Shown: in pieces, positions 1 to 64,000 of the stretch
Numbering within the stretch: position 1 is the first letter of the stretch
Layout: each line of letters opens with the position of its first letter
Position numbers and translations under genes: made by a program
IMG/VR virus record: IMGVR_UViG_3300020473_000011
Location: 124,001-188,000 of that record
Strand: one strand, 5' to 3'
Length of the DNA stretch: 64,000 nt
The notes under the pieces: generated by a model
What the model was told of the DNA's origin: nothing
Seen by the model: the letters and a program-made list of their open reading frames with translations, nothing else
Database searches by the model: none

Positions 1-285
1 CCACGTGCCCATACCTATCCCTGTTGCTTTAGCGAGACGCACAGCGAACGCAGGCTCGATATTCACCTTCTCATTAAGGAAGTTAGACAGGTGCTTCGGC
101 GTGACGCCTAGGTGCTCGGCCACGGCTTTATTCGTCATATTGCCTACACGCGTTAGGCAATGGCGTTTAAAGAAATCAGACGGGTGTTTACGGAACCCAC
201 CGTCTGGGCGCTTCTTAACCTCTAGGCCGTCAAGCGGCAAACGAGGTGCCAGCTTAACGAAGTCAGGAAATGTAGAGTTAGTCAT
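1..285 (-). CDS. higA: HigA-family antitoxin / XRE HTH (3' end runs off the window)
   Basis: Not in the ORF track. Manual translation MTNSTFPDF...KHPSDFFKRHCLTRVGNMTNKAVAEHLGVTPKHLSNFLNEKVNIEPAFAVRLAKATGIGMGTW has the HigA pattern (HP, HTH, A.RLA...W). GGAGGT RBS at 291-296. Confidence 0.85.
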   Translation of the reverse strand, partial: MTNSTFPDFVKLAPRLPLDGLEVKKRPDGGFRKHPSDFFKRHCLTRVGNMTNKAVAEHLGVTPKHLSNFLNEKVNIEPAFAVRLAKATGIGMGTW

Positions 286-295
286 TGTGAACCTC

Positions 296-661
296 CTATG
301 GCTCGTTTTTGTGCAGTTGCACTTCGATTTTGTACAGGCGGTCAGGCTCTATCTCAAAGTCAGTCTTGATGTCGGACTTTGCCAGTACAGAGCCGAGTAC
401 GCAAACAAAGGTAATTGCAGCAAGTGGCTCAGCGCCGTTGATTGTGATCACCGCACAATAGCGGTCAGGATCAGACGCATCGTGATTGTATGAAGGAAGG
501 TCTTGCAGTTCCTCAATCTCTTGAATGGCATCAAGATCATTAAGGATGTCGTATGCCTTTACCTGTACAAGATACGGCGCGTCTATCAAACGGTACGAGT
601 CAGGCTGCTGTTCAAAGAACGCAGCTTCTAGGTCTTTCGAAATAAAGTGGATTACTGCCAA
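296..661 (-). CDS. Divergent HigB/RelE-like toxin
   Basis: Directly upstream of higA in toxin-first order. MAVIHFISKDLEAAFF and LNDLDAI.EIEELQDLPS resemble the HigB N-terminus; C-terminal His present. Confidence 0.6.
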   Translation of the reverse strand: MAVIHFISKDLEAAFFEQQPDSYRLIDAPYLVQVKAYDILNDLDAIQEIEELQDLPSYNHDASDPDRYCAVITINGAEPLAAITFVCVLGSVLAKSDIKTDFEIEPDRLYKIEVQLHKNEP

Positions 662-693
662 GTGTGTCGCCCTTATTTAGTTGATTATTGCTG

Positions 694-760
694 TTAACCT
701 TTGAGGTTATCTTAGCAAGGCACACGGGTACCGTCAATTAAAATTAACCTTAGAGGTTAT
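694..760. promoter_or_regulatory. Two palindromic operators (TAACCT-N3-AGGTTA) upstream of the higBA-like operon
   Basis: TTAACCTTTGAGGTTAT at 694-710 and TTAACCTTAGAGGTTAT at 744-760, 50 bp apart. Confidence 0.7.
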
Positions 761-929
761 CTTTTGGGTCTGACCCGAGGACAGACAGGTCAGCACCATT
801 AGGCTGTGCTACTTGGGTTACTGCAAGTTGTACTCTGTAATGTACAAGGCGATGTACAAAGCCGCTGGTTTCTACTTGGATGGGGTGAGCCTGCCCCGAG
901 GTCAGACGGGGCAAAAGAGGTGAACAGCC

Positions 930-2249
930 CTACTTAGGTTCGAACTGTTTGTGACAGGTGATGATATGGTCGGCCAAGACAGGGTCTAGTTTGTGCTCTT
1001 TGGCCAAGTCGCCGAATTTAGCGACTGCATTACGTACCTCGTCGATGATGGTCTCGGCGCGGCGCTTAGGCACATTACAGTACTGGGCAAACGCGTGTAT
1101 ATCATCCAGCGTATGACCAGCACTCTTACCATTCAGCGTCAGCTGGTGGCTCTTCGTCCAGCGCCCGCTAGGGTCGTATGAGAATGTCATATCGTAAGCA
1201 GGTGATAAAGACCACTGGCCACGTTTGTTCATCAAAAAGCCGAAGTTCTTAGAGTGGTCGTCAAAGTTAACTGCAAAGTGATTGAACACCGTGCGTCGAA
1301 ACTGTTGCTCAATATCAACTTGCGGTAGTCTTAATTCTCGCATCGACATAATCAATTGTTCGTAGCTATACGCGGCGACATCATCACGGTCGATATGCGC
1401 CAGCCCGCACCAGCTAACGAAATGTACCTTATTGCCACGCTCATCACGGTCGAAGCGCTCGGTAACAAAGTGGCGGGCGCTGCCATCATCCAGTAGCTCA
1501 CAATGCGCCATGTTGATCCCCGCCTCTGCGCACAGTAGCGAATAGATGTATTCAACCACCGTCATATCATTCGGGTCGACGCCGTCTCGGTCTTTATTAT
1601 TAGATATTCCATCGAACTTAATAAGATAGTAGCCAAAACCCTCGGGTGCTTTTACTTGGCCTGAGCGAACTTCGTTACGCTCTTTGTGCCATGCAATCAA
1701 TGCCTTTGCTCGTGCGCCACCAGCCCCTGACGTACCAACACGAATAGCATCACTTAGGTTATCATGCTGATCTGCGGCCAGTGTTGTCTGGAACGCTTCA
1801 CGCTCATTAACGATGTCATTCGCGAACTGGGCAAGGTCGGCCACGTCGAACGCTTCACTTGTTTCCAGTGCACGTGATGACGGGTCGAACTCAAGTGCAC
1901 CCATACCACGCTGACCGATGTAGCATAGTTTCTCTACAGGGTTCAACGAGTCGGGCTTGCGACCGTTCTTGGCCAACCACTGGTTAATGATTTTGTTACC
2001 GTAGGTATCAGGAAGGCTGTCTATGACCATTCCGTTAAGCCCACTGAACGTACGCTTTGAAATGTTATCGAAGACGTAGGGTTCATCCCTTAGTGGCATA
2101 ATAAGCGGTGCTACCTGTATACCACTTTTTTGAAAGCGTGGGTCGTATCGAAATACGGCCACGTCGTTGCGCTCATCCCATGCCAGTGCGCCTATGCGTG
2201 TGCCCCATAAGCGAACCGTTGCACTGTGAACAATTTTATTGCTCGACAT
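930..2249 (-). CDS. hipA: HipA-family Ser/Thr kinase toxin
   Basis: N-terminal coupled domain (LWGTRIGALAWDE...FRYDP), Gly-rich loop SGAGGARAK, YLIKFD, catalytic DDHSKNF, LSPAYD. Confidence 0.95.
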   Translation of the reverse strand: MSSNKIVHSATVRLWGTRIGALAWDERNDVAVFRYDPRFQKSGIQVAPLIMPLRDEPYVFDNISKRTFSGLNGMVIDSLPDTYGNKIINQWLAKNGRKPDSLNPVEKLCYIGQRGMGALEFDPSSRALETSEAFDVADLAQFANDIVNEREAFQTTLAADQHDNLSDAIRVGTSGAGGARAKALIAWHKERNEVRSGQVKAPEGFGYYLIKFDGISNNKDRDGVDPNDMTVVEYIYSLLCAEAGINMAHCELLDDGSARHFVTERFDRDERGNKVHFVSWCGLAHIDRDDVAAYSYEQLIMSMRELRLPQVDIEQQFRRTVFNHFAVNFDDHSKNFGFLMNKRGQWSLSPAYDMTFSYDPSGRWTKSHQLTLNGKSAGHTLDDIHAFAQYCNVPKRRAETIIDEVRNAVAKFGDLAKEHKLDPVLADHIITCHKQFEPK

Positions 2250-2326
2250 ACTTGATCCTTATACTGTATCTATGTACAGTAGTATTATTCAACGAAAACA
2301 ACTGTGATGCAACCTATTTCATTAAA

Positions 2327-2488
2327 TATCATATTTGATACTTAACTTAATTTTTAAACAGTAAAATGTCAAATATGACACTTAATACCCTTTAGTTCTT
2401 CCACTAAGGGGCGCTCTGCGTTCCTTTTCTTAAATATCATATATGATAATTAACGCTTCTTAATTGTTCTTATGTGTCATATATGCTA
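2327..2488. promoter_or_regulatory. Four 14-bp palindromic operators between divergent hipA and the HTH gene
   Basis: TATCATATTTGATA 2327, TGTCAAATATGACA 2367, TATCATATATGATA 2435, TGTCATATATGCTA 2475; two pairs, each 40 bp apart. Confidence 0.75.
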
Positions 2489-2524
2489 TATAACGTCCTA
2501 GACTAATTAAATGGAGCGAAGGCC

Positions 2525-2890
2525 ATGAACCTGACTCTTTTAACGAACAAACAAATCATTGCAGATCTCGCCGAGCGGGTTGATACACTACGTGTCCAAA
2601 ACGACATACAGGTGCGTGACCTTGTTGCGGCAGGTGTCAGTAGCAGTACCTATGCCCGTTTCTTGAAAGGCAATACAATCGGCTTGGATAAACTGATCAT
2701 CATTCTTCGTGAGATCGGCTGCTTAGAAGATCTGAACAAGCTGTGCAACGTCGTGACGATTGACCCGATTGCAGTAGTCGAGCAGCAAACGACGCGTAAG
2801 AAGCGTGTTGCTACGAAGTCTGACGCGATGGCCACCAGCGACGGTGACGACGATGAGGTGTTTGTGTGGGGTGAAGACGCCGACGATTAA
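2525..2890 (+). CDS. HipB-like XRE HTH antitoxin/regulator
   Basis: LAERVDTLR...AGVSSSTYARFLKGNTIGLDKLIIILREIG HTH, P..V...RKKRV motif and a C-terminal Trp tail (FVWGED); adjacent to hipA. Confidence 0.75.
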   Translation: MNLTLLTNKQIIADLAERVDTLRVQNDIQVRDLVAAGVSSSTYARFLKGNTIGLDKLIIILREIGCLEDLNKLCNVVTIDPIAVVEQQTTRKKRVATKSDAMATSDGDDDEVFVWGEDADD

Positions 2891-2932
2891 GGCATGCTGT
2901 TGCAGTACAAGCATGCCTTTGACCTGTTCGGT

Positions 2933-3031
2933 TTAGTCCCGTTTACACTTGTTGATTTCGATTCGGATAAGTTCAAGTAGAAGTAATGCAGAGGTACCAG
3001 CCAATAGATGTAATAGGCCAAAGGTTTCCAT
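2933..3031 (-). CDS. 32-aa hydrophobic peptide (type I toxin-like)
   Basis: Manual translation METFGLLHLLAGTSALLLLELIRIEINKCKRD; AAGGAA RBS; about 200 nt non-coding upstream. Confidence 0.5.
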   Translation of the reverse strand: METFGLLHLLAGTSALLLLELIRIEINKCKRD

Positions 3032-3196
3032 TTAGTGTTTCCTTAGTTGGGTGTCTTAGTATCGTGTTTCGTTCGGGTCAATGACCCTGTCTCAATCCCT
3101 GCGGTAATTATAAAAGTTTCTGTGCCTACAAACCATACGCTCGGTCAATGTTTCCGTCGAGTTTCATAAATAGTTCACATACGGCCAGTCAGTCAC

Positions 3197-3221
3197 AAAA
3201 AAGCCGTCACGTGGACGGCTT
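3197..3221 (-). terminator. Rho-independent terminator
   Basis: AAGCCGTC/GACGGCTT stem with a T-tract on the minus strand, downstream of 3246..3692. Confidence 0.7.
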
Positions 3222-3245
3222 CTTATCGTGTTGTAGGGCAGTCTA

Positions 3246-3692
3246 TTAAGACCACCAGCTACAACGTAAGCGCTCTTCTGGCGTATTCCAATGATTAAGC
3301 ATGATACCTTGGGCACGGGATGAAAGCTTAGGCTTCTTCTCTGGATCTGCTGATGGGTCAATCCAGCGCCACTTGCCGTTATCCGTATCACACGTACCAA
3401 CGTAGTAATTAAACAGTGAGTCACGTACGTCATTCATCGTGAAGCGTGTTGATACAAAGATATGTGTAACGTCTAGACCCATTGTGTCTTTAATGTGCTC
3501 GGCTTCTTCCTTCGGGCATTCAAAGACAAACCACGTTGGGGTCTTCTTTGTCTTCCATGGTTGCAGCAAGGCGATTGGCGATTTGTTACGGTCGGTCAAT
3601 ACTTCACGTACTGAGTTCGGTAAGAAGTAAGCGCCTTCTGAAAGTGTACGAAGTGCTTGTACAGTTGGGTTCTGGGTCATAGCAAGTCTCAA
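3246..3692 (-). CDS. Hypothetical protein
   Basis: 148-aa ORF; probable start at MTQNP after a GAGAC leader; terminator downstream. Confidence 0.65.
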   Translation of the reverse strand: MRLAMTQNPTVQALRTLSEGAYFLPNSVREVLTDRNKSPIALLQPWKTKKTPTWFVFECPKEEAEHIKDTMGLDVTHIFVSTRFTMNDVRDSLFNYYVGTCDTDNGKWRWIDPSADPEKKPKLSSRAQGIMLNHWNTPEERLRCSWWS

Positions 3693-3824
3693 ATCAAAAA
3701 GTAATTAGGAGTTGCTAGTATTGTACAAGAGTTTGTGTGGGAGTGCTACTATGTCTGTTCTGATTAAGTCTGTGTGCCCCGCGTCTGGCTGGCGGGGCTG
3801 GTGGACTGGGTCACGTCTGCTTGG

Positions 3825-4235
3825 TTAATTGTATATCGGTGACAGGTACTCGCGTATGTGACGTATACAGTCGGCGCGTAGTTCCCGCTGCTTACCCTCA
3901 TACAAGCCCTCCCCCGTTGATGGGACAGGATTTAGAAAACTACCACTGTAATGCTGCCATGTTGCAAAGATATGGCGTCTGTGTGCCTTATGCACGGTAC
4001 TGATGAAACCTGTCTCACCGCAAATGTTACGTACGTCTGACATGTCACCTGTACCCTCGGCGCGGTTAAGTAACACTTGTAGATTTAGGTCAAGCTTGCG
4101 TAACTTCTTGTGACATGACCTGTGGGTGCAGTTTGGTTCAAAGCATACAAAGCAAAGTGGGTCTTTCGTCAACGCGAGGATTTGGTCATCAGTCATGGTG
4201 GCCATGTTATCAGTGTCTCTTTTACTACTATTCAA
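3825..4235 (-). CDS. Hypothetical Cys/His-containing protein
   Basis: CFVC...C.H..C motif; likely start at MATMTD. Confidence 0.6.
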   Translation of the reverse strand: MNSSKRDTDNMATMTDDQILALTKDPLCFVCFEPNCTHRSCHKKLRKLDLNLQVLLNRAEGTGDMSDVRNICGETGFISTVHKAHRRHIFATWQHYSGSFLNPVPSTGEGLYEGKQRELRADCIRHIREYLSPIYN

Positions 4236-4275
4236 TAAAAATCATTGTACAATGATTTGGTTATAGTGTCTACAG

Positions 4276-4904
4276 AAAACGACTGCACCCGAGTGGTTTA
4301 CAGCTAGATCTAGTTTAGACGCGCATGACCCTGATCAACCCCGTACTGCCCTGCCAACGTCGCTGGTAAAAGAGAAAGAAAAGGAAGATAAGGAAAAGGC
4401 GCAGGGGTGTCCTCAAAAAGACGACTGCATAAAAGACGACTGCACGGGTGAGGCTCCGCGAACTGTGTTCCTTTAGTGGGTCGAGTGTTGTACAATGCAA
4501 TCTGACTTTTGTTATGAGACCTAGAGAGAGCAAGACTATGAGTACATTAAGCGCACATCAACTTTTAGAAGACCACGGCCTTACGGCTGAGCAGTTACTA
4601 GAAACAGGTAGCAGCCAGCAAAAGTTGATTGACCACTATACGAAGAACCTTGAAAAGGTGCTAAAGAGTCACGGTGCCACTAGCGATTACTTCACTAACG
4701 CCTTCTTTATGCTACAGGGTGTGAACATGGGCTTGAGTGTAGGCGAAGCTGCACGTTGGACAACCGATGAACTTGAGCGTCTTCACGACATCAAAATCGA
4801 CAACGCGTAATACCACCCTTCCCTAAAGATAGACCTTATCTAAAGGCAGTGCACTACTGGGCTGCCTTCTTTCCAAAAGACGACTGCATAAATGACGACT
4901 GCAC
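4276..4904 (+). repeat. Iteron-like GACGACTGCA direct repeats flanking a small gene
   Basis: AAAAGACGACTGCATAAA(A/T)GACGACTGCAC at 4416-4445 and 4875-4904; partial copy at 4276-4288; inverted partial copy at 5832-5843. Confidence 0.8.
4538..4810 (+). CDS. Hypothetical protein
   Basis: MSTLSAHQLLEDHG... with a GAGAG RBS; part of track ORF 4448..4810. Confidence 0.65.
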   Translation: MSTLSAHQLLEDHGLTAEQLLETGSSQQKLIDHYTKNLEKVLKSHGATSDYFTNAFFMLQGVNMGLSVGEAARWTTDELERLHDIKIDNA

Positions 4905-4935
4905 TGCGTGGTCACACACCATTGGTGTTGATGTG

Positions 4936-5088
4936 TCAGTCAACCTTCATTAGGACATAGACACCTGCCAGTACGCCGAAGAGGGCAAAGAGAAAGCTCG
5001 TGATTGATTCGTTGTACATGGCCATAATAAGGCCGATGCTGCCTACGATTAGACTAAAAAGTCCAAGCGCCGATACTAGAAAGCTCAT
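4936..5088 (-). CDS. Small two-TM membrane protein
   Basis: MSFLVSALGLFSLIVGSIGLIMAM...FLFALFGVLAGVYVLM. Confidence 0.55.
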   Translation of the reverse strand: MSFLVSALGLFSLIVGSIGLIMAMYNESITSFLFALFGVLAGVYVLMKVD

Positions 5089-5161
5089 AAGGATTACCTG
5101 TCTCGTGTAGTTCTCCCAGTCTAGCACCGTTTGGACATGCCTGCACCATTGGCTCTGTGAA

Positions 5162-5680
5162 CTAGCGTGCCAGTCCGTATACAAAAGCTGACCACCACAG
5201 GGCTGAGGCTAGTACAACGATTAGGTGTGGCTTAGCGGTGACCGCAGGCGTGTGCTGGGTGACCTTGGGGTCAGGCTCTTTTCCCATGTACTGGTCAAGC
5301 GCGCATGTACAACGCTTATACCATGTGCAGGTTTTGTTATGATGTACGTACATCAGTTTCTCAGGGCTGTTCCGCGTCAGCTCGTCCAGAATGACCTTAC
5401 CGAAGATAGACATTACCTGTCCCCTTGTTATTTGGCGGTTAATTGCGTCGGATGTCTTGCTATTAATTGTACAACGTAATTGGAGTAAATACACATTTAC
5501 TTCATTCACTGCGCCCGTATTTAAAGGGCTGTAGCGGTTCCTACTTTTTGTAAATGAAGCGAACACTTCCATACCACAGTCATAGGTAAGAGTCTCCCAC
5601 CAGCGAGCGCCTAAACCACTGCGGTGCAGGTGCTTTGCATAATTATTCATGCCGTATTCACCCCTAAAATAGCCCTGCAT
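5162..5680 (-). CDS. Hypothetical protein
   Basis: 172-aa ORF with a hydrophobic C-terminus. Confidence 0.55.
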   Translation of the reverse strand: MQGYFRGEYGMNNYAKHLHRSGLGARWWETLTYDCGMEVFASFTKSRNRYSPLNTGAVNEVNVYLLQLRCTINSKTSDAINRQITRGQVMSIFGKVILDELTRNSPEKLMYVHHNKTCTWYKRCTCALDQYMGKEPDPKVTQHTPAVTAKPHLIVVLASALWWSAFVYGLAR

Positions 5681-5910
5681 ATTTATTCAAATCGTTGTAC
5701 AAGACTTAGTGAATAGCTATTCACCTGTGGATAACTGGGGCGCAGCGCTTTTTGCTGTCGACAATACTGACCCACCTCCACATCAATCATTGTACAACAC
5801 TTCAATGGTGCAGACTTCTGTCCCCAGCCTATTTATGCAGTCGAGTGAATAGGACTTATCCACAGAAATCCGAGTGAATAACACCGATAAATAAGAGTGA
5901 ATAAAACGCC
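5681..5910. other. Candidate plasmid-type replication origin
   Basis: Perfect DnaA boxes TGTGGATAA 5726-5734 and TTATCCACA 5856-5864; (G)AGTGAATA repeats at 5708, 5843, 5872, 5895; lies where gene orientation diverges. Confidence 0.55.
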
Positions 5911-6061
5911 TCAATCCGTTGCTAATGACCTGCGTCTCACTGGTTCACACAATATAGCTTGAGTTATCACTAGTACAGGTGATACCCTTCGCACCCTGAA
6001 ACAGGGGGCTGGTCTTTTAAAAAGATGTGAGGCCGCCCGATGAACTTAAATTAACGTATAA

Positions 6062-7342
6062 ATGAGACGCAAGATGACTTGTAGAAATCACTGTAGTTAT
6101 CATGATGGTACCGACCCTACTTCAAATAAGGGTAATGGTAGGTATGTATGTGACCTTTGTGATAGTGAAACCCAGCTAAGCTGGTGGCCTTCGGTAGATG
6201 AGTTTTTCTATAGACCAAAAAGGCTTTCTCGTGGGCGTAAGGAATTTAAGGAAGCCGAGCACATCAAAGTGGGCTTTGACCCTGCGCGCAAGAGTGAACG
6301 CTACACAGGTCTTTACTACATACTGTGTGAGAACTCACAGCCTCTTACGTATGATGATGTACTCTGGGTGCAGCAACACACGACACCGCTTGAGCTGTTC
6401 GGCCACTACATCAGCCCTGACGAGTTCGACACCCATGATGAGGATGACGTTGCCTTGTGGCATAACCTTTGTGAAATCTACAGTGACTGGCCGACTGACC
6501 CCGAAAGCGAGGAAGGTGCTGCTAAGCGAGAGTGGTACTATGAAATCAGAGAGGGTACCAGCCCTTTCTTGTACGAGGCAGATTCTGTTCTTAGTGTGTA
6601 CAGCCTCGACGGGCATGGGCGTTATCCTGTGCCGAGTAACAAAGGGCAGCTCAGAGGTCTTGCCCTCGATATTGCCTACGACGAGCTAAACTTGATTGAG
6701 CATACTGATGCACAGGGCAACAACACCGACTACGGACTCGTTACCGAGTACGACACGACTAATTGCACATGCGAAGTAGATCGCGTCGAGTTGTCATTTG
6801 ACCCTCTGCAATGCGACGCAGCCTACAATGACAATATGACCGCAGGTGTGAGTGCTATCGCGTATGCACAAGAACCTACACGTAGCCAGAAGCACCCTTG
6901 TGGTACAGTCATTACGCATAAGCGTGTAAAGCCTGACACTGATACCTATCTTAGGGAGCTGTCGTCTATCGTAGAAGAACATCAATCCACCGTGGTTAGC
7001 GCTCTTGAACGCCTGAGTAAGCGTCTATCTGTCAATGAGGGCAAGCGTAGCCTTGTCGTCGTCGAGAACGTGTACCCTACTGCTGTTGCTGCCACAGATA
7101 CCGCCGAAATGGAGAAGCGTCGCGACGAAACCATAAAGCTTATGGCGCTCAGACAGGGTGTCCCCCTTGACCAAGTGGAATACACCCACACGGCACTGGA
7201 AATGGAATCAGCCCCCGTAGGTCAATGGGAGTTGTACACTGTGATAAAGGATAGAAGCTACCTGATAGTCACGGCACCCTATGCTACTAAGATAATACTG
7301 AGTGACAAGGGCTATAAGCCAAAGGCTGGTGGTCGTCTCTGA
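6062..7342 (+). CDS. Hypothetical acidic protein with N-terminal Cys/His motif
   Basis: 426-aa ORF, CRNHC...CDLC; no family recognised. Confidence 0.75.
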   Translation: MRRKMTCRNHCSYHDGTDPTSNKGNGRYVCDLCDSETQLSWWPSVDEFFYRPKRLSRGRKEFKEAEHIKVGFDPARKSERYTGLYYILCENSQPLTYDDVLWVQQHTTPLELFGHYISPDEFDTHDEDDVALWHNLCEIYSDWPTDPESEEGAAKREWYYEIREGTSPFLYEADSVLSVYSLDGHGRYPVPSNKGQLRGLALDIAYDELNLIEHTDAQGNNTDYGLVTEYDTTNCTCEVDRVELSFDPLQCDAAYNDNMTAGVSAIAYAQEPTRSQKHPCGTVITHKRVKPDTDTYLRELSSIVEEHQSTVVSALERLSKRLSVNEGKRSLVVVENVYPTAVAATDTAEMEKRRDETIKLMALRQGVPLDQVEYTHTALEMESAPVGQWELYTVIKDRSYLIVTAPYATKIILSDKGYKPKAGGRL

Positions 7343-7445
7343 GACGGCCTTATCTTACGCGAATAATTGAAACAGGTGGCCATTTTACAGCGATAAGCAC
7401 ACGGGTAATGGCGCACTGAGAACTAACCGAAAGGACATTGTCATC

Positions 7446-8246
7446 ATGACACAGAAGACCGACACTATACGCATGGTAAAGGTAAACCACCCTGCGAAGA
7501 ACCGAACGTATTACTTGACCGAAGGTAACTACCACTATCTCTTTGCGAGCCGTGGACACCTACCCCAGTCAGACCCTGCTGCGCATGAAAAGACACTGGA
7601 TGCGCAGTCCTCTGTTATCCTTGAAGACGGTGCGCTGTGGCTTAACCGTCTTTGGCCAGCGGCTACCGTCAATGAACTGATGGCGTTGATTGGCGAGCCT
7701 GCCCTGCCAAACGACCAGTCGCTGCCCTATAAGAGCGCCACGTATCAGGGTACCACGTACTTTATCACTGACGCTGTCTGGGATGAGCAAATAGCACCGA
7801 CCTTCGCGCGCCTTGGAAGCTTCCCTGTGGAACGCGCAGCGCTTTATTGTGACTATGCCTACAAAGCAGGGAGCACTGTGAAGTGTACGTATTCATGTGT
7901 CGTCGGGAGCTACCACCAAATCTTGCTACAGCTCAAAGCACTGGCCGAGGTCGTTGACCTTAACGAAGAGCCTGAGCTGGTACACATCGAGCCGTACAAG
8001 GAAACCTATACACTTGATGAGGTGAAGCAGCTACTGGACGAGAACACCGCACTTAAAAAAGATGTTGAGCGCTTAGAGACAAATCAGGTCTGGTACGTCA
8101 ATGCACTAGAAGCACTCTCACCGTTCCGCTATGCAGCCCACCAGCTGCTCACTGAGCCTGAGCGTTTGTCACACCGTGAAGCCCTTCAAAAGGTTCTCGA
8201 TATGGCCGAAGCTTATTTTGCGAAGAAGGATAGCCAGTCTAGCTAA
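7446..8246 (+). CDS. Hypothetical protein
   Basis: 266-aa ORF, AAGGA RBS, C-terminal coiled coil. Confidence 0.75.
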   Translation: MTQKTDTIRMVKVNHPAKNRTYYLTEGNYHYLFASRGHLPQSDPAAHEKTLDAQSSVILEDGALWLNRLWPAATVNELMALIGEPALPNDQSLPYKSATYQGTTYFITDAVWDEQIAPTFARLGSFPVERAALYCDYAYKAGSTVKCTYSCVVGSYHQILLQLKALAEVVDLNEEPELVHIEPYKETYTLDEVKQLLDENTALKKDVERLETNQVWYVNALEALSPFRYAAHQLLTEPERLSHREALQKVLDMAEAYFAKKDSQSS

Positions 8247-8327
8247 CACCCGCCGTGGCCTTGTACTCTATTGTGGTCAGTTGTACAATCAACTGACCCT
8301 AAACACTACTATAGAGACTGAGATACA

Positions 8328-8699
8328 ATGACATCACGCGCAAGTAAGATCCTTGAAACCCACCAGCACACGTTAAGCGAAGACGCTGCCAAGACGTATG
8401 CCCGTCAGCTTAGTGACGTAATCCCTAATTTTAATCATGCTGCAACGAGCCAGCGTGCTGACGCAGGCTACCTAGCCTTGGCACTACAGCACGGCTTAGC
8501 TGCCCAGCTAGAAGGGATTAAGGCCACAATCGAAGAGCTTTCAGACGAGTACTACGCTGACGACGTGAATGCCCAACGCAAACTATGGCTGCTTAAACAA
8601 GTTTTCGCTGAGTTAGATATAAAGCAGTCTAAGGTATCAAGCCTAGACCGCTTACTGACGGCTGCCTATAAGGGTGACTGGCCAGACGACCTCGCTTAA
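8328..8699 (+). CDS. Hypothetical protein (possible internal head protein)
   Basis: 123 aa; N-terminus MTSRASKILE...LSE resembles those of 23411..23755, 41168..41758 and 41805..42197. Confidence 0.7.
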   Translation: MTSRASKILETHQHTLSEDAAKTYARQLSDVIPNFNHAATSQRADAGYLALALQHGLAAQLEGIKATIEELSDEYYADDVNAQRKLWLLKQVFAELDIKQSKVSSLDRLLTAAYKGDWPDDLA

Positions 8700-8841
8700 A
8701 ACCTGCACCCCAGCCGTTTAGCTACAATTTGGGCTTGCCCGAATTGTACAACGGTGTATACTCTTAGCCCATTAGAATAGAAGCCTACCGCCTGATGTAC
8801 TCGTAGGCTTCCTTGCCGTAAAGACAACTAAGGGCTATTAC

Positions 8842-9522
8842 ATGACCGATAAAACGACCCTAGTAAAGCAACCTGTCATTGACGTCAGGTCGCTTAAACA
8901 CTATAAGTCCGTCACCGTGACGGAGTACCACCCGAAGACCATCACGGCGCAGTACTTCATCGAGAAGCCACTGTATGCTAAACACGTAAAGGCCGAGGTC
9001 TTCTCAGCCCTGTACAGAGGCAAGTCTGTCGCGTCGCTGATGGACTTAATGAGTCGCGTCGCATCCGTGGTGCGCGTGGGCAATAACATTATTAAGTGCC
9101 GTTATGATCTTGGCCACATGCTTGACGTATATCATGAACACAACGAAGCTGAAAACGCATTAGATGCTGCTATCTTTGGCGAAGCACAACTAGATACACA
9201 AACCGACAGCTCAGCTCCAAAGGTTGTGACGAAGTCAGACTATCTTGAAACGCTCTATAACATTACTCAGCGTAAGCATGCCTTCACAAGTATGGCCTAT
9301 GGGAATACCGACATCGACACGCTAACGAACCTGCTTGACTCGCTGCCTGCTCAATCAGAAGGTATGTACTTGATGAGCGACGTGGGTAAGCTCTTAGTGA
9401 GCCTGACGTCTAAGTCGCTGGTGGATGGCGCAGATTATGTGCTTGACTGCCTTATCGCGGAACTTGAAATAAAGGCGGTTAAGCTGCCACCCACTTTCAT
9501 TAAAACGGTAGATGAACTATGA
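8842..9522 (+). CDS. Hypothetical protein
   Basis: 226-aa ORF downstream of the TTGCCC-N16-TATACT promoter (8735-8762). Confidence 0.7.
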   Translation: MTDKTTLVKQPVIDVRSLKHYKSVTVTEYHPKTITAQYFIEKPLYAKHVKAEVFSALYRGKSVASLMDLMSRVASVVRVGNNIIKCRYDLGHMLDVYHEHNEAENALDAAIFGEAQLDTQTDSSAPKVVTKSDYLETLYNITQRKHAFTSMAYGNTDIDTLTNLLDSLPAQSEGMYLMSDVGKLLVSLTSKSLVDGADYVLDCLIAELEIKAVKLPPTFIKTVDEL

Positions 9523-9719
9523 AGCGACCACAATTAACCCCAGCACAGAAGTCATGCCTTATCGTGGTTTTCACTGATGGACAGTTCCGCTGTGCTAATA
9601 ACTATAAGCCTGCCCAGAAGCTAATAGCGCTGGGCTTAGTTGACTCGACCGAAGATAAGTTCGGTTCTGTCACACTTTTAAGAACGGAGAAGACTGTTGA
9701 GTACGCGCGCACTTTGTAA
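9519..9719 (+). CDS. Small hypothetical protein
   Basis: ATGA-coupled to the upstream gene. Confidence 0.6.
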   Translation: MKRPQLTPAQKSCLIVVFTDGQFRCANNYKPAQKLIALGLVDSTEDKFGSVTLLRTEKTVEYARTL

Positions 9720-10131
9720 CCCTATTATAGAAAGGTCTCATACTGAACACACCGTGGTGCTTTGTGACACGGATGACCTACGCGTGACCCGTGAGTCTCA
9801 TGCACGCTTCACGTACTTCACAATACAGTCTGTGTTCAAAAAAGAGCCTGTCTCTATTCAGTGCTATACCGATGCTGCTTACGTTAAACCACTGGCGGAG
9901 CGTATCAAGAAGCTGACGGCCAAAGGTTACTTCGACCCACACCCACATTCGATTAAACGTCTTGGCCAGTACTGTGCGTTCCTTGTTGTGAATAACAAGC
10001 TTGTTAAGTACCGTAATAGTCTCGACACTGTGATCCGCGCTTATTACGAAAGAGACACGAGCGCTCACTTCATGAGTTCATTAGAGTCCATCATGGGTGA
10101 TATGCCTAACCCAGCGGGACTAGACACTTAA
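9697..10131 (+). CDS. Hypothetical protein
   Basis: 144-aa ORF within the operon; start uncertain. Confidence 0.6.
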   Translation: MSTRALCNPIIERSHTEHTVVLCDTDDLRVTRESHARFTYFTIQSVFKKEPVSIQCYTDAAYVKPLAERIKKLTAKGYFDPHPHSIKRLGQYCAFLVVNNKLVKYRNSLDTVIRAYYERDTSAHFMSSLESIMGDMPNPAGLDT

Positions 10132-10280
10132 TCCAGATAATTACTCTAACCACCTTCCACCAGCCCTTTGCGGGACTATTACCCTGTCCCGCAGACTATT
10201 ACATCTAATAGCTGTTGAAATCGTTGTACAACGCTGCTAGTATGCAATTCATTACTTACTAAGACCGATAAGCGCACACA

Positions 10281-10847
10281 ATGAGCCATGTAGCACTCCC
10301 ACCAGCTAATTATGCTGAACTAGAACAGATGACCGCCACGCCAATTGAAGGTAGCGGCTGGGAAGAGCTGTTCGACTACACAACCTTCGAAGCAAAGATG
10401 TGCTACACAAACGTAGCAAAGGTCATGCTTAATAACCCTGACCGTGAACTACGCTACGTACTGGGCTATATCTGCTCAGGTAACTTAGCAAAGAACATCT
10501 ATATTGCACACGCATGGCTTGAAACGGCTGACGGCACGCTGCTTGACCCAACCTTCGACCTTGTTGAACGTAACCACTTAGACATGGATGATACCCGTTA
10601 CGTCTACTTCCCACGTATTAAGATGACGGAAGCTGAGTTTGATGCGTATTTGGAGAAGATGGAGCTTGAGCGCGGCGCAATGTACGCACCTGATCACAGT
10701 AACATTCAGACATCCCCTGAGCTGGTGGCTAAACTGGCACCGTTTGAAGATTGTGATGGGTTGACCCGTATGATTAACCATGTGGGTCACCACGACCTAG
10801 GCTGGTCTCAAGAAGAGCAGCGCTTCACAAAAGAAAGAGAGGATTAG
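10281..10847 (+). CDS. Transglutaminase/papain-like fold protein
   Basis: CYTN...YVLGY...HAWLE...LLDPT gives a Cys-His-Asp triad; promoter TTGAAA-N17-TAGTAT at 10215-10243. Confidence 0.6.
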   Translation: MSHVALPPANYAELEQMTATPIEGSGWEELFDYTTFEAKMCYTNVAKVMLNNPDRELRYVLGYICSGNLAKNIYIAHAWLETADGTLLDPTFDLVERNHLDMDDTRYVYFPRIKMTEAEFDAYLEKMELERGAMYAPDHSNIQTSPELVAKLAPFEDCDGLTRMINHVGHHDLGWSQEEQRFTKERED

Positions 10848-10848
10848 C

Positions 10849-11082
10849 ATGAGTACTGTACTGACTATAGTGGCTGCCCTTGCGTTGTATGGGGTCATCG
10901 TTGTGTGGCCACTGTCTAAAGATTTCCGACTAGCCCACAGGCACGTCGCGACAGGGTATTTACCACATGCAGTCAACCGCCGTTACCTTCGTAACACATA
11001 CATCATCAATATAGGACTTGCTGTGCTAATGGCGCTTATCTTCGCGTACATTACGTACGTCGTCTTGGCCACCAGCGCCTAG
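10849..11082 (+). CDS. Small two-TM membrane protein
   Basis: Two hydrophobic segments, GAGGA RBS, terminator at about 11100-11126. Confidence 0.65.
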   Translation: MSTVLTIVAALALYGVIVVWPLSKDFRLAHRHVATGYLPHAVNRRYLRNTYIINIGLAVLMALIFAYITYVVLATSA

Positions 11083-11149
11083 CACTTGCTAGAACGAACA
11101 GAGACCGCTTTTAAGGCGGTCTTTTTGTTTCTGGGTCTCAATGGTCGGC

Positions 11150-11740
11150 TTAGGCGTATTGAGCGGCTAGGACGTCGTATGAGTCGACGGTGTGGGCAAA
11201 CTCAGGGTCTAACTGGCAGTCTTCGTCAAATGGTTTGTTGTGCAGGCGAGCTGCAACGCGTCGAATACCTTTACTGGTTGGGAAGCCACCACACACCACG
11301 GGAGCTGTGAAGTACTTGCGGGCAATCGGTGCACCGTTCGGGTCAGCCATCACACTGTAGCGGTTGTAACGCTCGCTACGCTCTTCAAAGTAACACTCTA
11401 GGCGTTCGCCCAGCTCTTCGGTCATCATTTCAGCGTAGCCCTGTTTACGGTGCTCTGGTAGCACGTAGGCTGAGTAGAACGCATCACTGTAGTAGTGTAA
11501 GTCATCTTCATGGACGTGCCCGACGATTTGCTCCACCAGCATACACAAACCAATGATGCGGTTATCCAGTGTCAGGGTTACATAGTGTAAGTAACGTCGG
11601 TAGTCTTCTTTCGGGCGGTCGGCACGGCTGGCCATCACATAGTTCAGTGATTTTTCGTCAATGTATAGTTTGTTCTCTAAGATCAGGTGACCCAGTTCTT
11701 GGATGTCACCTTCTCCATACGCAAGTTGGAGTTCGGTCAT
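11150..11740 (-). CDS. GNAT-family acetyltransferase
   Basis: Motif A-like SAYVLPEHRKQGYAEMM. Confidence 0.75.
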   Translation of the reverse strand: MTELQLAYGEGDIQELGHLILENKLYIDEKSLNYVMASRADRPKEDYRRYLHYVTLTLDNRIIGLCMLVEQIVGHVHEDDLHYYSDAFYSAYVLPEHRKQGYAEMMTEELGERLECYFEERSERYNRYSVMADPNGAPIARKYFTAPVVCGGFPTSKGIRRVAARLHNKPFDEDCQLDPEFAHTVDSYDVLAAQYA

Positions 11741-12142
11741 CGTTTATGTCTCAAAGTATCGGTTCAATGCCCATCGGGCTAGTACACCGCCATAGTAGCT
11801 TGAGACCATCTTTTTCGCAATTAATTAAATCTTTTTCGAGGATTAATTGGTTAGAATAAAATCCCTGTATTTACGGTAGTTTTCCACCGAGTCCCTGATA
11901 CTATTATATAGAAAACCCTTTCATCACAGTGGGTTATAGCGTTTCAGCTGCTTGACTCTGCTTTTTGCTGTGGTACACCTAAAGTAAGCAAGGATAACGC
12001 GTACTTTACATAGGCGTTACTGTGCAATCGCTTAACGTAAAGACAGGCGGTACCAAGGCATGAACTAAAGTCGTTCCACCAGCTAGATTGCGCGGGTGGC
12101 TTTACCGAGGGATCCACTGTTGTGACAAAGGAGGGACTTACA

Positions 12143-12289
12143 GTGTTAGAGCTTTTAGTAACATTAGTAGTCGCGCTCGTACTGTGGTTTATACCCGCAC
12201 CGCACGTGAAGGATAACGAAACGTGTCGAGTGTGTGGAGGAATGCGACATGACGGCAGCGTCTGTGAAACAGACAACAATAAACAATAA
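12143..12289 (+). CDS. 48-aa membrane peptide with C-terminal CxxC-H-C motif (type I toxin-like)
   Basis: Manual translation (GTG start) MLELLVTLVVALVLWFIPAPHVKDNETCRVCGGMRHDGSVCETDNNKQ; AAGGAGG RBS; terminator at about 12311-12343. Confidence 0.7.
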   Translation: MLELLVTLVVALVLWFIPAPHVKDNETCRVCGGMRHDGSVCETDNNKQ

Positions 12290-12356
12290 ACAATAAGAAA
12301 CGGGAGTGGGAAGTGGTAGTTGCTTACGGGCTGCTACCCTTTTCGGCCTGCTTAAA

Positions 12357-12480
12357 TGAAAATGGGCTGACCCGTGGCCAACCCATTCAAATAAAGTACA
12401 GTCTGCGCTCACGGAGCAGACCTGTTGTTTAAGTATAAGTATAAGTAATCAGCTCATACTTATGCACCTAGATGCCCAAC
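12357..12480 (-). ncRNA. Putative sRNA 2
   Basis: Minus-strand promoter TTGCAA(12516-12511)-N18-TAGTAT(12492-12487); internal hairpin GTCTGC..GCAGAC; terminator AATGGGTTGGCC/GGTCAGCCCATTTT. Confidence 0.55.
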
Positions 12481-12538
12481 ACCCCTATACTAGTCTACAG
12501 AAATATCTTTTTGCAACTAATGACGAGTGACCTAAACG

Positions 12539-12625
12539 AAAAAGGCCAACCTTTCGGTCAGCCTCTTATCAATGCAGAGAAGGTTTCTCACGTCTTCTCT
12601 TGCCCCCGCTCGCGGAAGCAACACA
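12539..12625 (-). ncRNA. Putative antisense antitoxin sRNA 1
   Basis: Minus-strand promoter TTGCAA(12659-12654)-N17-TATGAT(12636-12631); its 5' end is complementary to 12904-12922; terminator AGGCTGACC-GAAA-GGTTGGCCTTTT. Confidence 0.75.
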
Positions 12626-13001
12626 AGCCCATCATAATCGCACTATCTTTATTTTGCAACATCATTCGGGACGCATACGGCTAAATTTTTTATAAATTAG
12701 TTGAACACTAACTAGGCAAAAAATCGAGAAAGCCGCAGACCCAAAGTGCCCAATGGTGCGTGTAAACCCCTGTCCTGCAACGAATTTAATCTGCAAAAAG
12801 CTTTCGTTGTACAATGGTTGTGGTATAATGGTTTTACTGTTTAGGCAGGAGGTGGCAGCCCTCTCAAGCTGTAGTTCGAGACTTTGAAAACGGGTAAGTA
12901 CCTGCTCGCGGAAGCAACACAATTTTTAGCGTTCCACCTGCTTTTAGAGTCGAACAAACGCTAACCGTGACAGTGAAAACCCATAGCAAAAGGATTCAAC
13001 T

Positions 13002-13190
13002 ATGTTTGATTCACTTGTTATGTTCCTAGCTGAGAATGGCTGGAATCTTTGGGGCGCTGTAGGCACTGTTATTGCAGTTGTCGATAAGCTGGTGGCTTTT
13101 TACTTCAAACGAGCTGATAACAAGCTGTGTAAGGAGTGCGAAAAGCCGAAGAAACATTGCCAATGCACACTAGGAGGTGATCAACACTAA
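13002..13190 (+). CDS. 62-aa membrane peptide with C-terminal CxxC-HCxC motif (putative type I toxin)
   Basis: Hydrophobic N-terminal half, CKEC...HCQC; extended -10 TGGTATAAT at 12821-12829 implies a ~170-nt leader; terminator at about 13205-13231. Confidence 0.75.
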   Translation: MFDSLVMFLAENGWNLWGAVGTVIAVVDKLVAFYFKRADNKLCKECEKPKKHCQCTLGGDQH

Positions 13191-13509
13191 CCGATAAACA
13201 CCACAGAGGGTAGTAGCCGCTGCCCTCTTTTTCTTAGTCATATCGACTTTTCGCGTTACCCAGTATAGCCCTTACCTTGTGACTTTTCCACACCGCAGTC
13301 CTGTTGCGTCGCCTGCAATGCACTTTTTGCAAACTTTCTGCACCATTGACCTTCCAATGTACAACAGTTCAGGTAGAATACCCGTGACTAATTTGAGACA
13401 AACCGCTGACACACAAGGTACTTAGACCTTGCTGTAGAGCTGTTTATGAGATATGAGACAAACCGACTATGAAACGATGCTACCCATGTAGCGTGTTAGG
13501 CGTTCCTGC

Positions 13510-13923
13510 GTGTGCAATGGTGATACGCTAATGGAAGATATACCAAGCCTAACTGAGTACTACCCACCGATGGACACGACCGAAGAACGTGTCGTTGATG
13601 CACTGCGCACGATACGCGAGCAGCTTAGCAATAACGAGTGGCGCTGTGAGCCTAGCAACGATGCCTGCTATACGCTGTATGTACGGGGCAACCTACGTGT
13701 GCGCCTAAACACAGTCTTAAAGACAATCACCTTTGAGAGCGTTAAAACCAACCGCCATCTTGTTTTGCGTATCGACGTGCAACACCGTAAGGATTTGTAC
13801 GACGCGTTTAGTCGCTACAGCCCGCCGCCCTATGTACCCGACCGCGATGGTGCTGACCTCGATGAATGGCTGACGTGCGTACATGAGAACCAGTACGGCC
13901 GTGCTGTCTACCAAGAATACTAA
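13510..13923 (+). CDS. Hypothetical protein
   Basis: 137-aa ORF, start uncertain. Confidence 0.6.
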   Translation: MCNGDTLMEDIPSLTEYYPPMDTTEERVVDALRTIREQLSNNEWRCEPSNDACYTLYVRGNLRVRLNTVLKTITFESVKTNRHLVLRIDVQHRKDLYDAFSRYSPPPYVPDRDGADLDEWLTCVHENQYGRAVYQEY

Positions 13924-13940
13924 TTGAACTGAGACCTTGA

Positions 13941-14318
13941 TTGATGAAGAAATTACTTTTAGCAGCTGCCTGCACCATTGGCCTTACGGGCTGCTTCTCT
14001 GATAAACCGAAGGTTGTCTACGTGGATAGCCAAACAGGCAAGACCCTGAGCGAGGCTGACATACAGCTACGTCCACGCATTGTATCTAACCGAGACTACA
14101 GCGTCGTGTGCTTGAACAACGTACTCTACTACCGCTATCAATACTTTAGACAGGCATCGCTTGCCCCTGTAATGGTACCTCTTGAAGGTGGCGCTGCTAA
14201 GGTGAAGCCCGAACACCTGCTCAAGAAATTAGAGACACCCGACCCATTCAACAAAGATGTCCCTGCCGAGCTGCCTGCTGACAGTGTCTATACACAGCTT
14301 GTGGGAGTGACGTGCTAA
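13941..14318 (+). CDS. Lipoprotein
   Basis: Signal peptide MKKLLLAAACTIGLTG-C (lipobox); paralog of 19572..19988. Confidence 0.8.
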   Translation: MMKKLLLAAACTIGLTGCFSDKPKVVYVDSQTGKTLSEADIQLRPRIVSNRDYSVVCLNNVLYYRYQYFRQASLAPVMVPLEGGAAKVKPEHLLKKLETPDPFNKDVPAELPADSVYTQLVGVTC

Positions 14319-14872
14319 TGATCTCAATCGTCAACGTATCGGATGAGTCCGCCCCGCTGGTGGGGGATAACCAGTACGAGCTGCGTATTAACAACAGAGT
14401 CATGACGACGTTTCAGCATGAGCGTAGCGTTGATGGCCTGTCACGCTGTTTACGTGATGCAGCTGACGCGATGGACGCTAAACTCGCGAAAGACGCTCAG
14501 CGCTTCAATGAGGACACGCTAAGGCAGCTGGCCGCTATTCTAAGTGACGGCGTCGCTGATAGCCCCTCTCAGGCACAAATCAAGAAAGCCAAGAGAAAAG
14601 CTGACAGGCCACCAGCGTCACCCAGTGAGGTGCTGTTCAAATTCTTTGCTGATCAAGGACTCACAATTGAGCAGGCAGCCGAGCGTATGGGTGTCTCAGT
14701 CATGATCCTTTACCGCCTAAAGTCATCGAACTCAATGTCGGTAAAGCTGGCGGTGATGCTTGAAGAGCATTTCAACATTAAGGCAAGTCAGCTGTTTTAC
14801 ATTGAAGAGCAGTACAAGCGCCATAAGCTGCAACGTGCCTTAGAGCGTGCCAAGCAGAGGGAAGAACTCTGA
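14312..14872 (+). CDS. Protein with C-terminal HigA-like XRE HTH domain
   Basis: SPSEVL...GLTIEQAAERMGVS...MSVKLAVMLEEHF...LF.IEEQY. Confidence 0.7.
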   Translation: MLMISIVNVSDESAPLVGDNQYELRINNRVMTTFQHERSVDGLSRCLRDAADAMDAKLAKDAQRFNEDTLRQLAAILSDGVADSPSQAQIKKAKRKADRPPASPSEVLFKFFADQGLTIEQAAERMGVSVMILYRLKSSNSMSVKLAVMLEEHFNIKASQLFYIEEQYKRHKLQRALERAKQREEL

Positions 14873-15192
14873 TGGGTGTTGTTGAGGATATGCGTAGCAT
14901 GATAGAGCTTACCGATGAACCTGCATGTGAAGACCTACAAACGTCACTGGGTGCAGGTGTATTCCTAAAGAAGTACCTTGAGTCATTAGGGTCTAACCCA
15001 ACGCAGGCTGCTGCCGTATTAGGCGTGAATAGCTCCACGACTAAGCGCCTGTGTGACGGCGGTGCCCTGACTATCGAAATGGCGGCCAAGCTGCATAAGT
15101 ATTATAACCTGTGTTCGTACGACTTGTTCGAACTGGAAGCGTCACGCAAGGCCACCAAGGCACGACAACTAATTGAACAAGGCTTAGTGTAA
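14872..15192 (+). CDS. HigA-like XRE HTH protein
   Basis: GVFLKKYLESLGSNPTQAAAVLGVNSSTTKRLCDGGALTIEMAAKL. Confidence 0.75.
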   Translation: MGVVEDMRSMIELTDEPACEDLQTSLGAGVFLKKYLESLGSNPTQAAAVLGVNSSTTKRLCDGGALTIEMAAKLHKYYNLCSYDLFELEASRKATKARQLIEQGLV

Positions 15193-15200
15193 GCCTTTAA

Positions 15201-15446
15201 TTGAGACGGGAAAGAGACATGACAAACAAGAGTAAAATAGCCCTAGGCATCCTATGCGTTGTCCTAGTTATCGGTGGTGTGAGCGCAGCAAGCCGTTATA
15301 TGTCGCGCTGGACATCAACGTTTAGTATTCAGCACAAGATTATTCAACCCAAGGCAGGCAAAGAGTGTGTTGTTGTCTCAACCACCAGCGCTGTTGCGAC
15401 AGACTGCTGGGATGTACCTGCGGCTAAGGTAGGAGGTCGTCACTGA
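15201..15446 (+). CDS. Small membrane-anchored protein
   Basis: N-terminal TM segment; C-x-VV...DCW. Confidence 0.6.
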   Translation: MRRERDMTNKSKIALGILCVVLVIGGVSAASRYMSRWTSTFSIQHKIIQPKAGKECVVVSTTSAVATDCWDVPAAKVGGRH

Positions 15447-16321
15447 TGGACACGAATGAGTTAGCAACCCGAATGAAGATGTACGAGCTGTCTACGCCTC
15501 ATCGGATCCCGAGCCTGATGCCGATTGTCGTCCGTTTGGATGGGCGTAGCTTTTCGACGTTTACGAAAGACATGAACCGTCCCTTTGATACACAGTTCCA
15601 TGAGGCGATGTGTGCTCTCACAGCCTTCTTAGTGGAGCGGACTAACGCAACCATTGGCTACACCCAGTCTGACGAAATCAGCCTTGTCTTTTTGAACACG
15701 AACTATAAGTCAGATCACCTCTTCGGTGGGCGTAAGCAGAAGATTGAGTCATTACTCGCTGGTATGGCCTCAGCCTTCTTCATGACACAAGTTCAGCAAT
15801 ACTGGCCAGATAAGCTGGTGGACTTCCCCCACTTTGATGCGCGTGCGGTTGCCTTCCCCAATGAAGTAGAAGCCTATAACTGTATTGTATGGCGCGAACA
15901 GGATGCAACTAAGAACAGCGTTCAGTTACTGGGTCAGTCCTACTATAAGCACAGCCGCTTGGTGTTGCTGTCTAACAAAGCGATTCAACACGCGCTCTTT
16001 ACTGAGCACAACGTTAATTGGAACGACCTAGAACCATGGCAAAAGCGCGGTACCTACTTTCAGCAACGTAAGGTAGACGGCGTTCGCTGTGCTGTGGCTC
16101 TCGATATGCCACCCATCACGCGTTGCAGTAATGCCATGGGTGTCTTGCTCCGAGGTGAGCAGCCTGCTGAGTTATTCATGAGCTGGCCAAAACCCCTTGA
16201 TACGAATGAGGCTCGTATGGAAGACGGTACGTTAGCTAGTCTTGAGAAGAGAAAGCAGCAAGTTCTTGCGTCTATGGGCGTGCCATCAGACATTATCGGT
16301 GCGAACGGAGGGTATAAGTAA
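15446..16321 (+). CDS. tRNA(His) guanylyltransferase Thg1-like protein
   Basis: VRLDGRSFSTFT, PFD, YTQSDEISL, FGGRKQK, FDAR, WREQDATKNS, KRG motifs. Confidence 0.95.
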   Translation: MDTNELATRMKMYELSTPHRIPSLMPIVVRLDGRSFSTFTKDMNRPFDTQFHEAMCALTAFLVERTNATIGYTQSDEISLVFLNTNYKSDHLFGGRKQKIESLLAGMASAFFMTQVQQYWPDKLVDFPHFDARAVAFPNEVEAYNCIVWREQDATKNSVQLLGQSYYKHSRLVLLSNKAIQHALFTEHNVNWNDLEPWQKRGTYFQQRKVDGVRCAVALDMPPITRCSNAMGVLLRGEQPAELFMSWPKPLDTNEARMEDGTLASLEKRKQQVLASMGVPSDIIGANGGYK

Positions 16322-17130
16322 TGTACAGCGCCCCTTATATCCCGTTACAGGTGACTATCGCTAGTGTGGCTGACCATTGGACGTTCCCAGTCTTACTAAA
16401 GATGTCACGTGATGTTGATCCCGCGCACAAACACAACGAGCGTGTCTGGGCAGTGTTCCCGACCTTCGAGAAAGCGATACCGTATGCCTCGGTTATTAAC
16501 GGTATTGCACTGCCACGCTACGACGCCGCAGGTAAGGAACTGGATTTAACTGACATGCTGGCACTGGCGCGTGACCACCTTGTCCACCAGCTGTCGCGTT
16601 TCTTGCTAACGGGTGCTGGCCATTTACAAGAACTGGTACCGCATACGCACGCGGACTACGCCGAGCAGTACCCTGCACTCTACCAAGGGTCGGATAACGT
16701 ATCGTTATACAAAGAGCGTATTACGTTACGCCCTGACGAGTTGGATTACACGTACTACGAACAGGGGAGCTTTGATTTTGAAAAGTTCGACGTCGTGAAC
16801 CTGTTAGCTAAAGAGCTGCTAGATGACGTAACCGTGTCGGCCTTCTGGCACGTGGATTTCACACCGAACCGTCTTGTCATGCGACGCGAGCACCTGACAG
16901 TGAGTCTGATTGGTCACACAGTGAGTGTTGAGGTCGGGTTACCTCATACGCAAAAGTGCGCGTTAGACTTCGATTTGTGGGAGACTGTACGTTTATACAG
17001 TATACTGCGCCGTAGGCACTTTCGTGAGAACGCGCGTTATGAAAAACGGTCTGCAAAGTACACAGGCCGCAGTACGTTCTATGCCCTGCGCCTACTTAAA
17101 TCAACACATAGGAACCCTAATGAACTTTGA
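16321..17130 (+). CDS. Hypothetical protein
   Basis: 269-aa ORF coupled to the Thg1-like gene. Confidence 0.7.
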   Translation: MYSAPYIPLQVTIASVADHWTFPVLLKMSRDVDPAHKHNERVWAVFPTFEKAIPYASVINGIALPRYDAAGKELDLTDMLALARDHLVHQLSRFLLTGAGHLQELVPHTHADYAEQYPALYQGSDNVSLYKERITLRPDELDYTYYEQGSFDFEKFDVVNLLAKELLDDVTVSAFWHVDFTPNRLVMRREHLTVSLIGHTVSVEVGLPHTQKCALDFDLWETVRLYSILRRRHFRENARYEKRSAKYTGRSTFYALRLLKSTHRNPNEL

Positions 17131-17332
17131 GCTGGCTCTTAAAGTTGAGCTGTACTTTGTTATCGGTGCGGTGCTGTATCTCATGTACACGCGCATCGAG
17201 CAGTACTTTCCGACAATGGCCGATGTTAACAAGCGGCTGACGTACGCCCTGCTCTTTTTCTTCTGGCCACTTATGGTCGTGGTACTGGCAGAGGAATATG
17301 TCAAAGGTAAACGCAACGGGGAAGACCAATGA
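17120..17332 (+). CDS. Small membrane protein
   Basis: MNFELALKVELYF...FFFWP; resembles the next gene (VEFY...CFWP). Confidence 0.6.
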   Translation: MNFELALKVELYFVIGAVLYLMYTRIEQYFPTMADVNKRLTYALLFFFWPLMVVVLAEEYVKGKRNGEDQ

Positions 17333-17679
17333 CGCTATACCAAGTATTGAGTAGTGACATGCTGATGAATGTCTTGATGGGTGTTGAGTTCTATGTGGCG
17401 CTGGCGTCATTGGTAAGTTTGTTCGTTAAGCACGAGGACTACCGACTCTACCCCATCCCTATGTGGACGACGACCCGCTATGCGACAGTACTGGTTTGCT
17501 TTTGGCCTGCTTTGCTGGTGGCACTACCGTTCCTTCGCTACAAGAATCGTAACCGAACGGCAGAGTCGGTTCGCAATGAGATCAAGAAACGGAACCTTGC
17601 TCGGAACGCTGCTATGTTCCGTCACCATGGGATGGACTTCACAGCTGACCTGCTTGAAGGCAAGCACAAGAACCTTTAG
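17329..17679 (+). CDS. Membrane protein
   Basis: Two TM segments with an FWP motif; ATGA-coupled. Confidence 0.65.
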   Translation: MTLYQVLSSDMLMNVLMGVEFYVALASLVSLFVKHEDYRLYPIPMWTTTRYATVLVCFWPALLVALPFLRYKNRNRTAESVRNEIKKRNLARNAAMFRHHGMDFTADLLEGKHKNL

Positions 17680-17681
17680 TT

Positions 17682-17726
17682 AGACACTGAGACACTGAGA
17701 CACTGAGACACTGAGACACTGAGACA
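17682..17726 (+). repeat. Tandem repeat (AGACACTG)x5.6 abutting a start codon
   Basis: Read directly from the sequence; the ATG follows at 17727. Confidence 0.95.
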
Positions 17727-18494
17727 ATGACCGATAAAACTGAGACACCGAAAACTGACCATGAACACGTGCTGACGCTTGTACAGAGCCTCTATAACCG
17801 TGCCTACGCTGACAAGCCTGATGCAGTACCTTTTGAGCCGAGTGATACACTAGCGGGTCTCATTGACCAGTTAGACAATATGCTGGTGGGTGTATTGGAT
17901 GAGCGTGAGGAACTTACCAAGGAGAACAAGCAGCTTCGTAAGAACCAGCTAGACCTCTTTGATTCACTCGATACGTCAAGCCATGAGCTAGCTTCATTAA
18001 TAGAGCACGTCAATAACGAACTAAGTAACAATATCAGTAGTGCCGATACAGAACCGCCTGAGTACCTAGATGCTGAAACCCCGTATAAAGCCTACCACTT
18101 GTTAATGGATATTCTGCCGTTTATCTCTACACATGGCGAAGATACGAACCATCTTGTGGAGCGTATGTATACGCGCCGTACAGCTTCTCACGCTAAACTG
18201 CCAACGCCACTACCAATCCATGACCCTGAAATGTATAAGCGCTGCGCAGAGAAGACGAAGCACGCTATCGACGAGTGGAGGCTACGCATTCATGCACATG
18301 ATCAAACTTACCTAGAAACAACATTGAAGTTCCGTGCGCTGGCCAGTACGCAGCTTCACCTGCTGTACCAACAAATGGCCTGCCCACATAACGACACCCG
18401 TGTGACAGAGTACCCTGACGTGCCCGATAAAACGTTCACGTGCGTTAAGTGTCATGCAAGCTACACCGACAGTGGAGCCACTAGCCATGAGTAA
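17727..18494 (+). CDS. Hypothetical protein (coiled coil, C-terminal Zn-ribbon-like)
   Basis: CPH...CVKC near the C-terminus. Confidence 0.7.
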   Translation: MTDKTETPKTDHEHVLTLVQSLYNRAYADKPDAVPFEPSDTLAGLIDQLDNMLVGVLDEREELTKENKQLRKNQLDLFDSLDTSSHELASLIEHVNNELSNNISSADTEPPEYLDAETPYKAYHLLMDILPFISTHGEDTNHLVERMYTRRTASHAKLPTPLPIHDPEMYKRCAEKTKHAIDEWRLRIHAHDQTYLETTLKFRALASTQLHLLYQQMACPHNDTRVTEYPDVPDKTFTCVKCHASYTDSGATSHE

Positions 18495-19002
18495 CCCGTT
18501 ATCGTCTGAGGGCTGGGGTCTGCTAGCAACGGCGCTGGCAGGTCAACACACCCGTGACAACGAACCTATCACGTTACGCACCAATGCCGTAACGGGTCAA
18601 CCTGTAACCCATTACAAGTGTCAGAACCGCTACCACTATGAAGCCGTTGAAGTCTTTCACACAGGTGACCTTATAACGGGCGAGGCTGTGCTCATTGACC
18701 TGCACAGTCAGAACAGTGACGCTTATAACAAAGCGATGCGCGCTGTAACTGGTGATACCCGTCAAATGAACATCGACTTTTCACCGTACATGCTGACGAA
18801 GTTCCTACAGACGTACTTTGATAACGAACAGCTTGAAGGTGTTCAGATGATTGAATATGCCAACGCCAATGATGGGTACCCTAACTGGTTGCTACGCTGG
18901 CGCGACGATTCGCTACCGAGTGGCCACCAGCGTAAGGTCTGGGTTGACTCGCTGACGTCGATGATACCCAACACCAATGCGCACCCTGTGGAAGTGCTGT
19001 GA
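18454..19002 (+). CDS. Hypothetical protein
   Basis: Likely start at MSNPLS after a GGAG RBS. Confidence 0.65.
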   Translation: MQATPTVEPLAMSNPLSSEGWGLLATALAGQHTRDNEPITLRTNAVTGQPVTHYKCQNRYHYEAVEVFHTGDLITGEAVLIDLHSQNSDAYNKAMRAVTGDTRQMNIDFSPYMLTKFLQTYFDNEQLEGVQMIEYANANDGYPNWLLRWRDDSLPSGHQRKVWVDSLTSMIPNTNAHPVEVL

Positions 19003-19553
19003 TGAGTAAGATTGTGCTAAACAAAGGGTGTCCTATCCTTGAGACGACCCTCAAGCTGCCCAAGCATTCAATTACGCTTGAGATATGTCACCCTGCTACA
19101 GGGAAAGAGTCGCAGCTCTCAGCTCAGCTCACCCACTTAGAACTAAAGCACATCTTTCCCGACTGGGAGGCCGAAGAGCTGCTTGATTATTACTGTGCGT
19201 GGCACCGTAAACCTCAGCCTATTGAGTTCGCCCCTGCCTATGTGATGTATGGGGCACCCGATAGTCGGGGCGTGAGTATTGTGGAAGTACATACGATGTA
19301 CATACAGCGTGAACCCCTCACAGGCGGTGCGCGTCTGGTATTCCCTATCAGTCCGCAGGATGTTACCTACTATCAAAGCCGCCTAGCGAATACCGTAAAG
19401 GCGTTGTTCCCTGAGTTCTATGCAAGGCAATCACTTGATCAGGCCAAGGCCATCATTGCAAAGCTTACAAAGCGTGCACCAACGCCTAGCCTAACCAAAC
19501 CTAAGCCACCACTTAAACGCTTGAGTAACGAGCGCTGGTGGCGTAACCAATAA
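18999..19553 (+). CDS. Hypothetical protein
   Basis: 184-aa coupled ORF. Confidence 0.65.
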   Translation: MMSKIVLNKGCPILETTLKLPKHSITLEICHPATGKESQLSAQLTHLELKHIFPDWEAEELLDYYCAWHRKPQPIEFAPAYVMYGAPDSRGVSIVEVHTMYIQREPLTGGARLVFPISPQDVTYYQSRLANTVKALFPEFYARQSLDQAKAIIAKLTKRAPTPSLTKPKPPLKRLSNERWWRNQ

Positions 19554-19571
19554 ACTAAACGAGACACAGAT

Positions 19572-19988
19572 ATGAGTACTTCAAAACTTACATGGCTTGC
19601 CTTTGCAGGTACCCTCTTTTCAGCAACCCTCTTATCAGGCTGTATTGAGTCTGAGGTTAAGTACGTTGATGTCAGTACTGGGAAACCCGTACTAGTCGAA
19701 AAGCTCACGCCAGTCTATACGGCTAAGAGTAACCCTAAAGCACCTGTTCCCCACACGAGAAGCCCAAGCCGTTACATCACCCGTGATGATGGTAGTGTCG
19801 TATACATAGATAAGTCAGGTGCCCCTCAGTTCAGTGGTCTTGAACGTATCTGTATTGATGGGATTGTGTATATTCGTGGTACCCATGTATTGACCCCTTA
19901 CATGACGGTCGATAAAGGGAACCATCCTTTTCTTGAAGAGAATGACAGTGGCTCGGCTATCAAGCTTAAAGGCGTAACGTGTAACTAA
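19572..19988 (+). CDS. Lipoprotein
   Basis: Lipobox LLSG-C; shares VKYVD.STGK, C.DG..Y and GVTC with 13941..14318. Confidence 0.8.
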   Translation: MSTSKLTWLAFAGTLFSATLLSGCIESEVKYVDVSTGKPVLVEKLTPVYTAKSNPKAPVPHTRSPSRYITRDDGSVVYIDKSGAPQFSGLERICIDGIVYIRGTHVLTPYMTVDKGNHPFLEENDSGSAIKLKGVTCN

Positions 19989-19995
19989 CCCTAGA

Positions 19996-20223
19996 GTGAG
20001 AGCACTGATGAAACGTGAGTATGAATCTATTCAGGTAACGGGGAGCTGTGATTCGGGTTGTGGCCAACCTGCAACACACTGGTTTGGTAACACATCGGCG
20101 GCTACCTGTGCAAAGGCTGAGTGTATTAAGCAGATGGAAGAACGCTATGCTGAGCACTGTGCCGAAATGGATGCCCAGTTTAAGCTTGAAGAAGAAATGC
20201 GGGACATGTACGGCTATGACTAA
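19996..20223 (+). CDS. Small Cys-rich protein
   Basis: CDSGC...C...C pattern. Confidence 0.6.
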   Translation: MRALMKREYESIQVTGSCDSGCGQPATHWFGNTSAATCAKAECIKQMEERYAEHCAEMDAQFKLEEEMRDMYGYD

Positions 20224-20235
20224 AGGCCAGCTCGT

Positions 20236-20688
20236 ATGTTAAAGCCATTAAAGGGCGACTTACTACAGTTTGCTGAGCATGGTTACTTTGATGTGGTCGT
20301 CCATGGGTGTAATTGCTTCTGTGAAATGGGCGCTGGGTTTGCCTATGCAGTAAAGACCCAGTACCCGAAAGCCCATCGGGCAGATAGGCAAACACTCAGG
20401 GGTGATCGTAACAAGCTTGGAACCTATACCAGTGCCAATGTCGGTCACTTTATTATCGTAAATGCGTATACCCAGTATCATTTTGAGGGAGAAGGCCAGC
20501 GTTTTGACTATGATGCTCTTAGAGACGTCATGAAACGCATCAAACAGGACTTTTCTGGTAAACGCATAGGTTACCCTCAAATTGGGGCTGGTTTCGCTGG
20601 TGGATGCTGGCGAGAGGCTTCAAAGATAATAAATAGGGAACTGAGAGGCGAAAAACACGGTGTAGTGGTCTTTCAGCGGCACAGATAG
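20236..20688 (+). CDS. Macrodomain (ADP-ribose processing) protein
   Basis: KGDLL, VVHGCNC...MGAGFA, NAYTQ, PQIGAGFAGG.W motifs. Confidence 0.9.
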   Translation: MLKPLKGDLLQFAEHGYFDVVVHGCNCFCEMGAGFAYAVKTQYPKAHRADRQTLRGDRNKLGTYTSANVGHFIIVNAYTQYHFEGEGQRFDYDALRDVMKRIKQDFSGKRIGYPQIGAGFAGGCWREASKIINRELRGEKHGVVVFQRHR

Positions 20689-20773
20689 CCCTTTTAGTGC
20701 CTTTTAGGGCTGTATAGACGGTGTTTTTCATGTAAAAGCCTGTGTTGCAGCCCTTTTAGTCTAAATTTAATCG

Positions 20774-20802
20774 TTGTACAATGATTTTTAGTGCGCTATA
20801 GT
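20774..20802 (+). promoter_or_regulatory. Sigma70-like promoter TTGTAC-N17-TATAGT
   Basis: The -35 lies inside the ATCGTTGTACAATGAT palindrome; same geometry at 21804, 22197 and 29316 (-). Confidence 0.75.
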
Positions 20803-20848
20803 GCCAAAACGAATCAAACATTCATTATTAACCAAGGGATAGATCACC

Positions 20849-21493
20849 ATGACTGAAAAAGACATGAATGATAGCTGGTTTAGTTATTTCCACAACCAAG
20901 CAACGGCAGCGCCACCAAATGGTACCCGTGTTCTTTATCCGTGGTTACACGGACGTGCTCAAGTAGAGTACACGATAACAGGTGCCCAAGAGCAAGGCGG
21001 CACAACTGCCTACAACATCACGTGCACGCATGTACCACGTGGCGATAGTAGCGCGTCGGTCGGTACACAGTACTCGGTACCACTCAAGTCGCTATACCCT
21101 ATAGACTACCATGACCCAGCTGCGATAGCCGTAGCTGATCAGTCTGCACCTAAAGTAGCGCTTTACCGTGTAATTGATGGTAAGCCCTTTATGCCACTGT
21201 ACTACAAGATAAACCCAACGACCGCGCTTGAGGAACTTGTACTTATTACACCTAACTATGAGTATGAGACCGAAGTCGTCACAATCCCGAATGAAGAACT
21301 TGCTGAGCGCCGCTTAGCTACCCGCTTTGTATGGGGAACGTCTGACGGGGCTGCCATTGCCAGTGCCCGTGCCAAACAAAGCGCCCTTAACGCAATGCAC
21401 GCTAAACGTATTGCTGATGAAGTAGCACGCCAACAAGGTATTGCTGCTGAGTGGATAGCCTCTATTAAAACGGTGAACAACCATGAAGTATGA
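20849..21493 (+). CDS. Hypothetical protein
   Basis: 214-aa ORF downstream of a promoter. Confidence 0.7.
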   Translation: MTEKDMNDSWFSYFHNQATAAPPNGTRVLYPWLHGRAQVEYTITGAQEQGGTTAYNITCTHVPRGDSSASVGTQYSVPLKSLYPIDYHDPAAIAVADQSAPKVALYRVIDGKPFMPLYYKINPTTALEELVLITPNYEYETEVVTIPNEELAERRLATRFVWGTSDGAAIASARAKQSALNAMHAKRIADEVARQQGIAAEWIASIKTVNNHEV

Positions 21494-21737
21494 TAATGCG
21501 GATGCAGTCGCAACTAAAATCGCGGTATCGTCACTGCTGGTGGGTGCAACTAAGAAAGCATTCGACATGGGCTTTGAGCAAATGCTGGCGGGTAAGGGTT
21601 GCATGACACAACAGGTCTTTTTCAGTTCTCTTAACTATGCAGGTCTGCGTAACTACCATAAGAAGACACTGTGGTCGGCCTATAAGTCAGGACGTTTCGA
21701 AGCACAGGTTGCGTTTGACCTTAAAACGAAGGTTTAG
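21483..21737 (+). CDS. Hypothetical protein
   Basis: 84-aa overlapping ORF. Confidence 0.6.
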   Translation: MKYDNADAVATKIAVSSLLVGATKKAFDMGFEQMLAGKGCMTQQVFFSSLNYAGLRNYHKKTLWSAYKSGRFEAQVAFDLKTKV

Positions 21738-21803
21738 CACTGGCCTGCTCTACTGCGTGCGTCGTTAATCACTACGGCGCAGCACTTTTCTTTAAAATAA
21801 TCG

Positions 21804-21832
21804 TTGTACAATGATTGTGTTTCAGCTATAGT
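21804..21832 (+). promoter_or_regulatory. Sigma70-like promoter TTGTAC-N17-TATAGT
   Basis: Read directly from the sequence. Confidence 0.75.
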
Positions 21833-21870
21833 GACCCTAAATCACTAATAATTACCGTAGGAACACTACC

Positions 21871-22041
21871 ATGCACATCGTTAGAGCCTTTGAAGAAGCA
21901 ACTAAGAGCCGTGACGCACTTGTCAGCAAGTTAACTAAGTTATCAATGGACGCTGCTGCGGCTGGCAACAAGGAACTACTCGACACATACCAAGAACTTA
22001 TCAAAGATGCGAACGCTATCATTGCGCCGTTCACTGAGTAG
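21871..22041 (+). CDS. 56-aa helical protein
   Basis: Not in the track. MHIVRAFEEATKSRDALVSKLTKLSMD...PFTE with its own promoter, AGGA RBS and a terminator at about 22064-22091. Confidence 0.7.
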   Translation: MHIVRAFEEATKSRDALVSKLTKLSMDAAAAGNKELLDTYQELIKDANAIIAPFTE

Positions 22042-22196
22042 TTAAGGCACCTAATAGCATAGAGAGGCGGGCACAAGTTGCTCGCCTTTTTGGTTTTAGG
22101 CCACCAGCACCTAGGCTTATACTAGGTAACTACTGAATAACCACCCTATTTTCACCTAATCCCCTGTCCCGCAGTTATTTATATCGAATAAAATCG

Positions 22197-22225
22197 TTGT
22201 ACAATGATTTATAAGCTGGTATAGT
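22197..22225 (+). promoter_or_regulatory. Sigma70-like promoter TTGTAC-N17-TATAGT
   Basis: Read directly from the sequence. Confidence 0.75.
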
Positions 22226-22264
22226 GGTCTCAAGTTAAGAATTGAACTACAGAGACCACTAGCA

Positions 22265-22633
22265 ATGATAAACCTTATTCCTACAGCACTAACAGTATTT
22301 GGCCGTGAAGCCGTACAAGCCCGTATCAAAGCAGGTGAGCGTCCTTCGGATATTCAGTTAGACGCGTTTGATCAACGCGATGCTACAATAAAAGCTTTGT
22401 TTGAGGCTATCGAATCTAACTTACCAAAGGGCACTTACTGTTCTGAGGCTGACCACCAACTTACCGTTGATGTCCGTAACGGTGAAGATATGGACGCAGC
22501 GCTGGCTAAGTTGAATGAGCTGGTGGAAACACACGGTCAGTTATTCAAGAAGCGCGGTTGTTCTTTCCAGCTCGTTGAGACCTTTGCTAACGTGACGATG
22601 TTTGAACTTAACTACAATAGAGACCACAGCTAA
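22265..22633 (+). CDS. Hypothetical protein
   Basis: 122-aa ORF downstream of a promoter. Confidence 0.7.
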   Translation: MINLIPTALTVFGREAVQARIKAGERPSDIQLDAFDQRDATIKALFEAIESNLPKGTYCSEADHQLTVDVRNGEDMDAALAKLNELVETHGQLFKKRGCSFQLVETFANVTMFELNYNRDHS

Positions 22634-22911
22634 TGACTGAACTATCAAAAGAACTGAATGACCTAGAAGCCTCAGCAAATGAAAAGGCAGAGGCATTCGC
22701 TACCAGTGAGAAGTGGGCAAAGCTTACTAATGGCCAAAAGAACCTACTTGCTTTGCTGGTGGATGCAGGTCAGTACGCAAACATTGAAGATGCAGCCTAT
22801 CAATTACGAACAAGTGTACAGTGGGTTCATCGCCATGCGTTAGGACTATCAGCGCTGGGACTTGCACGCCGTGAACTATCAAGCGGTCAGATCTGGTTAG
22901 CAGGTGCATAA
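22633..22911 (+). CDS. Winged-HTH-like protein
   Basis: LTNGQKNLLALL...IEDAAYQLRTSVQWVHRHALGLSALGLARR. Confidence 0.6.
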   Translation: MTELSKELNDLEASANEKAEAFATSEKWAKLTNGQKNLLALLVDAGQYANIEDAAYQLRTSVQWVHRHALGLSALGLARRELSSGQIWLAGA

Positions 22912-23352
22912 ATGCGTAAGTTGTTCATAGGCGCAGCACTGGCGTCAGTTTCTTTTCTTGGTTATTACAATGTGACCAACTACCAGTATGCGGAGAATAC
23001 CGAGTATGTCGGTACGGTAGTCAGTAAACCCCAGCCTGTGTGGGCGCGTTCAGATAAGCCTCACTATGGGAAGCACTACCATGTGAGCGTCGACTTTAAC
23101 GGCATCGGTGTGCAATCAGTGAATGTACCTTACAAGCAATATACGCAGCTAAAGACAGGTGATGTCTATCGTGTAAAACCGAAGTACTGGCCAGTCGTAG
23201 GTATCTTTAATTTTGAAGGAACACCGCAGGCCGCTGACAACCCTGCCCTTCACAAGACTAACGTACTCTTAATGCTGACGAGCCTACTCGTTCTAATAAT
23301 GGGTGGATTCTTTGTCGGGATATTAGGGCTGTTCAAGTATCTTGAGGACTAG
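22912..23352 (+). CDS. Membrane protein (two TMs flanking a beta domain)
   Basis: N- and C-terminal hydrophobic segments; Y.QLKTGD. Confidence 0.7.
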   Translation: MRKLFIGAALASVSFLGYYNVTNYQYAENTEYVGTVVSKPQPVWARSDKPHYGKHYHVSVDFNGIGVQSVNVPYKQYTQLKTGDVYRVKPKYWPVVGIFNFEGTPQAADNPALHKTNVLLMLTSLLVLIMGGFFVGILGLFKYLED

Positions 23353-23410
23353 CGTTAAGTTCATGTTGGTTATATACTGGCCAAGCTAATTGAGACTTTG
23401 AGGAACTACT

Positions 23411-23755
23411 ATGAGAACACGTGCAGGCCAACTACTGGCTAATATCAAACCACACCTAACCGAGAAAGCTGGTGGCATTATCGCTGACCTTAAAGCCCTC
23501 GGACTTACTATCAGTGATGAAGACACCCATGGCCGTCAGTGGTTCGAGCTTGATGCTGACCATAGACATAACCCTATTCACGATGTATTCCTAAAGAACG
23601 GCTGGCGCTTGACCTTCAATGGTAATGTGGCTGGTGGTGTTAAGCAGGCTGCTTATCAGCATGACGCGTTCGGCGGGGGCAATGCAGTGCTGCACTTTAA
23701 ACAGAATAAGGTCTACTTCCTGACTGTTAACTTTAAGCGTGATTACCGCGACTAA
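23411..23755 (+). CDS. Hypothetical protein (possible internal head protein)
   Basis: GAGGA RBS; N-terminus MRTRAGQLL...LTE. Confidence 0.7.
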   Translation: MRTRAGQLLANIKPHLTEKAGGIIADLKALGLTISDEDTHGRQWFELDADHRHNPIHDVFLKNGWRLTFNGNVAGGVKQAAYQHDAFGGGNAVLHFKQNKVYFLTVNFKRDYRD

Positions 23756-23770
23756 TCCCTTTGCAGAAAT

Positions 23771-23866
23771 AAAAAACCCGCGAATCACTCAAGGCTGGGA
23801 GCCTAAAGGTCGCGGGCATTAACTAACCGCGTTACTGGCCGACCGATAAACTAGCCAGCAACGAGC
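23771..23866 (-). ncRNA. Putative sRNA 3
   Basis: Minus-strand promoter TTGCAG(23899-23894)-N17-TATCAT(23876-23871); 11-bp 5' hairpin with G-U pairs and loop UUUAUCGGU; terminator CCCGCGA...TCGCGGG-TTTTTT. Confidence 0.65.
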
Positions 23867-24125
23867 ACTCATGATACTTCAACGACTTACCCACTGCAAG
23901 CCCCTACCATACTGTATGCGCAATACTTAAACACGTCCCGTAAGTATGTACTAGCGTACTTGCATACCCTTAGCCTAAAGTCCATAACCCTTTTCGACTC
24001 TTTTGTACTATTTCGTAAATGACAACGCTAGCCTAAACTGTTACAGTACAGGGCATTAGGTTGTGGATTAACGTGGGCTGAATTGTCACACTTGTTCACA
24101 GTACGTGAGTTAAAGGGGAACACTG

Positions 24126-24659
24126 GTGGTTCAAAAGCAGCTTCAAGGGTTTATCGAGAGCTTAGCTGACCAGTACAACTGTGACGAAAAAGTCATAGAG
24201 GTCATTGAAACATTTGCGCAGGAATTAACAGGCCAGCAAGTCGCTGACGTTATCAAGAATCTCGCCGAGCGTGACATCGTCGTGCCTGTCGAAATACAGC
24301 GCCCTGAGTGGCAGCGGCAGGTGCTACTAAACCGACAGGGCGCAGTCATCATCAACAATACAGGGCGAGCTATCGCAAGCAGCGCCGACTTATTTGAAGT
24401 CAAAGACTATGCGCACCTCGTTGGCCTGTGTAACGAACTAGGTTTCGAGCATTCGAGCATCACGAATACGCGAATGCTTGAGAGTGAGGCAACGCGCACA
24501 GAAGCGATTGTCTATGAGCTGACCTTCCGCACGGATGGCTACTACCTACTCCAAGGACATGTGTGGGTTCATAGCAACTTCGCAGACCTAGCTGAAAGAC
24601 TTAGCCAGTTCGACCCTCAAAACAACACACTCTTAACCAAAGACGACGGTACCAGCTAG
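24126..24659 (+). CDS. Hypothetical protein
   Basis: 177-aa ORF with an AAGGGG RBS; last gene before the non-coding repeat region. Confidence 0.7.
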   Translation: MVQKQLQGFIESLADQYNCDEKVIEVIETFAQELTGQQVADVIKNLAERDIVVPVEIQRPEWQRQVLLNRQGAVIINNTGRAIASSADLFEVKDYAHLVGLCNELGFEHSSITNTRMLESEATRTEAIVYELTFRTDGYYLLQGHVWVHSNFADLAERLSQFDPQNNTLLTKDDGTS

Positions 24660-26772
24660 GCGTCACGCCTACTTACTAAACCAAACTTGATACCTCTTAG
24701 ATTTACCTGCGTAGCACAGACGTGCTCGCGCGTGTGTCACGTAATCACGCCCACTACAAAGCAAACCCGATCACACTCGCCTCAATAAAGCTAACTATAC
24801 CCGCATGACCTCGGGTCAGAGTGCTAAGCGAACCGCAATTCGTTGTACAACACTTTCGTTTTTATAGTGGTATATACCCTGCCCTGTCCTCGGGTCAGAG
24901 TATAGAGAAGCTTTCGGGTGCCCTTTACGAACTTCCTACTGCCCCACCGATATTAGATAAACGCCTGTTTAAAGGTCACTATAGTGGTTCTTTGGCTTTC
25001 CGTAAGTGACCCGAGGTCACTTAGCTGTGGTAGTGGACTCGTATAAGCAGGTCTTAGTGAACACTGTACAACGTTTTATCTGTCGGATCGTAAGGCTAGC
25101 ACTCGGCTAGCTGCGCCTTCTCGACACTGCGGTTAACTAAGGGGTGCTTGTAATACATGGGGATGTGACCCAAGGTCAGGCTCAAAGGTCGAGGTGAGGG
25201 TCAACAGTCTCACCCAACTGGCAGCGTTGTACAAGCATTGCCTAAACCCCTGCGCCGCAGTGGGCTAATTTTTCGTACCGACGATGTGAGGGTTGAGGCG
25301 ACCGTACGCCAGAAAAACCTTTAATTTCATACAAACTCTATATGTATACGCCTAGACACACTGCAAAAGTAGGCGTCATGGTGTCGGCTGAACGGTTTAT
25401 TTTGGGTTACACACTGCGGCACAGGGGATTTCGTTGAATCAGAGTGTTAGGCAAAGTGAGCTAATACCTTATGTAGCAGGGGTATAGAGTGGAACCATAA
25501 TGACAACCCCTCGCTTCGCTCGGTTTAATCACGGCTTAGTCGCAGCTTTAATTACTAGTTTCCGTCGGTTCAGTAACGTTTTTGATGGCGGTTAGGGTTG
25601 TGCTGTTACTGATATTAGATGTGCATTGGTGCGTAGTCTGCTACTCATTAGTGGTTCTGCTTGTCGATTAGTGAGTAGAGTGTTACTCATAGTGAGAAGC
25701 TATTTGTGCCTATCTATTTACATTAATGGTTCTAGTATTGCTCTCTTGCTGTCTAGTTGTGGTCTTATAGTTGCGTCAGTTAATGGTGCTGGTTTGCATT
25801 CTCTGGTTTTACTTGGCGTTACTGAGTGTCTACTTTGGTTGCAAATATGATGCACGGTTATCGCATTGCTTGTATTGCTTGAGTGTATGTAGTTATGTAT
25901 AGGGGAAATGCAAACAGGGTTTTACTAACTTTCTAGTGTTGCAGTGATATTCCGCAACTGGGTAGTTGAACCTCAGTATAGGAAAAAGTGCGTGTGACCT
26001 CGGGTCATATTGGGGTGTTTTGTGTCTACTTTTGCGATTCTAGACACTGATTTCGGTCTGACCTCGGGTCATGGGTCACTATTTAGCGGTGTATTGTACA
26101 ATGCTTTGGGGTTGTGCCCTCGGGTCAGATAACCTTTAACTATATAGGTTTCTTGCCGAATCTCGGTATAACCGCACTGGCGGCGGCAGGTTAATAACAG
26201 TAGCGATGCCGCTTGTTAGTTCATAGTGTGACGTGGAATGTTTATAGTGAGCTTTATATGTGGTCGTACATTAATAGTAACGTGTATGTATACGTATATA
26301 GAATGAATAGTAGAATGTCTGGAATAGCTTATAGTAATAGGCTTGTATGTATCTATAGAATGTAATGTATATGTGCATACTAATATTATGTATGTGTACA
26401 TGTGTAATATAGTAGATGTAGTTATAGTGTCTATAGTGAGCATAGTGTTGTTCATAGTATTTATGTTCTTACTGAGGCAATGAGTTATCGACTATCCTGT
26501 GCGGGCGCGCAAGTGTTCTTTCTTTTTAGTGGAAGGTGGCTGCTTTCTTGTGTTGGCCTGCCCTCGGGTCAGGGTGCTTGTGGGTGTTCTTTTCGTTGTA
26601 CAATGGATTTTGACTGTCCTGTGCGGGGCGCTGCGGGCTTTTCTCGTATGAAGATGAGTGCTTGTGTGGGTTTTACTTTTTAGATGGCTTGTGGGGCGTC
26701 TGAGGGCGTTTTTACGTTTTTGAGGGGGTGTGGCGACTATCCTGTGCGGCCGCCAAGCGGAAGTAGAGGCGC

Positions 26773-27150
26773 TTAACGCGTCTCTACTGAGTTATTTTCT
26801 TGTTCTTTACTATCTATCTCTTCGAGCAGCGCCTCAAGGTAAGATAGGCGGAACGCAGCGCGTATGTCGTCCATCTTGAAGTCTAGCGCGCATAACTTGG
26901 TGAACAACTCGCGATGCTCGGTTACGAACTCACGTGTTAGCTCAATCGTATTTGAAATCATAGAAAGCACATACCCATCTACTAGTTCTAGATTGTCACC
27001 GATGTGCGTCATTAACTCGGCTTTCTTACCTGTGTTATGTAACGTGGCAATTTCAGTCATAAGTTTCCAGCGCGCTTCGCGTTGCTCTTCTGTTAGTTCC
27101 TGATTAGGCACTGTTATCGTATCGGTCGTCATAGTGTGGTTAGTCTCCAT
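26773..27150 (-). CDS. Hypothetical protein
   Basis: 125-aa ORF, last gene of the minus-strand operon. Confidence 0.65.
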   Translation of the reverse strand: METNHTMTTDTITVPNQELTEEQREARWKLMTEIATLHNTGKKAELMTHIGDNLELVDGYVLSMISNTIELTREFVTEHRELFTKLCALDFKMDDIRAAFRLSYLEALLEEIDSKEQENNSVETR

Positions 27151-27340
27151 GTGTTAGTAGTTCGTTTACGGCTTCTTCGGCAGCTACTATTACGGCGTGT
27201 TCGTTCTGGGTGTATTCATTATCGTACTCGCCGTCTAGGCCGCTTACCCATTCTTGCCATTCCGCTTCCGCAATCTCCTGATCTATCCTGTGCGAGGCGA
27301 AGATGCTTAACCATTTATCTTTGTAGTTACTTACGTGCAT
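27140..27340 (-). CDS. Small acidic hypothetical protein
   Basis: 66 aa, AAGG RBS. Confidence 0.6.
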   Translation of the reverse strand: MHVSNYKDKWLSIFASHRIDQEIAEAEWQEWVSGLDGEYDNEYTQNEHAVIVAAEEAVNELLTHGD

Positions 27341-27342
27341 TG

Positions 27343-27642
27343 TTACGCTACCTTACCCGTTTGAATATACGCGTCGATGGCTTCTTGTTGAGTCTTGGCG
27401 CAACAGCCTTCACCCATACCGATTATCTCGCGCATCGCCTCTGATTCGCCTAACGTACAATAGTGGTTATCACCGTCAGTCTTTAATAAAGAGCAGGGCG
27501 CTGTTGTTTGGCCAGTTACGGTCTTACCGACTGAGCATACTTCCGTTAAGCAGCAATACCCGCAGTGATTACAGGCTTGACCATATTTAGGCTTGCGCTC
27601 GACGGCGACCGTCATGACTTTAATTAAGTTACCTTTAAACAT
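27343..27642 (-). CDS. CxxCxxCC (YkgJ-like) metal-binding protein
   Basis: CNHCGYCC...PCSLL...YC...GCC. Confidence 0.7.
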   Translation of the reverse strand: MFKGNLIKVMTVAVERKPKYGQACNHCGYCCLTEVCSVGKTVTGQTTAPCSLLKTDGDNHYCTLGESEAMREIIGMGEGCCAKTQQEAIDAYIQTGKVA

Positions 27643-27662
27643 GAGTCTGTCCTCGGGTCAGA

Positions 27663-27932
27663 TTATTTAAGTGGGGTGGCTGAGAAGATTGGCTCGTACT
27701 CACGCTCTACTGTAAAGATACCTCGGCTCACACCTGTCGCATCAAAGATTTGAACTGTGCATGGCCAGCTTGCTTCATGGCCGTCATTGTCGTGATAGTG
27801 TTCTGCTGCGGCCTCTGCTACATACTGTGGGTACTCTTCAATATCCCAGTGTGTTAGGAAGCTGTCATCAGGCTCGTGATCGGGTTTGTCATTGTAGGGG
27901 ATGCTAAAGCCATATTTGTTTTCGTTGCTCAT
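27663..27932 (-). CDS. Acidic hypothetical protein
   Basis: 89 aa, AAGGA RBS. Confidence 0.65.
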   Translation of the reverse strand: MSNENKYGFSIPYNDKPDHEPDDSFLTHWDIEEYPQYVAEAAAEHYHDNDGHEASWPCTVQIFDATGVSRGIFTVEREYEPIFSATPLK

Positions 27933-28073
27933 TGTCTTCCTTTCTCTCTGACCTCGGGTCAGATTATTTATGACTGTCCTGTGCGGGGCGCTATCTCTTG
28001 GCGTCTGCCCTTGGGTCAGACCAGTCTAGTTTCGATTAGGGAGTTTGACCCGTCTGTCCTCGGGTCAGAGTAT

Positions 28074-28307
28074 TTACTTGATGTACTGCCTGATATGGCC
28101 GTCTTTGCACAGGGCTGTTAGATTACCCAGTTCGTCGAAGGCAAAGGCATGTACTTCAACACCAGCGCCTTCCTTACTATCTTGCTTGGTGATTTTACCA
28201 CCGCGAAGGTGTCTAGCCTTTAAGTAGGTTGCCAGCTTTTTGTCACTTACCCATTTCTCATCAAGCCCTTGTAGCGCTTCCTCAATTACCTGTGCTGTTA
28301 CTTTCAT
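28074..28307 (-). CDS. Hypothetical protein
   Basis: 77 aa, AAGGA RBS. Confidence 0.65.
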   Translation of the reverse strand: MKVTAQVIEEALQGLDEKWVSDKKLATYLKARHLRGGKITKQDSKEGAGVEVHAFAFDELGNLTALCKDGHIRQYIK

Positions 28308-28350
28308 AATCCTTAACCTATCTACTTAGAGTTAGATGCCTGCCCTCGGG

Positions 28351-28842
28351 TCAGACCGACTGTCCTGTGCGGGCGGCGCGTTGCGCTTTACTTCGTTGTA
28401 CAATGTTTCTTAGTGGGTCACGTAAGTCTATGACTACAGGGGCAAACTCGATGCACTCGAAGTCATGTACCCACTGTACGTTATCACCTAAATCAAGAGT
28501 GGCCTGTGTACGTTTTGCAACGACACTCACAAGATTCTTTGCATGGTCAGCATCTAAGTCCACATAATGGCCAAAGAAGCCGTCCTTTTCTATGCGGCCT
28601 GTGTAGGCTATGTAGTACTTGCCCGCAGTCTCCGCCATTTCGCGAACAGTGACAGTCCCGACTTCAACCAGTGTAAAGGTACCTATAGGGAAACTTGGGC
28701 GGTCAAATTCATCACTCGATACATCTTTAGGCACAAGTGCTCTATAAGTCTGACCCGCGTGGCACCGCGCAAACTCTTCATCGAAAAGTGCAGAGAGTAG
28801 CCGCCTGTCATCAGTGACCTTAATAACGGTTATCGTAGACAT
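28351..28842 (-). CDS. Hypothetical protein (paralog of 28870..29340)
   Basis: TITVIKVTDD...HAGQTYRA...FPIGTF vs TITHIKVTSD...HAGKTYRA...FPVGTF. Confidence 0.75.
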   Translation of the reverse strand: MSTITVIKVTDDRRLLSALFDEEFARCHAGQTYRALVPKDVSSDEFDRPSFPIGTFTLVEVGTVTVREMAETAGKYYIAYTGRIEKDGFFGHYVDLDADHAKNLVSVVAKRTQATLDLGDNVQWVHDFECIEFAPVVIDLRDPLRNIVQRSKAQRAARTGQSV

Positions 28843-28869
28843 GTGGTGTTATTCCTCTAGTGGACGCTA

Positions 28870-29253
28870 TTAACAAAACCAAGCAGGGGCGTACGCGTTT
28901 TCCCAGACAATTGCTGAGTTAGTTTCGCCCGCCACATCAACAGCAATCTCAAAGGCGTCAACACCCTCAAGCTCGTCAGTCTGGTCACTGAAACCAAAGT
29001 CGTCGGCGCTGCCTTCGAATGACACTTCGTAAAGCTCTTCTTCGTCGTGCATTTCAGTGATGATCACCTTACCTGTCGAAAGGTCTTCGAAAGTACCCAC
29101 TGGGAACTTAACTGTTGAGCACTCAGCCCAACCATCGTTTAAAACGGCACGGTACGTCTTACCTGCATGCTGTTCAGCGTAAGTAGCATCCCATACACGG
29201 GTTAAGGCTTCTTTGTCACTGGTTACCTTGATGTGGGTAATTGTTTTGTACAT
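28870..29253 (-). CDS. Hypothetical protein (paralog of 28351..28842)
   Basis: Start placed at MYKTIT because the TTGTAC-N17-TATAGT promoter lies at 29316-29288. Confidence 0.7.
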   Translation of the reverse strand: MYKTITHIKVTSDKEALTRVWDATYAEQHAGKTYRAVLNDGWAECSTVKFPVGTFEDLSTGKVIITEMHDEEELYEVSFEGSADDFGFSDQTDELEGVDAFEIAVDVAGETNSAIVWENAYAPAWFC

Positions 29254-29433
29254 AGTGTCGGTCTCATTTATATCGGTTAATGAGGCCACTATAGCAGCTT
29301 GATAATCGTTGTACAACGTTTTTATTTGGTTTAATTCCACTGTGGGGCAGGGGTTTTCGTGACTGTCCTGTGCGGGGCGCAGTAGGGCTGAATGTCAATG
29401 GTGCAGGCTGTCTGACCCGCACTCATTTTTTAT

Positions 29434-29775
29434 TTAGGCAGGCATGTCCTCTTCGATGATCAGAAGCTCATCATCAGGACAAAGCGCTGACACATCGTCG
29501 AGCTTACCCAGCTGCTTCGCGTCGTAAAGGTCTGTTAGTGGGCAACCTGTCATACCGACGGGCAGTACCTGACCCTTTTCCGAATAGAGATAGCTCACAA
29601 ACGGTGTCGACGTGCCTTTCGTCGTAATCTCGTAGATAGCAAAGCTGCCATGAATACTATCGTCGTCTGTAGGAATACGCACACGGTTACCGAACTTGAT
29701 CAGTGTTCCTGTGCTGTCACAAAACCCTGTGCACTGCTCCGCTGTATTACTCGTCATGTGTGTCACCTTATTCAT
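29434..29775 (-). CDS. Hypothetical protein (YopX-like start)
   Basis: EQCTGFCDSTGTLIKFGNRV resembles the YopX QxTGxxDxxGxxIxEGD motif. Confidence 0.5.
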   Translation of the reverse strand: MNKVTHMTSNTAEQCTGFCDSTGTLIKFGNRVRIPTDDDSIHGSFAIYEITTKGTSTPFVSYLYSEKGQVLPVGMTGCPLTDLYDAKQLGKLDDVSALCPDDELLIIEEDMPA

Positions 29776-30109
29776 ATAAAGGGGCTAAGTTGTTACGGGC
29801 TTCGGCTTTACGGATAGCTTCTGCTGCTCTTTCGGCGCTTAGGAAAGCATCTTCATCCATCGCACCGCTCTGTGCATAGGATGCAGCTACCTCTTCGCGT
29901 ACAGCATTAAATTCATTAAGCGTCAGTTTTACGTATTGGGTCTTACTAGCCCTGACGCGGTCTTCCTGATCGGGCTTGGTGTTGGCCTTATTCTTGACAT
30001 AGAATTTAGGTGCTCTAAGTTTTGACATACATAGCCCCTTATTTATAAACCATTGAGTAACGCGGGATGTAACCATAGCCACCTGTTGGGATGTATACTC
30101 GGCGGCCAC
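29768..30109 (-). CDS. Hypothetical protein
   Basis: Likely start at MSKLRAPK. Confidence 0.55.
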   Translation of the reverse strand: MAAEYTSQQVAMVTSRVTQWFINKGLCMSKLRAPKFYVKNKANTKPDQEDRVRASKTQYVKLTLNEFNAVREEVAASYAQSGAMDEDAFLSAERAAEAIRKAEARNNLAPLYE

Positions 30110-30332
30110 GAAAGCCTGCTTCTTCTGCTGCGTCTCTAATGCGAGACTTCCACGTGTTGTGGCTCAGGGTGATAGCGTTATCCTCGCTGAACTCTTCCGC
30201 AAGTTCTTGGTTATTTGCGTCAAGACCTTCCCAGCCCTTGCCATTCTCACTGCGCTTTCTTGCTGCCCAGTCGACTAACCACTGGATCTGTTCTTTCTTT
30301 GATGTTGGCTTTCTGCCATCGTATGCGGTCAT
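30039..30332 (-). CDS. Hypothetical protein
   Basis: 97 aa, AAGGA RBS. Confidence 0.6.
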   Translation of the reverse strand: MTAYDGRKPTSKKEQIQWLVDWAARKRSENGKGWEGLDANNQELAEEFSEDNAITLSHNTWKSRIRDAAEEAGFRGRRVYIPTGGYGYIPRYSMVYK

Positions 30333-30340
30333 GATAGTCC

Positions 30341-30604
30341 TTATAAAGGGGTTAAGTTGAGAAAGGCTGCATTGTCATTAATGCCACGCTCTCGTGCAAT
30401 TTTGTTAACAAGCTTAGCAAAGAGTGGGCTTGGTATATCACTCGCTTTGAGTGTCGCCATTTGATCACAATAACGGCACATGAAGTGCACGGAAGGCGGC
30501 ATCGTGTTTGACTCGCGAAAGTCATCAACTGCTAGACCCGTGCGCTGTGCACCACACTCGTTACAGGTGGCATTGATGGTCGGTATTCCAATCTTTAAAC
30601 TCAT
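30341..30604 (-). CDS. Zn-ribbon-like protein
   Basis: CNEC...CRYC. Confidence 0.6.
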   Translation of the reverse strand: MSLKIGIPTINATCNECGAQRTGLAVDDFRESNTMPPSVHFMCRYCDQMATLKASDIPSPLFAKLVNKIARERGINDNAAFLNLTPL

Positions 30605-30612
30605 TGGCTGCT

Positions 30613-30885
30613 CTAAGGTTTTGTTTTATCCACCCAGCCTTCACTAAGTCCCAAGAACTTAGTTAGACCACTCTTGGCATCTTGTACACGCTTATAGCTG
30701 CGGCCGTCTGAGCCGAACCAGCCATCATAGCTTTGGGTACCGTTATGGCGGTTAGCTGGGTCTACACGCAACCTAAAACCATCATGAGCGCTTCGAATGC
30801 TAAAGGTCTCATCATCACATTTTAGTTCTAGGTGTACATGTTTAGACATTTTCTTTACCTGTTTTGATAGCGATTGGCACCACAC
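30613..30885 (-). CDS. Hypothetical protein
   Basis: Likely start at MSKHVH. Confidence 0.55.
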   Translation of the reverse strand: MWCQSLSKQVKKMSKHVHLELKCDDETFSIRSAHDGFRLRVDPANRHNGTQSYDGWFGSDGRSYKRVQDAKSGLTKFLGLSEGWVDKTKP

Positions 30886-31411
30886 TAAATGTTCCCGTCA
30901 TACAGCTCGTACCATGATGGCCGACGGGGGCTGTATCTAGATAATCCGATAGTTCATCAGACACCACAAAATCCTCTTTGAAAGACAACGGGATCTGATC
31001 TTGCCAGCGCTCCATTGCGATACGGTCTTGCTCGGCTAAGTCTTTATCAAAGTAAATCGCTAGCCTTATAGGGCACTCTACATCACTACAGTACAAAGCG
31101 TAAACCTCTGGTGCACGTAACCCCTTAGCGAGGCCGTGGTAGTACTCTTTCATTGCTGGGAGTACGTCAGCCAGCGACAGGTGCTGTTCTGGGCAGCGCA
31201 CAAGTCCACTTGTAAACTCCTGCACAGCTGCAACTTTCACGGCAGTAGGGTTGTTTACGTTGGCCTCTACTTGAGCCTGTAGTGCGACTACGGTGCTTTG
31301 TAGCATGTCTACGTGGTCAAGTATGTCCTGAGCTTCTGCCCCCGTTAGGCGTATACCCATCCACGTATCGACGCTTACTTGGTGTCTTAATTTTTCTAGG
31401 CCGTTTTGCAT
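30842..31411 (-). CDS. Hypothetical protein
   Basis: 189-aa coupled ORF. Confidence 0.65.
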   Translation of the reverse strand: MQNGLEKLRHQVSVDTWMGIRLTGAEAQDILDHVDMLQSTVVALQAQVEANVNNPTAVKVAAVQEFTSGLVRCPEQHLSLADVLPAMKEYYHGLAKGLRAPEVYALYCSDVECPIRLAIYFDKDLAEQDRIAMERWQDQIPLSFKEDFVVSDELSDYLDTAPVGHHGTSCMTGTFSVVPIAIKTGKENV

Positions 31412-31644
31412 CAGTGCATTACCTTGTTATCTTTGCTTGGCGGCGCGCTAAAGCGCTCGTCCAGTTCTTTATCTTCGGCACCAGCCATCCAACTACGAAG
31501 GCGATGCCACTTTTCTTCGGTGCAGCTTTCGCACTGCTCGTAGTAGAATGCTTCTTCTGCGGTCATCGTCGCGCCACAATGACAGGGCGTCGGCAAGTAA
31601 TCGCGTTCGAACTCTTTTAGGGTTTGCTTATTCTTTGTTGCCAT
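31411..31644 (-). CDS. Small Zn-finger-like protein
   Basis: CHC...CESC. Confidence 0.6.
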   Translation of the reverse strand: MATKNKQTLKEFERDYLPTPCHCGATMTAEEAFYYEQCESCTEEKWHRLRSWMAGAEDKELDERFSAPPSKDNKVMH

Positions 31645-32005
31645 CAGCTTTCTCGTTTAGGCCAGCTAGAATTTCGCTGATACGTTCACGTAAGTCACAT
31701 TTGCCGTTCTCACTATCAATAAGAGCCATGCCAAGGTAACAGGCCATGGCCGTGTTAGCTGAACGCTTGATCTCGTCATGGTTCGACATATAAGCATTAC
31801 AAAAAGAATCAAAGCGCTCTACAATTTCAGGAAGGGCAGCCTCTGCGTTAAACTTGGCAAGGATAGGCAGTAAGCCCCACTCATCGTCAGGTACGTGCTG
31901 ATGTGAAATGTTTGAATCTGCTATGCTGTTACTCATTAATACACTGCTCCGCGCTGGCGTCGACGAGTTGGTCGAGTTTGTTGTTACGGTGTGCCTCATC
32001 GACAA
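31628..32005 (-). CDS. Hypothetical protein
   Basis: Likely start at MSNSIA. Confidence 0.55.
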   Translation of the reverse strand: MSMRHTVTTNSTNSSTPARSSVLMSNSIADSNISHQHVPDDEWGLLPILAKFNAEAALPEIVERFDSFCNAYMSNHDEIKRSANTAMACYLGMALIDSENGKCDLRERISEILAGLNEKADGNKE

Positions 32006-32513
32006 TGCGTTTGTAGATGTCTTGGCCTACCTTACTTTTAGATACACGCAGATTCATTAACGTTGCCATAGCCTGATCGTATTTATGAGCATCTATCAGC
32101 GGTTGTATTTCTTGCATACAAATAGCGTGTAGTTCTTCGTATGCCTTACCCAGTGACAATAAGTTATTATTCACCGCGTCAATGGCAGCGCTTAACTTAC
32201 GACGTTTGACGTAGCTATCGAACTCGTACATATCAATAATGTGTAGGTCATCAGTATGACCCTTACAGCGTACCTTTAAGCGATTGTCATTTATCAAAAC
32301 ATAGTAGAACTCAAGCTCTGCCCAAGTAACTGTTAGGACTGTCTTATTAACGGGGTAGCCACTTAGTATCTGTGACCAAGTAGCGTTAGGCGACTCATTA
32401 AAGAGGGTACGCAGCGCGGCCTCTTTGTCGAACTCATCTATTTTCATTAGCCTCTCCAAACTGAGGTGATTGTCTATTCCGATGCCGATGGCCTCTTCGA
32501 AATTAGGTTCCAC
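31929..32513 (-). CDS. Hypothetical protein
   Basis: 194-aa ORF. Confidence 0.65.
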   Translation of the reverse strand: MEPNFEEAIGIGIDNHLSLERLMKIDEFDKEAALRTLFNESPNATWSQILSGYPVNKTVLTVTWAELEFYYVLINDNRLKVRCKGHTDDLHIIDMYEFDSYVKRRKLSAAIDAVNNNLLSLGKAYEELHAICMQEIQPLIDAHKYDQAMATLMNLRVSKSKVGQDIYKRIVDEAHRNNKLDQLVDASAEQCINE

Positions 32514-33058
32514 TAAAGCGCCTCTTCGGGGATCTGAATATCAGACGTTTGCCCGAATTTACTCGAAACCATTGGCACATGTAAATGGCGTATTACGATT
32601 GGCAGCGACGTACGGAAGTCAAACACACACTGTGTGACATCCTTTGGTATCTCTCCGCCGTCACGTGTGGTGAAGACTTCGTCAATACCACGATGAATGC
32701 TCACAAGCTCATACGACTGACCATCATCCGCTTTAACGTACTTAAATTCGAAGCAGGCTTTTGAATGGGCTTCTATAACCTGACCGCCAAACAGTTCGAG
32801 TTCTTCTTCCATTCTCGCGTTGATGATTGTGTACACGATAGAAAGCTCGTCCGTCATTTTACCGTGCTCGTAGTTGACGTGAATACGTTGGTCGGCTGTG
32901 CTGATAATATCGGGGCGTATCGCACGGCTGCTGTAGTTAAACACGTGGTAAGTGTGCTCGTAGTTAACTACGCTTGAGCTGTCCAGCGTGTTTTGGATAA
33001 CTGTTGCATTTACGTCGTTTGGCAGCTGAAATCGAAATCGTAGGGTCGTTGCGTCCAT
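32513..33058 (-). CDS. Hypothetical protein
   Basis: 181-aa ORF, GAGGA RBS. Confidence 0.65.
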   Translation of the reverse strand: MDATTLRFRFQLPNDVNATVIQNTLDSSSVVNYEHTYHVFNYSSRAIRPDIISTADQRIHVNYEHGKMTDELSIVYTIINARMEEELELFGGQVIEAHSKACFEFKYVKADDGQSYELVSIHRGIDEVFTTRDGGEIPKDVTQCVFDFRTSLPIVIRHLHVPMVSSKFGQTSDIQIPEEAL

Positions 33059-33060
33059 GG

Positions 33061-33288
33061 TTAGTCCTCGTGTTGGCGCTGGTTGTGTAGCGCGATAATC
33101 TTTTCAGCTTTCATCACCACGTCGTTAGGGCGCTGGCCACTTAACGACATTGCGTGTACGGTTGCTATCGGTGCCGTTGTAACAGTGCTGTACGTAAAGG
33201 CACGCGTGCCAGCAAAGCTCTCTTTCAGCGCTTCCTCACTCGCTAATACGTTACCACCGTCTAGGTCAATGTATATCGTTGTACTCAT
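33061..33288 (-). CDS. Hypothetical protein
   Basis: 75-aa coupled ORF. Confidence 0.55.
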   Translation of the reverse strand: MSTTIYIDLDGGNVLASEEALKESFAGTRAFTYSTVTTAPIATVHAMSLSGQRPNDVVMKAEKIIALHNQRQHED

Positions 33289-33485
33289 AGCTGATTTACC
33301 TTTGCTTCTGGGTCTTTACGACCACCGTGACCACCATACTTACAATCGGTACACTCCAAGGATGTCTGGTATTCGCAGTCAAACTCTCGCGTCCATTCAT
33401 CCGTATAGCCGAGGCACTTAGGATGTTTTGCAGGTACTGAGGTGTCCAAGCTGGGCAAGATCTCGCTTAATAGGCGGTTCTTCAT
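33285..33485 (-). CDS. Small Cys-rich protein
   Basis: C...C...CTDC. Confidence 0.55.
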   Translation of the reverse strand: MKNRLLSEILPSLDTSVPAKHPKCLGYTDEWTREFDCEYQTSLECTDCKYGGHGGRKDPEAKVNQL

Positions 33486-33598
33486 TATTTGGGTCTCGGT
33501 CTCTATTATTAAATTTTAGTATCGCTGGTAAGATAGCAGACGTTTGTTTAAGTTACAAGCGTTGTACAACGAAAAGTTCTGTGGGACAGTCAATTTGG

Positions 33599-33805
33599 TT
33601 AAATTGCGGGCATGAAGACGCCACCACAGTAGCGGGTGGTCAGGTCGTTAATGAGTGCTTGCTCAGAGGGGGTTATTTTCGGGTGGTCTACGTACCGCCA
33701 GCGAGTTTCATACATCTGTATTGCATGGTCTGGCCGAATGTAGCGACCATGCTGATCCCACAGCAAGGAATCCAGCTGCGTGTATAGCTTGCGGTCAATC
33801 AGCAT
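33599..33805 (-). CDS. Small protein resembling partners of AbiEii-type nucleotidyltransferase toxins
   Basis: QLDSLLWD...AIQMYETRWRYVD...SEQALINDL...GGVF matches my recollection of the YERNWRHVD family; no search was run. Confidence 0.55.
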   Translation of the reverse strand: MLIDRKLYTQLDSLLWDQHGRYIRPDHAIQMYETRWRYVDHPKITPSEQALINDLTTRYCGGVFMPAI

Positions 33806-33808
33806 TCG

Positions 33809-34213
33809 TTAACGTACCATCAGGGCAATGCCTGCGGCTGCGAGTAGCCCGCCAATGATAAAGAAGCCATCGGCCATCCGTCGTATGACCTTTCGATAGT
33901 TGTATTGTAAGTACAAGCGCTCTTGATGTATGCCACCGCCTTCTTCGCCGTGGATATGGAATCGTATAGACTTACCGCGTTCAATGAGTTTTTCTAGGTG
34001 GTCGTCGTCCATAAAGCGTATGTACATGACGGATTCGCGCTCGGTGAAAGGTATGGTTTCCCAATCCAGTCTGTCCCACAAGTGTGAGTGTGGTAATAAG
34101 TGGTTTGTTCTGTCAATGCCATGTGGCGGGTGTATATAGTCGACTTGCAGGTCATCGACCATTTGTGGTGTTGGAAAGCGTCTGTAATACGCCAGTATTA
34201 TTCTTTTGAACAT
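33809..34213 (-). CDS. Hypothetical membrane-anchored protein
   Basis: C-terminal TM segment. Confidence 0.6.
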   Translation of the reverse strand: MFKRIILAYYRRFPTPQMVDDLQVDYIHPPHGIDRTNHLLPHSHLWDRLDWETIPFTERESVMYIRFMDDDHLEKLIERGKSIRFHIHGEEGGGIHQERLYLQYNYRKVIRRMADGFFIIGGLLAAAGIALMVR

Positions 34214-34415
34214 AGCGATGTCTTATCGGTTTTTCTAAGTACGGGTAAAAAGAGTGATTGTACAACCAATTTGGGCAAATGGTATTAAACCAACCAGTTG
34301 TACAATCACTTAAATAAGATGAGCGCCACCCTTGTTTATCCAGTAGGGAACAAACAATGGTTTGGTTCTGGTTGGGAACTATGTCTCATCTTATCCCTAA
34401 GTATCTCTCGGTGTC

Positions 34416-35501
34416 CTAGGGGGCGAGAACTATAGCAAGGTTCTTCATCAATTTCCAGCTGATTAACGACGGAATCCCGCTGCAACGCTCGTATTGTGAC
34501 TTGATTGGCGTCTCATTATCAAAGCCCCATGTATCGGGTACCGTTTGCAGGCGCAGACTCTCGCGAACAGTGAAGCGACGGCTTGACCCATCAGACATAC
34601 GCATGATCTGTGCAGCGTTCTTACCCATCGGACTCGACATAATGGTGCGTGATGGACGGTCTTTGCTGATCACAGACAGGAACGTCGTGCGGCCACCCGA
34701 TGAATAGTAGGCTCCAAGCATGAAGTCTTTTTGGTCTTGTTCAGGTAGATTACGCCAGTTACCACCTTCGGGAACCTTATGTACAAACGGTTTCTCATCG
34801 TTACGCAGTGTCCATTTCTCGTGGTACTCATGGTTATTGTGACCGTCGGGCGTCTCAGGTAAACCTTTTAGTGCATCGGCCAGCGTGAATTGCACAGGGC
34901 TTTTCTCTGGGAACTGGAACTCACCCTCAAGGTCTTTACGTACCCCAACGATAAAGACGCGCTCTCGGCGCTGGGGCACACCATACTCGGAGCAATCAAT
35001 AACTTGCCACTTAACTTTGAACTCGGTAGACAGGCGCTCAATCATTTCCTCAAAGAAAGGCATATTCTTGCGGTCAACGAGACCACGCACGTTTTCTATT
35101 AGGAACCCTTTAGGCTTCTTGTATAGGTAGCAATCAACGAGTAGTTCAGCAAGGTTACCATTCTTTTCGCAAGCAGCGCCGTTACCCTCTCCTGATCGTG
35201 ACCATGGTTTACAGGGGAATCCGCCTGTGTAGACGTCAGCATCAGGGATGTCGTCAAAGTTAAGTGTCTTTGCATTGAGTACAACGGCAACGTTGGCAAT
35301 GTTCTTGTTAAAGTTACGTACGGCGTGTTTGTTATTATCAAAGGCGAAGATTGTTTCAAAGCCTGCGTACTCTGTCCCAATTGCCCCCACACCTGCACCG
35401 CAGTAGAAGTCCACAACTGTTAACCCGTTCTTTGGTAACTGGGTCATTTGCTCACCATTAGGGCAGCCGTGCAGCTGCGCCTCGTGCACATAATTGTTCA
35501 T
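34416..35501 (-). CDS. C5-cytosine DNA methyltransferase (orphan)
   Basis: Motif I DFYCGAG, IV GGFPC, VI ENV, VIII PQRRERVF, IX RRFTVRE..RLQ. Confidence 0.95.
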   Translation of the reverse strand: MNNYVHEAQLHGCPNGEQMTQLPKNGLTVVDFYCGAGVGAIGTEYAGFETIFAFDNNKHAVRNFNKNIANVAVVLNAKTLNFDDIPDADVYTGGFPCKPWSRSGEGNGAACEKNGNLAELLVDCYLYKKPKGFLIENVRGLVDRKNMPFFEEMIERLSTEFKVKWQVIDCSEYGVPQRRERVFIVGVRKDLEGEFQFPEKSPVQFTLADALKGLPETPDGHNNHEYHEKWTLRNDEKPFVHKVPEGGNWRNLPEQDQKDFMLGAYYSSGGRTTFLSVISKDRPSRTIMSSPMGKNAAQIMRMSDGSSRRFTVRESLRLQTVPDTWGFDNETPIKSQYERCSGIPSLISWKLMKNLAIVLAP

Positions 35502-35834
35502 ATCTTGGTCTCATTTCTTAGTCAAATTAAGTAGCTCTCTGTAGCTACTTTTTTAAGTCTATCAGTTTTGTTTGTGAGGACCAACTAACTTGTTAGATCT
35601 TTACTGGTGGGGTTGTAGTGCGGGATTGCTGAGTATTTATACTCAAATCGTTGTACAAAACTACTTGCGGTGCAGGCGATTTCGTGTACACTATATACTC
35701 GTAAAAAGGCTAAAACGTGACTAGTAACTTGCCGTAAAAATGTACTAAGATAAAGGGACTAGCTTTGCGACCAGCACTTCAAGATCGTGTTAGCCGTTAG
35801 ATGGATTTAAGAAAAAGAATTAAGGTAGACCGAT

Positions 35835-36713
35835 ATGACACACGCAATGAACCCCGAAAATTTGGGGTTGTTAAAGAAGACCCTCGATTCGCTGCCCGAT
35901 GGCGTGCTGGTCGTTTCTCCTGACCGAAAAATTGTTTATGCGAATGACCGATTTATCGCTATGTGGGGGATCCCAAGCACCGTCATGGGGACTCATGACG
36001 ACAGCAAGATACTTGATTATGTTGAGGCGCAGGTCACTGACCTTGAGACTTTCCGAAAGCAGGTAGAGGATTTATACGAGACACGCCGCGAAACAGAAGA
36101 TGAGATCCATCTTACTGATGGCCGTGTTTTTCTCCGCCGAGGGACGTACCACGTTAATGCTGAGGGTGAGACCGCCCACATTTGGGTGTTCTCCGATATA
36201 ACCAGCCTAAAAGCATTTGAGCGCTGTTCGCTTACTGGCGTATTTAACCGCCGTAAGTTCGATGAAGAGTTCGGCTTGCGCCTGCTTGGCATGACAGACA
36301 AGGATATTATTGGCGTAGCGCTACTAGACCTTGATAACTTCAAGCAGTACAACGACAGCTATGGCCACCAGCAAGGCGACCGCTTACTTTCAGAGGTTGG
36401 ACGCTTGTTCCTTGGACGCCTACGTCGTAGAGGCGACACAGCTTATCGTATTGGGGGAGAAGAGTTCCTACTAGTCTGTAAGTGCCGCACTGAGCAACAC
36501 CTGTTTGATTTCATTGATTCAATACGCGCTGATGTTCAGCGCCTTGGCCGTGAGCATGAGAAGAACGCACCTTATAATGTCGTGACCTTTTCGGCAGGCG
36601 TTGGTTTCATACAGGGCAGCGCGAAGGCTGACTACGTGTTTGCCCAAGTAGATAAGGCGCTCTACGCGGCAAAAGAAAAAGGCCGCAACCAACTCGTAAG
36701 GGCTAAGATTTAG
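35835..36713 (+). CDS. PAS-GGDEF diguanylate cyclase
   Basis: PAS domain (LDSLPDGVLVV...YANDRF..MWG), LTGVFNRR, DLDNFKQYNDSYGHQQGD, RxxD I-site (RRGD) and GGEEF active site. Confidence 0.95.
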   Translation: MTHAMNPENLGLLKKTLDSLPDGVLVVSPDRKIVYANDRFIAMWGIPSTVMGTHDDSKILDYVEAQVTDLETFRKQVEDLYETRRETEDEIHLTDGRVFLRRGTYHVNAEGETAHIWVFSDITSLKAFERCSLTGVFNRRKFDEEFGLRLLGMTDKDIIGVALLDLDNFKQYNDSYGHQQGDRLLSEVGRLFLGRLRRRGDTAYRIGGEEFLLVCKCRTEQHLFDFIDSIRADVQRLGREHEKNAPYNVVTFSAGVGFIQGSAKADYVFAQVDKALYAAKEKGRNQLVRAKI

Positions 36714-36735
36714 TCCTTACCTTTCCCCAGACACG

Positions 36736-36766
36736 AAAAAGCCAGCATTACGCTGGCTCTCTTTTT
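36736..36766. terminator. Bidirectional terminator
   Basis: AAAAAGCCAGC-ATTAC-GCTGGCT...TTTTT between convergent genes. Confidence 0.75.
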
Positions 36767-36831
36767 CCTAAGCTAATCGCTGGGCAGCGATTGGCGGTAA
36801 AGTACCACCGAACTAGCTGCACGGCAAGTAG

Positions 36832-37344
36832 TTATGCGGCTTTTTGAAATTCAATGTCTTTAAGTGATTCAATTGTAGCCTTGCTTAGCTTAATGTCTTT
36901 TTGTGCATGAAATGCGACGGCTAACCAAACGAGCTTAAAGTTAGCCACACTCGGAACAGGTTTACCGAGCTGAGCTGCGTCCCACTCATCTTTAGACTCG
37001 AAGTCGCAAGCACATGCGCCTTCTAGATGCTCGGGAGCCTCGCGTTCAACCGTATGCCCATGCTTAGCCTCTTCGGTTTCTAAGTGTGTCCAAACCTTTT
37101 CCAGTAACTCGGTGTTACCTTCTTGTTCCATGATGTAGGCATCGACGTCTTGGCGTAGCAAGCCCATCACACGTTGTGCGAGGTCTTCCCAGTCTTCTGA
37201 GAGTGCATCAGCAAAGCGCCACGTATTCTCAACAGTAGGCTCTAGCATAAGCGTCGTGTAGATGCTCGAAGCACGGTCAAACCGCGCCTGTGCAAGCTGC
37301 TCGGGTGTCTGGCTATCACGTGTGTCGTCGGTCGGAAACATCAT
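36832..37344 (-). CDS. Hypothetical protein
   Basis: 170 aa, AAGGAG RBS. Confidence 0.7.
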   Translation of the reverse strand: MMFPTDDTRDSQTPEQLAQARFDRASSIYTTLMLEPTVENTWRFADALSEDWEDLAQRVMGLLRQDVDAYIMEQEGNTELLEKVWTHLETEEAKHGHTVEREAPEHLEGACACDFESKDEWDAAQLGKPVPSVANFKLVWLAVAFHAQKDIKLSKATIESLKDIEFQKAA

Positions 37345-37355
37345 AGTACAGCTCC

Positions 37356-37781
37356 TTAATGTACGTGCTTATGATCAGGGTTGTCACAACCGCACATGTG
37401 ATAGTCAACTCTGGACTGCTTCGGTATATTACGTAAGACCTCAAGAACACCTTCCATATCTACAGGTGTCAGCTGATAGTGGGTGAAGCTCATGTGGTCT
37501 TCCAAAATCTTATCGTCTGCGTCAAAGATGCGCAGTGCCATTGCACCTAGCTCATCGCCTTTTTTGATGATGAAGAACTCAACGGTGCTCCCGTCGGTAG
37601 ATTCTAAATACATACGGTAGGTGACCTCCGCTGCTCCAAAAGGAATACTACAGCGCGTGAAGTATGTTTGGGCATGCTTCAAGCCGATGTAAGTGCCCAG
37701 TACGTAGGTCGTGAAAGCCTCGGCCACTGGGTTCTCTCTGAACTCTGGGATCTCCGAGATATGAAAGTTTTGTTTAGACAT
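37356..37781 (-). CDS. Hypothetical protein
   Basis: 141 aa with a C-terminal HMCGC..DHKHVH tail. Confidence 0.7.
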   Translation of the reverse strand: MSKQNFHISEIPEFRENPVAEAFTTYVLGTYIGLKHAQTYFTRCSIPFGAAEVTYRMYLESTDGSTVEFFIIKKGDELGAMALRIFDADDKILEDHMSFTHYQLTPVDMEGVLEVLRNIPKQSRVDYHMCGCDNPDHKHVH

Positions 37782-37790
37782 AAGGTACCC

Positions 37791-38228
37791 TTAATCTTCT
37801 GTTGATGCGCAGTATATAATAGATAGCTTGCGGGTGTCAGGCTCGATACCGTGCATGCCGAAATTACGCGAGGCATCACCCGAGTTATCGTAAACATCCT
37901 CAACAGGAAACGTTTCTTTTAGTTGGTCAACATGAACGCAAATCGAACCTAGTTCCATCATGGCAGTTAGGATTGATTCTTGCTGGCCTGCTTCAAGAGC
38001 GCGGGCAAAAGTTCGGTAGTTTCTTTCGTCGGCGGTGCTTTTTGCAGCCTTGTTTATCTCGTTGCCTAGGATTGACTCAACAGCAACATCGTTACCACAG
38101 CCATTGTCTAGCGCGCTCGATAGTGATTCGGTGGCTTCAACCAGTGCGAGGGCAAGTGTCATCGGGTCTTGCTCTGCTAGTAACTTAATAGCGCGGGCTT
38201 TCTTGTCTTCAAATGTTTGACCTAACAT
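37791..38228 (-). CDS. Hypothetical protein
   Basis: 145 aa, AAGGA RBS. Confidence 0.7.
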   Translation of the reverse strand: MLGQTFEDKKARAIKLLAEQDPMTLALALVEATESLSSALDNGCGNDVAVESILGNEINKAAKSTADERNYRTFARALEAGQQESILTAMMELGSICVHVDQLKETFPVEDVYDNSGDASRNFGMHGIEPDTRKLSIIYCASTED

Positions 38229-38257
38229 AGTTAGTGTCCTTATCGGTTAGTTAATTT

Positions 38258-38476
38258 TTATAAGTACGGTGCGAAGAGTGCTGCTAGAAAGCACATTATA
38301 AGCGCAGCACAGTAATAGTCGACCATGTCAACTCGTTGCTTCTTGCGTGTCGGCGCTTTACTCTTCGTTACCGTTCGAGGCCGTGTCGGGGACACTGACC
38401 TTGGTACCACATAGCGTCTAGGTCGTACCTTTCTGGGTTTCGTCGGATCTGCGCTCGGTACTACTTTGCGCATCAT
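38258..38476 (-). CDS. Basic protein with a C-terminal TM
   Basis: Arg/Pro-rich N-terminus and hydrophobic tail. Confidence 0.55.
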   Translation of the reverse strand: MMRKVVPSADPTKPRKVRPRRYVVPRSVSPTRPRTVTKSKAPTRKKQRVDMVDYYCAALIMCFLAALFAPYL

Positions 38477-38490
38477 CAGGCGACCCCTTC

Positions 38491-38835
38491 TTAATCTTTG
38501 CGCACCCAGCCTATACTTAGTACATAGCGCGTGCCCTTTTCTACGCGGGTAACGCTATGTGAATACAGGTCAGGTCTGAATACTTTTAGTCTCGGCCAAT
38601 TAATTATACAGCTGCTACACTCGAAGTTACCACCGTTGGCTGCGTGCTTTAGAATGATGTTTACTCTAAAGTGACGCCCAGCCTTAACTGCATCAACATG
38701 AGGTTTAATCTCACTGTTCGCAGGAAAGCGTAATAGATAGCAGTCCGCTTTAATTAGCGTCGAACGAAAAAGTAGCATTCGCTGATAGCCTGACTCTTGT
38801 CGGCCGTTTATCCAGCGGAACAGTTCTTTAAACAA
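38491..38835 (-). CDS. 2OG-Fe(II) oxygenase
   Basis: HVD...GGNF...HSV...RYVLSIGW gives the HxD/H facial triad and the RxS-like 2OG site. Confidence 0.85.
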   Translation of the reverse strand: MFKELFRWINGRQESGYQRMLLFRSTLIKADCYLLRFPANSEIKPHVDAVKAGRHFRVNIILKHAANGGNFECSSCIINWPRLKVFRPDLYSHSVTRVEKGTRYVLSIGWVRKD

Positions 38836-39024
38836 AACCGTGCTCCTTCCGTTAGTCTCATATCACAACCCTAACGTTGTACAACGATTCTAAACTCCTG
38901 CGGCGCAGGTGTCAACGACGAATTTTAAAAATTATCACAAAGCATGCTTAAACGCTGATATACTGAACAGGCTGTATAGAGACAGCACTAGAAAAACATT
39001 AATTGAGACTAAAGAGGTACCCTT

Positions 39025-39534
39025 ATGGGAATTTTTTTCACGGGTTTTGCCCGCCATGGTAAAGACAGCGCGGCTGAAATCGTAAAGAAGCATTTTGGCT
39101 TAACGTTCGCTGCGTCGTCAGAGTTTGCATGCGACCTGTTTTTATTCGATAAGCTTAAAGATGAGTTTGGGTACGCGACAAAAGAGCAGTGCTTTGCGGA
39201 TCGTGTTAATCATCGTCAGCGATGGTTTGACGAAATTGTGGCGTTCAATTCACCTGACCTAGGCCGTCTAGGCGAGCTTATTTTTGAGAAGCACGACATC
39301 TACTGCGGGATCCGTAATCTCGACGAACTGAACGTATTACGTGAGAAAGGATTAGGCAATCTTGTTATCTGGGTTGATGCAACTGAGCGCCTAGGCTCGG
39401 TCGAGTCGGGAAGCAACACCATTGGCAAAGAGCACGCCGACATCATCATTGAAAACAATGGCACGCTCGAAGAGTTTGAAGAGAAGGTGTTCAACTTATT
39501 CGCATTACTCACGTCTAAGAAAGGTACCGTATGA
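39025..39534 (+). CDS. Deoxynucleoside monophosphate kinase-like P-loop protein
   Basis: GFARHGKDSAAE P-loop, GIR...E, DIIIENNGTLEE. Confidence 0.75.
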   Translation: MGIFFTGFARHGKDSAAEIVKKHFGLTFAASSEFACDLFLFDKLKDEFGYATKEQCFADRVNHRQRWFDEIVAFNSPDLGRLGELIFEKHDIYCGIRNLDELNVLREKGLGNLVIWVDATERLGSVESGSNTIGKEHADIIIENNGTLEEFEEKVFNLFALLTSKKGTV

Positions 39535-39959
39535 GCGCCATAGATATTAAACAATTAACCGAGGGTCACCTGAATGGTACTCGCGTCTGGGTCTGCCACT
39601 TCAATCAACCTGACCTTTTGAAGAAGCCTTTGCGGAATGTACCGCCGACTGAAATGCTGGTTGTGTCCAATGGCAACCTTCCTGAAAACAAGAAGATATA
39701 CTACTCGACCTGCCACCTGCGTCCACTCAGTAAAAAGGGCTTACCTACGTCGCGTATAGTTCCTATCTTTGATAACACGGGCTTTCGTGGCTACACGGGC
39801 ACACCGCTGCACGTCTTCGACAATAAAGAAGAGTGTATCAAGCAATGGCACCGTGACCTCGACGTCGTCCGCGCCAAGATCGACCATGAAATTGAAGTGG
39901 CTGCCAAGGTATGGGAAGACCGACTAGCGTCGCACCGTGAGCTTTACGTCGATGCGTAA
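39531..39959 (+). CDS. Hypothetical protein
   Basis: 142-aa coupled ORF. Confidence 0.7.
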   Translation: MSAIDIKQLTEGHLNGTRVWVCHFNQPDLLKKPLRNVPPTEMLVVSNGNLPENKKIYYSTCHLRPLSKKGLPTSRIVPIFDNTGFRGYTGTPLHVFDNKEECIKQWHRDLDVVRAKIDHEIEVAAKVWEDRLASHRELYVDA

Positions 39960-40227
39960 GGCTAGCGAAACAGGTGATGCCTTTGACTACGATAAGCCAA
40001 TTTGCGTTTATGTAGGGAAGTGGTCTTTGTGGCAGCGCCTTAGTATGGCTTGGCGTGCATTCCGTAAACCTGATGCTTACCGCGCAGCCCCAATTATAGG
40101 CTGTGCTATGTTAGACGGTACAGTGCAAGCTAACGTTGTTATGACGCATGAGGATAACTCTAAGCGTGAAGTTAGCTATGTGCTTGCGTACCGCCTTATA
40201 AATGATAAGGAAAGTGCAGGGGATTAG
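39937..40227 (+). CDS. Hypothetical protein
   Basis: Likely start at MRKASE. Confidence 0.55.
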   Translation: MSFTSMRKASETGDAFDYDKPICVYVGKWSLWQRLSMAWRAFRKPDAYRAAPIIGCAMLDGTVQANVVMTHEDNSKREVSYVLAYRLINDKESAGD

Positions 40228-40688
40228 GCTGGGGCGCGCTTGCGCCTCACTCTTCCTGATTGTTTACGATGAGCAGGCACCTCATTATTTGGTCGGTACC
40301 GTGCACACAGCTGAACAGTTAAATCACACATCGCGACATCGAACATCCCAATGTGACAATCATCAACTTGAATGCCTAGCTCACCTGCCAGCCACGCGTA
40401 GGCTTGTTTACGCTTCATGAGCTTGTCTTTCCAAAGAGGATCAAACGCACGATGCGCTCGACTCTTTGCGGCTCTAAGTTGAGCGTTAGCCAGTCGACCT
40501 AGTGGTCGTATACCGTTCCCGTCATCTAAATGGCAGCCAACATACGCGCCGCATTCTTTTTCGCATTGCCAAAAGTTTCTAAAGTGTAGGTCAGGGCGGT
40601 TGGGGTAGATCTCACGACCTGTCACAAGCTCAGCAAGTACGGTTTCACTTACTGTCGAACAGTAAGGACACGCTAACGGTTTTTTCAT
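40224..40688 (-). CDS. DUF3268-like zinc-finger protein
   Basis: CPYC...IYP.RPDL...CGAYVGCH...PLGRLAN..LR...AH.AFDPLW...AYAWLA...CHIGMFD. Confidence 0.85.
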   Translation of the reverse strand: MKKPLACPYCSTVSETVLAELVTGREIYPNRPDLHFRNFWQCEKECGAYVGCHLDDGNGIRPLGRLANAQLRAAKSRAHRAFDPLWKDKLMKRKQAYAWLAGELGIQVDDCHIGMFDVAMCDLTVQLCARYRPNNEVPAHRKQSGRVRRKRAPA

Positions 40689-40864
40689 GCACTGTCCCCT
40701 CGGTCAATAACGACGACTTGGCCAGACACTAGGCGCTCATAGATTTCAGTTGGTTTAAGCTTTGGTACGGGCACCCATCGGCCATCTTGTTTCTCAACAG
40801 CACCAACTGGGCGTATAACGCTTTCAGTTTGGCCACTGTACATGACGTGCATTGTTCGCTGCAT
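40685..40864 (-). CDS. 59-aa hypothetical protein
   Basis: Manual translation MQRTMHVMYSGQTESVIRPVGAVEKQDGRW...; ATGA-coupled to the next gene. Confidence 0.55.
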   Translation of the reverse strand: MQRTMHVMYSGQTESVIRPVGAVEKQDGRWVPVPKLKPTEIYERLVSGQVVVIDRGDSA

Positions 40865-41167
40865 AGCAGATTCTCATATCAGTCTCGATTGCGAAGCATT
40901 CTAACTCATGCGTCAGGTTTAGGAAAGTCAGGTTCCTCGCGTCGAAGGCGCTCGACAAAAGCACAGGCTGCCGCTAACCGTTCATGGTCATCAGCTGTCC
41001 ACTCATGCGGCTCTATTGGACAACCGACTGTCACGGTACCGTCGGTTAACTTTTCACGTACTTCATTGGCCAGTGGGTGCTCATTTATTGGGGTTGGTGT
41101 CATGGCAGTTGGTCTCCAAATAAAAAAAGCCCTAACACGTCGGCTAGGGCTTGGGCGGATCACTTGA

Positions 41168-41758
41168 TTACTTCCCGTAAGGCTCGTCTGAGAAGCCTTG
41201 TCGACGACGTGCGCCGTCCTTACCAATAACGACTTGACCTTCTTTGACGTACTTAGGAACGTCGTAGGCTGGTACAAGTGAGTATTGGTTTTTCAATGGG
41301 TGTGTCATGGCGATGTTTGGCATGACATAAGGAATGCGGTTGTTCTTGCGTGCAAGCTTTGCAAGGTCAGTCTTTGCAGATTTGAAGATCCAGTACTTAG
41401 GGTCTTGCTCTGAGGCGTCGGCCACATCAATGAACGGTACATCGGCTGGCGTGAAGGCACTATATAGTTCGACTTCGGTGTCGCCCTGAGACGCTGCAAC
41501 GAGTGGTGCAATAGTTGGCATCTGGTACTTTGCAAGTAATACAGCATTTGTGATTGCCAACTGTTTACTTGGTGCTTCTACAATAATGTTCTGCTCGCCA
41601 TCAGTCGTGTGAAACTTTACTTTGAAGAACATACGACGCTCACGCTTACCTGCAAGTGCTGCCTCATTTAGGGTCGTCACTGCGGCGGGCGTTAAGCTTT
41701 CTAATACTTGTGCAATTCGTGTAGTCATGGTTGTTATACCTCTTTCATTCTCATACAA
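41168..41758 (-). CDS. Hypothetical protein (possible internal head protein)
   Basis: Probable start MTTRIAQVLE...LNE after GAGG; followed by a terminator. Confidence 0.7.
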   Translation of the reverse strand: MYENERGITTMTTRIAQVLESLTPAAVTTLNEAALAGKRERRMFFKVKFHTTDGEQNIIVEAPSKQLAITNAVLLAKYQMPTIAPLVAASQGDTEVELYSAFTPADVPFIDVADASEQDPKYWIFKSAKTDLAKLARKNNRIPYVMPNIAMTHPLKNQYSLVPAYDVPKYVKEGQVVIGKDGARRRQGFSDEPYGK

Positions 41759-41804
41759 AAAAGGCTCGAATTAACGAGCCTTTCTTTACCACTTAGACGT
41801 GTAA

Positions 41805-42197
41805 TTACTTACGACGAGTCTTAGCAGCTTGACGAGCTTTCTTAGAAAGTGCTAGGTCAATCTTAGCAGCAACCCAGTTGCCTGTCTCGTCGTCGCGCTG
41901 TACGCTGTACTTAGGCTTATCAAGACCTTTGTTTAGCTTCGCCGCTTGCTTAACAGCCTTACGGTAGCTAGGGTCGCGCTTTAACTGTAGACGACGCTTT
42001 TTAGCAGCGATACGCTCTTGTGAAGACATGCGACGCTCTTCGATTTCAGCTTTAGCTTCGTCTGACTCAGCCTTTTCAAGCTCTTCTTCGATAGCAGCGT
42101 GCTCTGCTTCAAGTGTCACTAGCTCTTCTTCAAGTGCTACTACACCTTCTTCAATTGCGTGCTTCTCTAACATTTGACCAATGATTGTCTTAGACAT
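41805..42197 (-). CDS. Acidic coiled-coil/basic-tail protein (possible head core protein)
   Basis: Glu-rich N-terminal half, Lys/Arg-rich C-terminal half; terminator at about 41757-41784. Confidence 0.7.
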   Translation of the reverse strand: MSKTIIGQMLEKHAIEEGVVALEEELVTLEAEHAAIEEELEKAESDEAKAEIEERRMSSQERIAAKKRRLQLKRDPSYRKAVKQAAKLNKGLDKPKYSVQRDDETGNWVAAKIDLALSKKARQAAKTRRK

Positions 42198-42426
42198 CGT
42201 CTCATCCTCTATGTATACATAATTAATAGTTTAGCTATAACTAAATGGGTCGCGTTTATCTGTGTTTCCGCTTCCCGTTCGCGGCCTGCTTAAACGTTGT
42301 ACAAGCCGAGAATTACTAGGTAATTCAGTGTTTATACTATCGCATAAACTCGCCTTGGTTGGAAGCATTGTACAATAAAAAAATGTAAAAATATACGGTG
42401 TACAATGCCCCTCAATGGTGCGTGTT

Positions 42427-43467
42427 TTAGCTAAGTAGACATTCGACTAATGTATCAGTAACTGCAACACAGACACTTTCGTCGAAACTAGGTGATTGCT
42501 CCGCATTACTCGTCAAAAGTGTCGGGAACACATTCAGCCAGTCAGCCGTACCTGATGCCGTGTTTTTCTTAACCAATTCAAGAATTGATTCTGGCATATT
42601 GCCCTGTCGAACCAGCTCTTGCATTAAGGGTAATAGTGCACGGCGGTGAAGCGTTGGCAAATCCGCTAGTGCCTGCATGTCTTCAATAAGTGTCGGGTGT
42701 GTGGCTTGCCAACTCATCATAGCTTGGCGCGCGATGTTACTAACGTCTTGCAGTGACTCATAGTGCATAGCAGCACCTGCTTGAAGTACTTCACGTACAA
42801 CCGCTGGTAACTTACCGTATGGGTTGTCTTCGTGCCATGTCATTTCCATGACGTCTTCTTCACCATCAAGGTTAATCGAAGCACTGTCACTGAATGCTTC
42901 CCAGCGTAGTAACATTTCTTTGTACAATTCAGCTAGGTCACGTGCGAGTGTCTTCTCCGCGTCAGACGCGTCAGGTGGAAGATTGAACTTATCCTTATTG
43001 TCACCCAGCGCCTTACCGACTGCGGCTTTGCTCGGCGTTACCTTTGGCTTTTCGTCTTGCTCAGGCTCAGGCTTTTCCTTTGTGTCAGGCTTGGGTTTTT
43101 CTTTTTTCGGTTTAGGCTTCGGGAGTGTGCCATCAGCGGCTTGCTTTTCTTTACGCTGCTGATTGGCCTTTAGCTTCTTTTGCATAGCGCTTTCTTCATC
43201 TAGGTTTAAACTCTCTAGGTGGCGGTAGCGTTCAAGTAGTGCCTCAGCGCGGGGTAGGGCAAGTTTGCCTTCTTTGGTGAGCTTTGCGTCTTCGTCGTCA
43301 GCGAGTAAGCGCTTGAATATACCTGTTACGTAGGCATAAAAGTTTGAGTTCTCGGCGTTCTTGCCGTTCTTCGCCGCAATAGCGAGTGATTTTTTCCAGT
43401 AAGTCTCGACGTGGTCTACGTCAAGCTTTAGCGCCTTGGCGACGCTAACTACGAAATTATTGGCCAT
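42427..43467 (-). CDS. Hypothetical (putative virion) protein with a K/P/E-rich linker
   Basis: 346-aa ORF in the late block. Confidence 0.7.
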   Translation of the reverse strand: MANNFVVSVAKALKLDVDHVETYWKKSLAIAAKNGKNAENSNFYAYVTGIFKRLLADDEDAKLTKEGKLALPRAEALLERYRHLESLNLDEESAMQKKLKANQQRKEKQAADGTLPKPKPKKEKPKPDTKEKPEPEQDEKPKVTPSKAAVGKALGDNKDKFNLPPDASDAEKTLARDLAELYKEMLLRWEAFSDSASINLDGEEDVMEMTWHEDNPYGKLPAVVREVLQAGAAMHYESLQDVSNIARQAMMSWQATHPTLIEDMQALADLPTLHRRALLPLMQELVRQGNMPESILELVKKNTASGTADWLNVFPTLLTSNAEQSPSFDESVCVAVTDTLVECLLS

Positions 43468-43529
43468 GTATCTCAGTCTCGATTGTTGTTATAAAGTTGG
43501 CGGCCTCGTTAAAGACCGCCCACGGGCTA

Positions 43530-44222
43530 TCACAAATGTGCCTCGGGTAGATGGCTGCGCAACTGTGTGCGCAAGCCTTCGGGTACGTGGCAATCAGTGT
43601 AGCTTTTCACTTTCCAAGTAGCCTCTTGTGAAGCTCCTTGCGTACTCTTGTACAAACGTACTCGTTCGCCTAAGAGGTCTTTACCCTGTTGATTGTACAC
43701 GTCACAAACGTAATCATCGACAGAAATAAAGGATGTCTTTTTAGGATTATACAATAAGTCATCCACCTCATGTAGCGCGAACAACGTATGCTGCATAAAC
43801 GACAATAGCCTCTCAGCCAACTGTGAGTATACAACGCCTACATCCTGATCCAATGCCAACGTGGCCACATAGGCCACATAAGCATCATGAGCAGGCTTGT
43901 AGACGCGTGCCCATAGCAATTTAACCTTACTATCCATTAGGCTATGTTGCGCAACAGCTGATTGATATTGCGCCTGCACATCCATGGTGGCCTTCACCAG
44001 CGCGGTTCGGGTCTCTTCGTCAAACGTACCACTCGTACTTAGCTGCTTCTCAATTGTAAGCAGCCAAGTGAACCAATGCTCATAAAGGTTTAGTAAGATC
44101 TCTTGACTAGTCGCTTGGAAAGGAAAGTCTGCTCGCATTGTTTGGTTCAATGCGAACGTCTGATTTGCCTTAAAAGCTTCTAACCACTTGCTTGTAGTTA
44201 GGCTAAACGCGATCTTATCCAT
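43530..44222 (-). CDS. Hypothetical protein
   Basis: 230 aa, AAGGAG RBS. Confidence 0.7.
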   Translation of the reverse strand: MDKIAFSLTTSKWLEAFKANQTFALNQTMRADFPFQATSQEILLNLYEHWFTWLLTIEKQLSTSGTFDEETRTALVKATMDVQAQYQSAVAQHSLMDSKVKLLWARVYKPAHDAYVAYVATLALDQDVGVVYSQLAERLLSFMQHTLFALHEVDDLLYNPKKTSFISVDDYVCDVYNQQGKDLLGERVRLYKSTQGASQEATWKVKSYTDCHVPEGLRTQLRSHLPEAHL

Positions 44223-44233
44223 CGTGCTACTCC

Positions 44234-44764
44234 TTAACTCAGGGGCTTGTTGTAACGAGATACCGACGTGGCCATTAATAAGGTGGACAAGTTACGGATC
44301 TCCGATTGGATCACAGACAGCTCACGTAGTGGGTCAGCCATACGATCTTCAGACCGTTCTAACCAATCCAAGATAGAGCGCTGAGTCGCAGCATGCAGTG
44401 ACTCTGTGATCGTCTGGACAGATTTCTCTGCTAGTTTAAGTTGGGCTTGCAGCTCACGAAGCAATTCCTCGTTGTCCTCGCGGCCAACATCAAGCTTCTC
44501 AGCCTTGGCCTTGATACTATCGACAACCTCATGGATCGTGCTAATAGTGGTGATAGCATCGTCTAAGCGCGCAGCACGTTGCTCCCATGCGGGCATTAGC
44601 GTATCAAGCGACTTGAACAAGGGCACCAGCTTAAAGCGATATAACGCAGCAAAGGCAACTAAAGTTATGCACTGCAACAGCACGTCGATTTGCATCTCGA
44701 CCTGACCTGCTGCATTGGGCTTGAAAATGAAACCCAATAGGGCTTTTAACAGTTCTTCGAACAC
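44234..44764 (-). CDS. Membrane-anchored coiled-coil protein (possibly lysis-related)
   Basis: N-terminal hydrophobic segments followed by a long coiled coil. Confidence 0.6.
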   Translation of the reverse strand: MFEELLKALLGFIFKPNAAGQVEMQIDVLLQCITLVAFAALYRFKLVPLFKSLDTLMPAWEQRAARLDDAITTISTIHEVVDSIKAKAEKLDVGREDNEELLRELQAQLKLAEKSVQTITESLHAATQRSILDWLERSEDRMADPLRELSVIQSEIRNLSTLLMATSVSRYNKPLS

Positions 44765-44825
44765 TGGATATACCTCGTATAATCCGTAGGGTTCCCGATA
44801 GAACCCTACAGGTGATTAAACAGGT

Positions 44826-45890
44826 TTAGCCGCGTTTAAAGACAAACGTTAATGCGACATCGCTAAGTTGCGGGTCGCCTATGCTTGTAGACTTTAACAC
44901 GAGGCGTTCACCTACGTTAAACACAGTCTCAGGATATGTCGCAGTCACAGCCCCATTTGAGTTAATAGTAAGGATTCCAAGCTGGATAGACCCCTTATAG
45001 ACCTCAATACCAAGGGCACTCTTTGGTCTAGTCATACACTTACCCACGCAGTCCTCAAAGTTAGCTTTCAATGTTAGCCGCTGTGGTACCCTAAATTGGA
45101 GTAATCGCTCGCTAGAAGGAATGCCACCCTCTATGAATACTGATAAGTCATAGGACTCACCCACCAGCTCATTGATTCGGTTACCCTCGTCAGCCCCTAG
45201 AAATCTGTCGACTAAAACAGGGGAGTGAGAAACAGCCACCTTCGTTATCGGTAGATAACCTCCCTCATCTATCTTACAGTACGCATATTGGTACGGTGTC
45301 GGATCCGTAACGACCATGACCAACTCTTTCGCACCTCGCCCGCCGTGCTCGGCAGGGCGGTAGGTTAGCGATTCGACAATCGGAAATGAAGAACCCGTGT
45401 GACCCGCACGCAAAGTAAAAGTATACTCGTCGGAAGCTGACTCAAAATGGTCGGGTAACTCAATACGTAAGTAATTTATTACACGAGGCTGTCCGAAATC
45501 AGAATCATCATTTCCTATATTGTCAGTATTCTTGCCTGAATCTCTGGGGTGTGGGTACCAGTACTTTTCAGCCGTTGGGTTCGCCTCGTCGGTATGTAAG
45601 ACGTCTTCTTTCAGCACTGCATTCGAGTAGACTGATGACATGTTACGTATGATTGTCTCTAAATGACGAAGGTCGCCACGGTCGCCCGAAACAACCAGTG
45701 AGTTGATGTTATCAACCTGCTGGTTAAATTCGCCATCGTCATCCACATTGTCACCCGAAGCACTAACTTCAATCAGGTCACCTTGTCGGGACATGATGTA
45801 GCGCTTGTTCGGATCTAACACGTTCTTTTTACCGTCCCGTCCCATAAGGAATAGGTCACGCAAACTATGCTTACCTGACTTAGTTGTCAT
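44826..45890 (-). CDS. Putative virion structural protein (paralog of 45900..46952)
   Basis: Shared GDRGDLR..ETI.RN.S and YDLS.FI.G motifs. Confidence 0.75.
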   Translation of the reverse strand: MTTKSGKHSLRDLFLMGRDGKKNVLDPNKRYIMSRQGDLIEVSASGDNVDDDGEFNQQVDNINSLVVSGDRGDLRHLETIIRNMSSVYSNAVLKEDVLHTDEANPTAEKYWYPHPRDSGKNTDNIGNDDSDFGQPRVINYLRIELPDHFESASDEYTFTLRAGHTGSSFPIVESLTYRPAEHGGRGAKELVMVVTDPTPYQYAYCKIDEGGYLPITKVAVSHSPVLVDRFLGADEGNRINELVGESYDLSVFIEGGIPSSERLLQFRVPQRLTLKANFEDCVGKCMTRPKSALGIEVYKGSIQLGILTINSNGAVTATYPETVFNVGERLVLKSTSIGDPQLSDVALTFVFKRG

Positions 45891-45899
45891 ATAGTCCTC

Positions 45900-46952
45900 C
45901 TAGTAGCTGTCAGCCTCAACACGGTCGAAACTGAGTGTTGCTGATATATTACTTAGCTTGCTGTCGACATCTGATGGAGCTTTTAGGACAAGCCAGTCAC
46001 CTGCATCAAGGATCGTTTCTTCTATTTCGCTAAAAATCACAGCACCTGCTGCTGTGAAAGTTATACTCCCTATCTCAACGTCATTCAGCTGAACTGACAC
46101 GGTGGTATCGGCCGAAGGTAGTGTCGCGGGTGTGAAAAAGAAACCATCAAAGTTTCTGCGAATACGCAGCTGCTTTGGCACCGCCAATACATAAAGATAC
46201 TGATCGGCCGTCAAAGTGCCATCAATGAAAAGGCTCAGGTCGTACTCTTTGGCCACAAGGCTTTCTAAGTTACCTGCTTTGTCTTTTTCAAAGAAGCGTG
46301 GCACTGATTTGTCTCGAAGCATAAACACGACACCTGTTATTGGTGTTGCATTTAATGGATCAGGCTCGACGGGTTCTTCTCCCTCAGCTGGTGGCTCTAC
46401 CTCACCTAACGGCTCTTCATCACCCTGTACAATCTTAAAGAAACGGTACTTAGGCGCTGTCGTATCTACATCGACCGCTTGCGCTGTCGAGGCTGTGAAG
46501 GTATGCGTTACGGCGTCACCGATTTGCTCCCACACGACATTGTCGTTACTTCCATAGAGTGTGAATGACACTGACTTACCGTTGGTACCCACAATGCGAA
46601 CCTTATGACAGTAGGCAAGACCACCCACAGCAAAAGACGCGTTGTTGTTAACCTGTGCCGACATTGACTCAGGTGTGATCGTGTAAAGCTCACTCTGGTC
46701 TACCATACGGTTAAACAGTACCGATAGGTTACGCGTGATGGTCTCTATTTGACGCAGGTCACCACGGTCACCGAGCATCACAAGCGCGTTCGGGTCGTCG
46801 ATATAGCTATCGAAGTCGGCGGTGTCCGCTAGCGGCATAGCTTTAAGCGCTCCTGAACTAGTCAACGCATAGCGTTTACCTGCCTCAAGCTTTGTTGAAC
46901 CACCACCACGACGAATTACGAATAAGTCATTAAGTTTGTTTGTATTAGACAT
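45900..46952 (-). CDS. Putative virion structural protein with a discoidin-like segment
   Basis: FTLYGSNDNVVWEQI...YRFFKI; paralog of 44826..45890. Confidence 0.75.
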   Translation of the reverse strand: MSNTNKLNDLFVIRRGGGSTKLEAGKRYALTSSGALKAMPLADTADFDSYIDDPNALVMLGDRGDLRQIETITRNLSVLFNRMVDQSELYTITPESMSAQVNNNASFAVGGLAYCHKVRIVGTNGKSVSFTLYGSNDNVVWEQIGDAVTHTFTASTAQAVDVDTTAPKYRFFKIVQGDEEPLGEVEPPAEGEEPVEPDPLNATPITGVVFMLRDKSVPRFFEKDKAGNLESLVAKEYDLSLFIDGTLTADQYLYVLAVPKQLRIRRNFDGFFFTPATLPSADTTVSVQLNDVEIGSITFTAAGAVIFSEIEETILDAGDWLVLKAPSDVDSKLSNISATLSFDRVEADSY

Positions 46953-46983
46953 ACTGCCTCCTAACGTATGACAGTGACAGCGG

Positions 46984-48150
46984 TTAAGCTGTCACAATTT
47001 CTAGTTCGTCATTTGCAGCAAGGTCTACTAGTACTTCAATCGTGGTTTCATCGACGATGTTATACTCGTTCTTACGCAGAAGCTGACGATTAAGGTACAC
47101 AGTCACAAAGTTAGGTTTAATAACCACAGGCTCAGGTAGGCCACCCTCTCCATCGAAGGTGAAGGTGTGCATCGTATCAGAAGCTGAACTCACGTATTTT
47201 ACGTTTGAGTGCTTCATGATCATTTCTGACGCAATTTGTGCAACGAAGTCAAATTCACCCGTTTCACCGTTTTTCTTCTTAACGATAGTAGCGTCGCCAC
47301 TGGTATCGAACCAAATATCGTTCGTCCCTGCTGATTCTACGTCAGGCTCGATGTCGCCACCATACACGATGGTTTGTGTCATGGTTTCACCCGTAGCAGA
47401 CTTACCGCTTCGAAGGTTGGCCACCTCTACCTCAGTAAAGGTTTGCGCTGGGTGAGCTTCTAATGTTTCGATGTCTGGTGCGTCAACAATGTCTGACCAT
47501 TGGACAGTCGTTAGCTTTGACTCTAGGTCGGCTAGGCGTTGCGCTGTGATCTCAGGGTCAACGTTATTCTCTAGCATGTATTCAAGAATACCGATGCGGT
47601 CGCTGTTCTCTTGGATCCACGTACTTAGATTCGTACCGCCAACCGTCACACCTGATGCGTCAAGTATCACGTGGTCACTTGCTACATTTAAGTGTTGATT
47701 AAGCGTCAGCTTCTCTGCATAACCATCCGTCGTTTCAAGGCGTGGTACCCACAAATCTGAGTGAGCAAATACAACAACCTTACCCTTCATCGCTGTACCG
47801 AGTGTTAGCTCGAAGTGGTCATCGTCTACAAAGTTAGCATTGGCCTGCATTAGGCGACCGTTTTGGTCGTATACAAAGTAGATTAAGTCAGTCGTACCGT
47901 AGTTATGCGATACATTCCACACTTGTGCCGCAATCGCTTGATAGTGGACATGTGATGATTTTCTGTTCGTTAGTGGGAACCACGTCTCAACTCCACCAAG
48001 CGACGCGTAGATGTACAAAATACCATCTACCAATGCAAACTGTCCCGCAGACGGTGTAAGCGGGAACTCAGTCATATCGTCGAAACTTAGTGATGCGTTG
48101 CCGTGCATTCGCAGGTGCGTGCGTACAAGCAATTCTTGCGGTGCTGCCAT
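46984..48150 (-). CDS. Putative fibre/decoration protein
   Basis: WNVSHNYG module, WSDI, DIWFDT and VYLNRQLL...EY motifs typical of phage fibres. Confidence 0.7.
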   Translation of the reverse strand: MAAPQELLVRTHLRMHGNASLSFDDMTEFPLTPSAGQFALVDGILYIYASLGGVETWFPLTNRKSSHVHYQAIAAQVWNVSHNYGTTDLIYFVYDQNGRLMQANANFVDDDHFELTLGTAMKGKVVVFAHSDLWVPRLETTDGYAEKLTLNQHLNVASDHVILDASGVTVGGTNLSTWIQENSDRIGILEYMLENNVDPEITAQRLADLESKLTTVQWSDIVDAPDIETLEAHPAQTFTEVEVANLRSGKSATGETMTQTIVYGGDIEPDVESAGTNDIWFDTSGDATIVKKKNGETGEFDFVAQIASEMIMKHSNVKYVSSASDTMHTFTFDGEGGLPEPVVIKPNFVTVYLNRQLLRKNEYNIVDETTIEVLVDLAANDELEIVTA

Positions 48151-48221
48151 AACATCTGTTCCTATGTTAAGTAAGTTAAAGTGTTAAGTTCTCGTGCTCA
48201 TACTCATTAATCTTTTACTAC

Positions 48222-48491
48222 CTATTCTTTGGTAGTGGCTTCGCGACTGATCAGGTCTGCGTCTACGCCTATAATCCGTTGCACTACGTCTGGGTTGTCA
48301 TAACCCAGCGATACTTCGTATAACAGACTGAGTAATTCATACTGCTGCTGTACGAAGATTATCTGTTCTTCCATAGATGGCTGCTCGTCGCCATCCTTGT
48401 TTAGGTCGCCATTGAACTGCTTTATTTGTTTTTGTAGCTGGCGTACCCAGCCTGATAGTTGAACGTCTTTGGCATTTGCTGTTATACGCAT
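48222..48491 (-). CDS. Hypothetical protein
   Basis: 89-aa ORF in the operon. Confidence 0.6.
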   Translation of the reverse strand: MRITANAKDVQLSGWVRQLQKQIKQFNGDLNKDGDEQPSMEEQIIFVQQQYELLSLLYEVSLGYDNPDVVQRIIGVDADLISREATTKE

Positions 48492-48500
48492 GACTAGTAC

Positions 48501-48806
48501 CTACTGCTTGTTTAAAAGTTTTTGCTGACGCTCAAAGCGACGTTTGGCTTGTTTAAGCACAGGGTCTTCGGCCTGCATCTTTAGCAGCTTGGCATAGTCA
48601 ATCTTGCCCTCACCCAAGATAAGGCGCTCAAGACGCTCGTAGAAGCGTTTAAGGAAGGTGATAGCCTCAGATAAGTCTGAGGAAGATACGTTACCCGCAA
48701 TGATGGCCGCTTGTACTTCTTCTAGGGCTTCATCTAATGCGCGTAGGACATCTTCTTTTGTTCGTAAACCTGTAATTGGCTTACGGTAAAAATCGAAAGT
48801 AATCAT
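48501..48806 (-). CDS. Hypothetical protein
   Basis: 101-aa ORF in the operon. Confidence 0.6.
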   Translation of the reverse strand: MITFDFYRKPITGLRTKEDVLRALDEALEEVQAAIIAGNVSSSDLSEAITFLKRFYERLERLILGEGKIDYAKLLKMQAEDPVLKQAKRRFERQQKLLNKQ

Positions 48807-48903
48807 TGTACAACTGCCTCAGTAGTCTCATAAAAAGAAAGGGGCGGGCACCTTCGCACCTGCCCCTCGCTAGATAGCTTACGCTAGGCTACTAACCCAA
48901 GGC

Positions 48904-51204
48904 TTACGCCGTAGGATCAGTAAACTGACGGATAGCATCAACTGACACTTTAACGTTTGCCGCAGCTGATAACGTTACTGTGATTTCGTTGTTGCTCTCT
49001 TCCGTTACAAGCGCCAAGTCATTGTAGAACTTGCCGTCTTCACGCTGGATCCAAACTGTGATGTCCACAATCGGCGCATCTAGGTTGTGCTGGATGCTGT
49101 GCACAAGCGATTCGCCTGCTGATACATACGAGAACTTGTTCGCGTTAAGCTGTGACACAACGTTAGATGTGTCTGTCGCCGCTTTAACAAGACCTGCGTT
49201 TAGTGCCGCATCCAAGTCAACCACAGCACCAAAGATGCTTGCTGAATCCTGTAGGTACGTTGTTGCACTTGTGTCAGGCATAGCGCCTGTTACAAGTAGA
49301 CCTGCACCTGCTCGGATAGCCGTATCTTCTGACGCACGGTCTGAGATTTCTTGAGCTAGACCATCAGCTACTACTTTAAGCTGCGTATCTAAGATCATAT
49401 CAGCGTCTTTCAATGACGTTGCTGTGTTAACGTAGTTCGCTTCTGGTACAGCTACAAACGTGCCATCTTCTTCAAGACCTGCACCCGTCTGAGTTGTATT
49501 AAGCTCATTTTGAAGAGCTGTGTCAGCATCACCACGTGCTGTTACTTCGGCAGTCAGGCCATCAGCCACAGCTTTTAGCTCGGCATCTAGCTTCACGGTA
49601 GAACCATGGATAGATGTTTCAGCCGCAATGTAGTTTGCACCTGTCGCTGGAACGTAGTTACCTGCGGTATCAACACCAACACCAGCTTGCGTCAGGTCTA
49701 ACTCAGACTGTAGATTACTTGACGCGTTCAGTACTTCGTCTGCTACGCGTAGACCGTCGGCGGTCTTAACAAGCGTTGTACCATCAATCTTCACTTCAAG
49801 CTTAGAAGCAGCCGTCGTAGAAGCTGTCATACCATCTTCTGTAGTAAATAGACCCGCGCCGAAGTCAATACCGATCTCATCTTCTGGTGTCTCAACAATA
49901 CCTGCACCGAAGTTTAGGAATAGTTCGTTACCTTGTTTTGAGATACCAGCGCCTGCGATAACTTGACCTGCACCCGAGAACTGCTCGAAGTTAAGTTCTG
50001 ACACGCCGACCTCTACAAGGCCATCGGTGATCAGTACATAACCGTTGTTCTCCGTTACCGTACCTTCTTCAACAAACGTAAAGAAGCCACTAGTTACTTC
50101 AACATCTTCGTTTGCATCTTCTGAGCGCTCCCACGCGCCTTCGGCAGCAATGTAGATACCATTTTCAGCTGGGTTAGTCTGACCCATTAACAATACGCGG
50201 TCGCCTGCAACGGTCTGAACGTCATCTACGATAAGTAGGCCACTAGTCACAATGTCGATGTTGTCTAGTGCACCAACACGTACCGACTTCTTAACGTCAA
50301 GACCTGTCGCTACTGAGTCAACGTATGCCTTGTTAGTTAAGTCATCAGCTTCCTGTGGCGCATAAGAAGACTTAACGGCGTTATCACCCATGTTCAGGTT
50401 ACCCGTCATCGTATCGCCAGCTTTGTTCACGCGCTCAGCTACGGCTGCGTCATTGGCTGTCTTGTACGACGCTAGGGCATCACCAACTTTCTTTACTTCT
50501 GCATCTAGCAGCGTATCGGCAGCTTTCAAGCTGGCAGTTTCACCTGCGCTTGTGAAGTCCGCCGTTTTAAGGAAGTTTGAGGCTTCATTAGGCGCATAGG
50601 CACCTGAGGCTTCAAGACCTGCTGCGGCCTGCGTCGCATCTAGTTCGTCTTGAATACTCTGTGATGACACTGAACTTGCTTCGGCATTGGCGTCGATTTG
50701 TGCAACCATCGCGTCTAATGACGATTTTAGTGTACCTGCTGCTAAAGTGAAGAAACCTTTCTCACCTGTAGCGCCTTCGTAACCGATTGCGTTAGCGCCT
50801 TTACCAGCCGCAGTATCAGCTAAGTCGGCTGTAGCCTTCTTCTCTGCATCAATGGCTTGTACAAGTGCATCAAGTGCTACGTCAAGCGTACCAGCTGCAA
50901 CCGTAAACGAACCGTTAGCGCCTGCGGCACCGTCGTAGCCAACTTTCTTAGCACCCGAAGCATCGGCTTCTGTAGAGGCAAGCTCTACTAGGAACGCTGC
51001 GAACTCTTCGCCTGTTTGGAAAGTCAGTGTCTGCTGAGCACCACCGCTGTCTGTGACAGACATGCGATATACTTTGTCGGTACCGTTATACCAAATGCGG
51101 CCTTCATCTGGTGCAATTGGGTCGGCATTTAGGTTTTCGATAACTAGGTTTTCAAACGCGGCATTCGCTGCCAGCGTAATACCGTGATAAATTGGATATG
51201 TCAT
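48904..51204 (-). CDS. Ala-rich fibre protein with internal repeats
   Basis: Repeats ELD.TQ.GAGL...G.Y...NY...TS...AD..LD..LK; NKAYVD; GDRVLL.GQT...ENGIY domain; C-terminal HNL module. Confidence 0.8.
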   Translation of the reverse strand: MTYPIYHGITLAANAAFENLVIENLNADPIAPDEGRIWYNGTDKVYRMSVTDSGGAQQTLTFQTGEEFAAFLVELASTEADASGAKKVGYDGAAGANGSFTVAAGTLDVALDALVQAIDAEKKATADLADTAAGKGANAIGYEGATGEKGFFTLAAGTLKSSLDAMVAQIDANAEASSVSSQSIQDELDATQAAAGLEASGAYAPNEASNFLKTADFTSAGETASLKAADTLLDAEVKKVGDALASYKTANDAAVAERVNKAGDTMTGNLNMGDNAVKSSYAPQEADDLTNKAYVDSVATGLDVKKSVRVGALDNIDIVTSGLLIVDDVQTVAGDRVLLMGQTNPAENGIYIAAEGAWERSEDANEDVEVTSGFFTFVEEGTVTENNGYVLITDGLVEVGVSELNFEQFSGAGQVIAGAGISKQGNELFLNFGAGIVETPEDEIGIDFGAGLFTTEDGMTASTTAASKLEVKIDGTTLVKTADGLRVADEVLNASSNLQSELDLTQAGVGVDTAGNYVPATGANYIAAETSIHGSTVKLDAELKAVADGLTAEVTARGDADTALQNELNTTQTGAGLEEDGTFVAVPEANYVNTATSLKDADMILDTQLKVVADGLAQEISDRASEDTAIRAGAGLLVTGAMPDTSATTYLQDSASIFGAVVDLDAALNAGLVKAATDTSNVVSQLNANKFSYVSAGESLVHSIQHNLDAPIVDITVWIQREDGKFYNDLALVTEESNNEITVTLSAAANVKVSVDAIRQFTDPTA

Positions 51205-51230
51205 ATCAAGTAGGTCCTTGCGGTGTCAAA

Positions 51231-53486
51231 TTAAATGTGAAACTCAACGTCAACCCACCCAGTCATTGCCTCGGTGAGCGTAACCACAAAACTCGTCTCA
51301 TTGACCACTTCGATTGAAGCGTACATAGGTCTACCCGAACTATTGTACAATCTTTCATTAAATGGTGCACCTATAAATTCGTGCTCCACCACCCAAACTT
51401 GCTGGGGTGTCTCAAAGTAGTAGCGTCTATAGACCGACGGTCTCGCTTCGCCAAATCGCTCAGTAAGCTGCTGGTCTACCATATCAGGTAGTGAAGCTGT
51501 CATTTGCAGATTTACGACGTTAGGTATTGTGTTATTCACTAACGCGTCAAGTTCTGGCTGTAGTGCTTCTTGCACCGTATTTTCTACTAGGCTAGGTAGC
51601 ACCGTTTCTAGCTGGTCTGCGACCTGCTGCTCGACAATTGGCGGTATAATTGCGTTAGCTGTGCTCTCGACCTCAGACCCTATCATAGGCAAGATCGTAC
51701 CGTTTAGCGCCTCAGTAATAAGAGTATCAGCCCGTGCATCAACCCGTGTCTCGATAGCCGCAGTAATAAAGCCGTCCTCTGCAAGGGCTATCTGTAAATT
51801 CGTGAATACCTGCTCTTGTACGGCCTCGGGTAGTACTGCATCAAGTACCTGTGCTATCTCACTCGGTAGTAGTGCTGGTAATTGCAGCTGTAGCTCGGCT
51901 GATACAGCCTCAGCTAGGTTCTCTAACAGTACGCCTTGCGCTAAGCTTGGAAAGGCTTCGCTGATGGTTGTCTCAACGGCCTCTTGAAGCTTACCGTTAA
52001 TGAGTTCCCATATTTCCTCGGCAGTCATGCTGCCACTTTCGAGGTCAAGCCCTGCCAGCGCTGCTGAGATAAGGCCGTTTGCCTGAGTCTCACTCAGACC
52101 CGACACGAGTCTCCAAATGTTATCCTCAGTGAGCACTGATGCTAGTTCAGTAGCGACGACCTCTGATGACTGTAGCCCTGACACTTCCTGTATAATTGGC
52201 CAGATAGTTTCCGCGTTGAGATAACCCTCGACGATGCTAGTTGCTTGATTACCCGCAGGGTCTCGCAACAGTGGCCAAAGCGTCTCCGCTGTGAGGTTAG
52301 CCTGCATTTCAGCTTGAACTGCATTTGGTACGACCGCGTCGACGTAGCCGCTCACAACCTCGTCGAGCGTTAAGTCAAGGTGTGCCTTAACCGCCGATGG
52401 AATTTGCAACGACACCTCGTCTCTTACAAAGACAGGCAGATCCGTCGCTAGCTTTTCAGCGACGGATTGGTCAATCTCGCTTTCTAAAGACGCAAGAATT
52501 GTTTCGCTGCTACTAGTGATCCCTTCCTGAATCGCATTAGGTAACTGCTCGGCAATCTTCGATTCAACAATAGGCGTCGCATACGTATTAATCGCCTCTG
52601 GCAGAATTGACTCAAGGGCTGTTTCAATAAGGCTCGGTAAACTACTGTCAATAAGTGCTACGACTTCGTCAGGCGTTAGCGACTGGTCGGCCGCAAGCGC
52701 CTCAGCTATACGTGCCTCAAACTCTGAGCGTAAGTCGTTCTGCAATGTCGTTAGTAAAGGCGTAACAATGCCTTGTGTGCGCTCATCAAAAAATGGGTAG
52801 ACGTTGCTCGTCATGTAGCCTTCGATGGCTACAGGTAAGCGTGCGTCAATAAGGCTATTGACCTGTTCTTCTGATAAGCCTGAGCCACCTTCACCGCCTG
52901 TGCCACTCCCTGTCGCAGCCGCGATACGGCGGTCTACTTCTGGGAAGATTGTACTTAGCGAATAATCATCCAAGATAGAAGGAAGCACGTCATTTAGTAC
53001 GACAGGTATTGCATCGGGAAGCTGTATGCTTATTTCGCTGGCTACGATTTCTTTTGTAGTGTTTGTTACGTAATCAACAGCAAAGTAAAGGTTTTGGTCT
53101 ACGTAGTCTTTAACGTCACCAATTGATACGGCGGTTCGTAGTTGAACTTGGTCAGGCCACGTTGCAAGGTCGTCAATATCCCATAGCGATAGAGACTCAC
53201 CTAGGTAGGGGTTATTTTCAAAGTACGTGCGCACATCACTCATAAAGGTGACAGTGCTATTGAACTCTACATTGTTTCCTTGTGCGAAGATTTGAGCGAC
53301 ATAGTCACCTACATAAGAGACGACTGTGCCCGCGTTAACCGCGCGCAAGGCTTGTTCTGATGCAGTAATGTCAACACTGTATTCAAGGATGACATTAGAA
53401 TCAAAAGTAAAGTAGTGCTCGCCGCTCCATTCATAATCGGAAAAGCTATCTACATCACTTCCTGATCCATAATCTAAACTTGCCAT
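51231..53486 (-). CDS. Very acidic helical-repeat virion protein
   Basis: Repeated LP..V/I...V/I motifs; C-terminal W.VEH module shared with neighbouring genes. Confidence 0.75.
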   Translation of the reverse strand: MASLDYGSGSDVDSFSDYEWSGEHYFTFDSNVILEYSVDITASEQALRAVNAGTVVSYVGDYVAQIFAQGNNVEFNSTVTFMSDVRTYFENNPYLGESLSLWDIDDLATWPDQVQLRTAVSIGDVKDYVDQNLYFAVDYVTNTTKEIVASEISIQLPDAIPVVLNDVLPSILDDYSLSTIFPEVDRRIAAATGSGTGGEGGSGLSEEQVNSLIDARLPVAIEGYMTSNVYPFFDERTQGIVTPLLTTLQNDLRSEFEARIAEALAADQSLTPDEVVALIDSSLPSLIETALESILPEAINTYATPIVESKIAEQLPNAIQEGITSSSETILASLESEIDQSVAEKLATDLPVFVRDEVSLQIPSAVKAHLDLTLDEVVSGYVDAVVPNAVQAEMQANLTAETLWPLLRDPAGNQATSIVEGYLNAETIWPIIQEVSGLQSSEVVATELASVLTEDNIWRLVSGLSETQANGLISAALAGLDLESGSMTAEEIWELINGKLQEAVETTISEAFPSLAQGVLLENLAEAVSAELQLQLPALLPSEIAQVLDAVLPEAVQEQVFTNLQIALAEDGFITAAIETRVDARADTLITEALNGTILPMIGSEVESTANAIIPPIVEQQVADQLETVLPSLVENTVQEALQPELDALVNNTIPNVVNLQMTASLPDMVDQQLTERFGEARPSVYRRYYFETPQQVWVVEHEFIGAPFNERLYNSSGRPMYASIEVVNETSFVVTLTEAMTGWVDVEFHI

Positions 53487-53599
53487 TCACAATCTCACAT
53501 TCTCATATTAAGCGGCCGCCGAAGCGACCGCATCACCAAAGCACTTGTTTAGTTCAGTTCTAATGTCCCTCGCATAACGCGTGCTTCACGTCCCACGGA

Positions 53600-53809
53600 T
53601 TAACCGCGTGGCGTGCTTGGGTAAAGCTTGCGAAGTTCGCAAAGCTCTAGGTCGTGGCGGTAACAACAAGAATTTGAGTAAGCTACTTCCCACTCAGTTA
53701 AGTCTTTGTCTGTTTCAAAGAAGAAACGACGGTTTTCAAATTTTTGTAGTACACAACCTTGCATTTTCATAAACGCCGCAAGGCCAAGACGATGTGTGCT
53801 GATCACCAT
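53600..53809 (-). CDS. Small hypothetical protein
   Basis: AGGAG RBS; LGLAAFMKMQG...FFFE. Confidence 0.6.
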   Translation of the reverse strand: MVISTHRLGLAAFMKMQGCVLQKFENRRFFFETDKDLTEWEVAYSNSCCYRHDLELCELRKLYPSTPRG

Positions 53810-53917
53810 AACTGGCTCCTATCATTCAATTCGGTATAAAAGATTACGTCTCACTTTCACATTTACTACGCGCAATCATATTTGCGTGACCTTGGCGCAA
53901 TATCGCCCTCAATCTCA

Positions 53918-54550
53918 CTATTTGTACAAGATGTAGATCCCATACAAGTTTCTTTTCGTGCTGCCTGCCACTGCACCTGCATTGACAGGAAGGGTTAGTC
54001 TAAGCTGTATCTTTGAGAACCCATCGGATGCGCGTATTTCTGTGTCAGCATCAATGCTGTACCACGTATCTTCATCGTTAATGCGGACTTCGATAACCAT
54101 GTCTTCGTAGTTAGGGATGGTCGACACCCAAAAACGTCTAGGCATTCTATCTTTATAGTATCGGCTAGATACTGCTAAGCGTCGTGTGACTAGCTTTGCT
54201 AGCCCGTTGGACGTATCAAACTCTGCATTATAGGGTTCGAGTGTACAATTCTCTGAGCTTTCCATATCGATCAGTTGCAGCTCGTCAAACTTTATGAGTT
54301 CCAGTAACGGCAAACCCGACACGAGCGAAACGTAGGTCGAGTAGCTGTACACCAGATAAGGTACCAATAGTAGATCACGGTCGCGCATTGCTTTTTTCAG
54401 CAAGGCTTCGTCCACCATTGGGATCCCGTTAAAACGCAAAGTATTGTTCGCGTCGGAGTCCAGACTATCAAGCACGCGTTGGTTCGGATGACGATGGTCA
54501 CGGCTACCCGTTTTAGACGGTATAACAACGGTTTTTCTGCTTACAGTCAT
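53918..54550 (-). CDS. Putative structural protein
   Basis: HRHPNQRVLDSL motif; C-terminus similar to that of 54719..55585. Confidence 0.65.
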   Translation of the reverse strand: MTVSRKTVVIPSKTGSRDHRHPNQRVLDSLDSDANNTLRFNGIPMVDEALLKKAMRDRDLLLVPYLVYSYSTYVSLVSGLPLLELIKFDELQLIDMESSENCTLEPYNAEFDTSNGLAKLVTRRLAVSSRYYKDRMPRRFWVSTIPNYEDMVIEVRINDEDTWYSIDADTEIRASDGFSKIQLRLTLPVNAGAVAGSTKRNLYGIYILYK

Positions 54551-54718
54551 GTCTCATTACTCTCGATGTCTCAGTTCTTTTGTACAATGTCTACAGCGTT
54601 GGACTGCCCTATAACAGCGGTTAGTCCCGAACTAGTAAAAACTCTACTCGTTCTATTGTACAACGATTGCGTTAAGCTAAGCTACCGAATATCGGCCGCA
54701 AGTTGCAAAAAACGCACT

Positions 54719-55585
54719 TTAGTTATGTACAATGACATAACCATTAAATGTTCTACGCATTGGGTCGCCATTAGCAGGTGCGTAAATAAAGCGTAGAGTG
54801 ATTGTGTCGCTACCCTTCGTAAAGATCACACCACCAGTGAAGCTTTCCCACCGTGTACCACCATCGAGTGAATACTCGATGTTTAAATTGTTAGTATCAG
54901 GTAGCATCGCAATGTGCACAGAATTTGCCGTCGTACGCTCAAGCAACCTGTGCTCGATAGTCTGTAAGATTGGCGCTTCTGCGGTACCTGCTGTGAGGTC
55001 TACCCTAAACGGTGCATGTTCAAAACCTTTCGACTTTTCAACGTTGATGCCTTCTGTGGTCTGGAAATCATCAATTACGGCATAATCCAAGTTATAGCGC
55101 TGTGCTGCATACGACGCGTAAGCACGTAGTAGCATTGCATTTGTGTCCCCGTCACCACTAGGTATCGTACGTCCTAGGCTATCAGGGTCACCGATAAGCG
55201 CACGCTGATTAGGCGTATTAGCCTCAACAAGCTTATTGTTTACATGACGCTCTTGCGCGGCTAACTTACCGTACATTGTCTCTAAGCGCTGTATGTTCGG
55301 GTACTTAATCGTAGCACCCGCCACCAGTTGGCTAGGAATAACCAAGTTGTTATAGGCCATTAAGATCCACCAGTACTCGGTAGAGCCAAATAACTTATAA
55401 GCGATGACGTCAGGGCGACCTTCGTCTTCTACAACAACGTAGGTACCTGCCATCGGCATACGTGCCAACTCTGCAAGAAAGTGCGAGTCTAAGATGTCGT
55501 ACACGCCACCTTTTTCACTGTAGCGTATCAACTTCTCTGGCGCATAGCGCTTTTCGGTCTGTTTGTTTATGTCAATGTAAAACAA
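54719..55585 (-). CDS. Baseplate wedge protein, T4 gp53/LysM-like N-terminus
   Basis: EGRPDVIAYKLFGSTEYWWILMAYNN...GATIKYP. Confidence 0.8.
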   Translation of the reverse strand: MFYIDINKQTEKRYAPEKLIRYSEKGGVYDILDSHFLAELARMPMAGTYVVVEDEGRPDVIAYKLFGSTEYWWILMAYNNLVIPSQLVAGATIKYPNIQRLETMYGKLAAQERHVNNKLVEANTPNQRALIGDPDSLGRTIPSGDGDTNAMLLRAYASYAAQRYNLDYAVIDDFQTTEGINVEKSKGFEHAPFRVDLTAGTAEAPILQTIEHRLLERTTANSVHIAMLPDTNNLNIEYSLDGGTRWESFTGGVIFTKGSDTITLRFIYAPANGDPMRRTFNGYVIVHN

Positions 55586-55589
55586 ATGC

Positions 55590-56018
55590 CTAGTCCTCTA
55601 ATACTAACCATACGAGTTCGGCGCTGACCTCAATCGGCTCGTCGTACGGGTTGGCCACTTCAATGTAAAGCTTGCCACTTGGGAAGCGGTCTTTATTTGC
55701 TAGGGTAGGGTGGCGGTTGTTACCCCACACAGTCCCTAGCGTGTCAAAGACTGCCCCTTCATACGTTAAGTAATTGGGGTAAGCCAAAAACTCAAAGGGA
55801 TTCACATCTGAGAAATCACTCGTACCGAAGACCCTGATCAAACACGGTTCGCTAACAGCCAGCTTCAATAACGTGATAGACCTTCCCATCGACATGCTTA
55901 GTCGCTCGTACTGCTTAGGGTAGATAATCCCAGTAGAGAACCTGTCTTCACGTCGGTACGCTGCGCCACCGCCGCCGCTACCGCCTCGTGATATTTGAAA
56001 GTCATTTAATAACGCCAT
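55590..56018 (-). CDS. Putative structural protein
   Basis: 142-aa ORF in the baseplate block. Confidence 0.65.
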   Translation of the reverse strand: MALLNDFQISRGGSGGGGAAYRREDRFSTGIIYPKQYERLSMSMGRSITLLKLAVSEPCLIRVFGTSDFSDVNPFEFLAYPNYLTYEGAVFDTLGTVWGNNRHPTLANKDRFPSGKLYIEVANPYDEPIEVSAELVWLVLED

Positions 56019-56112
56019 TGGGCAATACCTGTTTTAAATGAGTTCTAAGATGAAAAAGGGAGGGGCAAGCAGTGCCCACCCATCCCATATATGTTCAGCG
56101 TGGGATGGCGTA

Positions 56113-59100
56113 TTAGTACGCCATCGCTCTTAGGTTAGCTACGACTGGACGGTGAAGCGCCGAGCCTGACAGTACAAGCATGATTCGAGTCTTGTCGTCA
56201 TTAAAGTCTGACGCTTTGTACTCGTACTCGTATAAGTCAGTGTCTAGCTGTGACTTCTCAGGGTTAATCATTTCAACCCATTGAGAACTACCGCTTGACT
56301 CGTCTTGGTAGTAAACCGAGACGGCTGCTTCGCCTTTCAGTTCTGCTTCAAACTTAACTGAAAGCGTACTTGGGTCGTCGCCTGCGCGGAAACTACGCGT
56401 ACAGTACACGGCTTTCCCTGCTTGCGATCCCAGCATCATTAGAAGCTCTGGCCACATCAGCGGCGTTAGATGCTTCGTACCTGTCAGCTTGGCTTTAACC
56501 GCGATAGAACCTGACACCTCTTCGTTAAGACGTAGTGGGGTGTTTTCGTTCATATCATAGTTACGACCATCCTCATCGGTGAACGTAATTGTGATGTTGC
56601 TGTCCTGTGACGGACGCATCGTACCACCTACTACCATGGCATCTGATAGCTTGTTCACGTTGAAGCTGCCTAGCGGGATCTCACGCTCAGTGTTCACGAA
56701 CTCAGCACGTAGTAAGCGGAACGTTAAGTCTGCTGACTGGTGCGGTGTCCACGTTGTCGCATTCGAAGACGAAAGCATTACACCGATTTGGTAAGCCTGC
56801 GCACTGATCACCTGACCGTCTTCTGATACACCACCTAGTTCAGCGATGGCCATTTCGTGGTCTGGGTCATCTGTAAGTACTACGAACGCATACTCAGTAC
56901 CTGCTTCAATGAATGTTGGGTCAAACGTAATACGCGTCCAACCGTGCTTAGCAGGGTTTGCGTATGACTCTGGCTTACCATCAATCACAGGGTCTTGAAT
57001 GTGGTGCGTATTCGTATCATAAAGCAGTAGGTCTTGCGGGTTAACGCGTACTTCTGCAATCGTCTTATCAGGAATACCTACTGATGTCGTACGTAATTGA
57101 ACAACGATTTGGTCGCTACCAATTGTCGTCATCTTAATGTCTACGCCTGACATGTAGTGGTCTTCTTTCAGCGTGAATGTCTGTGCTAGTGGATCCCAGC
57201 GCTGGAAGCCACCTGAGAACTTAGTTTGCCATTCTTCTGTCGTAACCGTACCTTTGCCTGTGAAGCTTGCTTGAGCCTCTGTGCCAAGCGTACCTTTCAC
57301 ATCAACTAGCTTACGGCCAGCTGTGAACGTGTTACCTTCAATTGAAATCTTACCTTTGATTACACCGTTGTTGTCAGCAACAACTGGGTTACCATCAACT
57401 TCAAGTACAGGCATTGTAACTTCGTCAAACGTTAAGCTTTGGATTTGCTCAGTCGGGCGGAAGCCTTCAATTGTGAACTCGATGTCCAGTGCACGAAGGA
57501 ACTCTAGTGCGCGCGTTGTCTCACCCACTTTAGCCGAACTTACGTTACCTTGGAATTTAAAGCCGTATACGCCGTGGTTCACAACTGTTGAGTTGATTGA
57601 GCCACCTGACTTCAAGTTCATCTTAGTTTCTGTCCAAACGTCAACCGCTGGCACCAGTGTCATTTTAGCTGGGATTGGCTTAAATGCCGCATAAGGGTTC
57701 ACCTTCATTGAGCCTGTCATTTCTGTTTGCTCAACTGGGTTACCAGCATCAATTAGTACCGTGTGCTCATATTCAAGCGTCCAAGGTTTTGTTTCCTTGG
57801 TTGGGTTCAAGCCGTTCGGGTTCATGTCGATAGGCAAGATAAGCTCTTCACGGGCAGGGTTGATTGTTGCACGAGCATCAATGTCACCATCTTGGCCAAT
57901 GATTAAGTTTTCCATACCTAAGTCACGCATGTCGTCGTCAAGCATTGGGTCTACGAATAAGCCATGCGTAGCACTTGGTGCATTACGAGAGGTGTCACTC
58001 TTTAAGCGCTCTAATGCGACTAAGTCATACAAGTCTGAGATACTGCGCTGCATCTTGTTCAGGTCTTGCATCTTAACAACTTTTACGCCGTCAAGTTTAA
58101 GCTCTGGGTCTTCCCACCACGTATGATAGATTTCAGCCAGTGATAATGCTTTGTTTGGTAGTGTTGGCGCTCTAGGTGGCGCAAAAGCACTCGCCATACC
58201 ACGCGCAAGCGTAAGCTGACCTTCTGGGTTTAAGTACAGACGGTCAATACGCGGCATACGCCAGCGGTAGTCAACAGAGATATATAGTTGGTCACCTGCA
58301 ATCTCGTCTACTTCTGCAAGCTCAACAGGTTGGCCATTCGGGCTATCAACAGGCACGATGTTAGCTGGAATGTCGAAACCTTTACGGTCACCCGTCGCTG
58401 TCACAAATGAGGTAATGTCCGTGTAGTAGATAAACTCCACGAAGAACGTACCACCCTTGCCAGGTCCCTCACTAAGCCAGTAAATAACAGACTCATTGGT
58501 GCCGCCGTTACCGTATTCCCAGTCAATACCTTTCTGGTATTCAGTGCCTGCGCCATTATGAACACGCGTGATAGCTTGAACCGACGTAACACCTACAGGG
58601 TTCTCATTGATGTCACCTAAGTCACCCACGTTACGACGTGATAGCTGGTGATTTGTCACCTTCGCAGGTGCAATAACTTCAATGATTTCCTCAACAGGTC
58701 CAAAATCAAGTGCCACCGTCATCGTGCTGTCAGCACGCGGTACAAAGCCCACAGGCTCAGCATTTGTCTGGTATGTTGTAGCTGCATTCATGTACTCACG
58801 ACGTAAGTCGTGCAGTAGGTCAATCTCACGGCCACCAACGTGTGCACGGCCTGATGAAATCGAGTAAGTCGTCGTGTCTTTGGTATCGTCCCACGTGAAG
58901 TTATCAAGACGTACATCTAAGCCGTTTACAGCATAGTTACCGTGTGCGTCTACATCATAGCGAACGATTGTACCGATAAGCTCTTGGGCTTCGTCAGACA
59001 GTAGTGCTTCTTCTTCAAGTACAGCACCTTCTGAGATCTTATACACCTCATAGAAAGTACCTTTCGCGTCAGGGTCATACGACGTGCCCCACTTAGCGAC

Positions 59101-59871
59101 TGCGTCAGGTGATGTTAGGTCTTGGTCACCACCAACCTCTGCACCTGAGTTATCTACCCATACACCGAAGCTGATCACACCCGATGCCGACCCCATTAGT
59201 TGTGGTGACTCAGGCACGTAGATAACAGCACCATTTACATACATGGCGGCAGCTTCTGCGCGGATAGTAATGTCACCACCGACAGGTGTTGACGTGTAAA
59301 GTGAACCGCCTGATAGTAACTGGCCGTTACGTAGTAACGCGTTACCTAGACCCTTAACCCATTGAGAAACTGCTTTAAGCAGCTTAGGGTGGGCATCAGC
59401 ATCCATATTATGCTCGTCGATGTCGACTGAGTCTTCGTACTGGAATACAAACAAGTCACTGATGTTAATGTTCGTTAGCGTCACGATTAGACGAAGCGAG
59501 ATCGAGCCATCGAAGTAGTACGTTAGTGCCTGTGACGGCTGACCTAGCGCAAGTAGGAACTCTTGCGGCACTTCTTCGCTAGACTCACCGAATAGGTAAA
59601 TCTCACCGATTTCTTTATCTTCATTTGTAGCGTTCGGCGGAATATTACAGATAAACTCAATTGAGTTATCTGATATTACCCGACGTGACGTGACAGGTGC
59701 TTCAAACCATAGGTTGCCCACTGAGTCAGTGTCACGGCTTGGTGATAGCGAACCTTTGTTTGTGGAAATCGCAAACTTAGTAGGGTAGATGTTCCAACCT
59801 TCTTTGTTCGCAGCATTGATGGTCTTACTCAGACCCTCATTTGTTATGACTCCAATTACGGCCATGCTCAT
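56113..59871 (-). CDS. Large baseplate/tail-associated protein, DUF4815-like
   Basis: GLFVDPMLDD, VNPYAAF, DPLAQTF, GVMLSSSNATTWTPHQSADLTFRL motifs. Confidence 0.85.
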   Translation of the reverse strand: MSMAVIGVITNEGLSKTINAANKEGWNIYPTKFAISTNKGSLSPSRDTDSVGNLWFEAPVTSRRVISDNSIEFICNIPPNATNEDKEIGEIYLFGESSEEVPQEFLLALGQPSQALTYYFDGSISLRLIVTLTNINISDLFVFQYEDSVDIDEHNMDADAHPKLLKAVSQWVKGLGNALLRNGQLLSGGSLYTSTPVGGDITIRAEAAAMYVNGAVIYVPESPQLMGSASGVISFGVWVDNSGAEVGGDQDLTSPDAVAKWGTSYDPDAKGTFYEVYKISEGAVLEEEALLSDEAQELIGTIVRYDVDAHGNYAVNGLDVRLDNFTWDDTKDTTTYSISSGRAHVGGREIDLLHDLRREYMNAATTYQTNAEPVGFVPRADSTMTVALDFGPVEEIIEVIAPAKVTNHQLSRRNVGDLGDINENPVGVTSVQAITRVHNGAGTEYQKGIDWEYGNGGTNESVIYWLSEGPGKGGTFFVEFIYYTDITSFVTATGDRKGFDIPANIVPVDSPNGQPVELAEVDEIAGDQLYISVDYRWRMPRIDRLYLNPEGQLTLARGMASAFAPPRAPTLPNKALSLAEIYHTWWEDPELKLDGVKVVKMQDLNKMQRSISDLYDLVALERLKSDTSRNAPSATHGLFVDPMLDDDMRDLGMENLIIGQDGDIDARATINPAREELILPIDMNPNGLNPTKETKPWTLEYEHTVLIDAGNPVEQTEMTGSMKVNPYAAFKPIPAKMTLVPAVDVWTETKMNLKSGGSINSTVVNHGVYGFKFQGNVSSAKVGETTRALEFLRALDIEFTIEGFRPTEQIQSLTFDEVTMPVLEVDGNPVVADNNGVIKGKISIEGNTFTAGRKLVDVKGTLGTEAQASFTGKGTVTTEEWQTKFSGGFQRWDPLAQTFTLKEDHYMSGVDIKMTTIGSDQIVVQLRTTSVGIPDKTIAEVRVNPQDLLLYDTNTHHIQDPVIDGKPESYANPAKHGWTRITFDPTFIEAGTEYAFVVLTDDPDHEMAIAELGGVSEDGQVISAQAYQIGVMLSSSNATTWTPHQSADLTFRLLRAEFVNTEREIPLGSFNVNKLSDAMVVGGTMRPSQDSNITITFTDEDGRNYDMNENTPLRLNEEVSGSIAVKAKLTGTKHLTPLMWPELLMMLGSQAGKAVYCTRSFRAGDDPSTLSVKFEAELKGEAAVSVYYQDESSGSSQWVEMINPEKSQLDTDLYEYEYKASDFNDDKTRIMLVLSGSALHRPVVANLRAMAY

Positions 59872-59968
59872 TCCTCTGCTATTTCAAGCGTTGCACTTGA
59901 GTTGTACAACGCATATCAATGTCTCAATACTTTATTAAGTATACAGTATCGTTCTAATCGTTGTACAA

Positions 59969-61183
59969 CTAGATGACCACTGTTCTTAATTTACGTACCC
60001 TTGGTAAATCACGTGCGGTGCCTTCAAGCTCCAACTTAACGCGGATGGTGTCACCCGATACGTCATCAAGCTTATAAGTACGTTCGATAAACCCGTCTTC
60101 TAGCGACACGCTGCCAGCCAGTGGCAACTCTTTCCACTCGCTGCCGATTGCATAGAATGCTTTGACCTTTGAGGTAATACCTGTACGAGACTCAAAGCTA
60201 ACGCGTACGTCAGCATTATCGCCTAATGGGATGTGCTTCGTTACGTAGTCGCCTGTCTCAACAACACCAGCACTTACAAGCGTTAAGCCCGTTAGAACCG
60301 TCGGTGATTTACTTGAAGTACCTGTCAGCTCTAATTTAGCCTCGGCTTTACCCGTGATCTTAGTAGGCAGTGATGTGATAGAGTCCTCTTTCAAGCGGTA
60401 CTGAGTACGGCCGTCAGGCATCATCAGTACGATAGCTGCGTCGGTCTCTTCATCAACACGGTCAGCGTTGAACTGCGCGTGGATAAGGTCAGCGTTATAC
60501 AAGTCGAAGGTACCTAATGAGTAACTACGCTTATTTGTGCTGTAAACAGCTTCGTGCAGGGTGAAACGCATATCAGTCTTCTGGTGTGGCGTCCATGTTG
60601 ACGCGTTAGAAGATGATAAGAGTGTCCCAATCTGGAAAGCTTGTGCCTTAATCCACTTGTCGTTACGTTGGTCGTACTCGCCAAGTGTCGCCACCTCTAC
60701 TTCCCAATGTGCGTCGTCGGCCATCAAGATGAAACAGTACTCAACACCGCGCTGTAAGCGGATAGGATCAAACGCAATACGTGTGTGCTTGTTGTTATCA
60801 ACGTTAGTAACTTCATCAAGTTCCACACGCTGACGTCTAAGGATCGTCTGCGTCGGTATACCGTTCTCACACGTACGGATGTCGAGGGTCATTGGCGTAT
60901 CGCCTTTCACCTTAACCCATACGTCAACAGCGGCTAGATCCACATCACGGTCAAACGTGAACGTTTGCGCTAGTGGGTCGTAACGCTGGTACGTTACCAG
61001 CGTGTTTGTCACGATGTTCTGCACCTCAGAGATCTGAGCGGTACCCTGACCCGTGAAAGAGGTTAGGGCAGTCGTGCCCATATCACCGTCTACACGTACT
61101 TCGTGTGTACCAGCCTTTTGATTAGCTGGGATTTTGAAGGAACCACGGATGGCTCCTTTTTCATCTGCAATAAATTCTGCCAT
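59969..61183 (-). CDS. C-terminal half of a second DUF4815-like protein
   Basis: DPLAQTF and GTLLSSSNASTWTPHQKTDMRF align with the C-terminus of 56113..59871. Confidence 0.85.
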   Translation of the reverse strand: MAEFIADEKGAIRGSFKIPANQKAGTHEVRVDGDMGTTALTSFTGQGTAQISEVQNIVTNTLVTYQRYDPLAQTFTFDRDVDLAAVDVWVKVKGDTPMTLDIRTCENGIPTQTILRRQRVELDEVTNVDNNKHTRIAFDPIRLQRGVEYCFILMADDAHWEVEVATLGEYDQRNDKWIKAQAFQIGTLLSSSNASTWTPHQKTDMRFTLHEAVYSTNKRSYSLGTFDLYNADLIHAQFNADRVDEETDAAIVLMMPDGRTQYRLKEDSITSLPTKITGKAEAKLELTGTSSKSPTVLTGLTLVSAGVVETGDYVTKHIPLGDNADVRVSFESRTGITSKVKAFYAIGSEWKELPLAGSVSLEDGFIERTYKLDDVSGDTIRVKLELEGTARDLPRVRKLRTVVI

Positions 61184-61205
61184 GTCTCAATTTACCTACT
61201 CAGTC

Positions 61206-64000
61206 TTAACCAATGTTGCCTTTGTTTGAGTGCGAAAGCACTTCAAATGAACATGGCTGGCTTAGTGCTGCAAAGCCCCATGAACACGGCTTCTTAAATA
61301 CCTTTAGCGCTGCGTGGTCGTCTAGGCTAAAGCTGAATGTACTAGCTGGCTCGATAGCACGCTCGCCCATCTTCGATGCTGAAACCTTGAAGGTATTGCC
61401 TTTACGCTCGATTTGAATAGTTGACCCGTCAGGGAATGTTGACCACACACCTTTCTTGTCAATTGATTCATGTCGGTTTTGGTTCTCAAAAAGATTAACC
61501 TGACCCGACTGACCCGCGTTGATGATTAGACGCCATGCGCTCTTACCTTCACGCGTAGCACGAAGTGCCATTAACGTATGTGTTTTACCGCTCACCGTAA
61601 GGCTCGCTAGAACAACACCTACCCAGTCATCGTCGCCATTTGTACCGCGTACGCGTACTGTCGCGTCGTAGTTATCAAATGTGTCTGGTGACGTTAAGGT
61701 GACGTATGTGCCGCTGTTTGCACCGTAATTAACACGGCCACCTTTAAGGCTCCATGGTGTTAGCTCATTAGGGCGTGCGCCACTTGAACTGTATGAGCCA
61801 CGTTGCCAGTCAGTCACAGCTTTGCTTGCACCGTCATAAAGAGGACGCGTATCTAGTTCACTATTACTACCCGCAAGTAGCGTTGTATCAAGTGGTGGTA
61901 AACCAAATGAGTCTAGCGACGGTGTCACATCGGTAGAACCGAACTTAATGCCTGAAACCTTTTCGTTTGGCTTAAAGCCTGCGATTTCGAAGCTAACACG
62001 TAGCTCACGTAAGTGTGGAAGCTCTTCTGTGCGCTCTACCAAGTTCTGTTTAGTGTTAGAACCTGTAAGACGCGTCAGTGTCGACGCACTTGTATTAAAC
62101 ATACGGCTAAACGTCGAAGAACGAACCCTTTCAGTACGCGTACGTGTTTGTGTGATCGTACGACGTAAGTTCTGCGATACCGTCCAGTTATCCAGCGCAG
62201 GCGATAACTTAATCGCTGGCGGGATTGGGTCGAACGCTGAGTACGGGTTCACTTTCATCGACGATGACGAAAGATTCTGCGATAGAACTGTACGTAGCGT
62301 GTAAGGCAGCATTGCTAGACCGTTAGGTGCATCGTTTTTACTGATGTCTTTCGTGTCCATCGTATGCACGTCAGAAGAAAGCGTAAGCTCGCCTGCTGCT
62401 GAGTTAACCATCGCTGTTTGAATAGCGCCACCATCACGTTGACTGTCGTCGACAAACGCATCGACAAAGATACCACGCTTCGTACGTGGGTCGTCGCCTG
62501 CTGCCATGCGAGCAATACGCTCTTCGGCCATCATATCGAATAAGTTCGTGATGTTCTGCTTCATAGCCGTCAGCTCATCAGCACGGATAGCAACTACGCC
62601 TGTGTTCTGCACAGCTGGGTTAATGCCCGATGTCCAGTGATGGCCAAGCTCAGCAATCGCGAGTGTGCCCGCTGGTGCTTTCGGAGCCGATAATGCGCGA
62701 GTGTCGCCTTTACCACGAATACGGTTAATCGCACCATTACGCTCAAGGACAATAAGGTCTTTACGCGGTAGTAGTGTTTCGTACTCAATGTGGAAGTTAG
62801 ACCCAACAATGGCACCCTCAAAGGTAAAGCCTGACTCAAGTACATCACTTTCTGGGATTGTGCGCTCAACGATGTGCTCACAGTCAATTGTGAATAGTGA
62901 CCCCGTTGGCGGCTCGGCACCTAGTGGTGACCAATCAATTAGGCTTCCCTTAATTAGGAAGTCTCGACCTTCTAAAAATGATGATGTACCGTAGCGAATG
63001 CTGTGTACCGTCAGTAAGTTTTCAACGATAAAGTCGCTAGTGCCTGACACTTGGCCACGCTCTATACCCAGCGTCGAACGCTTCGTATACGTCACCTTCA
63101 CAGGTTCGTGCGTTGCAATTGGCATATTATCAACGACAACACCCATCTGGCCTTTTTCATCTGGTTGGAACTGGTGAAGCTCTGCAACTACGCGCTCAGT
63201 ATCAGGGTCAAAGTTGTAAGTGCGCTCAACGATACGTGGCTGGTCTATCTCAGTACCATCAATGTGTGCTTTACCTTCACCGATCTGAACCACATAGTGG
63301 CTATCACCAGTCTCTGTAATGCGCACATCCATACCGTGTACGACGTAGCTACCGTTTGCATCGCGGTCATAACGCGCAACGCTCGTATGCACAGGCTCTT
63401 CTTTGATTGTCCCATCAGTTAGGGTCATCAAGAAGCCATCTTGGATAATGTGAACTTCATGATAGGCGTCGCCTGCTGCTGAGTAGCGTGTACCCCATGA
63501 CAGCGTCTCTTCGCCTTTCTCATCAACACCTGTCCAGATACCTAACGATACCGTGCCACTTAGCGGAATCGCGAAGCTTGCGGCTGGTACGCGTTTAAGG
63601 ATGCCCTTATGGTAGAACTTAGCGTCGTCCACTTGTGCTGTGCCACTTTTGCGGTCGATATAAACGGCACCGCCGCTTGATACTTGATTTTCCACAAGAA
63701 TAGCGTCACCCAGTGACTTGATCTGATCCGACAACGCACCGAATAGCTCTTGGTGAGCATCGCTGTTTTGGTTGTGGTCTTCAATGCTACGATGGCCTGC
63801 ATACTTAATTTCAAATACTTGTGAAGCCTGTACGTTCGCGAGTGTTACGTGCATACGCAACGTGATCGTACCGTCTTTAAAGTAAGTGATAGTGTCGGTT
63901 GGCTGGCCTACTGCAAGTAGAAATTCAGACTGGTCTTCTGAGTTCTCACCAAATAGGTAGATTTCATTGATGCGCTCGTCCGTCTCAATTACCTGTGGCG
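61206..64000 (-). CDS. N-terminal part of the second DUF4815-like protein with an appended lectin-like domain (starts beyond the window)
   Basis: The frame stays open beyond 63860 (INEIYLFGE...EFLLAVGQP, matching 56113..59871); RYDRDANGSY, GIFVDAFVDD, VNPYSAF; C-terminal DDDWVGVV domain. Confidence 0.85.
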   Translation of the reverse strand, partial: PQVIETDERINEIYLFGENSEDQSEFLLAVGQPTDTITYFKDGTITLRMHVTLANVQASQVFEIKYAGHRSIEDHNQNSDAHQELFGALSDQIKSLGDAILVENQVSSGGAVYIDRKSGTAQVDDAKFYHKGILKRVPAASFAIPLSGTVSLGIWTGVDEKGEETLSWGTRYSAAGDAYHEVHIIQDGFLMTLTDGTIKEEPVHTSVARYDRDANGSYVVHGMDVRITETGDSHYVVQIGEGKAHIDGTEIDQPRIVERTYNFDPDTERVVAELHQFQPDEKGQMGVVVDNMPIATHEPVKVTYTKRSTLGIERGQVSGTSDFIVENLLTVHSIRYGTSSFLEGRDFLIKGSLIDWSPLGAEPPTGSLFTIDCEHIVERTIPESDVLESGFTFEGAIVGSNFHIEYETLLPRKDLIVLERNGAINRIRGKGDTRALSAPKAPAGTLAIAELGHHWTSGINPAVQNTGVVAIRADELTAMKQNITNLFDMMAEERIARMAAGDDPRTKRGIFVDAFVDDSQRDGGAIQTAMVNSAAGELTLSSDVHTMDTKDISKNDAPNGLAMLPYTLRTVLSQNLSSSSMKVNPYSAFDPIPPAIKLSPALDNWTVSQNLRRTITQTRTRTERVRSSTFSRMFNTSASTLTRLTGSNTKQNLVERTEELPHLRELRVSFEIAGFKPNEKVSGIKFGSTDVTPSLDSFGLPPLDTTLLAGSNSELDTRPLYDGASKAVTDWQRGSYSSSGARPNELTPWSLKGGRVNYGANSGTYVTLTSPDTFDNYDATVRVRGTNGDDDWVGVVLASLTVSGKTHTLMALRATREGKSAWRLIINAGQSGQVNLFENQNRHESIDKKGVWSTFPDGSTIQIERKGNTFKVSASKMGERAIEPASTFSFSLDDHAALKVFKKPCSWGFAALSQPCSFEVLSHSNKGNIG

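What the first reader, a model, noticed from the sequence alone, without database searches (positions are those of the whole stretch)
26490..29380. Strictly oriented GACTGTCCTGTGCGGGGCGC repeats interleaved with small genes
Seen: six non-palindromic copies plus one partial, all on the + strand. They recur in composite units with CCTCGGGTCAG and/or CGTTGTACAA (26559-26630, 27949-27991, 28341-28404, 29309-29380), often at gene boundaries. Inference: polar sites (Ter-like fork traps, KOPS/Chi-like or injection signals), or recombination handles that shuffle small gene cassettes. The adjacent paralogs 28351 and 28870 fit local duplication.
Basis: partly seen in the sequence, partly recalled or inferred. 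Interest (0 to 1): 0.6.

Follow-up and report, generated by a model that had tools for sequence, protein, structure and literature searches.

The report
Conserved directional box in megaphage spacers
The repeat is real: a 16-21 bp signal that always points the same way as the local genes and is conserved across five related ~420 kb marine phages. Three copies lead into the most easily melted DNA of the genome, so it is most likely a protein-binding control site (possibly a replication origin), not a chromosome-style polarity signal.

Summary
The core GACTRTCCTGTGCGG occurs six times plus one partial copy, all on the + strand, at 26490-29380; chance expects about 0.

The window lies in a 281.5 kb piece of a ~419.5 kb marine myovirus. 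That record holds exactly nine boxes: seven here and two at genome 83.1 kb on the other strand. All nine run the same way as the local genes.

Read on the coding strand, the box is SSS-CCCGCACAGGAYAG-(TC|AT). It sits at the same intergenic places in five lineages whose proteins are only 53-72% identical. The accompanying 15-bp palindrome, in contrast, changes sequence lineage by lineage.

Three boxes spaced 121-130 bp end the small-gene operon. They abut the least stable, most purine/pyrimidine-alternating and most C-depleted stretch of the whole record. This lies in a 2.1 kb gene-free gap with no RNA contigs in one metatranscriptome.

Two gene gains or losses between lineages end at boxes; one does not.

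Best reading (0.35): binding sites for one sequence-specific protein, iteron-like beside an unwinding element, which also act as PeSL-like crossover points. A specialised promoter or an RNA-level signal remain rivals. Ter, KOPS and Chi are not supported.

The parts
26490..26510 (-). Box 1 of the tandem array. It is the last box before the unstable stretch and reads GCGCGCCCGCACAGGATAGTC on the - strand.
   Evidence: 31.0 bits. Syntenic copies in L029, L033 and L027.
26612..26631 (-). Box 2 of the tandem array, an exact 20-mer. A TTGTACAA box follows 10 nt later on the - strand in all lineages.
   Evidence: 32.8 bits.
26735..26754 (-). Box 3 of the tandem array, starting 24 nt after the stop codon of the 119-aa gene.
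   Evidence: 29.3 bits.
27280..27300 (-). Degenerate box D. Here it lies inside the 66-aa ORF; in relatives L027 and L033 the same place is intergenic and carries a full box.
   Evidence: 24.3 bits.
27972..27991 (-). Box C, an exact 20-mer. On the - strand it is followed by 9 nt of A/T, then a palindrome, a ribosome-binding site and the ATG of the 89-aa gene.
   Evidence: Homology with L033 and L030 resumes here.
28358..28377 (-). Box B (2 mismatches), lying in the last codons of the 163-aa ORF and followed 3 nt later by a palindrome.
   Evidence: 32.1 bits. Present only in the WIN and L029 lineages.
29361..29380 (-). Box A, an exact 20-mer. It lies 53 nt after the stop of the 107-aa gene and about 45 nt upstream of a sigma-70-like promoter.
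   Evidence: Syntenic in all five lineages.
26558..26572 (.). 15-bp palindrome of the CTGNCC-TCG-GGTCAG family, in the spacer between boxes 2 and 1.
   Evidence: Replaced at the same place by CTGACAAGATGTCAG in L027 and CTGACACGGAGTCAG in L033.
27647..27661 (.). Palindrome directly in front of the 99-aa gene; it includes the GAGG of the ribosome-binding site.
27948..27962 (.). Perfect palindrome CTGACC-TCG-GGTCAG between box C and the 89-aa gene.
28005..28068 (.). Two further palindromes (28005-28019 and 28054-28068) after the 77-aa gene.
28340..28354 (.). Palindrome 3 nt from box B; it overlaps the stop codon of the 163-aa ORF.
26213..26480 (.). Extreme A+T-rich stretch with alternating purines and pyrimidines and very few C on the + strand; a candidate DNA unwinding element.
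   Evidence: least stable duplex of the 281 kb at window sizes 100, 200 and 300 (z 5.1-6.2), highest alternation (z 5.3), lowest C content (0.068). The same adjacency to box 1 is seen in L027 and L029.
24660..26772 (.). The largest gene-free gap of the record (2113 bp), between 23 genes on the + strand and 21 genes on the - strand that converge on it.
   Evidence: Conserved blocks shared with L027. No metatranscriptome contigs over 25185-26563.
26762..26788 (.). Strong hairpin spanning the stop codon of the 119-aa gene, conserved in all lineages.
29288..29316 (-). Sigma-70-like promoter of the 127-aa gene: TTGTACAA as the -35 element, a 16-17 nt spacer, then TGcTATAGT.
   Evidence: Conserved in L029, L033, L028 and L030.
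26596..26603 (.). TTGTACAA box in the array. Further copies lie at 28396-28403 and 29309-29316. This is the commonest intergenic motif of the genome.
   Evidence: 149 copies against about 5 expected.
26773..29757 (-). Small-gene operon carrying the boxes: 119 aa (26773-27132), 66 aa (27140-27340), 99 aa (27343-27642), 89 aa (27663-27932), 77 aa (28074-28307), 163 aa (28351-28842), 127 aa (28870-29253) and 107 aa (29434-29757).
   Evidence: My own gene caller agrees with the genes called on the identical contig L026. No informative Pfam or PHROG hits.

Best explanation
The repeat is one strand of a 16-21 bp box. Read on the - strand, which is the coding strand of the local genes, it is SSS-CCCGCACAGGAYAG-(TC or AT). 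I take it to be the recognition site of one sequence-specific DNA-binding protein, probably phage-encoded.

Three boxes, 121-130 bp apart, close the small-gene operon and lead straight into the least stable stretch of the genome (about 270 bp, alternating purines and pyrimidines). This lies inside a conserved, gene-free gap that appears untranscribed. That layout matches iterons next to an unwinding element, meaning a replication origin or a comparable DNA-level assembly site.

The four other boxes in the window lie in or near the spacers ahead of individual small genes. Two of them (B and C) are followed within 3-9 nt by a 15-bp palindrome. There the same protein would tie expression of those genes to its occupancy.

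Because the boxes are long, near-identical repeats in the same sense, they also act as homologous crossover points for gain and loss of small genes, as PeSLs do.

Shown: existence, copy number, orientation, conservation at syntenic places, adjacency to the extreme DNA, and two indel ends at boxes. Inferred: protein binding, origin function and regulatory coupling.
For: - The family is sharp and high in information: nine hits of 24-33 bits, then nothing above 14 bits in 281 kb. This is typical of a dedicated binding site rather than a broad promoter class.
- The boxes sit at the same places in five lineages.
- Boxes are conserved far above their spacers: 45/48 against 152/233 identical versus L027 (p 2e-5), and 43/48 against 147/234 versus L033 (p 1e-4).
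- In a 98% identical strain the array region has diverged about 10%, yet boxes 2 and 3 are unchanged and box 1 has a single change.
- The three-box array and its 121-130 bp spacing are kept in four lineages.
- The stretch next to box 1 ranks first in the whole record for duplex instability, alternation and C depletion. The same adjacency holds in L027 and L029.
- The gap is the largest gene-free region of the record and has no RNA contigs in a metatranscriptome that covers the flanking genes at 26-93x.
- RNAalifold finds no conserved structure involving the boxes, so they act as linear sequence.
- The second cluster lies directly after a 329-aa HTH protein gene.
- Indel ends fall at boxes.
Against: - No initiator family (Rep_3, phage O) and no DnaA boxes were found, though a third of the genome was not searchable.
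- The 121-130 bp spacing is far wider than classical iterons and not in constant helical phase (11.6 versus 12.3 turns).
- The spacers themselves carry conserved elements (a TTGTACAA box and a palindrome), so each unit is more than a bare binding site.
- The region is a convergent junction, not a divergent one.
- Strict co-orientation with genes in both clusters fits a transcription-coupled signal at least as well.
- No binder has been identified; the HTH link is adjacency only.
- The RNA evidence comes from contigs of one sample, which cannot show strand or transcript ends.
Confidence: 0.35

Rival explanations
1. The box is a specialised promoter, recognised by a phage factor or phage polymerase. 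It launches - strand transcripts for the small genes. From box 1 it also launches a transcript into the unwinding element, as the middle-mode promoter plus unwinding element do at the T4 origins oriF and oriG.
For: - All nine copies run with the genes.
- The order box, short A/T spacer, palindrome, ribosome-binding site, ATG is kept at site C in four lineages, with 40-48 nt from box to ATG.
- Conserved homology blocks start exactly at the box.
- The sequence after the box is A-rich and G-poor.
- An RNA contig reaches up to 29333, beyond the sigma-70 start site and just short of box A, with no RNA contig for 500 nt further upstream.
- Box 1 sits immediately upstream of the unstable stretch.
- A terminator follows the 83-kb boxes.
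Against: - There are no RNA contigs downstream of boxes 2, 1 or D.
- The box has no -10 or -35 resemblance.
- No phage RNA polymerase or sigma factor was found in the 281 kb.
- Five of the nine boxes have no ORF downstream.
- Nine copies are few for a promoter class in a 420 kb phage, while TTGTACAA (149 copies) looks like the general promoter element.
Confidence: 0.2
2. The box acts through or against transcription at gene ends. It could be a factor-dependent, orientation-dependent terminator or roadblock (like the Sal-box/TTF-I arrays behind rRNA genes), an RNA processing site, or a boxA-like partner of the following hairpin (nut-like).
For: - Boxes lie 6-25 nt after stop codons at seven of about twelve sites across the lineages.
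- A triple array at the operon end would shield the gap and the convergent operon.
- RNA contigs stop at box 2 (26627) and at box D (27283), with silence beyond.
- Box A precedes the next promoter, the place where a terminator would sit.
- A box plus a 15-nt hairpin resembles a nut site in layout.
Against: - One RNA contig runs unbroken through boxes B and C, and another through box 3, so these boxes do not terminate efficiently.
- There is no U-tract and no conserved RNA structure at the box.
- The palindromes occur in both orientations relative to genes, which fits DNA sites or loop-indifferent hairpins.
- Contig ends near boxes (3 of 16) are not more than chance.
Confidence: 0.15
3. The boxes have no function of their own. 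They are spread, homogenised repeats that persist as homologous crossover points between small-gene cassettes (purely PeSL-like handles or selfish repeats).
For: - The 77-aa gene is flanked by direct box-plus-palindrome modules.
- Two indels end at boxes.
- The palindrome family evolves in concert within each genome, as spreading repeats do.
Against: - The boxes stay nearly invariant at orthologous places while their spacers fall to 63-65% identity.
- Each of the three array boxes has its own conserved flanks, so they are ancient and not recently spread.
- A closely related strain is collinear.
- A gene swap occurs without any box.
Confidence: 0.08
4. The boxes are polar DNA signals of the kind the first reader proposed: Ter-like fork traps, KOPS/Chi-like skewed words, or strand-specific nick or injection signals such as those in T5 and phiKMV-like phages.
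For: The box is non-palindromic and the two clusters have opposite orientation, which a fork trap would also show. Strand-specific nick sites in some phages are similarly few, long and conserved; this rests on my own knowledge and was not tested.
Against: - Nine copies in two clusters of 0.3 and 2.9 kb do not form a genome-wide skewed word.
- No Tus family protein was found.
- Positions are tied to gene boundaries and kept gene by gene across lineages.
- Nicks could not be examined, because only contigs were available.
Confidence: 0.05

Closest known systems
PeSL cassettes (promoter-early stem-loop) of T4-type phages (PMC2839356, PMC4122927)
   Same: Both are composite, repeated intergenic modules in a region of small ORFan genes of a large myovirus. 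Both combine a sigma-70-like promoter element with a stem-loop or palindrome, and both are all in one sense. Indels between related phages end in the modules, and here one small gene is flanked by two of them.
   Different: PeSLs are defined by the promoter and a G/C stem-loop that terminates transcription. Here the most conserved part is an extra 16-21 nt linear box with no promoter resemblance. Only one of the seven modules has a full -35/-10 promoter, and the palindromes lack U-tracts. Three boxes form a gene-free array beside an extreme A+T stretch. Minicircles were not tested.
Iteron-plus-unwinding-element replication origins (lambda ori; P1, F, R6K and pSC101 plasmids; SPP1 oriL/oriR; T4 oriE). 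Recalled from general knowledge.
   Same: Both have several near-identical direct repeats of about 20 bp in one orientation next to the most easily melted DNA. Both have extra copies elsewhere in the genome (SPP1 has two box clusters far apart), sometimes near promoters.
   Different: The spacing here is 121-130 bp rather than about 22 bp, and the spacers carry other conserved elements. No initiator gene or DnaA box was found. The site lies at a convergent junction.
T4 oriF/oriG (middle promoter plus downstream unwinding element, R-loop priming). Recalled from general knowledge.
   Same: A directional signal that also precedes ordinary genes sits immediately upstream of an unwinding element.
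   Different: The box shows no MotA-box or -10 architecture. No RNA contigs were detected over the element. The predicted transcript would be G-free, which does not favour stable R-loops.
Sal-box/TTF-I terminator arrays and Tus-Ter (polar protein roadblocks). Recalled from general knowledge.
   Same: Both involve oriented repeats of about 18-23 bp arrayed behind a transcription unit, with one copy ahead of a promoter, and the action is polar.
   Different: No such protein was found here. RNA contigs cross three of the boxes. The analogues are eukaryotic or chromosomal systems.

Membership tests
PeSL (T4-type promoter-early stem-loop cassette) | Strong sigma-70-like early promoter (-35 and -10) inside each element | tested here: not met
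   Only the module at 29288-29316 has TTGTACAA, a 16-17 nt spacer and TATAGT. The modules at boxes B, C, D, 1, 2 and 3 have no -10 element at the right spacing.
PeSL (T4-type promoter-early stem-loop cassette) | Stable stem-loop that acts as a terminator or attenuator | tested here: inconclusive
   15-nt palindromes with a 5-6 bp stem are present and show paired changes between lineages. They have no U-tract in the sense direction, and one RNA contig crosses four of them.
PeSL (T4-type promoter-early stem-loop cassette) | Intergenic location, upstream of ORFans in a variable region | tested here: met
   small genes without family matches, with modules in the spacers between them.
PeSL (T4-type promoter-early stem-loop cassette) | Indels between related phages end in the elements | tested here: inconclusive
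   Two indels end at boxes (and inspection). One gene swap does not. A 98.4% identical strain is collinear.
PeSL (T4-type promoter-early stem-loop cassette) | Minicircles formed by recombination between neighbouring elements | not testable with these tools
   This needs inverse PCR or raw reads. Read laying reported no joints, but only contigs were laid.
Iteron-type replication origin | Three or more direct repeats of about 17-22 bp in one orientation | tested here: met
   Boxes 1-3 at 26490-26754, kept in four lineages.
Iteron-type replication origin | Adjacent A+T-rich unwinding element | tested here: met
   Window 26213-26480 is the least stable duplex of the 281 kb. The same holds in L027 and L029.
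Iteron-type replication origin | Close, helically phased spacing (about 22 bp) | tested here: not met
   Spacings are 122/123, 121/122, 130/129 and 129/129 bp.
Iteron-type replication origin | Cognate initiator gene and/or DnaA boxes | tested here: not met
   No Rep_3 or phage O family. No TTWTNCACA within 146-153 kb. About 138 kb of the genome could not be searched.
Tus-Ter / RTP fork trap | Contrahelicase protein encoded, and opposed site groups flanking a terminus | tested here: inconclusive
   The two clusters have opposite orientation. No Ter/Tus family protein was found. Seven sites lie within 2.9 kb and are tied to gene boundaries.
KOPS/Chi-type skewed oligomers | Many copies genome-wide with strand skew tied to replication arms | tested here: not met
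   Nine copies in 281 kb, in two clusters, with no degenerate copies.
Single-subunit (T7-like) RNA polymerase promoter | Cognate polymerase in the genome; a contiguous box of about 20 nt ending at +1; transcripts starting there | tested here: inconclusive
   A contiguous directional box is present. No PF00940 match was found, but that search's controls were silent as well. Transcript starts cannot be seen in contigs.
Known RNA families, tRNA, CRISPR-like array | Match to a curated covariance model or a regular repeat-spacer array | tested here: not met
   No Rfam hit at E up to 1 over 20000-34000. No tRNA. Spacings are 122-1003 bp and the box has no hairpin.

The most novel reading that the evidence does not exclude
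The boxes are sites of an undescribed phage protein that binds DNA in one orientation. At the three-box array this protein both ends - strand transcription and organises a new kind of replication origin for ~420 kb marine megaphages: widely spaced iterons, each with its own promoter-like box and palindrome, feeding into a 270 bp stretch of alternating purines and pyrimidines. This would be a bacterial-virus counterpart of polar terminator and fork-barrier arrays.
Probability: 0.12. Interest if true: 0.7.

Novelty: new variant of a known kind. Interest (0 to 1): 0.5.

Why it matters
Almost nothing is known about how uncultured phages of about 420 kb start replication or organise early transcription. 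This locus offers a compact and testable handle:
- one 16-nt box conserved across at least five lineages;
- a lineage-specific palindrome family that changes in concert;
- the single most meltable stretch of the genome.

If the array is an origin or a polar control site, it would be the first cis-element defined for this phage group. It would also be a useful landmark for read-depth replication analysis in metagenomes. In addition, the locus extends the PeSL idea, that regulatory repeats double as crossover points for small-gene turnover, beyond classical T4-like phages.

Tried and rejected
- **DNA similarity to known phages:** no match in INPHARED.
- **Motif scans of public collections:** IMG/VR gave nothing for the 20-mer or for a two-box pattern. 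The 20-mer in bacterial genomes gave two single hits, and in metagenomes one foreign single hit; all three lie in unrelated DNA of 56-64% G+C and are judged chance. The other metagenome hits were the same phage contig.
- **Protein-pattern searches in IMG/VR:** nothing for three proteins.
- **Known RNA genes:** no Rfam hit and no tRNA.
- **Conserved RNA structure:** RNAalifold on five sequences kept only the gene-end hairpin and the palindrome, nothing at the boxes.
- **Antisense-terminator idea:** 15 of 17 terminator-like hits are on the + strand. I rejected this because the T-rich tails are not conserved in L030 and L033.
- **N4-like hairpin promoter idea:** the 3061-aa protein has no PHROG or PDB match, so there is no support.
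- **Sigma-54, sigma-32, MotA-box and DnaA-box resemblance:** checked by eye and rejected.
- **Phage RNA polymerase, sigma, Tus, Rep_3 and phage O:** none found.
- **CRISPR-repeat mimicry:** an 11-nt resemblance to type I-C repeats, recalled from memory. Not pursued, because the box lacks the repeat's hairpin arm.
- **Extending the most divergent lineage:** gave no longer contig.
- **Literature search for TTGTACAA:** returned only cloning primers.
- **RNA contig ends:** three of 16 lie within 30 nt of a box, which is not more than chance.

Full report
**1.

The exact 20-mer GACTGTCCTGTGCGGGGCGC occurs at 26612, 27972 and 29361, with a 2-mismatch copy at 28358. All four are on the + strand, and 100 shuffles gave none. 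A 13-nt core with at most one mismatch gives seven + strand hits, at 26491, 26613, 26736, 27282, 27973, 28359 and 29362, against 0.18 expected. The companion motifs are also far above chance: CCTCGGGTCAG has 15 hits against 0.57, and CGTTGTACAA has 63 against 6.1. The two neighbouring genes are paralogs, but old ones, at 32% identity.

**2. Genomic setting**

The window is bases 124001-188000 of a 281,557-bp IMG/VR virus record that CheckV rates 67% complete.
- A 419,531-bp ENA contig is 100% identical over 12 kb, so the full genome is about 420 kb.
- The record encodes tail-sheath proteins and a gp5-like spike. Its best sheath match is only 39% identical, to Rhizobium phages.
- It has no DNA match in INPHARED.
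- It comes from marine metagenomes.

Genes from 26773 to 35501 are all on the - strand, and genes up to 24659 are on the + strand. The 2113 bp between them is the largest gene-free gap of the record. The repeat is therefore read on the - strand from here on. My gene calls agree with those on the identical contig.

**3. Copy number and orientation**

The 281 kb hold only two more copies, at genome 83100 and 83382. They are on the opposite strand, and there the flanking gene (329 aa, N-terminal HTH) is on the + strand. A weight matrix built from all instances gives nine hits of 24-33 bits; the next best is 14 bits. All nine run with the local genes. This is a small, sharp family, not a genome-wide skewed word.

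**4. Relatives**

No close relative exists in IMG/VR. Protein searches and exact-protein look-ups recovered four further lineages:
- L029: the 127-aa protein is 91% identical.
- L033 and L027/L028: 72% identical for the 127-aa protein; the 119-aa protein of L027/L028 is 53% identical.
- L030/L031: 60% identical.
- In addition, L025 is a 98.2% identical strain.

In all lineages the box lies in the same sense at the same places:
- ahead of the promoter of the 127-aa gene;
- ahead of the 89-aa gene;
- between the 99-aa and 119-aa genes;
- as three copies after the last gene.

The consensus is SSS-CCCGCACAGGAYAG-(TC or AT), followed by A-rich, G-poor sequence.

Box columns are much better conserved than the spacers of the array: 45/48 against 152/233 identical versus L027 (p 2e-5), and 43/48 against 147/234 versus L033 (p 1e-4). 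In strain L025 the array region has diverged about 10% while the flanking genes differ by about 0.3%. Even so, boxes 2 and 3 are unchanged and box 1 has one change.

The 15-bp palindrome behaves differently, changing lineage by lineage:
- CTGACC-CGA-GGNCAG in the window and L029;
- CTGACA-CGR-AGTCAG in L033;
- CTGACA-TCT/AGA-TGTCAG in L027;
- GTGCCC-CGA-GGTCAC in L030.

The paired stem positions change together. That fits either an RNA hairpin or a dimer-binding DNA palindrome.

**5. The array and the extreme DNA**

Boxes 3, 2 and 1 follow the 119-aa gene at spacings of 122/123 bp. The spacings are 121/122 bp in L029, 130/129 in L033 and 129/129 in L027. Each box has its own conserved flanks, so the triplication is ancient.

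About 10 nt after box 1 begins the stretch 26213-26480. It is the least stable duplex of the 281 kb at three window sizes (z 5.1-6.2). It is also the most purine/pyrimidine-alternating 200 nt (z 5.3) and the most C-depleted 250 nt. The least stable 200 nt of L027 and L029 start 35-45 nt after their own box 1. No DnaA boxes lie nearby.

**6. RNA and strain evidence**

A 98.4% identical strain (run X2) is collinear over 24200-30100, so there is no recent reshuffling.

Contigs of a metatranscriptome (run X5) cover the flanking genes at 26-93x, and also 26627-26789. None covers 25185-26563, which includes boxes 1 and 2's downstream side and the unstable stretch.
- One RNA contig crosses boxes B and C, and another crosses box 3.
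- Contigs end at box 2 (26627) and at box D (27283).
- One contig begins 28 nt downstream of box A (29333).

Contigs show neither strand nor true transcript ends, and three of 16 ends near boxes is not more than chance. I therefore treat this as weak evidence. It does not cleanly fit either a promoter or a terminator.

**7. Gene turnover**

Compared with L033 and L030, homology stops after the 127-aa gene and resumes at window 27987 and 27993, the 5' edge of box C.
- The window and L029 carry 880 extra bp here: the 163-aa paralog and the 77-aa gene.
- The 77-aa gene is flanked by two box-plus-palindrome modules.
- The relatives instead have a TTGTACAA box and four or five tandem palindromes.

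The 66-aa ORF is present in three lineages and absent in two. The sequences part at the 3' edge of box D, judged by inspection. In contrast, L029 replaces an 86-aa gene by 280-aa and 68-aa genes in tight spacers with no box. The boxes are thus used as crossover points but are not required for turnover.

**8. What it is not**

- No Rfam family or tRNA.
- No conserved RNA fold at the box.
- No phage RNA polymerase, sigma factor, Tus, Rep_3 or phage O family in the 281 kb. About 138 kb could not be searched.
- The + strand terminator-like hits (15 of 17) are not conserved as terminators in the relatives.

**9. Interpretation**

The box is a linear, high-information, directional element under purifying selection. 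I rank a DNA-level recognition site first (0.35), for three reasons:
- the family is sharply bimodal;
- two of the boxes lie in or at the edge of a conserved zone without RNA contigs;
- the array abuts the most meltable DNA of the genome in every lineage that reaches that far.

That is the iteron-plus-unwinding-element layout, even though the spacing is unusual and no initiator is known.

The rivals rank as follows:
- A specialised promoter, including a T4 oriF/oriG-like promoter plus unwinding element (0.2). It explains the co-orientation and the box-spacer-palindrome-gene units well. It is weakened by the lack of RNA contigs downstream of three boxes and by the absence of any polymerase or sigma factor.
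- A polar terminator, roadblock or RNA-level signal (0.15). It fits the position just after stop codons and the triple array at the operon end. However, RNA contigs cross three boxes.
- Pure crossover repeats (0.08). The conservation argues against this.
- Ter, KOPS, Chi or nick signals (0.05). These are mostly excluded or untestable here.

The closest described system is the PeSL cassette of T4-type phages (PMC2839356, PMC4122927). The locus works like it in cassette turnover, but it fails the defining promoter feature in six of seven modules.

**10. Limits**

- The gene calls for the whole record come from a simple caller of my own.
- The RNA evidence is from contigs of one sample.
- All functional statements are inference.

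Noticed in passing
whole record; in the window e.g. 20774, 21804, 22197, 29309: TTGTACAA (extended consensus aaATCGTTGTACAAtGATT, palindromic) occurs 149 times in 281 kb against about 5 expected, and almost all copies are intergenic. Only 27 copies have a TAnnnT hexamer 16-18 nt downstream (9 of them TATAGT, often preceded by TGn). It is therefore the -35 part of a sigma-70-like promoter in a minority of cases and something else, perhaps an operator or activator site, in most.
   Followed up: partly
genome 83460-83500 (outside the window; locus L013:3460-3500): Three tandem copies of about 15 nt (ACGTGATCGACCTA-like) sit between two mutually inverted bidirectional terminators (GGGAGC-loop-GCTCCC). 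They lie just after the second 83-kb box and next to two HTH genes of 329 aa and 110 aa.
   Followed up: no
genome 84520-84615 (L013:4520-4615); also upstream of TTGTACAA at genome 86798 and 87623: The word ACGACTGCA is repeated four times in the divergent spacer beside the 110-aa XRE-type HTH gene. It recurs just upstream of several TTGTACAA boxes, so it is a candidate operator or activator site.
   Followed up: no
genome 82106-83095 compared with L034:4001-5071: The 329-aa HTH protein is only 47% identical to its counterpart in the L029 lineage, whose other genes are about 90% identical. Its last codons and the downstream boxes are nearly identical, however. The regulator gene is mosaic, with a crossover inside the gene, as seen in immunity-type regulators. 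Its 30-32% identical homologs lie in bacterial contexts (L036, L037).
   Followed up: partly
window 35835-36713 (+), 34416-35501 (-), 15446-16321 (+): The phage encodes a PAS-GGDEF diguanylate cyclase (E 7e-35), a C-5 cytosine DNA methyltransferase (E 2e-51) and a Thg1-like tRNA-His guanylyltransferase (E 1e-31).
   Followed up: no
window 25247-25512 and 26140-26175: Further conserved non-coding blocks lie in the gap. One is 71% identical to L027 over 266 nt. Another is an invariant GCGGTTATACCGAGA block. A separate part of the gap, 24944-25134, does have RNA contigs.
   Followed up: no
L027:29-245, L028:631-845, L033:1322-1485: In relatives that lack the 163-aa and 77-aa genes, the spacer holds four or five tandem units of about 48-56 bp. 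Each unit carries the lineage's own version of the 15-bp palindrome.
   Followed up: partly
genome 1-137 (left end of the record): There is a perfect tandem repeat with a 15-bp period at the very start of the 281 kb record. This may be an assembly-end artefact, since the 419.5 kb contig continues about 116 kb beyond this end.
   Followed up: no
genome 230609-239794 (L017:2609-11794, - strand): A 3061-aa ORF has no PHROG family and no PDB sequence relative.
   Followed up: partly
window 25800-26770 compared with L025 and L029: The non-coding gap is a hotspot of differences between near-identical strains, at about 10% against about 0.3% in the adjacent genes. Sites are shared in a mosaic pattern among the three strains, which suggests frequent recombination or fast evolution there.
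   Followed up: partly

What the first reader, a model, noticed from the sequence alone, without database searches (positions are those of the whole stretch)
35520..36713. Phage-encoded, apparently active PAS-diguanylate cyclase
Seen: intact GGEEF, DxDxFKxxND and RxxD I-site plus a PAS sensor; a standalone + strand gene with its own terminator and a TTGTACAA box upstream (35651). Known: c-di-GMP controls biofilm, motility and surface receptors; DGCs occur on SXT/R391 ICEs but are uncommon in phages. Inference: lysogenic conversion or receptor shut-off.
Basis: partly seen in the sequence, partly recalled or inferred. Interest (0 to 1): 0.65.

Follow-up and report, generated by a model that had tools for sequence, protein, structure and literature searches.

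The report
Giant marine phage carries expressed diguanylate cyclase
A roughly 420-kb marine phage carries an intact, sensor-linked enzyme for making the bacterial signal c-di-GMP; the gene is conserved in the phage lineage and transcribed in ocean samples, so the phage probably rewires its host's behaviour, though the enzyme family itself is ordinary.

Summary
Window 35835-36713 (+) encodes a 292-aa PAS-GGDEF protein. Every catalytic motif is intact: D165xD167xFKxxND174, D182, GGEEF 207-211, K280/R284. An RxxD I-site (R198-D201) is also present. The AF2 model (pLDDT 90) matches solved PAS/LOV-GGDEF cyclases.

The window is part of a 281.6-kb myovirus record, estimated 67% complete. Independent assemblies of the same phage reach 416-420 kb.

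The gene sits at the same locus in diverged relatives (60-98% protein identity). It evolves under strong purifying selection (dN/dS 0.03). The phage copies form one clade nested in a bacterial ~300-aa PAS-GGDEF family found on high-GC contigs.

Contigs from marine metatranscriptomes cover exactly 35701-36774. That span runs from a conserved weak sigma70-type promoter to the predicted terminator. The flanks are silent.

The TTGTACAA box is real. It is a genome-wide phage regulatory palindrome: 149 copies, about 5 expected.

Lysogenic conversion is not supported. Receptor shut-off is untested.

Most likely the phage raises c-di-GMP in infected cells in a signal-gated, product-limited way. This is a new member of a known enzyme kind. 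No functional study of a phage cyclase turned up in the paper library.

The parts
35835..36713 (+). CDS of the 292-aa PAS-GGDEF diguanylate cyclase (stop codon included)
   Evidence: ORF; Pfam GGDEF and PAS families; AF2 pLDDT 90.1; Foldseek top matches are PAS/LOV-GGDEF cyclases
35871..36212 (+). PAS sensor domain (residues 13-126), ligand unknown. It has no LOV cysteine (the motif reads NDRF, not NCRF). No His or Cys is among the invariant or nearly invariant columns of the PAS region.
   Evidence: Pfam PAS_8/4/7; domain model pLDDT 82.5; Foldseek matches short LOV, FixL, NifL and DosP PAS domains at 13-21% identity; family-invariant residues Y35 N37 W44 F73 D89 R101 R102
36225..36227 (+). 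Cys131 replaces the nearly invariant Asp of the DxLTG linker motif. All five phage copies have it.
   Evidence: Alignments
36228..36692 (+). GGDEF catalytic domain (residues 132-286)
   Evidence: Pfam 6.8e-35; PDB sequence matches to 48 DGC chains
36327..36380 (+). Metal and GTP-binding motif D165-L-D167-N-F-K170-Q-Y-N173-D174 ... G181-D182
   Evidence: Invariant across 50 homologues; positions
36426..36437 (+). I-site R198-R-G-D201 (RxxD), five residues before the A-site
   Evidence: Sequence; kept in all phage copies, variable (K/R) in the bacterial relatives
36453..36467 (+). A-site GGEEF (residues 207-211)
   Evidence: Sequence; invariant
35651..35658 (.). TTGTACAA box (core of the palindrome aATCGTTGTACAACGATt), at -50 to -43 from the inferred RNA 5' end. 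It is the phage's genome-wide regulatory motif.
   Evidence: 36 copies vs 1.86 expected in the window; 149 in the record, 72 of them fully intergenic; invariant in 5 diverged relatives; 0.5-1.4 per kb in the relatives, none in the bacterial loci
35665..35692 (+). Core promoter: -35 TTGCGG (35665-35670), 16-nt spacer, -10 TACACT (35687-35692; TACAAT in the diverged relatives)
   Evidence: Footprint alignment; same layout as the promoters at record positions 100782 and 102192
35701..35834 (+). 5' leader of 134 nt. The RNA 5' end is inferred at G35701. Conserved ATGTACTA at 35740-35747. The invariant AAGGTAGACCGATATG at 35822-35837 spans the ribosome-binding site and start codon.
   Evidence: L100 is GGG plus 35701-36774 with no mismatch; Logan RNA contigs of three runs start at 35708; no Rfam match and no unusual folding, z = 0.78
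36740..36768 (+). Intrinsic terminator (7-bp stem, 5 G-C pairs, T tract) between convergent genes. RNA contigs end at 36774.
35560..35592 (.). 33-nt block, invariant in five relatives apart from one G/A position. On the - strand it reads as a possible methylase promoter (TTGGTC, 17 nt, TAGACT).
   Evidence: the promoter reading is my inference from the sequence

Best explanation
The gene encodes a soluble, PAS-regulated diguanylate cyclase. A marine myovirus of about 420 kb captured it once from a bacterial ~300-aa PAS-GGDEF family and has kept it since. In infected cells it is transcribed as a monocistronic mRNA of about 1.07 kb. The promoter is a weak sigma70-type one and is wired into the phage's own TTGTACAA regulatory network. 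Shown here: the motifs, the fold, conservation in the phage lineage, and transcription. Inferred from what is known of the family (PleD, WspR, DgcR/PadC-type enzymes): the protein acts as a dimer, condenses two GTP into c-di-GMP when its PAS domain is in the activating state, and is capped by product binding at the RxxD I-site. That makes it a signalling device rather than a GTP sink. Inferred consequence: c-di-GMP in the virocell rises and acts on host effectors, since no PilZ, EAL or HD-GYP gene is found in the phage record. The cell is pushed from motile to sessile or aggregated physiology. That would place the slowly diffusing giant virions next to new hosts, and may also remove flagellar or pilus receptors.
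For: All catalytic and I-site residues are present and invariant among 50 homologues. D182 at the base-specificity position is the canonical guanine-binding residue, not the Ser of the Hypr type (residue mapping from my own knowledge of PleD). AF2 pLDDT 90.1; best fold matches are 8c05 (LOV-DGC), 5xgd, WspR and PleD. The locus is syntenic in relatives of 98, 66, 66 and 60% identity. dN/dS is 0.03 overall, 0.037 for the PAS part and 0.022 for the GGDEF part, at dS 0.25; the distant pairs are saturated at synonymous sites with dN of only 0.22-0.31. The phage clade is monophyletic (SH-aLRT 99) inside a bacterial family. Bacterial homologues lie on 59-72% GC chromosomal contigs; the phage is 46-48% and the gene 50%. 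RNA: contigs of three metatranscriptome runs cover the gene, and one contig spans 35708-36774. An independent assembly gives GGG plus 35701-36774. Stretches at 34773-34969 and 35364-35560 are uncovered in all three RNA runs (35167-35363 in X7 and X20, 0.31 in X11), while a DNA run covers everything evenly. The box, the -35, the -10 and the ribosome-binding site are invariant across five diverged relatives. No PilZ, EAL or HD_5 in the record.
Against: No enzymology was done. The host is unknown, and so are the PAS ligand and the targets of c-di-GMP. Only 67% of the genome could be searched for effectors. The RNA evidence is from assembled contigs, which by the tool's own warning cannot prove ends, strand or level. 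The 5' and 3' ends are therefore inferences, resting on agreement between runs and assemblers and on the match with the promoter and terminator. The phage-specific D131C change in the DxLT linker motif could alter regulation or activity. The behavioural consequence is an argument from general c-di-GMP biology and was not tested.
Confidence: 0.62

Rival explanations
1. Lysogenic or episomal conversion. The phage persists as a prophage or phage-plasmid, and the cyclase is a moron expressed in the carrier state that changes host biofilm and motility to the benefit of the lysogen.
For: A stand-alone transcription unit with its own promoter and terminator. Two genuine tyrosine recombinases and a HipA-type toxin kinase in the record. 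The sequence also occurs in runs labelled with organism names rather than as metagenomes.
Against: No contig carrying the gene exceeds 1 Mb, none fetched shows bacterial flanks, and independent assemblies converge on 416-420 kb. GC equals that of the phage. The promoter carries the phage-wide box rather than an independent host-type promoter. Most neighbouring phage genes are transcribed in the same samples. The closest cultured relatives by tail sheath are large Rhizobium phages of about 154-208 kb, at 39% identity.
Confidence: 0.13
2. Superinfection exclusion or receptor shut-off is the selected function. High c-di-GMP stops flagella or pili that serve as receptors for this or competing phages.
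For: General knowledge that c-di-GMP represses flagella and modulates type IV pili and surface glycans. One phage receptor pathway is c-di-GMP dependent (phage N4, PMC8669472). The gene is expressed from a host-RNA-polymerase-type promoter, which is compatible with early or middle timing.
Against: The receptor and host are unknown and nothing in the locus points to a receptor. This is compatible with the best explanation and is more a sub-case than a rival.
Confidence: 0.15
3. c-di-GMP is read by the phage itself. A phage-encoded receptor would couple the PAS-sensed cytoplasmic cue (redox, energy or a metabolite) to phage timing, for example replication, lysis or the TTGTACAA regulon.
For: The PAS sensor is under selection as strong as the catalytic domain (dN/dS 0.037 against 0.022). 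The I-site is retained in all phage copies though it varies in the bacterial relatives. Hundreds of orphan genes remain, and 33% of the genome was not seen.
Against: No PilZ, EAL or HD-GYP gene in the 281.6 kb searched. No c-di-GMP riboswitch in the window. There is no positive evidence for a phage receptor.
Confidence: 0.07
4. The protein is not a c-di-GMP synthase in practice. It could be an inactive receptor, a maker of another cyclic dinucleotide (Hypr-type), or a counter-defence enzyme that interferes with host cyclic-nucleotide immunity.
For: GGDEF domains are sometimes degenerate or promiscuous. A weak Pfam match to the Cas10 palm2 domain lies below its cut-off (22.3 bits against 27). 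The D131C change sits in the linker.
Against: The A-site and every substrate-binding residue are intact and invariant, with Asp and not Ser at the specificity position. There is no PADLOC match. The best matches are all canonical cyclases.
Confidence: 0.03

Closest known systems
Single-PAS/LOV-GGDEF cyclases of about 300 aa, such as the LOV-activated DGC of PDB 8c05, and the PAS-GGDEF part of PA0861 (5xgd)
   Same: Same architecture: an N-terminal helix, a PAS core, a short helical linker and a GGDEF domain. 8c05 is the best Foldseek match (E 8e-19) and a PDB sequence match (E 5e-19).
   Different: Only 22-25% identity. No flavin-adduct cysteine (NDRF in place of NCRF), so it is not a LOV photoreceptor. 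The ligand is unknown. Cys replaces the Asp of the DxLT linker motif. It is encoded by a phage.
PleD and WspR (canonical I-site-regulated diguanylate cyclases)
   Same: GGEEF A-site, RxxD I-site five residues upstream, the same metal, base and phosphate ligands, and the same catalytic fold (rmsd 2-4 A over about 170 residues).
   Different: They are driven by receiver domains (phosphorylation) rather than a PAS domain, and they are chromosomal.
A bacterial family of ~300-aa PAS-GGDEF proteins. The only named member in the tree is from Stella humosa, P0033. The nearest member is P0005/P0126.
   Same: Full-length homology at 35-46% identity and the same conserved PAS residues. The phage clade nests inside this family.
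   Different: The bacterial copies lie in ordinary chromosomal neighbourhoods on 59-72% GC contigs. The phage branch is long (1.02 substitutions per site). The phage copies always keep RxxD and carry C131.
GGDEF proteins annotated in other phages and mobile elements: Bacillus phage G gp350, Acetobacter phage phiAX1, Escherichia phage vB_EcoS-683R6, PHROG 5594 and six other PHROGs. Also DgcK and DgcL of SXT/R391 ICEs (from my own knowledge; not compared here).
   Same: A cyclase carried by a mobile genetic element (PMC12484599). Other large IMG/VR contigs carry PAS-PAS-GGDEF, REC-GGDEF, PAS-GGDEF-EAL and bare GGDEF genes.
   Different: Identity is below 40% and mostly confined to the GGDEF domain, so these are independent acquisitions with other sensor domains. 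For none of them did the paper searches find a functional study or in-situ expression data.

Membership tests
GGDEF diguanylate cyclase (PF00990), catalytically competent | GG(D/E)EF A-site | tested here: met
   GGEEF at residues 207-211; invariant in 50 homologues
GGDEF diguanylate cyclase (PF00990), catalytically competent | Metal-binding Asp, the Lys/Asn/Asp that hold GTP (PleD D327, K332, N335, D344), and the C-terminal Lys/Arg for the phosphates (K442, R446) | tested here: met
   D165, D167, K170, N173, D182, K280 and R284 are present and invariant. The mapping onto PleD numbering is from my own knowledge of the motif spacing.
GGDEF diguanylate cyclase (PF00990), catalytically competent | Profile score and fold | tested here: met
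   120.6 bits against a cut-off of 23.8; 48 PDB cyclase sequences matched; AF2 pLDDT 90; Foldseek probability 1.00
GGDEF diguanylate cyclase (PF00990), catalytically competent | Measured synthesis of c-di-GMP from GTP by a dimer | not testable with these tools
   Needs an enzyme assay or a reporter
Product-inhibited (I-site) cyclases | RxxD five residues upstream of the A-site | tested here: met
   R198-R-G-D201, then TAYRI, then GGEEF. Conserved in all five phage copies.
PAS sensor domain | Profile match above cut-off, and a five-stranded beta-sheet fold with flanking helices | tested here: met
   PAS_8 33.2 bits (cut-off 21.8), PAS_4 31.9 (23.1), PAS_7 27.3 (27). The model has strands 23-27, 33-36, 87-93, 98-107 and 113-121. 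Foldseek matches PAS/LOV domains.
LOV photoreceptor | Flavin-adduct Cys in the NCRFLQ motif | tested here: not met
   The motif reads N37-D-R-F. There is no Cys in the PAS domain; the Cys residues are at 131, 215 and 217.
Hypr-GGDEF (cGAMP-producing) | Ser or Thr in place of the guanine-specifying Asp (PleD D344) | tested here: not met
   D182 is invariant
Phage moron or lysogenic-conversion gene | Autonomous promoter and terminator | tested here: met
Phage moron or lysogenic-conversion gene | Recent foreign origin (deviant composition, patchy presence among relatives) | tested here: not met
   GC 50.3% against 47.7-47.9%. Present at the same locus in all relatives recovered, down to 60% identity.
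Phage moron or lysogenic-conversion gene | Carried by a prophage and expressed in the lysogen | tested here: inconclusive
   No integrated copy seen, but recombinases are present. The RNA data cannot separate lytic from carrier state.

The most novel reading that the evidence does not exclude
A cosmopolitan ~420-kb marine phage senses a cytoplasmic cue through its own PAS domain. It sets the virocell's c-di-GMP level accordingly, either to drive infected cells into an attached or aggregated state that offsets the poor diffusion of a giant virion, or to time its own programme through an undiscovered phage c-di-GMP receptor. This would be virus-run second-messenger signalling rather than a passively carried host gene.
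Probability: 0.25. Interest if true: 0.75.

Novelty: new member of a known kind. Interest (0 to 1): 0.52.

Why it matters
c-di-GMP decides whether bacteria swim or settle. A widespread ocean phage that makes this signal in a regulated way would be steering host behaviour, particle attachment and perhaps phage transmission during infection. Marine virus ecology does not yet take such an effect into account. The locus offers a compact, testable case: a 292-aa soluble enzyme with a mapped promoter and terminator, natural variants at 60-98% identity, and in-situ transcripts. The finding that other large viral contigs carry GGDEF genes with different sensor domains suggests a recurring strategy that nobody has yet studied experimentally.

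Tried and rejected
It did not recover the close bacterial family and gave no donor or host taxonomy.
- A search of 401 genomes of the class of G001 (Microvirga, so Alphaproteobacteria) found no match at E<=1e-35, and no names were shown, so it was uninformative.
- The full 416-420-kb assemblies are not held, so they could not be searched for effectors.
- Terminase families PF17289 and PF03237 are not in the record.
- No Rfam family, including c-di-GMP riboswitches, in the window or the leader, and the leader folds no better than shuffles.
- Homodimer prediction (complex prediction, two copies) returned no verdict, score 0.25 against a mark of 0.42. It is evidence neither for nor against dimerisation.
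- PADLOC gave no defence-system match for the cyclase or its three downstream neighbours.
- GTGTACAC, which overlaps the -10, was considered as a second operator but is not enriched genome-wide (7 copies against 4.2 expected).
- The alternative -10 TATACT at 35694-35699 was rejected. It is not conserved in the relatives and lies too close to the RNA 5' end at 35701.
- Host identity could not be established. The organism names of the runs are coded. The tail sheath is only 39% identical to that of Rhizobium phages.

Full report
**1. What is in the sequence**

Window 35835-36713 (+) is an ORF of 292 aa. Pfam finds a GGDEF domain at residues 132-286 (6.8e-35, 120.6 bits against a cut-off of 23.8). 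It also finds an N-terminal PAS domain, with PAS_8, PAS_4, PAS_7 and PAS all above their cut-offs.

- DLDNFKQYND at residues 165-174
- GHQQGD at 177-182
- RRGD at 198-201, exactly five residues before GGEEF at 207-211
- KEKGRN at 280-285

These positions are invariant in an alignment of 50 full-length homologues: D165, D167, F169, K170, N173, D174, G181, D182, R205, G207-F211, K280 and R284. By the known spacing of the PleD motif (my own knowledge), N173 corresponds to N335, D182 to D344, K280 to K442 and R284 to R446. D182 is the canonical guanine-specifying Asp and not the Ser of cGAMP-making Hypr-GGDEFs.

An AlphaFold2 model built on that alignment has mean pLDDT 90.1. Its best Foldseek matches are a LOV-activated diguanylate cyclase of the same size (8c05), the PAS-GGDEF part of PA0861, WspR, SadC, GcbC, DgcB and PleD. 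By sequence, 48 solved cyclase chains match.

The PAS domain modelled alone (pLDDT 82.5) resembles short LOV proteins, Rv1364c, FixL, NifL and DosP PAS domains at 13-21% identity. It lacks the LOV cysteine, reading N37-D-R-F. No His or Cys is among the invariant or nearly invariant columns of the PAS region. The ligand is therefore unknown.

**2. It is a phage gene, and an old one**

The window is positions 124001-188000 of a 281,557-bp IMG/VR virus record that CheckV rates 67% complete. This is the record's only GGDEF gene.

The record encodes a tail sheath, a gp5-like spike, a P2 gpI-like baseplate protein, DUF4815/VrlC-like virion proteins and 14 tRNAs. Most of the proteins scanned have no Pfam family. 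The tail sheath is 39% identical to that of Rhizobium phages of about 154-208 kb.

A 98%-identical protein, and one identical to the window's, lie on independently assembled contigs of 416,263, 416,434, 419,531 and 419,624 bp. No contig carrying them exceeds 1 Mb.

Four further copies, at 98, 66, 66 and 60% protein identity, sit in the same place where flanks are available: C5 methylase, then the cyclase, then the same small - strand ORFs.

- For window against the 98% copy, dS is 0.254 and dN 0.007, so dN/dS is 0.03. The PAS half gives 0.037 and the GGDEF half 0.022.
- The more distant pairs are saturated at synonymous sites, with dN of only 0.22-0.31.

In a maximum-likelihood tree the five phage sequences form one clade (SH-aLRT 99) on a long stem. 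Their sister, with support 84, is a bacterial protein (P0005). The whole group lies inside a well-separated bacterial family of ~300-aa PAS-GGDEF proteins (support 100).

Members of that family lie in ordinary chromosomal neighbourhoods (UvrD, AraC, LysR, TRAP transporters) on contigs of 59-72% GC. The phage loci are 46-48% GC and the gene 50%.

This points to one ancient capture followed by vertical inheritance and amelioration, not a recent moron.

Two features mark the phage clade. All copies keep the RxxD I-site, which varies between K and R in the bacterial relatives. All copies also have Cys131 where the family has the Asp of the DxLTG linker motif.

**3. It is transcribed in the ocean as its own unit**

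Three marine metatranscriptome runs hold the locus.
- When their contigs were laid on 33000-38900, contigs of all three runs begin at 35708. One contig of 1,067 nt runs from 35708 to 36774.
- 34773-34969 and 35364-35560 have no coverage in any RNA run. 35167-35363 is empty in X7 and X20, with depth 0.31 in X11.
- The X7 contig over the gene ends at 36774 and the next X7 contig starts at 36953; depth between them drops to 23.
- A DNA run covers the whole stretch evenly, so DNA carry-over does not explain the pattern.
- An independent assembly (megahit-style contig L100, recorded for two samples) is GGG followed by window 35701-36774 without a mismatch. Extra 5' G residues are what template-switching cDNA libraries add at RNA 5' ends. 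That reading is my inference.

The 3' end lies 16 nt after the hairpin at 36740-36758 and its T tract.

The tool warns that contigs cannot prove RNA ends, strand or level. I therefore treat +1 = G35701 and termination near 36770 as well-supported inferences. They rest on agreement between runs and assemblers and on the fit with the promoter and terminator.

**4. The promoter and the TTGTACAA box**

The box at 35651-35658 is real and very far from chance.
- The window has 36 copies against 1.86 expected.
- The record has 149 copies against about 5 expected. Of these, 72 lie wholly in the roughly 10% of sequence that is intergenic, mostly 25-100 nt before a start codon.
- The relatives have 0.5-1.4 copies per kb, and the bacterial loci have none.

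The box is the core of a longer palindrome, aATCGTTGTACAACGATt. It occurs in three promoter layouts:
- inside the 16-nt spacer of strong TTGCAA/TATACT promoters (9 sites);
- as the -35 element itself, 17 nt before TATAGT (about 22 sites);
- just upstream of a -35 element.

The cyclase promoter is of the third kind: TTGTACAA, 6 nt, TTGCGG (-35, 35665-35670), 16 nt, TACACT (-10, 35687-35692), 8 nt, G35701. Promoters at record positions 100782 and 102192 have the same design.

In an alignment of five relatives (protein identity down to 60%) several elements are invariant while the sequence between them has drifted:
- the box
- TTGCGG.GCAG
- TGTACA.T, which reads TACAAT (5 of 6 consensus positions) in the diverged copies
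- an ATGTACTA in the leader
- the 16-nt ribosome-binding and start block AAGGTAGACCGATATG

So the gene is read by host-type RNA polymerase from a weak core promoter, which presumably depends on whatever binds the phage's palindrome. The gene is integrated into the phage programme. Its timing could not be determined. No riboswitch or unusual structure is present in the 134-nt leader.

**5. How it most likely works**

Shown here: an intact, conserved and expressed PAS-GGDEF gene in a phage.

Inferred from the family: a dimeric enzyme whose PAS domain gates the encounter of the two GTP-loaded GGDEF domains, makes c-di-GMP, and is shut off by product at the I-site.

That both the sensor and the I-site are kept under purifying selection argues for a regulated signalling role rather than GTP depletion.

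The 281.6 kb available contain no PilZ, EAL or HD-GYP gene, so the targets are most simply the host's own effectors. In most bacteria a rise in c-di-GMP stops motility and promotes adhesion and matrix production. For a virion this large, which diffuses slowly, lysis inside an aggregate or on a particle would favour transmission. Loss of flagella or pili could in addition block superinfection. These consequences are hypotheses.

**6. Rivals**

Lysogenic conversion is not supported.
- No integrated copy was found.
- Composition matches the phage.
- The promoter is phage-type.
- 27 of 30 bins of the 5.9-kb stretch are transcribed in the same samples.

It is not excluded either. The record has two genuine tyrosine recombinases and a HipA-type kinase, and some runs that hold the sequence carry organism labels.

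A phage-internal c-di-GMP circuit has no positive evidence. A non-canonical product, an inactive domain or a defence-related role is unlikely given the intact residues and the absence of a PADLOC match.

**7. Comparison with what is known, and novelty**

The enzyme is a standard member of the GGDEF cyclases with a single PAS sensor. Its nearest solved analogue is the LOV-GGDEF protein 8c05, but it is not a LOV protein.

GGDEF genes in phages are rare but not unprecedented:
- seven PHROG families match, all of 'unknown function';
- 79 GenBank phage records match, including Bacillus phage G gp350, Acetobacter phage phiAX1 and an E. coli siphovirus; the short human-faecal contigs among them may not be phage;
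- at least 275 IMG/VR stretches match.

Among the IMG/VR hits are other large contigs with PAS-PAS-GGDEF (279 and 129 kb), bare GGDEF (222 kb), REC-GGDEF (190 kb) and PAS-GGDEF-EAL (165 kb). I did not check that these contigs are truly viral.

Paper searches found only passing annotations (phage G 'probable DgcQ', PMC12484599; mucR in sargassum viruses, PMC11295528) and no functional study of a phage cyclase. A broad comparative paper on jumbo phages names GGDEF only in its reference list and discusses no phage cyclase.

Verdict: a new member of a known kind. It is made more interesting by lineage-wide conservation, a mapped transcription unit and in-situ expression. Interest 0.52.

**8. Limits**

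The host, the PAS ligand, the timing and the phenotype are unknown. A third of the genome was not available. The RNA evidence is contig-based.

Noticed in passing
whole window and record; e.g. window 3721, 4245, 8281, 10224, 20774, 34258, 34298, 38877, 54580, 59902: TTGTACAA (core of aATCGTTGTACAACGATt) occurs 149 times in 281.6 kb, about 30 times the expected number, mostly just upstream of genes. It appears in three promoter layouts: in the spacer of TTGCAA-16-TATACT, as the -35 before TATAGT, or upstream of a -35. It looks like the operator of one phage regulator that could repress some promoters and activate others. The binding factor is unknown.
   Followed up: partly
window 930-2249 (-): A full HipA-type toxin kinase (HipA_C 4.9e-48 plus the Couple_hipA N-terminal domain) is encoded by the phage. 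It gives a weak PADLOC match to candidate system PDC-M03A.
   Followed up: no
record-wide, upstream of start codons (e.g. window 35827-35831 GACCG; many sites read TGAGAC): GAGAC/TGAGAC lies within 25 nt upstream of 67 of 411 predicted starts, against 7.6 expected, alongside ordinary AGGAG-like sites. AACCGAT/GACCGAT also recurs just before ATG. This is a phage-specific signal in the translation-initiation region or leader, of unknown meaning.
   Followed up: partly
window 35529-35550 and 35560-35592: In the methylase-cyclase intergenic region a hairpin is kept through compensatory changes (AAGTAGCT/AGCTACTT here, GCGGT/ACCGC in the relatives). Next to it a 33-nt block is invariant in five relatives, apart from one G/A position, at 60-98% protein identity. 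It may be the methylase promoter on the - strand (TTGGTC-17-TAGACT).
   Followed up: partly
window 34250 (- strand RNA 3' end): RNA contigs from two runs of one sample (X7 and X11) end at 34250 and continue into about 12 non-templated A residues (T on the + strand). This suggests a polyadenylated 3' end of the methylase transcript, just before the next gene's TTGTACAA boxes.
   Followed up: no
record G000:C1:89791-91374 (-), outside the window: The phage encodes a 527-aa CPA2-type cation/proton antiporter with a TrkA-N (Kef-like) domain, which is an unusual cargo for a phage.
   Followed up: no
record G000:C1:60733-61239 (-) and 228224-228760 (-), outside the window: Two genuine tyrosine recombinases (343 and 423 aa), plus a weak third match at 6553-8454. 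Their role (integration, dimer resolution or a mobile element) is unknown and bears on the phage's life style.
   Followed up: partly
record G000:C1:1-135: The left end of the record is a tandem array of the 15-mer TACTGACCATTGACC. It may be a genome-end repeat or an assembly artefact.
   Followed up: no
window 56113-59871, 59969-61183, 61206-63860 (all -): Three adjacent paralogous virion genes: two large DUF4815/VrlC-like proteins, and a 404-aa protein that matches only their C-terminal part (phrog_5986). They look like a diversified baseplate or fibre set.
   Followed up: no
IMG/VR loci L164, L170, L177, L184, L199: Other large viral contigs (129-279 kb) carry unrelated GGDEF genes with different sensors: PAS-PAS-GGDEF, bare GGDEF, REC-GGDEF and PAS-GGDEF-EAL. 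This suggests repeated capture of c-di-GMP enzymes by big phages. The viral nature of these contigs was not checked.
   Followed up: partly
window 38491-38835 (-), 39025-39534 (+), 40224-40688 (-): Neighbours of the cyclase include a weak 2OG-Fe(II) oxygenase-like protein, a weak dNMP-kinase-like protein and a DUF3268 zinc-finger protein. The three ORFs directly downstream (36832-38228) have no family at all.
   Followed up: no
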